NCBI RefSeq assembly: GCF_006345805.1
Contig: NC_043014.1
Location: 19,902,001-19,966,000 of the forward strand
Origin: Octopus sinensis
Taxonomy: Eukaryota
Direction: 5' to 3'
DNA length: 64,000 nucleotides
Position numbers and translations under genes: made by a program. Below the pieces are notes generated by a model, which saw only the letters and a list, made by a program, of their open reading frames with translations, was not told where the DNA came from and did not search any database. Positions 1-64,000 of the stretch are shown here, piece after piece (position 1 is the stretch's first letter; each line of letters begins with the position of its first letter).

Positions 1-193
1 ATACTCTTTTACTTACTTCAGTCATTTGACTGTGGTCATGCTGGAGCACTACCTTTAGTCGAGCCAATAGACCCCAGGACCTTTTATTTGTAAGCCTAGT
101 ACTTGTTCTATCGGTCTCTTTTGCCGAACTGCTAAGTAACGGGGACGTAAATACACCAGCATCGGTTGTCAAGCGATGTTGGGGGACAAACAC

Positions 194-225
<32 letters not shown>

Positions 226-398
226 GCATATATACGACGGGCTTCTTTCAGTTTCCGTCATCCAAATCCACTCATAAGGCTTTGGTCGGTCTGAGGCTAT
301 AGTAGAAGACACTTGCCCAAGGTGCCACGCAGTGAGACTGAACCCGGAACTATGTGGTGGGTAAGCAAGACACTTACTACACAGCCACTCCTACGCCT
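1..398 (-). mobile_element. tRNA-derived SINE, family A, full length
   Basis: Minus strand reads GGCGTAGGAGTGGCTGTGTAGTAAG...GGTTCAGTCTCACTGCGTGGCACCTTGGGCAAGTG (Pol III A/B-box-like head), an internal (TG)/(TA) tract and the tail ...GACTGAAGTAAGTAAAAGAGTAT; homologous to many copies in the window. Confidence 0.9.
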
Positions 399-472
399 AT
401 ATATTTACACTAAAATTTATACACACTTACATTGAAATAATCAAAAGCATAGACATAGACATACGTAATTAC

Positions 473-914
473 AGTAATGTTTTTATAGCAACAGAATGTG
501 GAAGTCCTATAAAGGACGATGTTACTGTTGATTTAGTCCCAGGAAAATACCTTTTCAAGCTGGCTATCAAAACACAGCTTGTGTCCGCATAGCATTTCCA
601 AGTGAGGCTACCGCTCCCACCCCTAGCCTTTCGTGATACACACAGACCTAGTTTTCTAGGTGTTATCTGTCTTCAGTGTGAGAAAATCACTAGCTTATGG
701 TTGTCTCACGCTGAGGATGGATACCTTCTAGAAACCTAGGTCTGTGAGTATCACGTAAGGCTACAGATGGAAGCGATGACTTCCCTTGCAAATGCTATAC
801 GGACAGAAACTCTGTGTCAATAGCCAGGAGGAATAGCTGTTTTCTTGGGGTTAAAACAACAGTAACATCGTTCTTTATAGGACTGCCACATTCTGTTGGC
901 GTATAAATATTACT
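473..914. mobile_element. Foldback/palindromic MITE-like element
   Basis: Left arm from 473 (AGTAATGTTTTTATAGCAACAGAATGTGGAAGTCCTATAAAGGACGATGTTACTG...) is the imperfect reverse complement of the right arm ending at 914; pairing continues almost to the centre near 695. Confidence 0.75.
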
Positions 915-1368
915 ATTCGGTACTATTGCTCTATTTCTCTCGCTCAGAAATTTAAAACAAGTTGTTTTACTCTATACGTAATTACAGCCATATGAAAAAT
1001 ATTTCCTTCTGAATATCAACTCACATACTCGCTCGGAATGAAGCAAAAACACATACACATATACTCACACACGCGCACTCTCACAAAGTGGCAAACACAC
1101 ACACACACACACATGCACGCACACGTACAGACACTCACACATACACATACATATTATCTGTCGCACGTATATTGTGTATGTGTTTTGCGTATTCGCATAT
1201 TCGCTGCGTCTAGCACGCTGGGAAAACTCCTTAAACGACGCCGAGTGTTTAAGACCACGGAATGTCCCAGACCAGGTGAGACAACTCGCTGGTCTGGGAC
1301 GTATATATAGATAGTGTACATTCCTTTTGCTGATGTGCAGCGGCGTAGTTCGTGGAAAGGAAACTTAA

Positions 1369-1746
1369 ATTACGAATTAAAAGCAGCTCTCACAATGTAG
1401 ACATTATCGATCACACATATATAGCGTAGGTGTTTCGTTAATACGCCTATTTGCTGCGGATAGCGTCCTAGGAAAGTTTCGTTTCGAGGTGTTTCGACGA
1501 CATGGTACCGATGAGCCACGATAATGGCGAAATTTATCATTCTCGATCATTCTCATTTAACATATTTATCATTCTCGATCATTTCCTTTCGAGTTGGAGC
1601 ATTCAGAATTCCTTAACATTCAGCGTCGTGCAGGGAGCTTCTCCAGGACGCTATCCTGGAACAAATAGACGTATAATCTAAACATATACACTATGCAGAG
1701 CGACCGGATAATGTTTACATTATGAGAACTGCTTTTAATTCGTAAT
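1369..1746. mobile_element. MITE-like element with ~120-bp imperfect terminal inverted repeats
   Basis: ATTACGAATTAAAAGCAGCTCTCACAATGTAGACATTATC (1369-) versus GATAATGTTTACATTATGAGAACTGCTTTTAATTCGTAAT (-1746); pairing extends to GGATAGCGTCCT/AGGACGCTATCC. Confidence 0.7.
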
Positions 1747-1774
1747 GTATATTGTATATATATATATATATACA

Positions 1775-1822
<48 letters not shown>

Positions 1823-2156
1823 GTAGATCATGGTTTGTCGAGTTACGTAGTTATATATTAGTCAATCAGATTTCAACCTACTAGACTCCTGTTTTCGCAA
1901 TTTATTTCTGTATTTTCACAATTTGACACTATAATGTGTTACAATATTACAAGTAGTTTCATGTTTTATATCAAGCTTTAGGTAGATGTTTATATGGAAG
2001 ATTTCAGAAATAGATAATGTGCTGCACATTTGACTAGTGTTTGTATATATGTGTTTATCTTTGTGCGTGTGTGTATGCGTTTGTATACACATGTACACAT
2101 CTGCATATGCACATTTGACGGACAATTGGCGGAGTCGGCAACGTGTCACTTATCGT

Positions 2157-2218
2157 TCAGATTTTGTATTCTCTGTATCGAACTTCTGCCGGGATAGTTT
2201 TATCTATGCCCCAGCCGT
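2157..2218 (-). CDS. Candidate terminal coding exon of host gene, (D)GWGIDKTIPAEVRYREYKI*
   Basis: Acceptor gtaatatctttag|AC; phase 1 matches the 3752-3948 exon; TGA at 2159-2157; minus-strand AATAAA at 1901-1906. Confidence 0.4.
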
Positions 2219-2938
2219 CTAAAGATATTACCAGTTGTGTTCTGATGTTCATTTCGTCTCTACCATTCAGTCTTTCTATCTGCTGCCTTTTCTTATCCTC
2301 ATTGAGAAAAAATATCTGCTGAGGTCAGACCTAGAGAGGGTCTAGTCTACCAGATCTTAAGCAGTACACAAGACAGTTACACCGTCTCTACTGAGAACGC
2401 AAAGCAAAGCAACGTACGCATATATAACAATGAATATTACGGAGATGTCAAGTTGGCTCCAAGAATGATTGATTTCGCTCATGAATCCACAAAACTGCTA
2501 GTGGAATAGACTGACGTATAAGTGACTTAATATAACTCACAGATACATGTACATTTGTGTAATAACCAATATGACATAGTACGAAGGAATATTAATCAGA
2601 ATGATCATTTGATTTACAGGTATAGTCAATATAGCTGACAGGTTTGCACAAAACTTAAGTACAAATTTCGCTCATAATGTTAATGGTAGTAAAAACAGGC
2701 TCAAGATACCGTGAATTGCGATCTAATAATATCTCTCTTCCTCTCTAACTCGCGGTCTCTCTTTTCTCTCTAACCCTTCCCCCTCTCTCATTCACTCTCA
2801 CTCTCTCTTTTTTCTCTCTCTGTCTCTTTCTTTATAGGTAATATAATACACCAATATATAATATGGATGTATGGATGTATATAATGCATATATATATATA
2901 TATATATATAATATATATATATATATAGAGAGAGAGAG

Positions 2939-2970
<32 letters not shown>

Positions 2971-3532
2971 TAGATAAATAGATACATACATATATAGATA
3001 TAATATATATATATATATAGGAATATATATATATATTATATATATAAACAACAGTACAAAAATTCTATATCATGATGACCTTGCAATGATATAATGTTAG
3101 ATATATGTTTTAATGATAGATGGAAAAAAAGAAGATATAACCATATGATCCAACGATGCCACAATATATACTAATGATTGCTTTATAACCATCAGACAAA
3201 AATAATGGGACATAAAATATATAACAATTATACATATAATGCAAAACAATTTGATACGATATAAGTTACATAAAGAAGCGCTAAAGTTGCTGCTCTAACA
3301 ATGTTATATAATGATGCAATATAATGGCAGCTTTAATATAGCTAATACCATACCAGAGCTGGAAGATATTAACAAATTATATATACATGCATATAAACAC
3401 ACATAACACATAACGATACATATGATATATATATATGTTCTTTTCTTCTTTTATCCTCTTATTTGTTTCAGTCATTTGACTGCTGATATGCTGGAGCACC
3501 ATATACATACATACATACATATATATACATAT

Positions 3533-3588
<56 letters not shown>

Positions 3589-3751
3589 GTGTCAGCAATA
3601 CACATACACATACACACATACACGCATACGAACGAAAGCATATTATGTGTGCATATGCATACAATAACAATTCTACTCCCTGATGTTGTATAGTAATTCC
3701 CCGTATTATCCTGGAAAAATAAGGAGAAGTCATAAGGGTACTGACACTTAC

Positions 3752-3948
3752 CTTGCGTAGTCTCCGAGTCTGATATAACAACAACATTTGGGATATGTGT
3801 TATGTCGGGTGAGACCCGGGGTGATGGCAGTATGTCAAAGCTATCATCTTCGCTATCCCCGCCACATAGGGGTAGCAATTTATTGTCCTGGGTGTCCTGG
3901 CTGTTCTCATCAGACAGGTACCCATTATGAGGCGACTGGTCGGGTAAG
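3752..3948 (-). CDS. Internal coding exon of uncharacterised host gene (LPDQSPHNGYLSDENSQDTQDNKLLPLCGGDSEDDSFDILPSPRVSPDITHIPNVVVISDSETTQ)
   Basis: Acceptor ttttcttttctttacag|C and donor AAG|GTAAGT are both consensus; 197 bp open frame (phase 2 to 1) in unique sequence; Ser/Asp-rich product. Confidence 0.75.
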
Positions 3949-4593
3949 CTGTAAAGAAAAGAAAATTATTATAAAATATGGGACACAACAATAACAACAT
4001 AAATAATACACCTCAATTTCACATGAAATTGTAACGCAAAAGATTCAACATTAATTTTTATCTGTTGGAAAGTAAACATTTTCACTCCGTCATTAACTTC
4101 TGAAATGTAATTTTCATAAAACTCCTCCGTCATGATGCGCTGACGTTTGTTTCCGTGATTGACCAGTCGCATATTTAGACTTCTTGAGGTATGTCTAATC
4201 AAAATCATTGTTTTATTACCGTTCACTATTCAAATGTTTACCCTGGATTTTTAATTCGAGTAAGAATCCTCAAGAAAAAGAAAAAGCGAGTGGTGGGGAG
4301 ACTGAGAGAGAGAGATCTAGATATTACCCTCACGCATGAGGGTGAATTTCTGTGTATATGTGTGTGTGAGAGAGAGTATGCGTGTGAGAGACTAATGTGT
4401 GTGTTTGTGTGTGTGTGTGTGTGTGTGTCTGTGTGCGCGTGTGTGTTCAGGCGCTGACATACATACACATAGGTAAGTGTGTTTGGATCTGTTCTCAATA
4501 CTATAGTAAAGGTTCATGTCTTATTATGCTGGAGTTTGTCCGTTCCTAAAATGTGTTTCGGCTATCAAGTGCACAGTGTCTGCAGGCAAGTTA

Positions 4594-4632
<39 letters not shown>

Positions 4633-4845
4633 CACACACATACACAAATACATACACAAACATATCTTATATGTTTAACTTTTTACTTGTTTCAGTCATT
4701 GGACTGTGGCCACGCTCGGGCACCACGTTGGGGTACATTTTCTTGCTTGAGTCGTCGAGCCACAAGTCACTTTAGATTGATCGATCTGGGCTTTCAACAA
4801 CACCAACACCCCAGATACACATTTACGCTAAACAAATCAGTGGCG

Positions 4846-4898
<53 letters not shown>

Positions 4899-5576
4899 TG
4901 ATGCTGAGATAGAGAGAGACCGATTCCATGAAATGTGAGTACGATCATTCTCTGGAGAGAACGAAAGTCTTTTAAAGCTAACATTCTCTGATGATCGTTG
5001 GTGCATATTTCGTGTTCAAACTGAGATGCAGACAATTAAACTCTTATCCCCTATTCACCACCTTTGCTCAAATTACACGATCAAACGATGAACGATTTCG
5101 TTGTATTTGAGCTCAACACGAATGGAAGTATTCTTCCATCTCATATTCACCTCCGCTTTCGCGATTTTACACCTGACAGATTATAAATTGATGGCTTAAC
5201 ATGGAAATGCATTTTCACATGTTTCTCTCAAAATGCAATAAGAACTTGCAGCTGTTAACATTGCAACAGCTGCGCTAAATATTTCGGATATCAACCGTAA
5301 AGCATGGCTGTTGTTGTTGTTGGGGATGGTGGCACTGGTTGTAGTTCTAATGATTGTCGTTTGCGTGGAGATGGTAGTGGTGCGTGGGCATGTGTCGGTT
5401 CGAAGAATTTAAAATTGCGCTTTAATACACCTAGCAGTGATTTGTTTTCTTTTATCTTCTTTTAAATCTCCACTCCTAACCAATCAAACGCAGTTTGCTA
5501 CCTCTGCTACTATAACTGCGTTTAGCAATAAGAAAAACAACAACAATAATAATAATAATCATAATAATAATTTACA

Positions 5577-5755
5577 ATGGTTTCAAATTTTGGCACAGTC
5601 TTGAGGGGAAGGGGCAAATCAATTACTTCAACCACATTACTGGAGCGACACTTTATTTTATCAAGATCTAAAGAATGAATGGCATATTTGAACTCAAAAA
5701 GACCCGGAAGAAATACCGTTAAGCATTTTGTCCGATGCTCTAATGATTCTGCTGA
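5577..5755 (-). mobile_element. SINE family B (Nin-domain-like), degenerate
   Basis: Reverse complement matches the family B head (CAGAATCATTAGAGCATCGGACAAAATGCTTAACGGTATTTC) and the tail TGTGCCAAAATTTGAAACCAT. Confidence 0.7.
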
Positions 5756-6016
5756 AGAAGAGGAGCAGGGGGAAGGGGAAGATGAAGAAGAAAACGGAAG
5801 AGAAGAAAAGGGAGGAGACTTTTCTTTATTGATAGACCAACATCGTGATTCCACATGCTATATCCAGCTCGATAGAGAACATACTCCTCCGCAGATCGAT
5901 AAGCCCTTTTGCAAATTCTCTTTTAAAGCATCCGAAAGCACTCAACTTTTTTGAAATACAGAGGAATGTCACCTTCCTCCTTATTCTTTCCGATATAGTT
6001 TTGTCGAATATTTCAC

Positions 6017-6047
6017 GTGTATACTTTCACTAGTTCCTTCCATGATG
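6017..6047 (-). CDS. Candidate micro-exon (SWKELVKVY)
   Basis: Acceptor catattttcag|CA, donor AC|GTGAAA; phase 1 to 2 bridges the 8925-9020 and 3752-3948 candidates; short, so it could be chance. Confidence 0.25.
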
Positions 6048-7009
6048 CTGAAAATATGTATATAGGCACGTATATAACTAATATAATTAAGAATTTCGCA
6101 ACTACGTGTTTTGGGGTTCATTTCCATTCCATAGGTCCTTAGGGTAAATGACTTTTAGCCTAGTTGCGCCACGACTACTGCATTCTGGGTGTAATATCGT
6201 GGATCAAAACTATGGAAAAAGACGGAAACATTCATATGTGAAAACACACAAGTACACATTTATATGAATGTGTGTGTTAATGTTTATGTCAATGCGTGTG
6301 CATGTGTGTGTTTGTGTACATCTATGTACATCTGTGCATTTGCATTAAAACTTCCTTAAGAATTGGTGATATGTTTATGTTCCGTCGACTTCAAGCATGC
6401 TAAGGCGATCGCCATGGATCGAAAAACGTGGAATAACAACACCATCGGCATCCAACGGCATCCACATCTAATAGTTGACAGAATAGCCTCACTCTACGGT
6501 CGCCAGTTTGGGATTTATTTACTAACCTTTTACGTCTGACGAATAGGAATTGATAAGATAATAATCAGTTTCTGTCAAAATCACTTAGAAAGGCAGTCAC
6601 GAGTTTTCGTACTTAGGATATTAGTCTAACGATCTTTAAGCCATGTTTCTCAGACCTGATCGGTGAGCAGTGTCCTTGGATGAGATATTCCTTTCAATGC
6701 TCAATCAACTAAAAATGGGTAGCAGCCAGGAAAGGCTTACTTTTGCGGTTTTGGTTACCCAAGCATTCGGAAACAAGGATATGCCTCGACCTCATTAGAC
6801 TGCAGGCTAGCGACATACATAGGTTGTTATTATCGATTAGACTGACTTGAAAGTGGAACCCCACATTGGCCACTAGCCAATTATAAATATAGTACATGAA
6901 ATGAATAAAACCATGAATGAATTCTAAACACAGGCATATTATTTTACATAAAGCCTCTTTTCTGCCATATATGCCCATCTCTCTCACTCACTCACTCACT
7001 CTCCTCCAC

Positions 7010-7035
7010 TCTCTCTCTCTCTCTCTCTCCCTCTC

Positions 7036-7114
<79 letters not shown>

Positions 7115-7464
7115 ATAGCATATTCTTATATGACTATGTGCACGCGGCTGTTTGCATGTGTACATTTACATAGATTTAATCGATATTAAATCTTAAACAT
7201 AAATACGTAAACATCACAACATGAAAATACGAAAACGACCAGCTCTCACAAAAGGATTTCACCACGCATTCCTTCATCTTCGTGAACTCCTCTGAGAGAT
7301 GTCAGTCGCTATTTTCGAAACAGTCGACTCATAGCTTATGTATAACAATTAGATATGATTTCTAAAATAAAGTAAGCTTGTATGCATCCCAAGAGACACA
7401 CATGTCCATACATATGCACACAAGTAACTAGCAATGTATCTAATTAGCTCTCGCTGTTTATATC

Positions 7465-7516
<52 letters not shown>

Positions 7517-7560
7517 ATATATATATATATATAGATAGATAGATAGATAGGTAGATAGAT

Positions 7561-7597
<37 letters not shown>

Positions 7598-7665
7598 GAT
7601 AGATAAATAGATGGATAAATATATATATATATATAGATAGATAGATAGATAGAAGATAGATATAT

Positions 7666-7732
<67 letters not shown>

Positions 7733-7930
7733 TATAGATAGATAGATAGCGATCTCTGCATATATGCATATAGAAGTACAGTTGAGTATAATATTTGTAG
7801 GTATGCATGTATGTATATATATAAATCTCCCTCTCTCTCTGTCTCGCTTTTTCTCTCCTTCTCTCTTTCTCTCTCTCTCTGCGTATATATATATATGCAT
7901 GTGTGTGTGTGCGTGTGTATAAGGATATAT
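7010..7930. repeat. Compound microsatellite block (CT)n/(TA)n/(GATA)n
   Basis: Long (TA)n at 7041-7110 and (GATA)n at ~7530-7750, directly visible. Confidence 0.95.
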
Positions 7931-8383
7931 AGTCATAATATATATATACAGTTATGTTATATACAGTAAATATTTATAAAATATACTGCGTCAATCCCAT
8001 TCTCAAAAACACGAGTAATATTGATAATTCTGCGGACAGCTATGTAAAAGCGTCATCTGTGTAGGTTACAGAAGATGACAATCACTCTTTTGGGTAAATA
8101 AACAGAAAATAACTACGATTCTTTTTCATGCGTTTTGAGAACGATTGTTCCCTCGTCTTAAAGAAATCGCCTTCAGTTTTGGCTGCCTAGAGAATTATTA
8201 ATCTAAATTGCTGACTCTTGTTGTTTGCCAGGCTATTGTAATTTGCTTTACGTATACCATTTTTTTTATTGGGAAACGCTGTCAGTTATTTTCCTCTCTT
8301 CGAAGTGAATGACAACAGTATTTTTGTTTAAGTGTAAGCATTGTGTAACCTTTAGATTGATCTAAAACTATTTTCATTATATA

Positions 8384-8760
8384 GGCGCAGGAGTGGCTGT
8401 GTGGTAAGTAGCTTGCTTACCAACCACACGGTTATGGTTTCAGCTCCAATGCGTGGCACCTTCTGCAAGTGTCGTCTACTATAGCCTCGGGATGACCAAA
8501 ACCTTGTGAGTGTTTTTGGTAGATGGAAACTGAAAGAAGCCTGTCGTATATATTTATATATATATATGTATGTATGTGTATGTGTGTGTGTGTGTGTGTG
8601 CGTGCGTGCGTTTGTGTATGTTTGTGCGCCTGTGTTTGTCCCCTCAACATTGCTTGACAACCGATGCTGGTATGATTACGTTCCCGTCACTTAGCGGTTC
8701 AGCAAAAAAGACCGATAGAATAAGTACTAGGCTTACAAAGAATAAGTCCTGGGGGTTGAT
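8384..8760 (+). mobile_element. SINE family A, lacking the last part of the tail
   Basis: GGCGCAGGAGTGGCTGTGTGGTAAG head through AATAAGTCCTGGGG. Confidence 0.9.
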
Positions 8761-8924
8761 GGAGAGAGTGAGATAATGTGCAGCACATACAAAAGCTGAA
8801 CATTTATACGTCGTCTTCGACGGGAGAGTCCATTTGTATATATATATATATATATATATATAAGGGCAATATCCAGGGATCGAAGTATAAGAAGTTTGGA
8901 AGCTTTATGTTATATCACCTTAAC

Positions 8925-9020
8925 TTATTCGAACATGATCTGTGTGGTCTGTAGGGAATTGTTGATTTGGTTTGTTTCGAACATCTATTCTGTTGATAAA
9001 CTCAAAGCATCCGGGAAAGG
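8925..9020 (-). CDS. Candidate coding exon, (A)FPGCFEFINRIDVRNKPNQQFPTDHTDHVRI
   Basis: Acceptor tttttgtgatag|CC, 97-bp intron to the 9118-9207 exon, phase 1; the donor A|GTTAAG is weak and the alternative is a TAA stop at 8922-8920. Confidence 0.45.
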
Positions 9021-9117
9021 CTATCACAAAAATATTGAGAAAAACACAAAACATGTATGATAATAAAATTATATCGTAACCAGAAAGCACCTTGTCATTC
9101 GTGAGTAAATAAAATAC

Positions 9118-9207
9118 CGTAGAAAAAGCCTTGCTTTTCAGAAAACCAACATAGGTCACGTCTTTCCATTATTTCCATGATTCGTTTTTCTTCTCTCACA
9201 TCTGAAT
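9118..9207 (-). CDS. Candidate coding exon, (D)SDVREEKRIMEIMERRDLCWFSEKQGFFY
   Basis: Acceptor attctttttcaag|AT, donor ACG|GTATTT; 90 bp, phase 1-1, open frame. Confidence 0.55.
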
Positions 9208-10049
9208 CTTGAAAAAGAATATTTGACAGCAATGTTTATATTTTTACGTTTATCTTAGAGCAAATACGAATGTATTTGCAGTACAATGCTCTTTGATTTC
9301 CTTCTGTCACCAAGTAAACGTAACCTGCTTTACCAATGTTATATACGAGAGAATAATGCGATCTCCTGCATAAATTTTTCTGAGAGAGCTTATATGTACA
9401 ATATACCAACGAATGAGTATATAGCTAGAAAAGAGAATATATATAACATTAATATTTCAGGGGGAAATATGGATATCGCAGTTATATATAGGACCATGGT
9501 TAAAATAAGAAACCTCGTAATAGAGATGAAATGTTATAAACTGTGATTGGAACAAAGATAAAATATTATCTAGAGGATGAAAATTAATTCATTGGTTCTA
9601 CAGATTCACTGACATGCAATCATAGTTTATCACCGCTACATATTACGTGATCGGCTACACATCATTTCCATTCTCACTATGTATTCCCCATTACAAAAAA
9701 TCAAACCAACTCTTTTACAGAATTTATTAAAATGAAACAATAAAACAGTAATTTCCTTTCTTTCTTTTTCTACATTTAATAATGTAGGTCAATCACCTCG
9801 TAAGACATTAAACTACTTCCAATTCATTTATTCTCTTGTTTATTACATTGATTTTCACATGACTTTTTCCCCGCAGGGAATTACGGAAAACAAAACAAAC
9901 AATATTTTTTTGTAGTCTAGACAGCAATTGGCGATTTCATACGTATTAATGAATTCCAATACTGCTGTGTTCTTACGGCACGCATTACATACCGTAATCG
10001 ATTTAAATAACAACCACCCGCAAATTAAACTGCCGGTATATATGTATAA

Positions 10050-10250
10050 GGTGGTTAGCTGGCAAAATCGTTAGTACGCAGGTCAAATGGCTTAGTCATT
10101 TTTACGTTCTGAGTTCAAATTCCGCCGATGCTAACTTAGCTTTCCATCCATTTTGAGGTCGATAAAATAGGTACCAGTAGAACACTAGGGCCGAGGTAAT
10201 CGGCTAAATCCCTCCCCCAAATTTCAGGTTTTGCGCTTGTAATAGAAAGG
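10050..10250 (+). mobile_element. SINE family B (Nin-domain-like)
   Basis: GGTGGTTAGCTGGCAAAATCGTTAG head, GTTCAAATTCCGCC B-box-like motif, TTTCCATCCATTTTGAGGTCGATAAAATAGGTACCAG core. Confidence 0.85.
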
Positions 10251-10265
10251 ACATACATCTATATA

Positions 10266-10655
10266 TTCTCTTTTACTCTTTTACTTGTTTCAGTTATGTG
10301 ACTGTGGCCATGCTGGACTACTGCCTTTATTCGAACAAATCGACCCCAGGAATTAAGCCTAATACTTATTCTATCGGTCTCTTTTGTCGAACTGCTAAGT
10401 TACGGGGACGTAAACACGCCAGCATAGGTTGTCAAGCGATGTTGGGGGTACACACAAACATATACACACATACATATATACATACAGATATACGACGGGC
10501 TTCTTTCAGTTTCCGTTTACCAAATCCACTTACAAAGCTTTGGTCGGCCCGAGGCTATAGTAGAAGACACTTGCCCAAGGTGCCACGCAGTGGGACTGAA
10601 TCCGGAACCATGTGGTTCGTAAGCAAGCTACTTACCACACAGACTCTCCTACGCC
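10266..10655 (-). mobile_element. SINE family A, full length
   Basis: Close match to the 1-398 copy along its whole length. Confidence 0.9.
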
Positions 10656-10702
10656 TAGATATATGTATTATGTGATTAAGAACAATCGAGGAAGTGAATT
10701 AC

Positions 10703-10816
10703 CATCAACGTAGACATCCTGCGAAGTAACTTGCCATGAATAACACTCCTCTTTTGCATAATATATATAAAAATACAGTCGGAGCATTGACTTTCCATTG
10801 TGATATTGTATATGCG
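10703..10816 (-). CDS. Candidate coding exon (HIQYHNGKSMLRLYFYIYYAKEECYSWQVTSQDVYVD)
   Basis: Acceptor actcacttacag|CG, donor ATG|GTAATT; 114 bp, phase 1-1, open; joins in frame to 9207. Confidence 0.55.
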
Positions 10817-10984
10817 CTGTAAGTGAGTACTTGTTTGATTAACTAAATCTGTATTTCCTATATTCATGTGTGTCCCCATCGCCTTTGTGTGTGTATATAT
10901 ATATATATATATGTTTATGTGTATGTATGTACGTACGTACGTATGTATGTATGTATGTGTATATGTATGTATGTATATATGTTG

Positions 10985-11183
10985 ATTCGCTAGCTTCTGC
11001 ACGCATTTTTTTCTCTCCTTGTTTATTTCCGTGTTTCTTTTCTGTGTATCTTTCTGTTGAAGAGCGTAGGCTCGAAACGTAAAAGACTTGTTTTATTTAT
11101 ATTCCTGAGCGCCATACTAATACAATTGTTTGTTTGTATTCCACCTGCCTTCGTCTTTTGTTTATTTTCATAAAGCTTCCCGT

Positions 11184-11187
<4 letters not shown>
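10985..11187 (+). mobile_element. Penelope-type terminal repeat fragment with hammerhead-like motif
   Basis: CTTT-CTGTTGA-A-GAGC(gtag)GCTC-GAAAC-GTA-AAAG at 11050-11085; related to 38860-39107. Confidence 0.55.
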
Positions 11188-11217
<30 letters not shown>

Positions 11218-11307
11218 TGTATGTATGTATGTATGTATGTATGTATGTATGTGATCAGGCCAAGAAGGAATGATCATGCTTGGACGAGCATCGATCACGT
11301 GGGAGGA

Positions 11308-11358
<51 letters not shown>

Positions 11359-11735
11359 TTGAGAGAGAGTAGAGGGATTGAAGAATTAGGGAAGAAACTA
11401 GAGACAGACTGGGAGAGACACAGAGGGAGCACAGAGGGGAGGTACAAGTAAGATAGTGGGAGAAAGTAGAGAGATTAAAGAAAGAGAATGCCAAGAAATG
11501 TGAGAGAGGGGGAGCAAGAAAAAGAAAAGAGCGAAGATAGAACTCGTAAATAAATAAATATATATATATTATATATATTATGCTATATGTATATATATAT
11601 ATATATAATATATATATGCATATATATACATATACATACATATATATATCATATGTATACATACATATATATATATATAGATATATATAGTATATATATA
11701 TATTATATATAGCATAATATATATATATATATATC

Positions 11736-11852
11736 CTCATGATCACCGTGACCGACCAGGCTATCAGATGTTGCTACACATCGCTGGTCACATGCGCTTC
11801 GCATTGTTTTAACTTCAAATGACGCCACCTCACTGCCAAGCGAGCAGGCAGG

Positions 11853-11855
<3 letters not shown>
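11736..11855 (-). mobile_element. Interspersed repeat fragment (probable SINE 3' portion)
   Basis: GC-richer segment CCTCATGATCACCGTGACCGACCAGGCTATCAGATG...GCGAGCAGGC between (TA)n tracts; family assignment inferred. Confidence 0.45.
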
Positions 11856-11917
<62 letters not shown>

Positions 11918-12350
11918 TATATATATACGAGTACAGGACGTTACAAAACGTAAACAATATGGAATACGGAAACAAACTTGGGTGCGCGCAAACAATGAGA
12001 GAAACAAATGGAAAACAAGACAAGTAACATAACGAAAGACCATTCATCAGTTGTGGGCTGTCCATTTACTCCTCATTTCGAGCATATATATGTATACACC
12101 TATGTACATATGTGTGTTGTTGTGTGTATATAAATATGTATATATGTATATATATGTATGTATATGAATATATATATATTTATGTACATATACGTATATA
12201 TATATTTATATATGTATGTATATGCATATATATATGTATATGTGTATACGTATATATATATACGTTTAAATATTTGTTGGGCAAGATTTTTTTTGGCTAA
12301 ACTGGCAATATGACCATTCCGAAATATAACAACAATATATATATCTATAT

Positions 12351-12423
<73 letters not shown>

Positions 12424-13099
12424 ATTCCCATACGTATATTCTAACATACACATTTTCTTTTCTTTTGTCTTTTTTGTTTTTTTTTTTATTGGTAAAGGGT
12501 TTCATTGTCTCCAAGTTACTCCAGTATTATCTGTCATTCTACTTCCGTTCTCAAGAGGAAACTATGTGTGTAAACATACTAACTATTGATTTTTAAAGAA
12601 CATTAGAAACACCGACACCATTGCCAACAACCAGGACAAATATCAACAATCAAACCCTCACCGCCACCACAACCACCAGCATCAACAACAATATCAAATA
12701 TAACCCATTTAAAAGAAAAAGTAACTTGTAATTCATGTTGTAAGAGACAGACTGACCGAGCGGTTATTGGAATGATAAGTTAGTTCCTTTTCAGGCGTAG
12801 TATAGCAGGCCTCTGATCCCAGGAGTTCGATTTGTGAACATTCCATCGCTACCAGTCTTTCGTCGTTTGCCCAGAGCTAACGATTCAGTGCATATCTATT
12901 ATAGTGTAGGATTTTAGTTAGATTTGGCAGCTCTTTCTAGTTAATAAAATATCTGGCTTAATCTAAGGAGGAAGAGCAACACCTATGACTTTTGGGTGTC
13001 TTAGAGATTGGTGATACAAAGGCATCCCTAAAATGGAGACCTGTCCTGAATAATATACACAACATTAACTTCTTTTTTTTTTTTGGACCAGCACCAGGG

Positions 13100-13550
13100 A
13101 CAGAAGAAAAAATCGGTTCAGTTATGGCCTCGTGGTTTCGGGTTCAGTTCCATTGCATAGGCATGTTGAACAAGTATCTCCTGTTTTGAGCACGGAACGA
13201 CCAGTGATTTGTGAGTGTATGTCACAGACAGAAACTATGAGGAGTCATTCGAACATGTGTGTGCACGCGTACATGTGTGCGTGTGTGTATGTGTGTGTGT
13301 GTGTGTATTTGTGTGCATGTATGTGTGAGTGAGTGTGTGTGTGCCTGTATGTATGTGTGTGTGAATGTTTGTACGTGTGTGTGTGTGTGTGCCTTTGTTT
13401 TAGTGTTTGTTTCCTGAAATTTGACGAATGATATCGAATTGATTAGTTTCCAATATCTTAACGGTTCCGGTAATGCGTTTCATTGTTTCGCCTAACCCTA
13501 CAAGGCAGTCCTGCAGCAACACTGACGCCTAATAACTGAAACAAGTAAAC
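13100..13550 (+). mobile_element. SINE family A, highly degenerate
   Basis: GGTTTCGGGTTCAGTTCCATTGCATAGGCATGTTGAACAAG head remnant, internal (TG)n, tail ACTGAAACAAGTAAA. Confidence 0.55.
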
Positions 13551-13569
13551 CTGTAAAAGAGTAATTTAC

Positions 13570-13695
13570 AGAAATATTCTACTTCCAGATCCCCGATCTT
13601 TGTCATTTTTAAATGATGAGCGCTCTTTCCAGTGTTTCCTTCACATTCAGAGGAGGACAGGTGAGCATTTTTTTTTGGCTCGCCGGATCTGACCC
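13570..13695 (-). CDS. Candidate coding exon (VRSGEPKKNAHLSSSECEGNTGKSAHHLKMTKIGDLEVEYF)
   Basis: Acceptor ttttagcagttgcag|GG (an alternative phase-1 acceptor lies at 13704), donor TCT|GTAAAT; phase 1-1; joins 10816 to give ...EVEYFSHIQYHNG... Confidence 0.45.
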
Positions 13696-13789
13696 CTGCA
13701 ACTGCTAAAATAGATAAGCCCTCGACCCAAGGGTATTTCAGATGTTAAAGTACTCGAAACGCAACTTGTGTATAGTATGTATCTTTTGC

Positions 13790-14052
13790 TTTTAACATTT
13801 TGACTGCGGCCATTCAGGGTCACCGTCATGAAGCACATTTAGCCAAATGTACCGACCGCAGTATTCATTTTTTAAAATTTGGTACTTATTCTGTCGGTCA
13901 CATTTGCAGACGTAAAAACACGGCTGTGAAGCGGTGGAGGAGAACGAACATAGACGCAAAGACACAAATACATACACACACACACGTATATATATGTGTG
14001 TGTGTTTGTGTGTGTGCGTGTGTGTGTGTATGTGTGTGTGTGTATGTATGTA

Positions 14053-14101
<49 letters not shown>

Positions 14102-14189
14102 ATATATATATATGTGTGTGTGCATATATATATATGTGTATGTGTATATATATATATATTATATATATATATATATCGTGTGTGTAAGT

Positions 14190-14221
<32 letters not shown>

Positions 14222-14367
14222 CGTACATATATGCGACTGGCTTCCTTCAGTTTCGGCGTACGAAATCCACTCACAAGGCTTTGGTCGCCCCGAGTCTATA
14301 GTAGAATATACTGCCCCAACCATGTGGTTGGATGCAAGCTTCTTACTACACAGCCACTCTTGCATCT
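13790..14367 (-). mobile_element. SINE family A with greatly expanded internal microsatellite
   Basis: Tail remnant at ~13790-13960, head at ~14230-14367, about 270 bp of (TG)/(TA) between. Confidence 0.75.
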
Positions 14368-14510
14368 ACGTTTTCTGACGTTCCCTTCCGTGTTAATTGA
14401 AAGGGTTTTGTGAAATGAAAATATAGTATCCAGTTCTGTGTACAGCCCAAGGCAAGATTATTCGGCAGATTGGCAAGTGTGCATGCAACAGGTCTCTTTA
14501 TCTTCGTTAC

Positions 14511-14601
14511 GCATTTGCGCATGTTCAACCAATTTGCAAGATGCGGTCAAGCTTGGTGAGCGCGACGTAATAAGTGTTGCCATGCAGAAGTCAATGACAA
14601 A
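14511..14601 (-). CDS. Weak candidate exon (FVIDFCMATLITSRSPSLTASCKLVEHAQM)
   Basis: Acceptor gactgtcatag|TTT, donor TGC|GTAACG; phase 0 to 1 fits between the 17758-17866 and 13570-13695 candidates. Confidence 0.25.
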
Positions 14602-14642
14602 CTATGACAGTCTTACCATCTCAAACTGGTGATGATTGGACA

Positions 14643-14646
<4 letters not shown>

Positions 14647-14681
<35 letters not shown>

Positions 14682-14736
14682 GTGTGTGTGTGTTATATGA
14701 GATATTTATGTTATATATGCGTATATGTATATATAC

Positions 14737-14792
<56 letters not shown>

Positions 14793-14847
14793 CACAGATA
14801 TAGTTTTACATATATATATATGTACATCTATGTATATATACATATAT

Positions 14848-14889
<42 letters not shown>

Positions 14890-16253
14890 TACATACACAC
14901 ACACAAACACATGCGTGCGCACACACCCACACCCATATTTGGTTATTAAATAAGTATTTATTAAATTTTATTAGATTTTATTTCGATGGGCTTCAGGACC
15001 TTGCATCTCGTCAGTTTGACTCACACGACTAATATTGAGCAGAGGTAGTGTAGACAGCGCTTCCTGAAGATTCAGTAATTGAATAACTGGAATTGAATCT
15101 GTACTATGGAGATGCGGAAGCAAATATCTTAACCAATGGTTCACTTCACTCAGTGCTTATACCATTACTAAACTGTCTAAAGTCTGGCTATAATAATAAG
15201 ACTATGATTCACCGATGAGTTATTATATGACCGAAACATGCATGGTGTTGTCATCCTACAGCGAAACGTTAGACTCACTCACTATTTCAGGCAATAATAA
15301 ATTTAATTAATTTAATTAATTTAAAATATGTATTTATCTCCTCTACATTATTATCATAAAGCAAATTTCTTCATCACTATGAATGATATTGAATGAATTA
15401 TAATTTATTCGCAACCTACAGTTACTATCCTCTATTTTTTACTTGCTTCTGTCATTCGACTACGGCCAAGCTGCAGTACCACCTTGAAGAATTTTGCTTA
15501 AAAATGGAACTTATTCTCTTGGCCTACTATTTCCAAAGCACTAGATTAGGAGGACTTAAAAAAACCCAACACCGGTTGTCGAGTTGAGGTGGTGAAAACA
15601 CACACGTACATACACACACACACACACACACATACAGAGGCATGGATATGTATATACCATGGGCTTATTTTAGTTATCATCTAACATACCCACTGGCAAG
15701 GCTTTGGTCGACCCGGGGTTATAGTAGAAAATACTCACAAACTGTCACACGGTGAGATTGAACCTGGAATCAGAAGCTTCTTCCCACACGGCCAATTTTC
15801 ATTTACAATTTTCATACAATTTTCATTTACGTAAGTGACCCTAAATAAATGTTTCCACTTTTACAATAACGTCGTTTTAGATCAAATAATTATATATAAA
15901 GTGCATCGTAAATATGTGCATAGCAACACTCCAAGCATTTGCTGTGTTTGCGATCATATAACATCAGAGAAAACCGCATAACACGTTTCCATTCTCTCTT
16001 CAACTGTTTATGCATGCATGTATCTATGTATGAATGTATGTATGTATGTATGTATATGTATGAAATTTATGGATGTACATATGTATTTCTGTATATGTGT
16101 ATGCAAATATGTAAACATATGTTAGCATTTGTATCTATACACACGCTCACACACACGTGTGTGTGTTGTGTGTGTGTGTGGTGTGTGTGTGTGCGTGTGT
16201 GTGTGTGTGTTATATGAGATATTTATGTTATATATGCGTATATGTATATATAC

Positions 16254-16308
<55 letters not shown>

Positions 16309-16344
16309 CACAGATATAGTTTTACATATATATATATGTACATC

Positions 16345-16376
<32 letters not shown>

Positions 16377-17676
16377 ATATATATATATATAATATATATA
16401 TATATATGCATACATACACACACACAAACACATGCGTGCGCACACACCCACACCCATATTTGGTTATTAAATAAGTATTTATTAAATTTTATTAGATTTT
16501 ATTTCGATGGGCTTCAGGACCTTGCATCTCGTCAGTTTGACTCACACGACTAATATTGAGCAGAAGGTAGTGTAGACAGCGCTTCCTGAAGATTCAGTAA
16601 TTGAATAACTGGAATTGAATCTGTACTATGGAGATGCGGAAGCAAATATCTTAACCAATGGTTCACTTCACTCAGTGCTTATACCATTACTAAACTGTCT
16701 AAAGTCTGGCTATAATAATAAGACTATGATTCACCGATGAGTTATTATATGACCGAAACATGCATGGTGTTGTCATCCTACAGCGAAACGTTAGACTCAC
16801 TCACTATTTCAGGCAATAATAAATTTAATTAATTTAATTAATTTAAAATATGTATTTATCTCCTCTACATTATTATCATAAAGCAAATTTCTTCATCACT
16901 ATGAATGATATTTGAATGAATTATAATTTATTCGCAACCTACAGTTACTATCCTCTATTTTTTACTTGCTTCTGTCATTCGACTACGGCCAAGCTGCAGT
17001 ACCACCTTGAAGAATTTTGCTTAAAAATGGAACTTATTCTCTTGGCCTACTATTTCCAAAGCACTAGATTAGGAGGACTTAAAAAAACCCAACACCGGTT
17101 GTCGAGTTGAGGTGGTGAAAACACACACGTACATACACACACACACACACACACATACAGAGGCATGGATATGTATATACCATGGGCTTATTTTAGTTAT
17201 CATCTAACATACCCACTGGCAAGGCTTTGGTCGACCCGGGGTTATAGTAGAAAATACTCACAAACTGTCACACGGTGAGATTGAACCTGGAATCAGAAGC
17301 TTCTTCCCACACGGCCAATTTTCATTTACAATTTTCATACAATTTTCATTTACGTAAGTGACCCTAAATAAATGTTTCCACTTTTACAATAACGTCGTTT
17401 TAGATCAAATAATTATATATAAAGTGCATCGTAAATATGTGCATAGCAACACTCCAAGCATTTGCTGTGTTTGCGATCATATAACATCAGAGAAAACCGC
17501 ATAACACGTTTCCATTCTCTCTTCAACTGTTTATGCATGCATGTATCTATGTATGAATGTATGTATGTATGTATGTATATGTATGAAATTTATGGATGTA
17601 CATATGTATTTCTGTATATGTGTATGCAAATATGTAAACATATGTTAGCATTTGTATCTATACACACGCTCACACA

Positions 17677-17708
<32 letters not shown>
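14647..17708. repeat. Near-identical ~1.52-kb tandem duplication bounded by (TG)n tracts
   Basis: Identical ORF-track translations at 15393/16916 and the same N-terminal sequence at 15939/17462 (offset 1523); (TG)n at ~14647, ~16157 and ~17679; each unit holds a degenerate family A SINE (~15425-15793, ~16948-17316). Confidence 0.95.
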
Positions 17709-17712
<4 letters not shown>

Positions 17713-17757
17713 CGTGCGTCAGTGTGCACGCCACACTGTCAATGTGAGTAAGGATAC

Positions 17758-17866
17758 TTTAAAATCCACGAAGAAAACTAGCACGGATAAGGAGACGACT
17801 GTTCCGGTTTTGCTTGCAAGTGAAGTGTCCTTTGTCAATCTGGAATCTTCTGATATAACTCTATAC
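17758..17866 (-). CDS. Weak candidate exon (YRVISEDSRLTKDTSLASKTGTVVSLSVLVFFVDFK)
   Basis: Phase 2 to 0; joins 18995 to give ...AWNYRYRVISED...; the acceptor aacaacag|G lacks a pyrimidine tract; donor AAA|GTATCC. Confidence 0.25.
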
Positions 17867-17887
17867 CTGTTGTTGTTGTTGATACTA

Positions 17888-17941
<54 letters not shown>

Positions 17942-18543
17942 AAATTTAAGTGATTTGTCTCTATTTCTATTTGATCAGACATAGAACAGAAATTGGAAAA
18001 ATTTCTTTTAATGTCCTTTAAAATTTACACACAGTTTATGCGCATATATACACGCATGCACATTTGCAAATCAAGGTACAACGGAATGCTGAGACACGCG
18101 CATTTATACTTATGTACGCATACAAACACACAAACACACATATGCACAGACGCTCTCGCACGCACATGCATAGGTGAATGTATGGTTACATGTACGTCAC
18201 CGGATGAATATAGTCGTAAGGGGATATGTATGTAGTATATGCATGTAGAAGCACATCACTCAACCTAAGAATCTCTTTTAGTCTTACTCAGTACATCTCT
18301 TTCTCTCTCTCTCTCCCCTCTCCCCCTCTCTCTCTCCCTTTCTATTTTTCTCTGTTTCTATTTTTCCTATATATACATACATACATGAAAATGAAGGCGA
18401 TCCACATAAGCTTCGAAGTCACTTAACTGTTCCAAATTATAGTGATTTTATGTATGAATGTACATAAATTTTTATATTTATATTTTTATATTTGTATTTC
18501 GTAAAGAAAGATAAATGCACGCACAATCACATGGATGCATAGG

Positions 18544-18602
<59 letters not shown>

Positions 18603-18629
18603 CAGAGAGAGGGAGAGAGAGAGAGATAG

Positions 18630-18668
<39 letters not shown>

Positions 18669-18695
18669 GAAAAAGAGAGAGAGAGAGAGAGAGAG

Positions 18696-18727
<32 letters not shown>

Positions 18728-18994
18728 CATTGCAAAAGCAATTTGCCGCTTTGTATTCAATGTCTGATCAAGTATAAATCGAAATAAATACCATATATTT
18801 AAATGTTCCTTTGCTCGGGTAATGTATTTGCGTTACAAAAAGGTTTCTTACAAAATAGCTCTTTAAGCCAAATAGATAAAAGTCATCCATTTTATGAAGC
18901 ATGACGGCATCTTTATCATACTATTTCTTTCATTGCCTCACTACTAAATCTATCAACTATAACAGTTTAATATCCGTGTCAATAAATAATTTAC

Positions 18995-19078
18995 CGGTAG
19001 TTCCACGCGATAGATCTGTCTCTTAGCGCGGTCGATCGATGTAGCTCGACATAGTACCCGAATTTACCTCGGAAGATA
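18995..19078 (-). CDS. Candidate coding exon (IFRGKFGYYVELHRSTALRDRSIAWNY)
   Basis: Acceptor caatttcctgttcgtcatgcag|T, donor CCG|GTAAAT; 84 bp, phase 2-2; only one frame is open. Confidence 0.55.
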
Positions 19079-19329
19079 CTGCATGACGAACAGGAAATTG
19101 AACTCGTAGAGGACAGGAAATAGGCTAGAAGTCGATCAGGTTGTCGGGGCAAGTAGGAAAGGGCGTCATGTACAAGTATATAGTTCTAGATGTGGGTGAG
19201 TAGACGCGCTCATATAGTTGTGCGTACGTGTATATATGGATGCGAGTGTACGCATCTGTACATGGCACACAGTCGCACGTCTGAACACACACACGCTTAG
19301 ATGAACACGCACGCGCGCACATTGCGAGG

Positions 19330-20260
19330 GGTTCCTGTCGTTGATTAAGAAACACTTCCCCAGAGGCCATAAGAATTACATACTTTTCAACCCCCATATT
19401 ATCAAAGAGAGCTACTCCTGCTTAGACACCATCGCATCTAACATCGCACACATCAACAGATGTAAAAATGCACCCATACTAACCTTGATCCCAACCTGCA
19501 ACTCATGAAACCCCACCATGTGTCCTCTGGAAAAATCTTGTCTCTCAAGGGCCGTATTATACAAAGCCACACATACACCATCCGATGGTATTACAAGGCA
19601 CTTTACGGATATGACAGCCAATGACTTCAAGGGAAGATACTCCCAGGATATGCACTCGTTTAGATCCAGTGATAGAGAGAACTCTACCTCCCTGTCTCGT
19701 TTTCTCTGGAGACTCCATGATCTCCGAGATGAAATACCCAGCATCAAGTGGACTATCGTCGACAGAGCGCAACCATATTCACCCGGTACCCACAAATGCC
19801 AGCTCTGCATCCGCGAAAAACTGCATATCTTCCAACAACCCACAAAAACCCTTTATTTAAATAAAACCCTTGATTCAATAACACTGTGTATAAACTCTAT
19901 ACTTGGAGTGACCAACTTTAAATACTATTGCATTTTACTCATAAGAGATTGGAATCATATAAGTATATCATTCTGCCTAAATAATGGATCTACAAATACA
20001 ATATCCCTGCATATTTCACATTTACTTTCATTCCTCCTCCTCACTCTCTATCTCGTATGTTATCTAAATTAACTATTGCTTAACCATCATTTCACACCGT
20101 CTCCGATGAACAGATATAATAAATATCCTAGAAACAACCGTAAGACCTTCTATTTATAAATTTTCTAAATTCAACACAGACTTGGTTTTTTTTATATCAT
20201 AATAAAACAAATTATATACACACGCTGATATATGACATAAATTGGACCCCTTAATCGCAT
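19330..20260 (+). mobile_element. Penelope-like element 3' fragment: linker, GIY-YIG endonuclease and tail
   Basis: FLSLIKKHFPRGHKNYILFNPHIIKESYSC then CPLEKSCLSRAVLYKA...FKGRYSQDMHSFR...NSTSLSRFLW...KWTIVDRAQPYSPGTHKCQLCIREKLHI (ORF 19518+), typical of Penelope GIY-YIG domains; hammerhead-like remnant at 20099-20146. Confidence 0.85.
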
Positions 20261-22333
20261 AATCACCGAACCTGGAACTTAACTATTGTCTATCCATAGC
20301 ACTTATTCAGCATTACCTGACACCTTTGGTCTCACTGATACCAGTACCTCTCATAACCTATATATATATATAAATATAAATGTGTGTGCTTGTATGCCTG
20401 CGTGTTAGTTTGTGTGTACGTGTGTGCGTGCATGTGTGTTTAAGAACCGGTGTTGACGTGTTTGCGTTCCCGTAATATCAGCTGTTTAACAATAGACACC
20501 GATGGAATAAATAAGAGGCTTTAAAATTATGTTTCTCATATCTCATTCTCCACATAACTACACAAAGATAAGAGTCAATTTTTGGAACTGTGTGTCCCAC
20601 ACCGAAGTTTGTTTCCACGTTTTAAAAATGCCCAGGTACTCTGTTTGTTGATTACATTCAATTTGCCGGTTGCACTCCTTGTGCGCATGCGCAGCATCTT
20701 TGATTACTATAGAAACAGAAGTCTTCGCAATCAGCTTTGGAACACTTGGTGATTCTTTGCTTAATGTGCTTATAGAACTTCACGAAAATGTGTAAAATAC
20801 TCGCATATGATTGGCTAAAACACCCAAATTTTGCAAATTTTAAATTTTAAAGGAATTCAAAATTACAAAATTACAAATTTATACTTTGTAATTTTGAATT
20901 CATAGGGAGAAGGTCTCTCACAACCTTTCTCACAAAGAAACGTCGGTGACTCAGAGAAGATAATCGATCCGAATCCTTGAATAAATAACATTTTATTCAT
21001 TTACCCCGGAACGGTAAAGGGCAAAATTGACATCGGCAAGATCTGAATGTGGAGAATGCAGAGTGCCGGAAAACACACAGGACATCCTATCCAGCGATCT
21101 AATGACTGATAATTCACCTATGACAATACTTCCTTTTGAATTTGCGCAGAAATAACCTACGAAATGGAGCAGTTAAAAGGTTTTTATCTTGCAAATGCTC
21201 CAATTAAGGGCAGTCCTAATTCAGCAATAACATTAAGCAATAACGAATTCGCCTTTTTAGGGCATAGTACAATTAAGGCTTTTATTAATTACATCCCTAT
21301 TTGTTTACATATATTGCGATGATTTGTGAGGTGGCTGCTACTTGTATAAGACCAAGTGTGACTATGCTAGACCCTCATTTGCTTCAGTACGTAACATGTT
21401 GTTATTAATAATGTGTTATATAGCCATGGTCATCTGAGAAGGAGTAGTCCAGTGATTTCAAGCAGTCTATTCATTGTCTGCACTTGCATCAGAATATCTA
21501 ATGTCTCAGTTATATTGTGTTTCCCTACAAGAAACTCAGTTATATTGTGTTTCCCTCAGTTATATTGTGTTTCCCTACAAGAGGTGACCTGCACTAAGTT
21601 CTACATCATACAATGATTTAACACGTGAGATGTAGTATCGAAGTGTTTCTTCATCGGTATTGGTTGTTTTCTAGGTAATGTACTGGCGGAAGTATTTGTA
21701 TCAGCATGTACCGATGTAAGTTCAAAACCCACCGAGATTAACTACCTATCATCCTTCAAGGTTCGCTAAATAAAGTAGCATTAGAGAAACCGCTACAGTA
21801 TTTGATTGGAAGCATTACAATGTACGTTTCGGTTTTCGCGTTCTAACTCGAAATCCCTCCGACGTGGTCAGAATGAATAATAGACTGACTGATGTCAATA
21901 AAATTAAACATCAGTCAAGTACTGGGGCCAATAACAGCCCTACCCTGTTCCACAACCCAACAAATATACGCAGTATCTCTATGAGAAAGAATCTATATTA
22001 CAGATCATTCTATGATATTTGGTTTAATATATATGAAAAGATGGTTGAACATTCAATAAGGCCTGTGTATTATATTAAACTGAATTTAATTAAAAATATT
22101 TTGCGCAGCGGCTATGCTTCATTGTTAGAAATGTTGCATCTCCCAGTGTAAATGAATAGCTGATGATAGATAAGAAGGTTGTTATGTTTGCTTTTTCTAA
22201 GCATTTATTCCAGTATAAGTCTGCTGAAAGGAGTAATACCGATGGGCATACAATAGAATGACACTAAACAAGATTATCATATGAGAAAATTAGGTGAGTA
22301 GAGCATACGTATGTATCTCTCCCCTTCTCTGTG

Positions 22334-22366
<33 letters not shown>

Positions 22367-22393
22367 ATGTGTGTGGTGTGTGTGTGTGTGTGT

Positions 22394-22431
<38 letters not shown>

Positions 22432-22927
22432 GAATATCTGAATATCGGGAGACACATATAGATATATGCCCAACAGGGACAGATGAGCACAAAATCACAC
22501 AGACAACCACACACAAGCACATACAGAAATACATACACACACACAAAGGTACAAAAATTGCTTTGTGGATAAGTGATTCGTTTCGCAAATTTCGTTTTTT
22601 ATTTTTTTGGAGTTCGATATTAAAACCTGGTGCCTCAGAGAAGTTTGTTTCATTCAATGCTGATGAATACTTTATTTTAGAGGAATACGTAATACGAAAA
22701 TATTAGGAAGTAACATACACAAACTCGCACGCATAATTATGTATGTATGTATGTATGTATGTATGTATGTATGTATGTATGTATGTATGTATGTAGTATG
22801 TATGTATGTATGTATGTACGTATGTATGTATGTATGTATGTATCCATTCTTTTGGATCTCCTAACACACATATAACAGCAAACAAAAGGCGTATAAGCCA
22901 TTTTGGATAGTAAGATTTATATCATAC

Positions 22928-23059
22928 AACCCTCCTCACGCACATATTTTCTTGAACAATGCCAATACGCTTCTCTCTCTTGATTTGTGAGGCTCGTCAA
23001 TGTCCGAAAGTCTGGAGCGTTACTTCTATAAATTCTGAAGAATTCTGTTTCGCTCATAT
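22928..23059 (-). CDS. Candidate coding exon (MSETEFFRIYRSNAPDFRTLTSLTNQEREAYWHCSRKYVREEG)
   Basis: Acceptor cttaccattgcttgaattag|AT; donor GTT|GTATGA (end 22928) or TGC|GTGAGG (end 22940); both give phase 1-1; open frame in unique sequence. Confidence 0.5.
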
Positions 23060-23489
23060 CTAATTCAAGCAATGGTAAGTCGTGTTAATGGACCTATTTT
23101 AATCTCCTAAACTGTCTTTGCCGTTTGACAGCCTTTACAAAAATCCCTTTAGCACATTCCGATTTCAAACCAATATTTACATGCTAATGTTTACAGGTTT
23201 ATATGTTCTTCAAGTTTCACTGTTCCAAAGAAAACTTATTTCACGTTCTCTCGAAAGACTAGAAAAGTCCTCATGACGTCAAATATGTGTGTGTGTGTGC
23301 ATGTATGAGAGATGCGCGCGGATTAGTGGTTACGTCTTTAGAACGATATGATCGATAAATTGTAGTTTCGATTCCTGGACCTGACTCTACATTCGATACC
23401 CCACCTTTCTTTTGACTACATATATTTATAAACAGATAAATATCATATACATGTAGAGATACACATTTATATATATATAAAGTCCCGGA

Positions 23490-23815
23490 TCAGCTGGTTT
23501 CGTCTAACAGTACACGGTATGGGCCCCTATCCAGGGTTACGGAAAGGAGACAGCCTTCAAAGAAATCCGGAGTGGATCCCCGTGGGCGGTTTAGTGTTCG
23601 ACTTAACATTCTTCCGGCATTTCCTGCAACCAAGCTGGTGCCAAACGTAACGCTCTGCACTCGTTTGGACTACCTCAGCAAGATTGAGAGAGGATTCCGG
23701 ACGATTTTCTTACATCTAGCCCAGGCCTGCGCAAAACTGGAGAGGACATGAAACGTAAAAACCAGACTGGATTAGTTTATGCGCAACTCCATTGTCTCCC
23801 GAGACAAAACGATGC
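23490..23815 (+). mobile_element. Probable 5' UTR fragment of an RTE-type LINE
   Basis: GC-rich island CCCGGATCAGCTGGTTTCG...GCAACCAAGCTGGTGCCAAACG...CTCTGCACTCGTTTGG between (TA)n tracts; family assignment is inference. Confidence 0.4.
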
Positions 23816-23855
<40 letters not shown>

Positions 23856-23873
23856 AACGCACACATACATGTA

Positions 23874-23913
<40 letters not shown>

Positions 23914-24279
23914 CAATCGCTGGAAATGTTGCAAAACAATGCATGAAAACCTCACGCGTCACGGTTTTCATGCATGACACTTTATATGCCCAAGGTGTCC
24001 AATAAGAATGCATACACACTTCAACAGCTGATAACTCTCATTTCTTGTTCCATTTAATCTATTACAAATAATGAAGATAGCCAGACTTGGCTTTGAACAA
24101 ATGATGCAATGAGACTACATCTAGATCAAATGGTTCAGTAATGCACGACAACTGTACTGACTTGATATCTGAGAAACTGGATATAACGAGAGAATTCTTG
24201 TTAATTCACAATTCACAATGAGTATCCAAGCCAGATACTCATCAAAATCTAACACATCAATTGCTACAAGGGACAGGTC

Positions 24280-25190
24280 TGAAACAGAAGGTTTCAAAAG
24301 CAGTCGAAGTGCGAAGGCAATTTAGGAGGGGCTTTCAAACAGATCCACTGAGATGATTTACTATCATTCATTTGAACTGTTTCGAATGTCCCCAAGAAAC
24401 GTACCGCGGACAACAGCGAGTCCCACAAGGCAAGAAAAGGTATTAAAAGTCTCTTGCTAAAATACGCTGAAATCTATGCAGGAAGAGTTTAATGAGATAG
24501 GAATTTTAAAATCGAACTCCCATCACATTTTTAAGTGCTGAGTTTGAGAATGTTAGATACCAAAAATAGTCCAGGCTTTCAATGAAGATTATACGGATCG
24601 AAAAGTCGAGTTTTGCGAGTGGTACTGTTTGATGCAATGAGACTACATCTAGATCAAATGGTTCAGTAATGCACGACAACTGTACTGACTTGATATCTGA
24701 GAAACTGGATATAACGAGAGAATTCTTGTTAATTCACAATTCTTGTTAATTCACAACAATTTACAGTATAGTGTTGCTTATTATCAAAGGGATTAATTTG
24801 ATCAATTGTTTTTGATGGTACTGTTATTGCTCCTTTATATGTGAACTTGCAGCGACAATCTTACCTTCAAAAGGACTTTGAAGATGTGGAGTTTATTTCC
24901 AGCACGATAAGTAGTCCGACATTACCAAAGTAACGCAAGGGCCCATTTTAATAAGATTTAATGGATTGAACGAAGCGGTTAAATAGAAAACAACTCTCCT
25001 TCACCGAAAATCATCGTCCAGCCATATTTATGGAGCAAATTAAAAGTTCGTGGTAAAAGCCAGCAACAGTCATTACACTTGAATGTGCACAAATAGCGAA
25101 CAAAATATTTCTTGATTTTGCAATTCTCTCTTCCGTTTTATCAACAATGCCAGTACTAGAACGGACATCAGTTTGATTATAAATACATGT
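24280..25190 (+). pseudogene. Degenerate mariner-superfamily transposase remnant (DD41D/DD37D-like motifs)
   Basis: Fragmentary frames SPRNVP.., EDYTDRKVEFCEW, YFQHD, WIERSG, FLWSKLK across stops and frameshifts. Confidence 0.55.
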
Positions 25191-25199
25191 ATACATATT

Positions 25200-25411
25200 T
25201 TTTTAATTATTTTCTTTTATTTGTTTCAAACACTCGACTGCGGCCATGCTGGAGCACCGCCTTTAGTCGCGTAAATCGACCCCAGGACTTATTCTTTATA
25301 TGTCTAGTACTTATTATACCGGTCACTTTTACAAAACCGCTACGTTACAGGGACGTAAACACACCAACACCGGTCTTCAAACGACGGTGGGGAACAAACA
25401 CAGACACACGA

Positions 25412-25440
<29 letters not shown>
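25200..25440 (-). mobile_element. SINE family A, 3' half
   Basis: GACTGCGGCCATGCTGGAGCACCGCCTTTAGTCG...GGGAACAAACACAGACAC. Confidence 0.85.
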
Positions 25441-25449
<9 letters not shown>

Positions 25450-25559
25450 TTATGTGTCTGAGCGTCAAAAACTAATACATCCGTTTGTTGTCTTCACCAC
25501 CTGTCTTCCTCTTTTGTTGTTTTTTTTTTGTGAATTCTTCCCCTGTATATATATATAGA

Positions 25560-25760
25560 GAGTAATTTCCCTTTATTTAACGGTCATTTTTCATAGCATT
25601 TTTTCCGATGGCCGGATAACTGAAGAGATGGCGGCGTGGATTTCCGGCCCAACATCCAAAACTCGGGGTTTTATCATGGCTACCGAATAATTGTCACAGA
25701 TATATTCCTGTATCGAGTTCTCTTCCTTTCTTTTGTTGTCTTACCATTTCTATCAAGATA
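25560..25760 (+). repeat. Short interspersed repeat; an inverted copy lies at ~37377-37615
   Basis: TTTAACGGTCATTTTTCATAGC...GATAACTGAAGAGATGG...AAAACTCGGGGTTTTATCATGGCTACCGAATAATTGTCAC shared between the loci. Confidence 0.7.
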
Positions 25761-25845
25761 TATATATATACATATTTGTGTGTATATACATACATTATGT
25801 ACTATATACATGTATGCCACACTACATATATGTATATATACATAC

Positions 25846-25941
<96 letters not shown>

Positions 25942-25945
25942 TATA

Positions 25946-26331
25946 TCTTTATATATAAAAGTCAAGTTGTGTGTCTGTCTCCTACGATTTAGATTCCTAA
26001 CTACTCCCACATTTTGCGGTGCAGTTTAACCAAAACCGGGTATCTTATAGTCGTGATTCATATCGAGCCCTTCTGGGCATTAGCGCGCGTCTACGATTTA
26101 AAATAAAATTTACCATCATTTTTCTCCATTTTAATGCATTTTTTCGCTATTATATAAGGGGAGTAACTCTCTAAAAATGTCTACGATGCGTCAACAATTT
26201 ACAAAAAAATTTACCATTATTTGTTTTCCATTTCTAATGCATTTTTTGCTATTTTTTGGCTATAACTCTCTACAAATGCTTATATAGTTATTTCCCTTAC
26301 AAACCCGAGCAACGCTGGGCGATACTGCTAG
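25946..26331 (+). mobile_element. Non-autonomous Helitron, complete
   Basis: A|TC 5' end (25946), hairpin CCCGAGCAACGCTGGG and CTAG|T 3' end (26328-26331), no TSD, inserted in (TA)n. Confidence 0.9.
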
Positions 26332-27019
26332 TATATATATATATATATATACACATATATATGTACGTAGGCATGCATGGATGCATGTATGTATATATAG
26401 TGACGAAACGAGGGAAAGATAGAAGAAATGAGAAAATTCTACATTTTGAATGTAAGGGGAACGACGATGGAGAAAAACATTGAAGCGAAATGAAACAGGA
26501 TAGGAACACTGGAAAGAGCGGCAGGAATAGCATATAAGGCGAGAGCATGTGCGTGAAAAAGAGGAAGGGCGACAAAAATGACAGAGAAATATTGAATATT
26601 TGCGAGAGAAATGACTGGCCTTTGTATAAACTGACAAAAGGTAATTGCCAAACTAAGTAGATTGGAAATAAAATGGCCAAACTGTGTTGGTACATCAAGA
26701 AATTCAAACTGTAATCGAATTGATGTGAACAGCACTGAAGTAAATGTAGTAGAGTAACCCGGAGGTTGAAAGGTATGATGTGAAGTTCAGTCATAACATT
26801 TAGTTATTACCTTATATACTTAGCAGCAAATTTCAGCTAACGCCGCTATTATATAATCGTGATAGAGTGAATTAGTTATTTTGGCTGACAGCGGCAGGCG
26901 TCCATCTTATTGACAAACTCTATATACACACGTATGTATTCTCGTCTATATCCACCCTCTTTAATATGTGTGCGTGTGTGTGTGTGCGTTTGAATACGGG
27001 TGAATGAATGCATTTATGC

Positions 27020-27402
27020 AATACTCTTTTACTTGTTTCAGTCATTTTTCTGCGGCCATGCTGGAGCACCTCCTTTAGTCGAGCAAATCGACCCCGGGAC
27101 TTATTCTTTGTAAATCTAGTACTTATTCTATCGGTCTCTGTTGCCGAACCGCTGAGTTACGGGGACGTAAACACACTAGCATCGGTTGTCAAGTGATGTT
27201 GGGGGGGGGACAAACACATAAATACATATATATACATATATACGACGGGCTTCTTTCAGTTTCCGTCAACCAAATCCACTCACAATGCTTTGGTCGGCCC
27301 GAAGCTATAGTAGAAGACATTTGCCCAAGGTGACACGCAATGGGACTGAACCTGGAACCTTGTGGTTCGTAAGCAAGCTACTTACCACACATGTCACTGC
27401 AC
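27020..27402 (-). mobile_element. SINE family A, full length
   Basis: Close match to the 1-398 and 10266-10655 copies. Confidence 0.9.
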
Positions 27403-27610
27403 CGAAAAATCCGCACCACACCGCTATCTGAAGATAAAGAAACTGCATAACTTGTATGAAAATAGTTATTAAATGGATATTAAATGCCAGTAATATCAAA
27501 AAGAACAAAAGCGGATGCGTTCAGAGTTTGCCGTAATTACATCACTTTGGACCGAAGTTGAAATCGTTAAACTGTTTGTAACCAGGAGAGTCAATAATCC
27601 TAGAAATTAC

Positions 27611-27665
27611 CTGACTTGTCGTTTTGTTAAAAATTTGTCACATGTTGGATTGTATAGATTTTCTA
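27611..27665 (-). CDS. Candidate short exon (ENLYNPTCDKFLTKRQV)
   Basis: Acceptor acttctacttccag|TA, donor CAG|GTAATT; 55 bp, phase 1 to 2. Confidence 0.3.
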
Positions 27666-28685
27666 CTGGAAGTAGAAGTATTATGAAATCATCCTCGATA
27701 AGCATAGTAGTTATAAATCAGTAATGGAATTGATAAGAAGTGTTATTCCTTCTGCTATGTCATTAACTAACACATACTGTGTGTTAAATAATGTTTCGAT
27801 GTTAAGCATCAACTTAAAAGAAGCAGACATGCCTATAAACCAATAGACACTACCGTCACACACATCTCAGCTAAAAAGTTGTCACCAATAATGTTATTGT
27901 CTAATAGATATAAACTGCACAAGACTAAATGGTTAAGAAGTTTATGTTTCTTCTTATTGACACTACTATTCTCTATGGATACTCCAAAGAAGACAACGCT
28001 GTTTTATTCAGAATTCTACTCGTACTAAAATATCTGACCTTTCGAAGTGGAAGACGTCAGTTTCCAGGACATTTAAACTTTGCTTTGCATGTCAGTCAAT
28101 AAACTGAAAGCTCTCATTATACCCAAACATTTTAGCAAACTCAGTATCCTTGAGTATCTTGAGTTGCTGACAAAACCATTTAAGCTTATGAGAGTAGCAG
28201 ATGAAATATCATATAAGCGCATCGCAACTATTGATATCATTTCTTATTACAGCATGGCATGTTGTTCGACTATACTGATACTTGGATCTTTTCTACGCAC
28301 CCCGATGTATATATGTTATGAGAATGTGTAGTTTCTCTCTCCATATTACCATTTCTAACAGATTTTAAAGAATTATTTTAAGAATTAAATAATTTCAAGG
28401 ATGAATGCTAATATATTATATTATATTATATTTTCAATAAGAGTTTCAAATGAAATAGAACTGTACTAGCATAAATGCTATATCGCGAGTCCCTATTCAA
28501 AATTCTTTGATTAGATATATACCATGTACACAATATAATTACGAGATATACTGTTTATATTGAATGCTTATGTGTACCGCAGCACAATTGACACTACACT
28601 GCTATAAACACATTGGAAAAAACTTCATTTTGTATATGAAAAATAGCTTTTGAAAAGAAAAATGATAGCATTCTATGAAACATAA

Positions 28686-28950
28686 TACGAGTGTGGGCTG
28701 AAAAGTTCATAGTCGAACTAAGAAGGATTGGTACGAGAGCTGTGAAATCTTGTATACATTACTTTCAACTGATTTCTGCTCGGTGGGTGCTACGTTTTCT
28801 GACGGCTGATTAAAAGAGCACCAGGCTGATCACATCACAGCAAAACCTGACATTGTTTCAGGAATACCCAGCAACATTTCCTTAACGTTTCCTAACCCAA
28901 GATGAGTCTTGGCGCCGTCACCAGCTCCAAAGAAACACACAAACTTTCTA
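28686..28950 (+). pseudogene. Deleted mariner (DD34D-type) remnant
   Basis: TACGAG..GAAAAGTT terminus followed by ISARWVLRFLTAD*KSTRLITSQQNLTLFQEYPATFP*RFLTQDESW (WVPHEL- and TGDEKW-like motifs). Confidence 0.7.
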
Positions 28951-29014
28951 TGATTTCTGTTCGTCTGTGTATTTAGTATACGTTCGTTTGTTTATTTGCT
29001 ACACGTTTTCTTTA

Positions 29015-29127
<113 letters not shown>

Positions 29128-29219
29128 GTGTGTCATATATTCCGTTTGTTATCTTCTTTTTATTTAACCCTGAAAATATTATTTATATAACGCACGCAAT
29201 CCTTAATCTTTTACCCATT

Positions 29220-29252
<33 letters not shown>

Positions 29253-29968
29253 CAGGCAGTTACAATGTTTACGGATACTGACACATCTGCATATTTTTTA
29301 CCGTTAATCTATACACAATAATTGGCCTAAATATGACTGACACGTGTTTCTGCTGCACAGAGAGCTAACAATTGCGTTTGCATAAAGCTACTTTTGACTA
29401 AGCACTCTCTTTCAAGTTCTGTCCATTAATGTGGTTCGAAGCGAACGGAATGTATTTATGTGTGGTCAACGTATTCTCCAAGGGTACTACGGTTTCAGAG
29501 GGGGATAAAAACAGAAATTGAGGAGGAAATTTAGAAACTTAATATGGTTATATAAATTACTACGTGGTTGACCTCATCCTGACCTTAGGCTTAAGTTCGA
29601 AATGAGAATCTTAGACTCTTAAGTAGGTCAATTATATCTCTAGATGGGTCATGAGTTTGTCATTTTTCAATGTTTTGTTCAACAACAAGCTGCTAAATGA
29701 GATGAAATGAAATGAAATTAAATTCTATTAGATCAAATTAGATATATGTCGTTGATGAACTTAATTACGATTGCAATTTGAAATTTTCTCTGCATAATTG
29801 AGTTTAGATTATATGGAGTTTCTACATCCTATATGATTTATAAAAAAAAGATATTGTAATTTAATGAGAATATTGATTACTACTTGAAAGACAAATTAGA
29901 TATTTACCCTGACATTTACCCTGTAAATTCAGGCATCACCTGTTTCTGTTGATGATACTAATTTATAC

Positions 29969-30111
29969 ATCGTTTGCATGGAAGTATTTCAAATTCTCCT
30001 AGGTGCAAGCATTTCGAGGCTTATTCTTGTCTCCTGTTAAGTAACTGGTGTTTAGATGTAAAATCATGGAATGTTTCTTCTATGCACACGCTGCATCTTT
30101 TTCCTCTTTTC
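29969..30111 (-). CDS. Candidate exon with in-frame TAA, KRGKRCSVCIEETFHDFTSKHQLLNRRQE*(ASKCLHLGEFEILPCKR)
   Basis: Strong acceptor attttcttacag|G (phase 2, fits 42009); TAA at 30023-30021; the same frame continues open to the donor GAT|GTATAA at 29969. Confidence 0.35.
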
Positions 30112-30317
30112 CTGTAAGAAAATATGTTAATATATCCATCGGAATAATTACTGTGGTTGCTCAACCTTTGTAATCCTAAGTGCTCCATATTACAAGATGT
30201 GATTAGCCTAAAGCCGGATTATTACTCAGTGCTCGTAGGTACCCGCTTGGATAATGAATCCCTATATGCTCATCGTATGTGTATGTATGTATGTATGCAT
30301 GTATGTATGTATGTATG

Positions 30318-30349
<32 letters not shown>

Positions 30350-30679
30350 TGTATGTATGTATAGCGAGCGCTATATCCTCTGCATGGTGTGGAAAATATT
30401 CCAAAGCCATTGACCAACTTTAAAATTCCCCCAATGACTGGGTTTTATGTCCTCCACCTTCTACAAATAGTATGCACACGTCACATCACAAAGACACAAT
30501 TGCCTACACTAACCCTGTTATAACTCTGCAAACAATAACGTTTTTCTCGGCTGGGTTGTGGTGTCCGAAAAATGTTTGTAATATGAAGCGTCATTAAATA
30601 TCCTGGGCCAATGTCCTGGGCCAATTTTGACCGAAACTGAATCTGAGTATGTATCTACTATTATTATCATTGTTGTTAA

Positions 30680-30900
30680 GGTGATGTGATGGCAGAATCA
30701 TTAGCATGCCAGGTAAAAAATTTAGCCGCATTTCGGCTGTCTGTACGTTTTGAGTTCAAATTCCGACGAGGTCGAATTTAACTTTAGTCTTTTAGGGGTT
30801 GGTAAAATAATAAATACCAGCTGAGTACTGTGGTCCATGTAATCGACTTATTCCCTCACACCACCGATATTTCAGGCGTTGTGAATTTAGTAGAAAGGAT
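30680..30900 (+). mobile_element. SINE family B (Nin-domain-like)
   Basis: GGCAGAATCATTAGCATGCCAGG head, GAGTTCAAATTCC, tail TAGTAGAAAGGAT. Confidence 0.8.
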
Positions 30901-31058
30901 AATTGCTAATAATAATACCCTGTAAATGTTACTGAGTGGCTTGAGCTGAGGTCTTTGTGGGTTACCACTTATTACCTGATAAATGGCACACACGAAACTA
31001 TTGGCAGTTGAGTCATCTGTAACTTCGACTGATCATTAATAATACATATCACACATAC

Positions 31059-31103
<45 letters not shown>

Positions 31104-31569
31104 TATATATGTATGACTATGTATGTATGTATGAGTATGTATGAAGTGTGTATGTATGTATGTATGTATTTGGACAAGGGAAATTGACGAACTATTTGAG
31201 TTTCACGTAGTCCTGGTTTTAGAATGTCATCAGTCTGATACATACCAACCAAATGCTCTAATGGAAATGGTAAAAGACTTATGTATTCCGCTTCTGAGAT
31301 GCATTAGTGCCGCACTTTAGATACTAGGATACAGTTTGCAGTGTGACAGATTGGCTATTAATTCGTCTTAATAACAATAATAATAAAGATATGTGGAATT
31401 GAGACAAACAAGTTCGCACGTAAATGGAGAGAACTCTGCGAACGATAATCAGCTCCGAATGAATGAATGAACACAATGACGTCCTTGAACAATTTTCTGC
31501 AAATTGTGTGAGAAAATACAGGCACATATATACGTACAGACATAGACTAAGGCACCAACGCACATAAAT

Positions 31570-31627
<58 letters not shown>

Positions 31628-31677
31628 ATATATGTATAAACACACACACACATACATATATATATATACATCTGCAT

Positions 31678-31709
<32 letters not shown>

Positions 31710-31710
<1 letters not shown>

Positions 31711-32790
31711 CGAGGCGTCGAGTGAGGAGTTACGAATACTTTAGTTGTTCAGTGTCAAACGTGGAAACCTGCCCTCCCTCGGACTTTGTGTCGTCTGAGG
31801 AAGAAATGTTAGAGTGCCTGAAGAAAATAGACAGGGCTATGAAAGAAAAAGGTTATGCTGCAGCGACGGAAGGAAAGTGCGAAGACAAGGTTGGAGGATG
31901 TAAGCAAGTTTAAGGTAATGCTTGAAAGGGAGGGGAACGAAGTGAAGGTGTTCCCCCCACCCACAGAAGTTTTGAAGGAAGTAGCAGAAAGAGATGAAAT
32001 TTATAGAACTTGGTGGCAGCCAGAAAAATTGAGAATATGACGATGGTAAGAATAGAAAAGGCGTTGAGACCAGTCTAGCAAGGGATTTAGTACCTTGCCA
32101 GAAGAAAGAAATTTCGTAGAGATGCTGTTTGGAAAGGTAGCTGCACTCAGCAACACCGCTGAAAACGAATGAGGTAGTTCTTCTACCGACATGCCTTGGA
32201 AGACGTGATTCCAGAGTTAGGCGGGAGGAAATACCTCTAGAGGTGGATGTAGCTTGGCTGGTGGCTGCTATACTGCTACGAATGGAGAAGGTGGTGGTCC
32301 TACAGGATACCAGAACACCTGATAGGAACTGGCAGGGACAAACCCCTTGATATGGTGGTGCAAATCGCGGAGGAGGATATCGAAAAATATGGTCGAGAAT
32401 ATCACAGTCGAAAGACGATATTAAAGGTCAGAGTACGAGGGAGGATTCTGCGATGCTATAAATGTGGCCTGCAAGAAAAGGATAAGGAGAGATAGAATTA
32501 TAAAGTAATTGATGCTCCACTGACCGTGGAGGAAGAAGAAAAAGATGTGGCACCACAGAGGAAGACAGGTACCAGCGTTGAGAAGGAGGAATCGAATACC
32601 AGCTGGGAAACAGTGGACAAGCCTAGAAAGTGGAGGAAGAGGACACACGTGGTGAAGGATGACCCCCACCCGACTTCCACCCACACCCACTTTACCCCAA
32701 CCATCACTACAGACATCAGCCCTCTCCATGCCCCACCAGAATGAAGACAAACACAAGCACACAGGAGCCCCAAATTTCTCCACCCTCGCT
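31710..32790 (+). pseudogene. Tx1/L1-like ORF1 (gag-like) remnant
   Basis: EVVLLPTCLGRRDSRVRREEIPLEVDVAWLVAAIL and VRVRGRILRCYKCG (broken zinc knuckle), W-x-x-V..RK motif; homologous at protein level to 58980-59750. Confidence 0.65.
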
Positions 32791-33520
32791 CTTGAAAAAC
32801 ATAATGGAGAAAACGAAGAACTGTATGACAAAATAGATTTGTAAGACGATGCTTTAAAAGTGAACGTATTAGGAGTGAAAGGGGAAATATCTAAATAATC
32901 TAAGTAATCTAAGGAAATATCTAAATAATCAACTCTATCAAGGGAGTGACCATCACGGTGTAGGCCAACGTCATGAGATTGGTATCTATATCTCAACGTG
33001 TTTAATATAAATAAACCCCCAAGATCACAAACGTCTGTACTATCATATGATCCCATAGATGCATCAAATAGTTCATCACTATGCGACTTTTTTATCCATG
33101 CTAATCCTTTACTGTTTTCCTCGCATGCCTGATAAAATCTAGGTCTATAGGGTCAATATCTACATATGATTTAATAAATTCAATAGCTTTATCAAGTAGC
33201 GATCAAGATATAGAGGGATAAATGTCCATAATAGCAAACTGGGTAAATCTAGCCTTATTCTTTTTCTTGATATTCTTAAACTAATCTATTACATTAAAAC
33301 TATTGTTCCAGTAATTCCCCTAATTTTATCATTAATATTTCTAAGTATTTTTAGCTACTCGCCCAATTTCAGATCTCGCTAGCTTTATCAATCTACAAGT
33401 AGGATTATCATGAAAATTGTGCTTATGGTCTTTTAGAGTAATAAACGCCTCTCTTTCAGCTAAGCATTCTAATCTTATGGTGACTTTTAGCAACTTATTG
33501 TATAAATCATTAGCAACTTC
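32790..33520 (-). pseudogene. Penelope-like reverse transcriptase fragment
   Basis: EAFITLKDHKHNFHDNPTCRLI...SEIGR; FAIMDIYPSIS; SMGSYDSTDVCDLGGLFIL; DVGLHRDG; VDYLDISL, all Penelope RT motifs, with stops and frameshifts. Confidence 0.85.
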
Positions 33521-33612
33521 ATATAGGTTATTAGTCTCTTATCATAGGTGTGTATATATATATATATATGTATATATATAATATATATATATTATATAAT
33601 ATATATATATAC

Positions 33613-33652
<40 letters not shown>

Positions 33653-34046
33653 ATATAGTAATGTATGTGTATGTATATATTTATTTCTGTTTCTAAATTT
33701 ATGCATGTTTGCATGTGTGTATGTATGCATTTATGCGTGAGTGTGTCTGAGTGTGTGTATGTATGTATGTATGTATGCATTAATTATTAACAGTATACAA
33801 TTGAATCAAGGTATTTAAAAAGAAGGCCAATATTGACACCAAACACATCTGAAACAGGTGTAGTGAATCTCAGCCTCCACCCCATTTATATATATATATG
33901 TATGTTTGTATGAATATGTATCTCTGTGTGTGTGTGCGCGTATGTGAGTGAAGAGTGATGGGGATTCCATTCTGCCCTATAAATTTTGATTAATGTAAGA
34001 ACAAGTTGTACTCTATGTTTACGATAATATCTAACCTATCGTTAAA

Positions 34047-34278
34047 GGGCGGCGAGCTAGCAGAGGCGTTAGCACGCCACGTGAAATGCTTAACAGTATT
34101 TCATCTGCCGGTTACGTTCTGAGTCCAAATTCTACCGAGGTCGACTTTGCCTTTCATCCTTTCGGGGTCGATTAAATAAGTACATGTTACGCACTGGGAT
34201 CAATGTAATCGACTTAATCCCTTTGTCCTTGTTTGTCGCCTCTATGTTTAGTCTCCTGTGGGCAATAAAAAAATAAAT
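34047..34278 (+). mobile_element. SINE family B with Tx1-like 3' tail
   Basis: GGCGGCGAGCTAGCAGAGGCGTTAGCAC head; GTCGACTTTGCCTTTCATCCTTTCGGGGTCGAT core; tail TTGTCCTTGTTTGTCGCCTCTATGTTTAGTCTCCTGTGGGCAATAAA. Confidence 0.9.
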
Positions 34279-34638
34279 ATCTAACCAGAGACAGACAGAC
34301 ACACACACCCTCTCTCTCCCTCCCTGTTTATTGCTTCTTTTGCCGATCTATCTTTCTATCTACCTTTGTAGCTATGTATCCCTCTGTAGGACTGTTCATC
34401 TCTATCTCTATATATGAATCTATATGTCAATTAATCAACACACACACACATACACACACATATATATACTAACACACATGCATATCCATCTACTTGTCTC
34501 CCTTTATATGTGTGGTGGGGTGTTATATATGGATATATATACAAATATATAATTTTACACAAATTTAGATAGATCATTATATAGATAGACAGACCGACAG
34601 GCATACATACTTACATACAGACAGACAGAGAGGTTGGT

Positions 34639-34692
<54 letters not shown>

Positions 34693-34725
34693 GATAGATA
34701 GATAGGATAGATAGATAGATAGATC

Positions 34726-34757
<32 letters not shown>

Positions 34758-34760
34758 TAG

Positions 34761-34791
<31 letters not shown>

Positions 34792-35551
34792 GATAGGTAG
34801 ATAGATACATAGATAAATTAGATTAGATTAGACTGAGTAAAGTAGACGTTCGGTCTTTTCAAGGATGATATGAATAAAGTGGAAACTGAACTAATACACA
34901 TCGACACAGTGACTGGGCGCCGGTAGGACTGAAGACTAGTTTTGATTTATTGATTGGAATTTGACTAAAATAGCCAAGTAACTGGAGCAATCATAGCTGC
35001 TGTATCGACATAAATTCAGGTGGTTTCTGTATTCAGACTTGTTTTATGAGAGACACACAGATGCGCACATACGTGTATGTATACATGTGTGTGTATGTAT
35101 GTTTGTATGTATGTATGGTATGTATGTATGTATGTATGTATGTATGTATATATGCATGCATGCATGTATGTATATGGGTGTATAGCGTTACAGCAGAAGG
35201 TAGTAAAATGACCCATATTCGTGCCTCAGAGCTTACACTTGACGCGCCTCCTACACCTGCATGCAGCACTCTTATATGTCATAATGATGTCACGTGTCCA
35301 AATACCGATACATTGAAGCGTAGAATGTGCGTGTATTTGTGTCTTTGTGTGTGCGTTTCTAATGAGCCTATATGTGTGTGTGTGTGTGTGTGTGCGTTTA
35401 AGTATGCAGACACACATACACACATGTAGGAGCATGCCTGTATATTGACTTGTAAACTGCATGAGCGTGGTTGGGTATTATAGATATGCATGTATTTGCA
35501 AATATATGCGTATATATACATACAAACATGAAGCATAACTATACTATATAA

Positions 35552-35598
<47 letters not shown>

Positions 35599-35901
35599 TA
35601 ATGTTGTTTTTAATGTTTTTTACATGAACCTCATAGATCTCTCTATACTTTTGTATATTTTAAATTTATTATTCTTAAAGAAAGATGTTGTTGAGAGTAA
35701 CATCGAAGTTTTGGCCTAAGCCATCATCGAAGGTAGCACATGGTTGCAAAACAAGGTCGAAAAAAGTTCCCAAACACCAAAGGTTGTTGAATACTCTTTT
35801 CATAAAAGCCAGAAATGTTCTGTAGAACTTCGCGTAAGCGTTCATCAGACAGTTATGATATTAAATACTAATAAAGTGATTTTTATAAATTGTGAATATC
35901 T

Positions 35902-36001
35902 NNNNNNNNNNNNNNNNNNNNNNNNNNNNNNNNNNNNNNNNNNNNNNNNNNNNNNNNNNNNNNNNNNNNNNNNNNNNNNNNNNNNNNNNNNNNNNNNNNN
36001 N
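35902..36001. other. Assembly gap (100 N)
   Basis: Run of N. Confidence 1.
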
Positions 36002-36019
36002 CTTTCTCTCAGTATATAT

Positions 36020-36322
36020 ATATTGTTATCTCTCTTTCTCTGTCTCACTTTCTCACATACAGACATGTGTAAATACATACAAATACACACACACACATAC
36101 ATATATACACACACGTATGTATACATTGATTCAGAGATACATACATACGTCCTAGCATACATACACACACACGTATATATAATATATGTTAGGACGTATG
36201 TATGTATCTCTGAATCAATGTATACATACGTGTGTGTATATATGTATGTGTGTGTGTATTTGTATGTATTTACACATGTCCGTATGTGAGAAAGTGAGAC
36301 AGAGAAAGAGAGATAACAATAT
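36020..36322. repeat. Near-perfect palindrome with ~140-bp arms
   Basis: 36020-36159 is the reverse complement of 36185-36322, with 2 substitutions and one CA-unit difference. Confidence 0.9.
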
Positions 36323-36376
36323 TTACATGTATCTAAGCCTTAGCATGTTAATTAAATGGACTTAGCAACGGAGGAC

Positions 36377-36541
36377 AAGAAGAAGAAGAAGAAGAAGAAG
36401 AAGAAGAAGAAGAAGAAGAAGAAGAAGAAGAAGAAGAAGAGAAGAAGAAGAAGAAGAAGAAGAAGAAGAAGAAGAAGAAGAAGAAGAAGAAGAAGAAGAA
36501 GAAGAAGAAGAAGAAGAAGAAGAAGAAGAAGAAGAAGAAGA
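36377..36541. repeat. (AAG)n trinucleotide microsatellite
   Basis: About 55 units with one 1-bp interruption near 36440. Confidence 0.98.
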
Positions 36542-37643
36542 TAAAGTGAATGTATCTAAGGACAAAATGCTTGAATTAGGAACAGATTGGTAATGGCACG
36601 ATTATGGAGACGAAAGAATTAAGGAACCAAGAGGTAGTAATAGAAAAGCTATATAAATGAAGCAAAGAAGAAAGCAACGAGAAGTTTGGTGGATTAATGT
36701 ATAAAGGATGAAAGAATTAAATCTAAACGGAAGAAAAGTTGCTTGAAAGGAAAGAAGGAAGAGGGCGAAGTAAAAAATGAGGGGAAGTGAATCTATAAAG
36801 ATAGTATGATTAGCGTATCAATTACATTGATTATTCAGTGATCCACACTACGGCCATGGACAAGCCGAATAGTGTGATCTAGAGCTACATAGAAACCAGA
36901 CGGATCGGGCATTTTAGGAATGTGTTTGATTATAGATCTGCTCAAAATATCGCTTGCTTGTTTAGCATGAAACAACATCTGTAGCAACTTCTATCGCTTA
37001 CTGTTACGATGTTAAAACTTCACCAGATTTAATTAAATTTTGTCATGTTTGTCTTGCTCTTTCTGCTAAGGTTAATGGCATACACTTTCACACACGCACA
37101 CATAAACACTCACAGACAAATCTACGTATATTTTCAAACATTAAATTGATGTATGAGCGTCATAAAATATATCTGCACGATTTCAGCGCCCAATTAATAA
37201 CACAGAGTTACAGTCCAATAAATTATATCATAGAGGAATAAATTTGCATGTACTTAAAAATTGCTTAAAATTATGAATCAGAGTAACATATTTTACAAAT
37301 CTATCCATCTATCTATCTCTCACTCTCTCTGTACACACATACACACACACAACACACACACACACACATATAAATGTTGATAGAAATGGCAAGACAACAA
37401 AAGAATGAAAGAAACCTCAACATTATGTAAATAGAGGAATTTGTCTTTAAATATAATATGTGACCATGATAAAAATCCGAGTTTCGGATGTCGGTGCGGA
37501 AACCCACGCTGGCATCTCTTCAGTTATCGTGCCATCGAAAAAGATGCTATAGAAATGACCGTTAAACAAAGGGAAAAACTCGGAGTTTTATCATGGCTAC
37601 CGAATAATTGTCACATATTATATTTACAGATATATATGTATGC

Positions 37644-37674
<31 letters not shown>

Positions 37675-37909
37675 TGTATGTATGTATGTATACACCTCGA
37701 ATACAACTGAAGCATATTTGAACCGGTAGCAAGTATGTATATAGTAATATAGTTGTATATACTAATGATTAGCAACCTACGCGAAAAAAGTGAGAATTAT
37801 TTTAATAGATTCGATAAAGTTTTCATATTATGAATGAAAATGATAGCAAATAAAAGGAACACTACATAAAAAGGGCATAAAATAAAAATTAAAAACATTT
37901 CCGACCAAA

Positions 37910-37976
37910 GACTTGTAGTGGATTTGGTAGACTGAAACTGAAAGAAGCCCGTCATATATATATATATGTGTGTGTG

Positions 37977-38057
<81 letters not shown>

Positions 38058-38260
38058 ATGTGTGTTGTGTTTGTGTGTCTGTGTTTGTCCTCCAACCATC
38101 GCTTGACAACTGATGTTGGTAGCGATTCGGCAAATGTGGCCGATAGAGTAAGTACTAGGCTTACAAAGAATAAGTCCAAGGCTCGATCAGTTCGACTAAA
38201 GGCGGTGCTCCAGCATGGCCGCAGTGAAGATGACTGAAATAAATAAAAGAATAAAAGAAT
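37910..38260 (+). mobile_element. SINE family A, 5'-truncated
   Basis: GTGGATTTGGTAGACTGAAACTGAAAGAAGCCCGTC...GGTGCTCCAGCATGGCCGCAG. Confidence 0.85.
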
Positions 38261-38620
38261 ATGATATACATCACCTTAATAATTTCAGTCATTAGGATGC
38301 TGCCATACTGGAGCACTGCATCAAAAGTTTCAGTGGTACACACAGCCGTCTCTGATTATTTCAGTGGTGTTTAATTGATCGATTTGTTCTTTGTCGAACC
38401 GCTAATTTCAGAGAGGCACAGTGATATAAGGTAAACATTATATACTTATTAATCCTTTTTTTATCCATATTTCAATAAATGGTTGTTTAAATTTGCTCGT
38501 GTTTTAATTGGTAATATCATTAAAAGTGTATCTCTTTCTCTTCACATGATTTCAATTTCCCCGGTCAATCAAGTCAACATCCGCGAGCAATGTCCAACAG
38601 TCAATCCTTAAAAACACACG

Positions 38621-38681
<61 letters not shown>

Positions 38682-38859
38682 ATAGAATATATATTTCCTA
38701 ATTTACTTAATCTATCAATAATATCCAATCCATCAACATGTAACTCTTTCTTATTGTACTCTAGTCCTGATGAGATTCTGCCCAATATTATTCAAAATAC
38801 TAATTTATTCTAATCTTTGGTTTTACTCCAACCGATGCATTTATAATTGTATATTGGAC

Positions 38860-39107
38860 TGAATTGAAATGTTCGTAGGTTTTATTTTGGTAGGGTGTTA
38901 ATAAATTAATCTTGTGTATCGTTGTAGATTTTTTTCCTCTGTATTCCCTTCCGGGGATCTTTTCTTTTCCTAGCTTCTGACGAAGAGCTCCGCTCGAAAC
39001 GTTTAATCCCCCTTCTTTCATTTCCTGAGCGCCCAATAAAACTATACTTGTTCCACATCCTCGCGTTGTGTTTTCTCTTTGTGTTTTCATGTTTGGATTA
39101 ACTTTAT
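38860..39107 (+). mobile_element. Penelope-type terminal repeat with intact hammerhead core
   Basis: CTGACGA-A-GAGC(tcc)GCTC-GAAACGTT at 38977-39003; downstream TTCCTGAGCGCC shared with 11100. Confidence 0.6.
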
Positions 39108-39479
39108 ATATATATATATATATGGTTTAATTGCACAGAAAGCAAAAGACAAAGACAGGTGAAGTAACAACAATCAGGTGCATTACATTGAAGCTTGAGA
39201 AGAAGGGAAAAGTATTTGACGTTTCTAGCCTACGCTACTCGACAGAAAAAGTTGAGAGCAGAAAAATGGAGAAAGAGAGAGAGAGAGAAAACAGAGTGAG
39301 AAAATATATATCAGGATTAATGCTGTAATATGATATACATAAATGCGTTTGTGCGTGTATGTGTGTGTTTGTGTGTGTGTGTGCATGTGTGTGTGTGCAT
39401 GAATTTGCGTGTGTTTGCATTACATGTGAATTTATATAAAGATCATCGGACAAATGAACGTGTGTAAGAACAAATAGGT

Positions 39480-39720
39480 GAAAGATGACAACCGTAAACA
39501 TTGTGGAAAAAGCAAAAGCTCATGTATTATGGTCATGTTTGAAGCAAAGCCGTTGAAAACATTATTATGAAAGGAAGAAAGGAAGGCAGTATATCAGAAG
39601 GCTGCGATAGAACGCAATGAACGGAAAATATCACGAGCTGGTTGGACAAATATGGCGATAATCGGGAAGACAATTGTTATAGGGTCAACAATGTGCTGCA
39701 GGTGTATAATACATGATGAC
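39480..39720 (+). pseudogene. RTE-type LINE 3' coding remnant
   Basis: QKLMYYGHV and TENITSW, matching the RTE C-terminal KL.YFGHV...W.DNI..W pattern. Confidence 0.55.
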
Positions 39721-39726
39721 TATATA

Positions 39727-39933
39727 TAGGAAGAGGTACAGAAAAAGTTTCTGGCTTTAAAGATCTCACGAAAGACCTGTTTGGAGTCCCCACTTTCTGA
39801 GTTCGACAGCAGCAATAAGTTTGTGAATATGTGCATCTGAGAGGGAAAATATGTTCAACATAATCATAATTAACTGAATCCTCCGGTATTTTCTTTTACT
39901 CAAAGACAGGAACTTTTGTCAGCATCCCTTGTA
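39727..39933. mobile_element. Mariner-type MITE
   Basis: Left GAAAAAGTTTCTGGCTTT versus right AAAGACAGGAACTTTTG...CCCTTGTA imperfect TIRs. Confidence 0.5.
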
Positions 39934-40019
39934 TACACACAAAGACACCCACACGCAAGAACAAACGCACCTACTCACACACACACACACACCACCACAC
40001 ACACCACACCACATCACAT

Positions 40020-40099
<80 letters not shown>

Positions 40100-40781
40100 T
40101 ATCTATGTTCCCTTATTCACTTACATAAATTTAGATATTTATATGTGTCTGAGAGTGTACGTCTGTGTATCTGTATACAGAGTGAAAGAGCGAGAGAGAA
40201 TCACATATCGAGAGCAAAAATATTAATGTCAGCGCAATGGTTGCTGTTCTATATTCTCATATATGAACCTATCATAACAAATATTCCAGCCGTGACGATA
40301 ATTTGGCAGAGCATGTTATCCAACATGTTCTTTCAGCTTCTATTTTTTTTTTTTGCAGCGAACAGTATGTAATTTAAATGAGACTTGCTACTATTTCACG
40401 TTGGATAAACCAAACGATAGAACCTTCTTTCCTGGCACCTTAAAGTCGAAGTATTACAAATAGCGAGGAATGTAATGAAAAATTCTAAAAATTAGATAAG
40501 CACGGAATACACAAGGAAAAATCAATTTATGCAACAATTGTTGGTGCGTTTACGTGTATGTATGTGTATGAGATGCGCGTGTGTTCTATATTTGCCAAGA
40601 AAAAATTTCATCACCGCCACCAAATATCAACGAATAACCCAATAACCAACCCTACCAACACTCACATGGAAAAAAATCAATTGTCTGATGTATCGATTTT
40701 GTCCCTATGTTATTGTTTTGGTTATTTATATATGTATCGACAAATATACACATATATGTGTGTATATTCACTGAAATGTAC

Positions 40782-40828
<47 letters not shown>

Positions 40829-41081
40829 GTGTGTGTGTGTGTGTGCGTGTGTGTACATATATACAGATACATACATACATAGATATATCCATGTATACGT
40901 ATGCATGTAAACACCTACATTGTATGGATGTGTGCATTTTTACATATGAATCTATCTATCTATCCATCGAAATATAATGTATTATATATATATATATATA
41001 TTATATATATATATAAATACATACATACATACATACAAACATGCATACATACATACATACATACATACATACATACACACA

Positions 41082-41120
<39 letters not shown>

Positions 41121-41154
41121 GATGTATTATATATATATTATATATTATATATAT

Positions 41155-41209
<55 letters not shown>

Positions 41210-42008
41210 ATATACACCTAGCGTTTGTTAATATATGGGAAAATCTCGGTGTCCCATTTATTGATTTTAAAACCTAGTTTGAATATTCCACTACAACCAT
41301 TTACATTAACGTTAGTATGTGGTCTTTTTTGCTCGTTTTGTTTTCTTTAAGTTTGTTACTAATATTTTTGATGTTTTATGAGGTCGTTGTTGCTTTAATA
41401 TTTGTGGGATTTTTTCTTTAGTGTCTTATTTTTCTCTTTCGTTTTGTGTTTGTCTTTCATTGTGTTGTTGTCATTTTTTACATTTCGCTTGATTTAAATG
41501 ATTTTAGCAAATCTCATTCTTTCATCGGAATCACTTATATACATGCATTTACAGCATTACATATGTGTACGGTCAGAAATACACACTTACCCTAACACAA
41601 ATTGCCACACACATAACATCCTGTTTATGTGTGTGTGCGAGTGTTTGTGTGTAGGTATGTACGTATATATGCATGCATGAAAGTATGGATATATATACAT
41701 ACATGTATGTATGTATGTATATATGTGTAGATGTTTGTGTATGTGTTGGATATATGTATTTATGTTGCCAGTTGTTCTTATATAACTATACACACACATG
41801 CATTTATACATACATACACATACACACACACACGTATGTATACGGTGTTGAACTGAATAGTTCAGTTCTTATTAAAAAATCCATTATAAATATGAATTGT
41901 GAGATTTCAGCAGAAGTTACAAAATATGAATGAAACAGTGAATAAATAATCTAGAGAAAGATATTTGTCGGGAGAGAAAAAAATAATTCACAAAGTTCAT
42001 TTTCTCAC

Positions 42009-42096
42009 CCACGATGAATTTTCTCAATATTTCCCGCCAACTCTGCTTCATCAAACAATAGTTGGGTTCGATCAAAACTTTTGCAGCTCATGTTAT
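42009..42096 (-). CDS. Candidate coding exon (NMSCKSFDRTQLLFDEAELAGNIEKIHR)
   Basis: Acceptor aatgtattttcaaag|AT, donor TGG|GTGAGA; 88 bp, phase 1 to 2. Confidence 0.5.
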
Positions 42097-42255
42097 CTTT
42101 GAAAATACATTACTGTCTGTTTTTATTGTGTGGAAAAAATTGTATTTCTCTTTTTTTGTCCTCAGTAAAGAACAACAATAAGAACAGATGAAGAACGTAA
42201 ATTACAGGAGGGAAAAAAATACAGTGGCCCATTTGTGTCCACTATATGTCTGTGT

Positions 42256-42472
42256 GGAGGCGCGTAGCTTAGTGGTTAGGGTGTCAGTATCATGATTGTA
42301 AGATTGTGGTTTCGATTCCTGGACCGGGCGACGCATTGTGTTCTTGAGCAAAACACTTCATTTGCTGCGATGAACTGGTATCCCGTCCAGCTACGGAACA
42401 CATACGCCATAGAAACCGGGAAACAGGGCCCATAAGCCTGGCTAGGCTTTAAAAGGGCGCGTTTATTTATTT
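42256..42472 (+). mobile_element. tRNA-derived SINE family C (V-domain-like), internally deleted
   Basis: GGAGGCGCGTAGCTTAGTGGTTAGG A box, GGTTTCGATTCC B box, CTGCGATGAACTGGTATCCCGTCCAG V-like core, TTTA tail; head-only copy at ~23315-23385. Confidence 0.8.
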
Positions 42473-42621
42473 GTATTATATATCTATGTATGTGTATGTG
42501 CCTCTGTGTGTGTTGGTGTCTTAAGCGTTGATGACGAGATCTTTGTATGTGTTTGTTTGTGTGTGTGCATGTTTTTATGTGTGTGTGTTTTTTTTTGTGC
42601 GTGATCATACATATATGTATG

Positions 42622-42655
<34 letters not shown>

Positions 42656-42669
42656 ATATATGCTGTTTC

Positions 42670-44183
42670 AATTTATTAACGACGTAACATTTTTAAAAAT
42701 CTTATTTTAAAAATACTCTTTCGAATTCAACGAAATTTTAACAGATTGATGGCAACTGTTGTATGTGCGTGGTGGATAAAAAACGTGAGGTTTTGCGCAA
42801 GACTGAACAAACCGAGGCAGTTTGCATTATTTCCACGAACTTACAGAGTTTCAAATTACTAATGAATGACCTCGTGTAATTGTGGGTCGTAAATATGACT
42901 TAGCTGCTTTAGAGAATTCTGTTATTCCTTCTGAACTTGCAAAAATTAAACCAACATCAGAAATATATAAAATAACTGGAAGATATCACCAAAACTGTGC
43001 AAAAAAAACTAAGGCTCTTACGAAGATACGTAAGAGGGCAGACAAGGGTCAACCGAGGGTTGTTTCTCAACATTCTGTCAGGAATTAGTCATGAAACTTT
43101 AAAGGACACAAGTCTGATAATTGGAAATTTTTTCAAGCGCTTCTGGCAAAAGCTGTGCCCAAAACTATTCGATGTCGTCTTCCAGTGACATCATTCTCAA
43201 GGACTCCTTGAAACAAAATACACGTAGAAAATCGTCGGAAATGGGTAGAAAATAACATGAAAGTCGACGTTTCAAAAATTTTGTTTACGGACGAAACTGG
43301 TACTACCCTTGATAGAGCTGATGGTTGGGGCAAGGGATGGGTTTCAAATTAACAAAATCGCCAACAAGGGGGAAGAGGCATCAGAATTTGGGCATGTATT
43401 ATTGGCGGTATTATGGTTGGTGCTTGGAAAGTGCTTGATCGTGTTAAAATGATTCTAGATGCTTCTGTACCGTTTCAGAAGAATCACCTTGGTTAAAAAA
43501 ACCAAAGGATCAAGACAACCATAATATTCATGCAAGATACTGCGCCCACGCACTCATCGCAGAAAACTACAAAGTATCTGCAACAATTAGTCTTTTGTGG
43601 ACCTAGGAAGATAAAGTGGGCTTCCTGTTCCCCCGATCTGAACCCAGAAGAAAACTTACGGAGTATTCTAAAACGACGAGTTTACGAGAATGGCTGCCAG
43701 TTTAGGAGCAAAAATGAACAGTGGCTGGCAATAGTGGATGTATCTCGTGGTATAACATCAGAGGAGATCCAGGAATTAGCATGTTCCATGGTCTAGCGGC
43801 GTTCTCTAATCTATTTCTAACTATGGCTCATCTATCCCTTACTAACCAACTCACCTATCATTTTTGAACGCTGTTTATGTATATATATTTCTCTTTGTTT
43901 CATGTTTATGATTCTGTTTTTATTTCAGTATGTACATCAAACAATTAAATAGCTATATTCATCTTTCGATGAGTTTTAATTACACCTCTCTAATAATTTG
44001 AACCAGTGAAAGTTTACATAAATTTGGTAAATGGCCGTCATTTCTGTGTTGCTTTACGGAACCTCAGATTCTTTACACACTACACATATATAACCGTTGC
44101 CATCATTCTGTGGAAAATTTCGTTGAATTCCAACGTGTAGTTTTAAAATATAATAACAAAAAATATTGCGTCGCTAATGATTT
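42670..44183 (+). mobile_element. Tc1-like DNA transposon, DD37E transposase pseudogene with long TIRs
   Basis: LFTDE (D 43290), MQD (D 43536), SPDLNPEE (E 43650), with 37 residues between D2 and E; imperfect TIRs of at least 100 bp, e.g. GAATTCAACGAAATTTT / AAAATTTCGTTGAATTC; frameshifts and stops. Confidence 0.9.
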
Positions 44184-44224
44184 AGATAGATAGGTTGTTA
44201 GCTGGATGAATATATGCATTCGTC

Positions 44225-44495
44225 TATGTAAAAGAAGCCCATTGTATACATGTTTATATATGTGGGTGTGCCGGGGTTTGTCTGCCTGTCTGTGTGTGCC
44301 CCCCCCCCCGCATCATCATTTCACGAACAGTGTTGTATGTGTGCGTCCTCGTAACTTAGCGGTTCAGTAAATCAGACCAATAGAATAACTACCAGGCTTA
44401 GAAAACAAATTAATGGGTTTGATACTTTCGACTACAAATTCAAGGCAGTGCCACAGTATGGCTGCAGTCTAATGACTGAAACTAGTAACAAGTAG
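44225..44495 (+). mobile_element. SINE family A, partial and degenerate
   Basis: AAAGAAGCCC...CGTAACTTAGCGGTTC...GGCTGCAGTCTAATGACTGAAAC. Confidence 0.7.
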
Positions 44496-44503
44496 ATGAT
44501 GTG

Positions 44504-44534
<31 letters not shown>

Positions 44535-44613
44535 CTGTGTCTGTGTGTGTGTGTGTGTGTCTGTGTCTGTGTTTGTCCTTGTAACATTGCTGGGGCGTTT
44601 ACGTCTCCGTAAC

Positions 44614-44681
<68 letters not shown>

Positions 44682-45137
44682 CGACGGGGTTTTTAAAAAA
44701 TATAATTCAGGGAAGGCTTTTTTCTGATAATATTTACATAGTCTATATTGGTCAGTTTATGTCACATAACAACTTTAGCTCCTTAAGGTGACCAATTCCT
44801 TCTATATATGTTCCGCGTCGTTGGGCAGGCAGGATGTTGGCGTTAGTAGACGGTGTTTTGTTTGAAATAACATTTGAAGGGAGTCGTTTGGCGGTGTCAG
44901 GTGACGTACTGGCCTATAAGTGCAACATAGCTGTGTGCTGTAAATATAGTTGGGTGATAACACGCTGCGGTGATAATCAACTGGTGGGGGGATAATCTTA
45001 TTGTGAGCAGCAAGTATATAATGTGCAATTGTGTGTAGGCCAGCATAATCTATGGTGGTAGTTTTGAGTTATCATTAGCTAGCGATTTGACATCACTTCA
45101 CAGGCCATATCTATTTAACGATCTATGTGTGCTCGTG

Positions 45138-45168
<31 letters not shown>

Positions 45169-45329
45169 CTGTGTGTGTATGTGTGTGTGCGTGCGTGCGT
45201 GTGTGTGTGTGTTCCTGTCCGTTCTATATTTGTTGCAACATTGAGATCTGATTATCTTTTCTATTGCTGAACCGCCTTTTTCTTTTGCCATTAACACTAA
45301 TGGCTTTCCATTAAACATAGTCCCACTGC

Positions 45330-46110
45330 ATCATCTTCATCACTATAAATTTCCTCGCTCATAAGGAGGCCTCTGGATAAGGAACTGCATCAGAACTCTC
45401 ACAGTCCCAACCCAGTACTCTCTAATTTCCACCAGATTCACTGCTAGCCATCAGTCTCTATCACTGGGCCACTTGTTTCCAATCAATCTCATACTCACAT
45501 TTCATCTCATCATAGATAGTTACTTTTACCTAATTCTCCTATTGCCAAATATTTCGGTCTCGAATCCCCCTCAAAGAATCCTATCTTTTTCATCTTACTC
45601 TTACTCATTTCGTCCATCGACCTTTACTATTGTTCACCTGATATTTTCGATAAATCCGTTCTCAACTCTTGCCAAAATAACTTTATATTTTCTGTTGTGT
45701 CTGGGGAGAGTCATTCTCTGTTAGTACTTTATAATTTAACAGTTCTATTCTTACTCCTTCTCTCAATCTATTGAACAAATTTTTAATTCCCTTCTCGCTT
45801 ACTTGAATAGCTGTACATGTTCTGGGTTATTCAGTACATTCTACATTTTATATTTACAGTTTCAGTACCCGCTTCTCAGTCACCCATTTCTAGCCTTTCT
45901 GTACCCCTTCTCTGGTTACGTCATAGGTTTCTCAGTACTCTCTCTTTGTACTGTGCACAAGGTACCCCTCCACGATTGAGCTCTTTCAGCCACGCTTCTC
46001 CACATTTACTGGGATGCCCTATAACCTCTCTAGTGAAGATGACATGAAATATGGATCCAGGGTATATTGTAATGAGGAGTTCAGCCCCTCAGTTCTGTCA
46101 GTCTAGTGTT
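45330..46110 (-). pseudogene. Very degenerate non-LTR retrotransposon remnant (RTE-like 3' region?)
   Basis: Purine-rich minus strand with an RSMDEMSKSKMKKIG segment loosely resembling RW.D.V..DM...G; multiple stops. Confidence 0.25.
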
Positions 46111-46239
46111 CATATCACAAGGAAACAGGTTCAATACACACTGTGAAAAGGTTGACGCTACGAATGGCTTCCAATCGTGGAAACCAAGTCAAACGATATA
46201 TACGAGCACCAGTCAATGGAAGTTACTGTTCCCAATAAG

Positions 46240-46275
<36 letters not shown>

Positions 46276-46317
46276 AGAGAGAGAGAGAGAGGGGGCAGAT
46301 AGAGAGGGATTAAAGAC

Positions 46318-46645
46318 CCTCTTCGGTCATGAATGACCGTGGGATTGCAACTAGAAAGTTACCCACTTCGGCTCAAGTCCGGGCAAGGTCGTTTATGGAA
46401 GATCAGCAGTCGCCTAAGCATAGCAACTGCCCATCTCCATGCTACCAATGTTACCCAAAGGAAAGGCAAAGGGTTGTACAGTTTGGCACGAGTGACGTCG
46501 CATCTCATTTCTACATTTGAGTAAACTGTAGCAACGTAAAATAAACTGTTTTGCTCAATATCACAACACTGCGCGGTGCGAGAATCAAACTCACTACATC
46601 ATGATTTTGAGCCCGACGCTCGAACCACTGAGCTATGTGCCTTCA
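46318..46645 (-). mobile_element. tRNA-derived SINE family D
   Basis: Minus strand GAAGGCACATAGCTCAGTGGTTCGAGCG A box, GAGTTTGATTC B box, GTTGCTACAGTTTACTCAAATGTAGAAATGAG body, tail GTCATTCATGACCGAAG. Confidence 0.75.
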
Positions 46646-47159
46646 CACACACATATACACACGTATATATATGATTATATGAATGTATTATGTATGTATA
46701 TACGAATCTATGTTAGCATACATACATTGCACGTACCACATTACTTTCTCTAAAGTCGAATGTAGCATATGAGAACAAATATGGTAAGACCATTATGGTT
46801 TATTCATTATTCAATCATATTTACATGAGATTCTCTAATATAATGAAATGATGGAAAATGACAAACAGAAAATATAAAACCTCAACAGAAGTCTGTTGTC
46901 TGTCGATATCACTGGGGAGCACATCCTATTATAGGAAAATATATGTTTTTCAATTTCTACTGAATCCGTCTATAGCTTCCTTGATGAATCTTGCAGACAC
47001 CATTACGCTAAACGCTGTCTCTTTCTCTCTTCTTCAAACCGCTGCCGATAATAACTCTGTAGTCTCGAGACAGTCGTCCTTCTACTGCTCCTCTTCTTCC
47101 TTGCCTTCTTTGATAGTGTTTATTATTGACTCAAATGCATGGTGTGAAAGACGTTCATA

Positions 47160-47167
47160 CAACTACG

Positions 47168-47202
<35 letters not shown>

Positions 47203-47203
47203 A

Positions 47204-47240
<37 letters not shown>

Positions 47241-47275
47241 ATAATAATAATAATAATAATAATAATAGTAGTAGT

Positions 47276-47325
<50 letters not shown>

Positions 47326-47330
47326 TAGTA

Positions 47331-47399
<69 letters not shown>

Positions 47400-47426
47400 T
47401 AATAATAATAACAATAATAATAATAA
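47160..47426. repeat. Compound trinucleotide microsatellite (ACT)n-(AAT)n-(AGC)n-(AGT)n-(AAT)n
   Basis: Directly visible. Confidence 0.95.
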
Positions 47427-50390
47427 GAGAACACCGGGGACGTTTAAGATGTAAGAAGGAAAATTCAGAGCTCCGAAATCTATCCACAAACATCGAAAAC
47501 AAGGACATCCTATGGAGCCAAAGTTTTACTAACAAAGAATTGCACTGTATCCGAGTAAGTAATACTAATTGAAATTTATTGCTATTTTCGAAACGAAATG
47601 ATGTATTTTGACTCGATATCATCTCCGCCTCTAACGCAACACATGTAAACATGCGTGGAACATCACGATCATCTCCGACCCCAAACACCATGTACAAAGG
47701 AACTACGAAGAAATTAAATGCCACCGATACTATTCAACCCAAGAATAACAATCGAGCGGTACGTACATTAAACTTACAACAAAAAATGTACGAAAAACTA
47801 CACGTGCGAAATAATGTGACAACAGAAATAAACGGACCGGTACCCTACGAAAATGACGACCGTCAAAATAATGGGCCGGACGTTGTACCTCATGTCCCGC
47901 AAATAAAACCCCAAAAACGTAAATGGACACGTGAGGAATGTATTTCTATCTTACACGCATACTTCACAGCAGTACTCTACCCAAAAAATGAAAATACAAC
48001 AACACATACATATAAAATATGGAAGGAAAATAATAGAGATATAGACTTGGATACAACAATGAACCCTAATAAATTAGCTAACGTACGAAGATACATTCTC
48101 AACACAAAAAAATATCAGAAATAGAAATAGAACACCTAAAAGAAAACATACACCAGGAAAATGTAGATAGAAGCCACACAACAATGCCCAATAATATAAA
48201 CACTGAAACTGTAAAACACGAAGACAAACGCAACATTCCCAACAAACACGATGTAAACAACGAAGGGGAGCCTAATGATTATGATAATATAAAAAGTAAA
48301 ATAATCAAAGAACTGAAAACCACAGAGCTCAAAATGGACCACCGACCATACCTCCCAAGAATCAAAATAAACAAAATAACAACACCTATTATAAACAGCA
48401 TAAACCTAGCCGTCCCTGAACTGATAGCCACTGAATAAAAAAAAAGTGATATCACTGAGCTAAATAACCTAATATACGCAGCAGCCACTGCAGCCACAAA
48501 AGAAGCTGGATACTCACCCAAACCCGCCCAAACAGGAGTACCACCACCCAAACAAACCCTGTGGATAAAGAACATCCAAAGCAAAATAAAAAAAATTAGA
48601 AAAGACCTGTCGATTCTTAATGAAATCAGCAAACAATCAACGCTACTGAGCAACAAAAAGAGAACAAAAATACTCCGCAAATATAACATCACAGAGAAAG
48701 ATTTGCCAGAAATAAAAGAAAAGCTGAAGCAAGATATCCTTGCCAAAGCACAAAGGATATCGCTGCAAATGACAAACAGCTGGAAACACTATTAAAGACA
48801 GTTCATGGATTTACCAAAGAAATAGATATGAAATTTGGATTAGAAAAATGCGCCAAAGTAACCCTGAAAAGAGGAAAACTAGTTAAGAGTAACAACATCA
48901 CACTAGATAAAACCAATGAAATAAAAGAATTAGACCAAAGCCAAACTTACAAATACTTAGGAATCCATGAACTAGATAAGACACAACACACACAAATGAA
49001 AGAGAAAATAAAAAAAGAATGTTATAGACGAGTTAGATCAATACTAAAAACAGAGCTCAATGCTAAAAACAAGATAATAGGTATCAACACTTTAGCTGTC
49101 CCAGTTATAAGTTACAGCTACAATATCCTTAACTGGACACGAAATGAACTGACCAAAATAGATAGGAAAACAAGAAAAATAATGACAGGATCTAGGATGC
49201 ATCACCCAAAATCTGACATAGAAAGACTATATATACAACGTATAGAAGGTGGTAGAGGCGTTATACAGCTGGAAAACTACTATAAAATAACCACCATAGG
49301 ACTGCAAAAATATCTACTTCAGAAGGAAGGAAAACTGATCCAGATAGCGGCAAAACACGAGCAAAACAAAAAACTGTTCTCAGTATTTAAGGAAGCTGAC
49401 AAATACAAACAAGAAATCATACCACCTAATAAACATGAAGAAGAAGAAGAAGATGAAGAAACAACAAAAGCTATAAAACAAATGAAATCCAAACTAAAAA
49501 TAGAACAGCAACGAACCATGATAAAACGATGGCAAGAAAAGCCCCTTCATGGTAAATACTGCACTAAACTAAACGCAAAAGAAATAGACAAAGAAAAATC
49601 CCAGCAATGGTTGAGAAGCTCAGGACTTAAAGCAGAAACAGAGGGATTTTTAATTGCAGCACAAGACCAAAGCCTCCCCACCAGAAATTACCAAAAACAT
49701 GTAATGAAAAGAAATATTACAAGTAACTGCAGAATATGTGGAGATGGACAAGAAACAATAAATCATATTATCTCTAGCTGCCCAGTCTGGCTAAGAAGGA
49801 ATATATTCACAGACATGACAGAGTTGGAACCTACATACATTGGAAGCTATGCCAACATTATGGAATAACAACAGAAAAAAGATGGTATAGGCACACACCA
49901 GAAAAGGTCACAGAAAACGAGAAAGCAACCATACTCTGGGATATGCCGATACACACAGATAGAGAAATTAAGGCCAACAGACCAGATATAGTTGTCAGAG
50001 ATCATGAAGAAAAAAATGCTTTCTAATTGATGTATCAATACCGGCAGATGACAACGTTTTTTCTAAAAGAAATGGAGAAACTCTCAAAATACAAAGACCT
50101 GGAAATAGAGGTAACTAGAATGTGGAATCTGAAAACAGAAACAATTCCTATCATAGTAGGTGCATTAGGCATGATAAAAAAATATTCAGACAAATACATA
50201 ACAAAAACACCAGGACTTACAAACACATATAACATACAGAAAATTGCACTACTAGGCACTGCACACATCCTACGCAGAACACTTTCCATACAATAACCAT
50301 CAGAGCCTCACAACAAATCACAGCACACACCCAAGGCACACAGAGCTGTGCTCGGTAGTGAAGTGAAAGCACGCTATAAAGATAAAACTA

Positions 50391-50393
<3 letters not shown>
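47427..50393 (+). mobile_element. Dong/R4-clade RLE non-LTR retrotransposon with internal RT deletion
   Basis: ORF pieces KRKWTREEC; MKFGLEKC...YKYLG; LYIQRIEGGRG; CRICG...ETINHIISSC (zinc-knuckle-like); NRPDIVV...IDVSIP...KYKDL (PD-D/ExK RLE); flanked on both sides by (AAT)n; the N-terminal region is fused directly to post-YxDD RT at ~48760. Confidence 0.92.
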
Positions 50394-50480
<87 letters not shown>

Positions 50481-50483
<3 letters not shown>

Positions 50484-51036
50484 GCCCTGATACAGTACCA
50501 GGCAGTGGCTCTCATGGCTTCTGATCTTAACTGATTAGAAGTGTTATCATGTACATTGTTTTGTCTTGGTATAAAAGATGGGCTACAGCAAATATTCTGC
50601 TCAGTACCACAGATTTGCTTGTCAGTTGTCTGACCTTAACCAGTTGAGCATGTCCCTTAGTGGCTGACGATATGTCCATCTCTGATCACGAGCAGAAGTA
50701 GTGGGGGAGCATCATAGCAATGTGTTGAGAGGGATTCTTTGGGGTTTGAATAGTTCACCTCTGGAAACATGGGTGGTTCTTTCAACATCCTTAAACAACC
50801 CTTATTCAGGGACCGTTTGAGCGGGATCGCTACTCAACCTGAAGAAAATTCTAACTGGGCCCCACCTGCAAGGGCATGTGCTGTTTATCTTGATATGAGA
50901 TCACCATGTCGTGCACATATGGTTGTAATGCATGTGCCTGGTGTACCTTTATCAGACAGGTAGTCATGATGGGTATATTGGGCTTCGTATATTTTACCCC
51001 AGTGTCACTTTGATGGCATGAACTGCTCTCTCACTC
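50481..51036. mobile_element. ~560-bp non-coding interspersed element, copy 1
   Basis: Reverse complement of 52158-52714; both ends embedded in (AAT)n. Confidence 0.9.
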
Positions 51037-51047
51037 AATGATAATAC

Positions 51048-51107
<60 letters not shown>

Positions 51108-51124
51108 TAATAATAATAATAATA

Positions 51125-51433
51125 GAACTCCTGGAGTCTTGCATGCTTAGCGAGCTTGCTGCCTACAGCCTGCGGGACCGTGCTATCTGTTCTTTTCAAC
51201 TATCTAATATTTTCTTGATTATTCTGGACACGCCAAGGAGGTAAACTTTTTGTAATATTTCTACTGGGTACTCTATTCCGATTTCATTTATATTCCTCTT
51301 GATACCTTCTGATACTGTCTCCAAGGATCCAACAATACTTGCCACTATCTTCGCCAACTTCATTTTCCATAGCCAGTCTATTTCGTACTTAAGAGGGTTG
51401 TCTCAATCTAGTTTTTCGCTTGCCTTCTTGGAC
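51125..51433 (-). mobile_element. 5'-truncated Dong/R4-like LINE 3' end, distinct subfamily
   Basis: LKYEIDWLWKMKLAKIVASIVGSLETV...ILQKVYLLGVSRIIKKILDS* parallels the C-terminus of 47427-50393. Confidence 0.75.
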
Positions 51434-51510
<77 letters not shown>

Positions 51511-51511
<1 letters not shown>

Positions 51512-52055
51512 GTGCCCCGCCAACCTCCTTTAAGTGTGAGGGCAAAGCAGTTTTCCTTTGTCTATTGGCTGTAGCGAAAGAGGTGATATGGTGGACTCGT
51601 TTGAAAGGGCTAAGGTCAGACACTTTCCTCTTTGGCCAAGGCCTCATCAACTTTTTCGAGTTTCACTTGAAAAGGAAGATGGGAGTAGAGAAGGAAGTGA
51701 TGTCTGGTAGCAAGTTTATTGATAGGTGGGTGAATGTCGCAAGAATGGCCAGTATGAACAGACCAATTCTGAGAATACACCTGTGAGAATTAAAAGGAAA
51801 TATAAAAGGAGAAAGGAGCTCTCTAACCCCCTTTTGACTAGGCTCCCGTGGCTTTTATGGTTTTTTCCACGAGTAACCTTCCGAAGCGCCTCCGCCTATT
51901 GGGAGTTTTTAATTGTTATTTATATTTCGTTGTTATCCTGCTTTTGTACAGGGACTTTTTCAAACGGACAAAACCCTTTGTAACTATCGTCCTGTGTTTT
52001 GTCCCTTTATGTTTTAATTGATTTTTGTCAGCCCTTGTGGCCAATAAACGAACGA
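51511..52055 (+). mobile_element. Tx1/L1-like LINE 3' end (ORF2 C-terminus and 3' UTR)
   Basis: AKEVIWWTRLKGL...GQGLINFFEFHLKRKMGVEKEVMS...FIDRWVNV...*; ends CAGCCCTTGTGGCCAATAAA. Confidence 0.7.
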
Positions 52056-52110
52056 ATTATTATTATCATCATCGTCATTATCATCATCATCATCACCATC
52101 AACATCATCA

Positions 52111-52157
<47 letters not shown>

Positions 52158-52710
52158 GAGTGAGAGAGCAGTGCATGCCATCAAAGTGACACTGGGGTAA
52201 AATAGACGAAGCCCAGTATACCCATCATGACTACCCGTCTGATAAGGGTACACCAGGGACATGCATCACAACCATATGTGCACGACATGGTGATCTCATA
52301 ACAAGATAAACAGCGCATGACCTTGCGGGTGGGGTCCAGTTAGAATTTTCTTCTGGTTGGGTAACCCATCCCACTCAAAATGTCTCTGATTAAGGGTTGT
52401 TTAAGGATGTTGAATGAAACACCCATGTTTCCAGAGGTGAATCATTCAAACCCCAAAGAATCCCTCTCAACACATTGCTATGATGCTCCCCCACTACTTC
52501 TGCTCATGATCAGAGATGCATATATCATCAGCCACTAAGGGACATGCTCAACTGGTTACGGTCAAACAACTGACAAGCAAATCTGTGGTATTGAGCAGAA
52601 TATTTGCTGTAGCCCATCTTTTATACCAAGACAAAACAATGTACATGATAACACTTCCAGTCAGTTAAGATCAGAAGCCATGAGAGCCGCTGCCTGGTAC
52701 TGCATCAGGG

Positions 52711-52714
<4 letters not shown>
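52158..52714. mobile_element. ~560-bp non-coding element, copy 2
   Basis: GAGTGAGAGAGCAGTGCATGCC...GCATCAGGGTATTT, within (ATT)n. Confidence 0.9.
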
Positions 52715-52768
<54 letters not shown>

Positions 52769-52787
52769 CATTATTATTATTATTAAT

Positions 52788-53392
<605 letters not shown>

Positions 53393-53402
53393 TATTATTA
53401 TT

Positions 53403-53740
53403 ACGAGAGAAAGAGAAAAGATTGATAATTACGGAGACCTGAAAAATTGAGATCTCCAAGATGTGGCAGCTGCGAGAATCAAACATAAAGGATGTCGCTA
53501 TTGTCATCGGAGCATTGGGTTCAATACTACCCAATCTGAAGAAACATCTGGAAACTTTAGAAATACCCTACAATCTAGGTGTATTGTGAAAATTGGCTAT
53601 ACTTGGAACTGCATGAATATTGCGTAAAGTACTGTCTGCCTGATGTCTTTGTTGTGACTTGACAAACAGTACAAACCCCCGGTAGATACAAACGCTTCAA
53701 TCAACAACATCTCGATATTGGATACTGTGTTACGTCTTCA
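53403..53740 (+). mobile_element. 5'-truncated Dong/R4-like LINE 3' end, third subfamily
   Basis: IDNYGDL..IEISKMWQL...AIVIGALGSI...LAILGTA*ILRKVLSA*; followed by (AAT)n/(GAT)n. Confidence 0.8.
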
Positions 53741-53758
53741 ATAATAATAATAACAATA

Positions 53759-53817
<59 letters not shown>

Positions 53818-53845
53818 GATGATGATGATGATGATGATGATGATG

Positions 53846-54050
53846 ATCCTTTCTACGGCAGAGACAAGATGCTGTTGGAGGGTGATAGGCGATTACATTG
53901 ACCCCAGTGCATGGCTTTTACTTTTTCATCAACTCCGAAAGAATTAAAGGCAAGCCCATTTGACCACGAGTACTTACGAAGGAATGTAAAAAAATAGACA
54001 TAGAGAATGTTCTAGATACAATATAACCCGACTGTGTAAGATCCTAGCTC
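53846..54050 (-). mobile_element. SINE family B, degenerate
   Basis: Tail GTAGAAAGGAT, core CACTGGGGTCAATGTAATCG and CCTTTAATTCTTTCGGAGTTGAT on the minus strand. Confidence 0.6.
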
Positions 54051-54099
54051 GAAACCACTCTTATCCATACTGCACCATGTATGGAAACGTAACTCCCAA

Positions 54100-54920
54100 A
54101 TAATGTCTACACACAGGTGAATTCCAAGTAGACCATCAGTCACTTCTTTGACCAGGCTTTTAACACTAAAAACTTTCAGTTGCTCTCCTTAGCTCACTTG
54201 ACTTACTCTCGTAAAATATCTCTCTGTCACTTCTTGAAATACAACTGTCCCATCTCCCACTCCCTGAATTGTTCAAACCATCAGCTATTCTTCAAGCTAT
54301 GTCTCCTCTTCTTGCATGTACTATAGCTAATATATTTCAACCATCACCGAAGTCAGCATCCAAGGTGATTTTATCCTAACAACATATAGAGACGTCCCAT
54401 TCTAAAGCCACCGGGACGGATATCTGGAAAGTTTCAAAGCTAAACCCTTTACATCAACTAGTTTCATCCCTAAATACATCCACGACTGATATACTGACAT
54501 TCGAAGCTCTCTTGACGCACTCCTCTCATCCTAATGCGATTTCTACGAGACCATCACGTGTTCAACAACTATCGGGTCGTCCGACCAAAGCCTTATCGAA
54601 ACTACCCATAACTCATCCAGACTCTACATAACACCCAAAATCTTCAACACTATGAGATTGTAAGTCAGATGACATGCCGAAATTCTAGAGGCATTATGCT
54701 GTTGCTAACAGCATAACTCCTTGGGTAAATTGAAACCATTATCCCAGGCGTTTCCCTCCACATTTCACACATTAAAGACAATAGATTCAAGTCCTTCGGG
54801 TAGTCAATTCACTCACAGCTGCGATGAAGTAGTTCAGGCAAAATATAGGATAGGAAAGGCTTTCAGAACATCATCCATCCCTACAAACTCAACAATGGTA
54901 ACTTAGCACCACAACTGCTA
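54100..54920 (+). pseudogene. Degenerate CR1/L2-type LINE fragment (APE endonuclease end and linker)
   Basis: IGSSDQSLIET (SDH-like APE motif) and FTHSCDEVVQAKYRIGKAFR linker-like segment; many stops. Confidence 0.45.
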
Positions 54921-55012
54921 CACCATTTTTCGAACTGCACATATTACTGTATTGCATTGTACAGCCCTGAAATTCCTTCGCCTCTTAAACTACAACCAAC
55001 AATAGTCTAAAT

Positions 55013-55552
55013 CAGTGATTCCCAACATGGGGCATACGACCCACTGCTGGGGCCTAGGAACGATGTGATGGGACATGGGATCAATTATTTAATACAATAG
55101 AATCAGTGAATAGGATGTGGCTTTGTGATGAAATGAAAGGAAATGCCTTAACAATGCAATTTCAGCAAAGGAACTTTTGATTCATTTTCCCTCGTCTTAT
55201 TTGGTTGAGTGTGGCTTTAGTGCTGTTGACAATTTGCTTCTAGCCAAGAGGAGCAAACTTGACATTACAAAATGTGTTCATTTAGCTCTGAAGCTAGCAA
55301 AATGGTCTCCTCGAATCCATAGTCGCCAGACACAAGGTTCTCATTAAAGCGATGCACATTTTTTCTTAATCAATAATGTACTCTCTTGTTTGTACTGAGT
55401 ACTTAATGAGAGAGTTATTGATAGATTCTTTTGTATTAAATAAATGTGATATAATATTAAAAATAAAATGATTTTTCTCAACCACAGGTGGGGTATACTT
55501 CTTTATGAAAAGTTATTGTAGGGCCTGAGAGAACAGTTTGAGAAACACGCTG
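55013..55552 (+). mobile_element. Deleted hAT (Charlie/Buster-like) element
   Basis: CAGTGATTCCCAAC 5' end and GTTTGAGAAACACGCTG 3' end; AKELLIHFPSSYLVECGFSAV...QTQGSH* hAT dimerisation domain; 8-bp flanks GTCTAAAT/ATCGAAAT (6/8 match). Confidence 0.8.
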
Positions 55553-55915
55553 ATCGAAATGTCTACAAATTGGTAAAATGCATATGTTGATATTTTGCAC
55601 AGACCCATTCATTTCAAAAGAACTTTGGAGGTTCGTATTTACTTCTCATACTGACTTTCCATAGTCAAGACAAATGCTGTAATATGGAATGTAATCATAC
55701 ACTTAGTAGGAATTTACAATCTCATTTCTTGCTTAAATATTATGCAAAATCTTTACACAAGTCATCAATTCATTCCTTCAACGACATTGGCTATCAAACT
55801 ATATGCTGTTACGTAAGTATGCAAATGAAAAGACGGGTATGTGGGGCTATTCTGATTCTATAAATCCTTCAACTGAATATGCACTGAGACACACACACAC
55901 ACACATACACACACA

Positions 55916-55950
<35 letters not shown>

Positions 55951-56387
55951 CCTCTCTTTGTTTTGCATTTCATTTACCATAATTTCTCTATATAAACATT
56001 ATGCTAGGCTGCAATATAAGAAATATTTTCTTTACTACGTATGAAATATTTCTGATGCCGAGAAGCACTTGGATTTAGTAAAATTTAGTAGAATTTCATC
56101 TTAAAAAATCTTTCTAGTTGATATTTGAAGAGGGGAAAAGTATCTTTCAGATGAAAAAAATTTCCATCTATGCTCTCTCTCTCTCTTTCTCTCCCACCCC
56201 CTCTCTCTCTCTCCTGCTACATATGAGAAATGCTACAAATAGCTAGGCATTTATAACCTATCGCACCAGACAGTTGTGAATATAAATAGTGTGGTGAAAC
56301 AGTTTTACACGGGAATTTAGAAAGATATGGCATTAGATTTCCTATTATAACAAAGCTGTATCTAACAGACATTTCTAGCAGCATTAC

Positions 56388-56424
56388 CAGCAACAACAAA
56401 TGGAATCTTCACGATATCATATTT
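56388..56424 (-). CDS. Candidate micro-exon (KYDIVKIPFVVA)
   Basis: Acceptor tgtgcgtttcag|AAA, donor CTG|GTAATG; phase 0 to 1 links 57656 to 42096. Confidence 0.3.
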
Positions 56425-56729
56425 CTGAAACGCACACGAATTATTTTAAAGTCCACAGAATTTTGACATAAGTGGAAATTTCCATAGAAATAGTGGTATT
56501 GACAGGCCCTCCTTCTGAATAAAAAGCAAAAACGGTTACGATTTGTCAAAACGCCCTTCATTTGTCCTATAATATCACTGTCAACCCAGATAAATCACAC
56601 TAGCAACTATAAATGTATGGACTTAAACTTGAAAAAAAGGGAGAAAATTATCTCCCTTTTAAATGAAAGATAATTCTTGAAATAAATCACTTCCTAAAGA
56701 TGATTTCTAAGACACAAGAACATCTTGGC

Positions 56730-57095
56730 AAGGACTGTGTGGTAACAATTTGCTTTCCAGCCATATAGCTCCGAGTTCAGATCCACTGTGTGGCACCTTC
56801 GGCAAATATCTTCCACTACAGCTTCAGACCGACCAAAGCCTTGTGATTGCATTTGGTAGACAGAAACTGAAAGAAACCCGTATATGTGTGCGTGTGTGTG
56901 TGGCTTTGTGTCTGTGCTTGTCTTCCACCACTGCTTGACAACCGATGTTGATGTGTTTATGTCCCTGGCTCGATAAAAGCGATCGAAGAAATAAATCCCT
57001 GGTTTAAAAAGCAAAATGAGCACTAGGATCGATTCATTCGACTAAAGATTCTTCAATGCGATGCCCCAGCATGGCCGTAGTCTAATGACTGACCA
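56730..57095 (+). mobile_element. SINE family A, degenerate full length
   Basis: GTGTGGTAAC...GTGGCACCTTCGGCAAATATCTT...GCCCCAGCATGGCCGTAGTC. Confidence 0.8.
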
Positions 57096-57655
57096 GTATC
57101 AAGTGTGGGAATTGAACCTGTATCGATTAAAAGCGTAAATTCTTTCAGAATTATGATCGTTAAATCATGTCACATTTCCAATATTATGCTTTGCAAAGCA
57201 AACGCAAGAAAAAAGCTACGAAATACCCAAAATACGGAAATTCTGAAAATATTGACTATGCACTAGGAAAATATTCTACATGAGACAGTTAGGTGAGAGG
57301 AAAATATCAGGAATTTAGTACTCACACGACTCTTTTTAAAAACAATTTTGCTTCTCAATTCAAGTAAAAAAAAGTGGGCAATTTTGCTTCTCAATTCAGT
57401 TTTTAAAAAGTGCGCCATATGCAATCACAATCAAACAACCAGGAATTTTCTGTGTTGTCGTTCGAACTCCTAAATTACTCACCAATGTTTTAAATAGCAA
57501 CATGTTGATATCTGTAGTCAAATGCTTGAAACTGGCAGAATGGTCATAGCTTGAATATCTTTCATTAAAGGTCTACTTAAATTTGAAGCATTGAGTAGGG
57601 AAATAGCACAAAGCTAGTTTGGGACTAAAATATATCTCATGCTCATGTCAGCTAC

Positions 57656-57796
57656 CCAGTTAACATGAACATTTCCAAGATTTATGCGTAACTTTCTTTG
57701 CATTATATCACTACACGAACTAAATTGTAAATTTTCAGAGGCAGCCGAATGTATAGACAAACATGAATATGTTACTAAGTATGTACATAATTCGTT
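57656..57796 (-). CDS. Candidate coding exon (NELCTYLVTYSCLSIHSAASENLQFSSCSDIMQRKLRINLGNVHVNW)
   Basis: Within ORF 57614-57844; acceptor ccaattttccag|AAC, donor TGG|GTAGCT; phase 0-0. Confidence 0.4.
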
Positions 57797-58004
57797 CTGG
57801 AAAATTGGAATCTTCAGGCAGACTAAAATGTGGTAAGTTAACAAGTTTCATCAAATTAAGTCTACAAGCAGGAACATAAAGAATATAAATTATATTTTTG
57901 CTGCCAAATTTCCAGTGGTGAAACGTTGATTTTTAGAATAACACACATTCTCTCAGGACATTTTCAAAGAATTTACTAACACGCACGCGCACGCACACAC
58001 ACAC

Positions 58005-58054
<50 letters not shown>

Positions 58055-58479
58055 TACATAATTACACACATACATGCATGCATACATACGCATAAATGTT
58101 AGATAACAACATCCCCTGGGTAAAGATCGTCAATTTCTTGTAAATATTATCTGTTGAAAATCTGATATATTTTACGGTGCCAATGCCAAAACGCAGACAC
58201 TTATCAAATGATTTTTGCCCTACCACATTAATAATTACATAACATGCCCAACGTAGTTACGATCGAAAGGGGAAAAAACTATTAGCGCCAGCACCTCTCC
58301 TCCCACTTCTAGAGGGTGCAACTACCTCTTGTTTTCATCCTCACTGCGAAACAATTCGGATATGTTCAATGGTACGTGTGTGTAGGCGTATATGTTTCTA
58401 CATATATATAAGTACGTGCCTTCCCCCGGACTATCTGCTCCTTTCTCTTTTCGGTACTCACTGGACATTTCTTCTCTCC

Positions 58480-58735
58480 GACGAAGAACCATGTACGAAA
58501 AGTCAAGCACCGGTTGTGAAGCGGTGGTAGTTGGGGACAACACATACACAAAGACACACACAAACACACAAACACACATATTTATGCATATATACGAAAG
58601 TCTTCTTTCAGGTTCCGTCCACCGAATTCACTCACAAGGATTTGGTTGGCCGAAGCTATACTAAGACAAATTTGTGCAAAGTACCACGCAGTGGGACTGA
58701 ACCCGGAATGATGTGGTTGGGAACCAAGCTTCTTT
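58480..58735 (-). mobile_element. SINE family A, partial
   Basis: GTACCACGCAGTGGGACTGAACCCGGAA head on the minus strand, internal CA tract. Confidence 0.8.
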
Positions 58736-58979
58736 GTTTCTTTTAAATAGCCATAAAGGCATTACATAGAGGGGGATACTACAACACATGTGGGGACACA
58801 TAACAATTAAAATAAAAATATGATGCTATGAATGACACATGAAAATGAACGTGAAAAACATTAAAATCAAAATATTAAAATAATGATGAATGATAACTGA
58901 GAAATGAGAATATGAAAAGTGTGTTACTCACCCCACACTGAGTAACAGCACTCGCCACCTCTCAGTCTTAAGTCCTCTT

Positions 58980-59750
58980 TAGTCTTTGATCTAGTCATTC
59001 GATTACCGTTTTCTCCATCGCTGAGTGACAACACTCTCTCCTCCATGTACACGTAACCTTTTACACCGAGGAAGGGGTCTTGTAAATTTTGTGGTGTCTG
59101 TTCTTTCCTTTTTTCCTGTGGCGAGAGGGGTTGGGTGGGTTTGGTGTTTTATGGGGAGGGTGGGTCTGAGTTGGATGGGACGGAGTTGGTCTGGGGTCCC
59201 ATATGACACTGTTCTTCCTCTTCTTTCTCTTTCTCCTTTTTTTCTCTGTCACTGTCCATTCATCCTCTTTGCTCCTGCCATCTATCTCTACTTCTTCCTT
59301 TTTTTCCTCGGTCTCCAGCACCGCTTCTTCTGTCGTTTTCCTGTGTAGAGGGCAGTGAGCCCTAATGTGGCCTTTTTGGCCACATTTAAAGCATCAAGGA
59401 ACTCTTCCCTCATCCCATACACTCAGTACTATTTCTCCTAACGTCACCGTCTCCGCCAAATTTTCCAGTTGCTTCGCCCCCGCTTGTATGTTGATTTCCA
59501 AAGTTTTTCCTCTATATCCTCCTTCCACCGTCTCTGTGGCTTACAGGACAGCCACTCCTCCTCACTACCAACGAGGGCGGCTGCCGCAACCCAAACCATT
59601 TCAATACCGGCTGGGACTCCTTCTACCCTTAGCTTAGAATTCTTTCTACCAAGGTACGTGGGTAGAAGTACTATTTCCCCTGTTTTTACAGTTTCACTAA
59701 CCAGCCTCTCTTTGCCTCCTTCAGCTTTTATAGACATATTATAGTTCACA
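58980..59750 (-). pseudogene. Tx1/L1-like ORF1 remnant with intact CCHC zinc knuckle
   Basis: CFKCGQKGHIRAHC (CX2CX4HX4C) at 59393-59352; EIVLLPTYLGRKNSKLRVEGVP; EWTVTEKKRRKRK. Confidence 0.75.
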
Positions 59751-60024
59751 TTTATATTAATAATAAATAAAACATTTCGTTTTGTAAGTAAATGTCATGG
59801 AGAAATTCTGGTAATGATAACGCTTGCAGAAAATGAAATCAACCACCTAAACATACATTCCAAATAGAATTAGTGAGCGGAAAATTAAAAGTATACAAGA
59901 CATTTCTCAAGTTCAGAAGTTGAAATTTTTCGTCTGTTATTCAACAATAGAGAGTTGCTTTTTTAGAACCCAACTCTTTCCTCAAGGGAGACATCAAAGA
60001 AGTACGAACAGAAGCGGTCATAAA

Positions 60025-60420
60025 TACATGGTAACATACATACATGCATACTTACCTACATACATACATAGATACATACATACATAGATACATACATACA
60101 TACATATATACATACCTACATACATACATACATAATACCTACCTACATACATACTTACATACATACATACATACATACATACGTACATACATACATACAT
60201 ACCTACATATATACATACCTACATACATACATACATAATACCTACCTACATACATACTTACATACATACATACATACATACATACGTACATACATACATA
60301 CATACCTACATATATACATACCTACATACATACATACATACGTACATATACACATAACTACCTACATACATACATACATACATACCTACCTACCTACCTA
60401 CCTACATACATACATACATT
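60025..60420. repeat. Complex (TACA)n microsatellite
   Basis: Directly visible; variant units recur with a period of roughly 100 bp. Confidence 0.95.
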
Positions 60421-60648
60421 TGATATTTTTGAAAAGAATGATTCGCAAATGTCGGAAAATGACCTGAACGAGTACCCCGCCTACACACATACACATACAA
60501 GTGTATGAATCCACGTGTGTGTTTGTATTTTTGTGTGTACGTGCGCGCCTACTCACTCACGTGCGTGTACATGTCTGTAAGTATACATTCCTTCTATCCA
60601 TCTATCTATCCGTCTATCTATCTATCTTTCTATATCTACATATATATG

Positions 60649-60709
<61 letters not shown>

Positions 60710-60715
60710 CTAGTG

Positions 60716-60776
<61 letters not shown>

Positions 60777-60777
<1 letters not shown>

Positions 60778-61620
60778 TAGCAGAAATGCCCGGCGTTGCT
60801 CGGGGCTGAATTGCTTGAAAGTACTGTTAATGATTGCACTGAATTATGATGATTATTCAGGCAAATATTGATATAAGTTTACGGTGGGAGATAAGGACTT
60901 AACGATCAAACGTGTGCCATTGCATTGTTTTGGGGGAACCAAATTTCTGATGAGCATTATAGGGGCACCAACTTTAAGTTTGAGAAAGTGTGGTGGTATT
61001 CCGGGGTGCTCAAAGGAACTGAGTACCTCTATTGGATAGTTGATGACGTCCTCTGGGTCAGGAGTTGTATCGATAGACTGATATACATAGACTTCCCCAG
61101 GAATGAGTTTTAGCATTTCGTCATTAATATGGTGAACAGTTTTATTCCTCGGGGCCAGTATAGCCTTTTTGCCAATCCAATCCATATTCTGATAATTAGC
61201 TTGTAGTTCTGGGAACACTGCATCTCTGAGATCAGAAGGAGTCTTAACAATGGTACAAATGGAATCGATGGCAATATTACCATTTTCATCCCCTGGTATT
61301 TTGCCTTCGCCAAGTGCAAGGAGGGTGTGAGGAAATGTTGCTGATGTGATATTACGTCGCATATGAGCACGCATATTGGTGTGAAGTTTGAGAGTTACTT
61401 CCCTTTATTAAAAAAAATATGCATTAAAATGGAAAAAAATGATGGTAAATTATTTGTAAAACCGTAGACTCATCGTAGACGCGCGCTAATACCCAGAAGG
61501 GCTCGATATGAATCACGACTATAAGATACCCGGTTTTGGTTAAACTGCATCGCAAATTGTGGGAGTAGTTAGGAATCTAAATCGGAGTAGACAGACACAC
61601 AACCTTTCTTTTATATATAA
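60777..61620 (-). mobile_element. Helitron carrying a PIF1-family helicase fragment
   Basis: 3' CTAG|T at 60780-60777 with hairpin CCCGAGCAACGCCGGG; minus-strand LKLHTNMR...KAILAPRN...PPHFLKLKVGAPIMLIRNLVPPKQCNGTRLIV; the 5' ~200 bp match the 25946 copy. Confidence 0.92.
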
Positions 61621-61621
61621 A

Positions 61622-62140
61622 TATTTTCGTCCTAAAAAACTTTGTATGGATTGAATGGTTACCTCTATGGAAATATATACACGCACATTATACATACATG
61701 TGTGTATAGATGAATATATAAATACATTTAAATATCTATATACACTTTTGGGCGATCTTCCTGTTTCTTAGAGATAACTTTAGTTCTTATTTTCGTCCTA
61801 AAAAACATTGTATGGAGTGAATGGTTACCTCTATGGAAATATATACACACATGTTATACATACATGTGTGCATAGATGAATATATAAATACATTTATATA
61901 TCTATATACACTTTTGGGCGATCTTTGTGCCACTTAGAGATAACTTTAGATCTTATTTTCGTCCTAAAAAACTTTGTGCGGAGTGAATGGTTACGTCTAT
62001 GGAAATATATACACACACATTATACATACATCTGTGTATAGATGAATATATAAATACATTTAAATATCTATATACACTTTTGGGCGATCTTTCTGCTACT
62101 TGGATATACTTTAGGTCTTATATTCGTCCTAAAAAACTTT
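61622..62140. repeat. 166-bp minisatellite, about 3.1 units
   Basis: TATTTTCGTCCTAAAAAAC starts at 61622, 61788, 61954 and ~62120. Confidence 0.95.
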
Positions 62141-62284
62141 CCTGTCACACACTCACACACACGCACACACACACACACATGCACCCTCACACACACACAC
62201 ACGCACACACGCACACACACTCACACACACGCGCACACACACACACACACGTTAGCTTACAATTTTATTTATATATTTGCGTGT

Positions 62285-62673
62285 CTATGTGTGTAAAGAG
62301 GAAGTGGGAATGCACAGTGAAAGAGTCACTCACTACAAAAAGTGAATGACTTTCACTTTAATCGTTGCACACTTGCAAAGACAAAGGAGGGGAAATTAGG
62401 GTGATAGCGTCAGTGAAACAGTTCGCTCCGTTTGTGTGTGTGTGCGTGTGCTGTAGCCCACACTAAGAAAAGCATTTGACTTAGACACCACAATGTGAGT
62501 TTTCTCTAAATTTTGCTTAATTAGGGTTGAAATTTGAAAAACTGGACCTGGCACGACCCGATGCATTCTACTCTTAAAAATGCTAGGTAAATTGTAATTG
62601 AAGAAATCCTATATTGTAGATTTCTATAAGAGACAAAGGGAGGCAGATAAAATCTGCCTTTTATAATAAGAGA
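62285..62673 (-). mobile_element. Helitron-type 5' terminal segment
   Basis: Minus strand A|TCTCTTATTATAAAAGGCAGATTTTATCTGCCT (TC start, hairpin AGGCAGAT-AAA-ATCTGCCT); no own CTAG end found. Confidence 0.5.
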
Positions 62674-62927
62674 TATATACCCCTACATAGAGACACAAAC
62701 ACTTACACACACAAACACACACACTCACATACTCATACACACTCATATGTATATATATGATTACTTCTTCATTGATTCATATTGTTTGTCTCTGTTCATG
62801 TTTTTTGAAACCTCATAATGTAGACCAAACGAACGGATATCAGTATCTACCTATACAATATATATATATCTATACATATATATATATATATATTATGTAT
62901 AATATGTATGTATATATATGTGTGTGT

Positions 62928-62974
<47 letters not shown>

Positions 62975-63785
62975 CTCTTCATACGAACTAGTCAGCTTGA
63001 AATGATATATCTTTCATATTGTTTGAGTGATAGCAAGGCAATAACTATAACATCGACTGTAAAATTAATAAGAAAATGTATAATGCTGGATATTTTCCGA
63101 GGCTTCCTCCTATCTGCATCCGTCTATTTACTCATTTATCATCATATCTTATTATTTTTCTTCAACGCTTCATTGTCCGTTTTTGACATACGATCTCTTT
63201 CTATTTGTCTGCCTAAGAAAATGATTGTAGTAATGTGCGTATATATATATATATATATGTGCGTCTGCTTCCGACCGTGAGAGAGAGAGAGAGAGAAGGA
63301 GAGAAAGAGTGATAGACAGAGAAAGTTAGAGTTAGAAAGATATGAAGAGAGACAGAAAGACAGACAGGAAGTTTATGTTGTTTAGTTTGTTTTTTATTAG
63401 TGCGTTTACGTGTGCGTATATGATAATATAGATATCACTCATTGTCTTTCTCTCTTTTCTGTGTACACGTATGTATGTTTGCCTATGTGCTTGTGTGTGT
63501 TTTTAATTACATCTGTTCTCTGTTCTTTTCACTCTCTCTATTCCCCCCTCTCTCTCTTTCTATTTATCTGTATGTATATATATATATGTGTGTGTGTGTG
63601 TATGTGTGTGTGTGTGTGTGTATGTGTGTGTGTGTGTATACAAATGTATATGTGCTCGTACAACGTATGCTCACAGACACATGCATAGACACACACATAC
63701 GTTTGTAGGAGAAAACAAAAGAAAACGATTGGTAGATAAATATATTGATAGAAAGGTATGTAGATACAGAGACAAGACACATTCT

Positions 63786-63817
<32 letters not shown>

Positions 63818-63949
63818 CATACACACATACGCACACATACATATATACATACACATATACACACACATATATATACATACGGATATATATTTACACACTC
63901 ATACATATATATGTGTGTGTGTTTGTGTGTTCTGTATATATTTAATTTA

Positions 63950-64000
63950 TTCGTTCACTTCTTTCAGTCATTTGACTGCAGCCATGCTGGAGCAACGGCT
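63950..64000 (-). mobile_element. SINE family A tail fragment (window edge)
   Basis: TTTCAGTCATTTGACTGCAGCCATGCTGGAGCA; similar tail-only pieces at ~3451-3500 and ~4680-4725. Confidence 0.75.

What the first reader, a model, noticed from the sequence alone, without database searches (positions are those of the whole stretch)
2157..23059. Hidden minus-strand multi-exon gene of unrecognised family, largely missed by the ORF track
Seen: short unique segments on the minus strand each have AG/GT sites and an open frame, and their phases chain: 19078-18995 (2-2), 17866-17758 (2-0), 14601-14511 (0-1), 13695-13570 (1-1), 10816-10703 (1-1), 9207-9118 (1-1), 9020-8925 (1-1), 6047-6017 (1-2), 3948-3752 (2-1), 2218-2157 (1-stop), with AATAAA at 1906-1901. 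The joins read smoothly (IAWNYRYRVISED; DLEVEYFSHIQYHNGKSMLRLYFYIYYAKEECYSWQV; VYVDDSDVREEKRIMEI; QGFFYAFPGCF). I recognise no domain. Inference: a lineage-restricted protein with an aromatic-rich globular region and an acidic Ser/Pro-rich C-terminal tail. The weak exons may be wrong, and the exon(s) linking 23059-22928 to 19078 were not resolved.
Basis: partly seen in the sequence, partly recalled or inferred. Interest (0 to 1): 0.7.

Follow-up and report, generated by a model that had tools for sequence, protein, structure and literature searches.

The report
One annotated octopus exon, rest chance
Of the eleven proposed exons, only 3948-3752 has outside support, as an already annotated coding exon of a huge, octopus-only, uncharacterised gene; the others are no better than chance in repeat-rich intron DNA.

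Summary
The coordinates are accurate. All eleven minus-strand segments have AG/GT flanks and the stated open frames. Ten chain into a 332-codon frame ending at TGA 2157, and AATAAA is at 1906-1901.

The chain is not more than chance. The region holds about 2,500 such segments per strand. Ten-exon phase-compatible chains of about 1,970 nt exist on both strands of every 21-kb stretch, and chains of 1,800-1,930 nt exist in shuffled sequence.

Only 3948-3752 has outside support. It is 100% identical to residues 394-458 of NCBI "uncharacterized protein LOC128250243 [Octopus bimaculoides]" (501 aa, gene range about 450 kb). It has the best splice sites in the window: a 16/19 acceptor and a perfect AAG|GTAAGT donor. 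The rest of that protein is encoded outside the window. In O. vulgaris the upstream exon ends at a conserved AG|GTAAGA donor in the matching phase.

No protein matches the other ten segments. The proposed "aromatic-rich globular region" and terminal exon are therefore unsupported.

The real gene is octopus-restricted. It has one relative among 1.84 billion representatives, no Pfam domain, and is predicted disordered. The exon encodes an acidic Ser/Pro-rich stretch with a SUMO-interaction-like motif, VVVISDSE.

Verdict: ordinary, and the real part is already annotated.

The parts
3752..3948 (-). Real coding exon (197 nt, phase 2-in/1-out). It encodes residues 394-458, plus the last base of codon 393 and the first base of codon 459, of O. 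bimaculoides LOC128250243 (P0001).
   Evidence: It is 100% identical to P0001 over LPDQSPHNG...SDSETTQ, and identity stops exactly at both splice sites. GC is 0.50 against 0.354 for the region. It is the only strict-threshold exon candidate in the window.
3949..3968 (-). Acceptor: polypyrimidine tract TAATTTTCTTTTCTTTAC followed by AG.
   Evidence: Acceptor heuristic 16/19, at the 99-100th percentile of 1,068 AG sites in the region. The sequence was read directly.
3746..3751 (-). Donor GTAAGT, preceded by exonic AAG. This is a full match to the U2-type consensus.
   Evidence: Donor heuristic 9/9, the top of 1,263 GT sites. The sequence was read.
3762..3785 (-). Codons for VVVISDSE: a SUMO-interaction-motif-like hydrophobic core followed by a Ser/Asp/Glu flank with a CK2-type SDSE site.
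   Evidence: Motif scan. It resembles the experimentally used SIM peptides of PML (ERVVVISSSEDSD) and IE2 (CIVISDSEEEQ) quoted in PMC5646861. The function is inferred, not tested.
3949..64000 (-). Inferred intron of LOC128250243 upstream of the exon.
   Evidence: Residues 1-392 of P0001 are not encoded anywhere in the window. The gene range is about 450 kb. Transposon remnants were found and repeats.
1..3751 (-). Inferred intron downstream of the exon.
   Evidence: Residues 459-501 of P0001 are not encoded in the window, so the annotated last exon lies beyond the window start.

Best explanation
The window lies inside a very large gene (about 450 kb) on the minus strand, Octopus bimaculoides LOC128250243. 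That gene encodes a 501-residue, octopus-restricted, largely disordered protein with no known domain.

Within 2157-23059 the only real coding piece is the exon 3948-3752. A large upstream exon (residues 1-392, more than 60 kb away and outside the window) ends in ...GAA AG|GT. It is spliced to the strong acceptor at 3948, so that AG + C makes Ser393. The exon's perfect donor at 3752 is spliced to a last exon beyond the window start.

The other ten segments are ordinary unique stretches of intron between microsatellites. They happen to be open for 10-42 codons and to be flanked by AG and GT. Such segments are so common here that a phase-compatible chain can always be built.

The real exon encodes an acidic, Ser/Pro-rich, disordered stretch. 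Its VVVISDSE element most likely acts as a phospho-regulated SUMO-interaction motif. This last step is inference.
For: Shown:
- The exon is 100% identical to P0001 residues 394-458, with identity ending at both splice sites.
- The rest of P0001 is absent from the window, and the gene range is 449,620 bp on a 47.9-Mb scaffold of GCA_001194135.2.
- The O. vulgaris ortholog P0002 (88% identity over residues 1-392) ends 'QER*'. Its DNA reads caa gaa ag|g taa gag, which is a read-through of a conserved strong donor in exactly the phase needed to join the C at 3948.
- The exon has the best acceptor and donor in the region and is the sole strict-threshold candidate in 64 kb.
- Chance tests show the chain is unexceptional, and candidates are as frequent on the plus strand as on the minus strand.
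- The joined peptide found only P0001, and only through this exon. The 23059-22928 frame found nothing.
- There are no Pfam hits.
- An exhaustive HMMER search of P0001 found only P0002.
- AlphaFold2 gives pLDDT below 50 for residues 1-476.

Inferred:
- The SIM function, from the motif and CK2-type sites and the resemblance to the PML and IE2 SIM peptides (PMC5646861).
Against: - I could not see transcript evidence. The join of this exon to the distant upstream exon rests on NCBI's gene model plus the conserved donor and matching phase.
- The O. vulgaris annotation does not include an ortholog of this exon, and no other species' protein matches it, so the exon has no cross-species support here.
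Intrinsic coding potential therefore does not exclude those segments.
- The protein database appears to hold no octopus transcriptome-derived ORFs, because even the 392-residue exon of P0001 has no such hits. Absence of hits therefore speaks only to annotated proteomes.
- The AlphaFold2 run used a two-sequence alignment, so low confidence is weak evidence for disorder.
Confidence: 0.82

Rival explanations
1. An unannotated gene, or an alternative isoform, uses most of the listed exons upstream of 3948 and encodes an aromatic-rich folded domain followed by the acidic tail.
For: All sites and phases exist as stated. Three segments score high on a crude codon-usage measure. Segment 19078-18995 has decent sites, with acceptor 14 and donor 7.
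Against: - The chain is well within chance.
- Most sites are mediocre, with donor scores of 4-6 of 9 for six segments and acceptors at the 37-46th percentile for two.
- Candidates are equally common on the other strand.
- No annotated protein of any cephalopod, or of anything else, matches any of these segments.
- 'LRLYFYIYYA' in 10816-10703 is translated from a TA-rich microsatellite remnant.
- The annotated model splices straight from the distant exon into 3948.
Confidence: 0.04
2. The exon 3948-3752 is real, and 2218-2157 with the AATAAA at 1906 is a genuine alternative last exon and polyadenylation site, giving ...SETTQDGWGIDKTIPAEVRYREYKI*. The annotated last exon, whose product ends LLYLFYCLIFIYI, would then be the doubtful or alternative one.
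For: The phase fits, since G|AC makes Asp. The acceptor is at the 75-84th percentile. AATAAA lies about 250 nt downstream of the stop. The annotated C-terminus looks like translated repeat-like sequence.
Against: A 62-nt segment is open in some frame 70% of the time. AATAAA occurs once per 1.1 kb, so one within about 250 nt is expected roughly one time in five. No protein matches the peptide. AlphaFold2 models the annotated C-terminus as a confident hydrophobic helix, which is compatible with a real tail anchor.
Confidence: 0.07
3. The exon 3948-3752 is not really protein-coding. It could be a spliced non-coding or untranslated exon that the automatic gene model attached to the upstream open reading frame, which in O. 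vulgaris is annotated as a complete single-exon gene.
For: The O. vulgaris model stops one codon after the junction. There is no cross-species protein match for the exon. The gene range of 450 kb for 501 codons is unusual.
Against: A 65-codon open frame in the correct phase has a chance probability of about 0.04 for a given frame in this region. GC and GC3 are raised, at 0.50 and 0.51 against 0.354. The splice sites are consensus on both sides. The upstream donor is conserved in O. vulgaris, which implies that splicing to something downstream is ancestral.
Confidence: 0.1

Closest known systems
Octopus bimaculoides LOC128250243 (NCBI 'uncharacterized protein', 501 aa; P0001) and its O. vulgaris ortholog ('Hypothetical predicted protein', 394 aa; P0002)
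   Same: The window exon 3948-3752 is identical to residues 394-458 of P0001. Strand, phase and splice sites all agree.
   Different: Nothing differs for that exon.
Phospho-regulated SUMO-interaction motifs, such as the PML SIM (ERVVVISSSEDSD) and the cytomegalovirus IE2 SIM (CIVISDSEEEQ)
   Same: It has a four-residue aliphatic core (VVVI) followed directly by Ser/Asp/Glu (SDSE, a CK2-type site), within a predicted disordered acidic stretch (peptides quoted in PMC5646861).
   Different: This is only a short linear motif. There is no homology to PML or IE2, no binding data, and such cores also occur by chance.
Spurious ab initio exon chains in AT-rich, repeat-rich metazoan introns
   Same: Short open segments (31-132 nt) with minimal AG/GT flanks chain in phase. 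They are as frequent on the opposite strand and in shuffled sequence.
   Different: One member of the chain happens to be a real exon, and that gave the model its plausible acidic tail.

Membership tests
LOC128250243 coding sequence (O. bimaculoides) | Translated sequence identical to the annotated protein, bounded by splice sites | tested here: met
   For 3948-3752 there are 65/65 identical residues, and identity ends at AG| and |GT.
   tblastn of P0001 against the window finds only the one exon. BLASTP of P0001 against the joined peptide finds nothing else.
LOC128250243 coding sequence (O. bimaculoides) | Upstream exon ends at a donor in the phase that fits the 3948 acceptor | tested here: met
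   O. vulgaris ortholog DNA reads ...caa gaa ag|gtaagag. AG + C(3948) = AGC = Ser393 of P0001. The O. bimaculoides upstream exon itself could not be fetched.
   Ten-exon chains of about 1,970 nt exist on both strands, and of 1,800-1,930 nt in shuffles, against 1,000 nt claimed.
   No Pfam family at E up to 10. The only protein hit is through the annotated exon. The 23059-22928 frame has no hit.
   Candidates in 2157-23059 at three thresholds: 17, 134 and 739 on the minus strand against 18, 173 and 807 on the plus strand.
   No RNA-seq data and no other octopod genome region orthologous to the window could be reached. The O. vulgaris locus L001 covers only 10 kb either side of exon 1 and holds no match.
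SUMO-interaction motif (SIM) | Aliphatic core [VIL][VIL]x[VIL] or [VIL]x[VIL][VIL] | tested here: met
   VVVI at exon residues 55-58, P0001 residues 448-451.
SUMO-interaction motif (SIM) | Adjacent acidic or phosphorylatable Ser/Thr residues | tested here: met
   SDSETT follows the core, and SDSE fits S-x-x-E.
SUMO-interaction motif (SIM) | Lies in an accessible, disordered segment | tested here: inconclusive
   pLDDT is 32-37 over residues 390-460, but from a two-sequence alignment.
SUMO-interaction motif (SIM) | Binds SUMO | not testable with these tools
   This needs a binding experiment.

The most novel reading that the evidence does not exclude
LOC128250243 is a real, octopus-specific orphan gene. 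Its product is a long disordered protein that carries a phospho-regulated SUMO-binding tail, encoded by this exon, and perhaps a C-terminal membrane anchor.
Probability: 0.06. Interest if true: 0.3.

Novelty: already known. Interest (0 to 1): 0.08.

Why it matters
It matters little. The one real element is already in the NCBI annotation of O. bimaculoides as part of an uncharacterised gene.

The useful outcome is negative. In octopus introns (35% G+C, 18% tandem repeats), reading AG/open-frame/GT chains by eye gives convincing-looking but chance gene models. Splice-site strength and outside matches are what separate the real exon from the rest.

There is one modest point of biological interest. 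The gene is restricted to Octopus, spans about 450 kb for 501 codons, and its tail carries a SUMO-interaction-like motif.

Tried and rejected
- **Pfam.** Scans of the joined peptide, the 23059-22928 peptide, P0001 and six other open frames in or near the finding found nothing relevant.
- **Exhaustive search with the joined peptide.** P0001 was searched instead and found only P0002.
- **Third word-indexed search.** The 23059-22928 frame plus the 187-codon frame at 19509-20069 gave no hits. I had suspected from memory that the latter was a GIY-YIG / Penelope-like remnant. That was not confirmed and is dropped.
- **Codon-usage score.** Trained on the O. vulgaris exon, it did not discriminate.
- **Self-comparison.** This tested whether the segments are transposon copies. 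They are unique in the window, so that explanation is rejected.
- **Rfam and tRNA scans of the window.** Both found nothing.
- **O. vulgaris ortholog of the exon.** A search of the 10 kb downstream of O. vulgaris exon 1 found none, as expected if the intron is long.
- **O. bimaculoides gene locus.** It could not be fetched because the range is too long.
Full report
**1. The observation**

I re-read all eleven minus-strand segments.
- Each has AG immediately upstream and GT immediately downstream. The exception is 2218-2157, which ends in TGA as claimed.
- Each is open in the stated frame.
- Joining the ten segments from 19078 to 2157 gives exactly 1,000 nt. Frame 1 of that sequence is open for 332 codons and ends in TGA.
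- That translation contains the four quoted junction peptides: IAWNYRYRVISED, DLEVEYFSHIQYHNGKSMLRLYFYIYYAKEECYSWQV, VYVDDSDVREEKRIMEI and QGFFYAFPGCF.
- AATAAA is at 1906-1901 on the minus strand.
- The segments are unique in the window apart from a TA-rich stretch inside 10816-10703.
- None lies in a tandem-repeat array, although 18% of the region does.

The description is therefore accurate.

**2. Is it more than chance?**

It is not, with one exception.
- The region is 35% G+C. Random non-repetitive stretches of the segments' lengths are open in at least one frame with probability 0.29-0.93. For the 197-nt segment the figure is 0.12.
- The minus strand of 2101-23100 holds 2,524 AG..open..GT segments of 84-250 nt. 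The plus strand holds 3,166, and other parts of the window hold about 2,900.
- I ran a dynamic programme for the longest chain under these limits: ten phase-compatible exons, 30-200 nt each, non-repetitive, introns of at least 80 nt. It reaches 1,962-1,989 nt on both strands of all three 21-kb stretches. It reaches 1,804-1,931 nt in eight dinucleotide-preserving shuffles.
- AATAAA occurs 58 times on this strand, about once per 1.1 kb.

Simple consensus scores for the splice sites separate one segment from the rest.
- 3948-3752 has TAATTTTCTTTTCTTTACAG| as acceptor. This scores 16/19, at the 99-100th percentile of all AG sites in the region.
- Its donor is AAG|GTAAGT, which scores 9/9, the maximum.
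- The other segments have donors of 4-7/9, and two have acceptors at the 37-46th percentile.
- With thresholds of acceptor at least 15 and donor at least 8, the whole 64 kb holds one candidate on the minus strand (3948-3752) and one microsatellite-containing candidate on the plus strand. These thresholds were chosen after seeing the exon's scores.
- At three looser thresholds, candidates inside 2157-23059 number 17, 134 and 739 on the minus strand and 18, 173 and 807 on the plus strand. There is no strand bias of the kind a gene would give.

**3. What is really there**

- A search of 5.8 billion proteins with the joined 332-residue peptide found a single protein, P0001. This is NCBI 'uncharacterized protein LOC128250243 [Octopus bimaculoides]', 501 aa.
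- The match covers only the segment 3948-3752. Residues 394-458 of P0001 are identical to it, and identity stops at both splice sites.
- tblastn of P0001 against the window finds nothing for residues 1-392 or 459-501.
- The gene's recorded range is 449,620 bp on a 47.9-Mb scaffold of GCA_001194135.2.
- The window therefore lies inside this gene and contains one of its coding exons.

**4. Independent support for the annotated join**

- P0001 has one relative, P0002 of O. vulgaris. It is 394 aa, 88% identical over residues 1-392, and ends ...WLERQER.
- Its DNA (locus L001) is a single exon that reads ...caa gaa ag|g taa gag.
- The O. vulgaris model has therefore read through a strong donor (AAG|GTAAGA) for one codon and hit a stop.
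- The two exonic bases left at that donor (AG), plus the first base of the window exon (C), give AGC. This is Ser393 of P0001.
- So the donor and the phase are conserved between the two species at exactly the annotated junction.
- I could not see transcript data, so the long-range join itself rests on NCBI's model.

**5. The other ten segments**

- No protein matches them. The joined peptide hit nothing else, and the 23059-22928 frame hit nothing.
- No Pfam family matches at E up to 10.
- This speaks only to annotated proteomes. Even the 392-residue exon of P0001 has no hits from transcriptome or read assemblies, so octopus runs seem not to be represented in that part of the database.
- A codon-usage log-odds score trained on the 394 codons of the O. 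vulgaris exon did not discriminate. The true exon falls at the 90th percentile of chance candidates, and three reader segments fall at the 98-100th percentile. I count this as inconclusive.
- 'LRLYFYIYYA' in 10816-10703 comes from TA-repeat-like DNA.
I put the chance that 2218-2157 is a real alternative last exon at about 7%.

**6. What the real exon encodes**

- The 65 residues are LPDQSPHNGYLSDENSQDTQDNKLLPLCGGDSEDDSFDILPSPRVSPDITHIPNVVVISDSETTQ.
- They include 13 Asp/Glu, 2 Lys/Arg and 20 Ser/Thr/Pro. There are two CK2-type sites, SEDD and SDSE.
- There is an aliphatic core VVVI followed by SDSE. This is the pattern of a phospho-regulated SUMO-interaction motif.
- The SIM peptides used experimentally for PML (ERVVVISSSEDSD) and IE2 (CIVISDSEEEQ) are very similar (PMC5646861).
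- AlphaFold2 on the two-sequence alignment gives pLDDT below 50 for residues 1-476. The only confident element is a hydrophobic helix at 479-500, which is encoded outside the window.
- The most likely role of the exon is therefore a disordered acidic tail segment that binds SUMO or SUMOylated partners. This is inference from a short motif, and I give it about 25% confidence.

**7. Comparison with what is known, and novelty**

- P0001 has no Pfam domain.
- An exhaustive HMMER scan of 1.84 billion representatives found only P0002. The gene is octopus-restricted as far as these data show.
- However, the gene is already annotated. The proposed globular region is not part of it, and the hidden-gene claim fails.
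- The real part is already known, and the rest is not a real feature.

**8. Surroundings**

The rest of the window looks like repeat-laden intron.
- It contains a 1.57-kb tandem duplication, SINE-like repeats that are also present at the O. vulgaris locus, and a 709-bp inverted repeat.
- It contains remnants of a Pif1-type helicase, a reverse-transcriptase tail and a weak DDE transposase.
- It has no Rfam or tRNA hits.

Noticed in passing
window 14640-16203 and 16155-17726: A near-perfect tandem duplication of about 1.57 kb, 98.8% identical over 1,574 aligned bases.
   Followed up: partly
window 2-404, 10274-10662, 27022-27391; also 25210-25442, 37954-38259, 56885-57092: A dispersed SINE-like repeat of about 390 bp. 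Copies are 85% identical within the window. Copies also match O. vulgaris locus L001 9625-9954 at 68-72%, so the family is shared by octopods. ARAGORN finds no tRNA and Rfam finds nothing.
   Followed up: partly
window 60856-61404 (-): A 183-codon open frame with a Pif1 2B helicase domain (E 2.8e-14). It is probably a Helitron-type helicase remnant.
   Followed up: partly
window 47612-49865 (+): Open frames of 170 and 393 codons. The second has a zf-RVT match (E 1.1e-5, just below Pfam's cut-off). The region has a strong A-over-T skew (+0.46 at 48-50 kb). It is probably the tail of a non-LTR retrotransposon.
   Followed up: partly
window 43497-43793 (+): A 99-codon frame with a weak DDE_3 transposase match (E 0.004, below Pfam's cut-off). 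It may be a Tc1/mariner-like remnant.
   Followed up: no
window 50411-51117 and 52785-52077: A 709-bp inverted repeat, 92.4% identical, with arms about 960 bp apart.
   Followed up: no
window 35902-36001: A run of 100 N, which is an assembly gap.
   Followed up: no
window 19509-20069 (+): A 187-codon open frame of normal composition inside the finding's span. It has no Pfam hit and no homolog. My recollection that it resembles a GIY-YIG element was not confirmed.
   Followed up: yes
P0001 residues 459-501 (encoded outside the window): The annotated last exon gives ...SILRFTLLYLFYCLIFIYI. AlphaFold2 models this as the protein's only confident element, a hydrophobic helix (pLDDT 79-94). It could be a tail anchor, or a doubtful terminal exon translated from repeat-like DNA.
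   Followed up: no
L001 11176-11190 (O. vulgaris OX597833.1): The O. vulgaris gene model for the ortholog appears truncated. It reads through a consensus donor (AAG|GTAAGA) and stops after one codon, so downstream exon(s) are probably missing from that annotation.
   Followed up: partly
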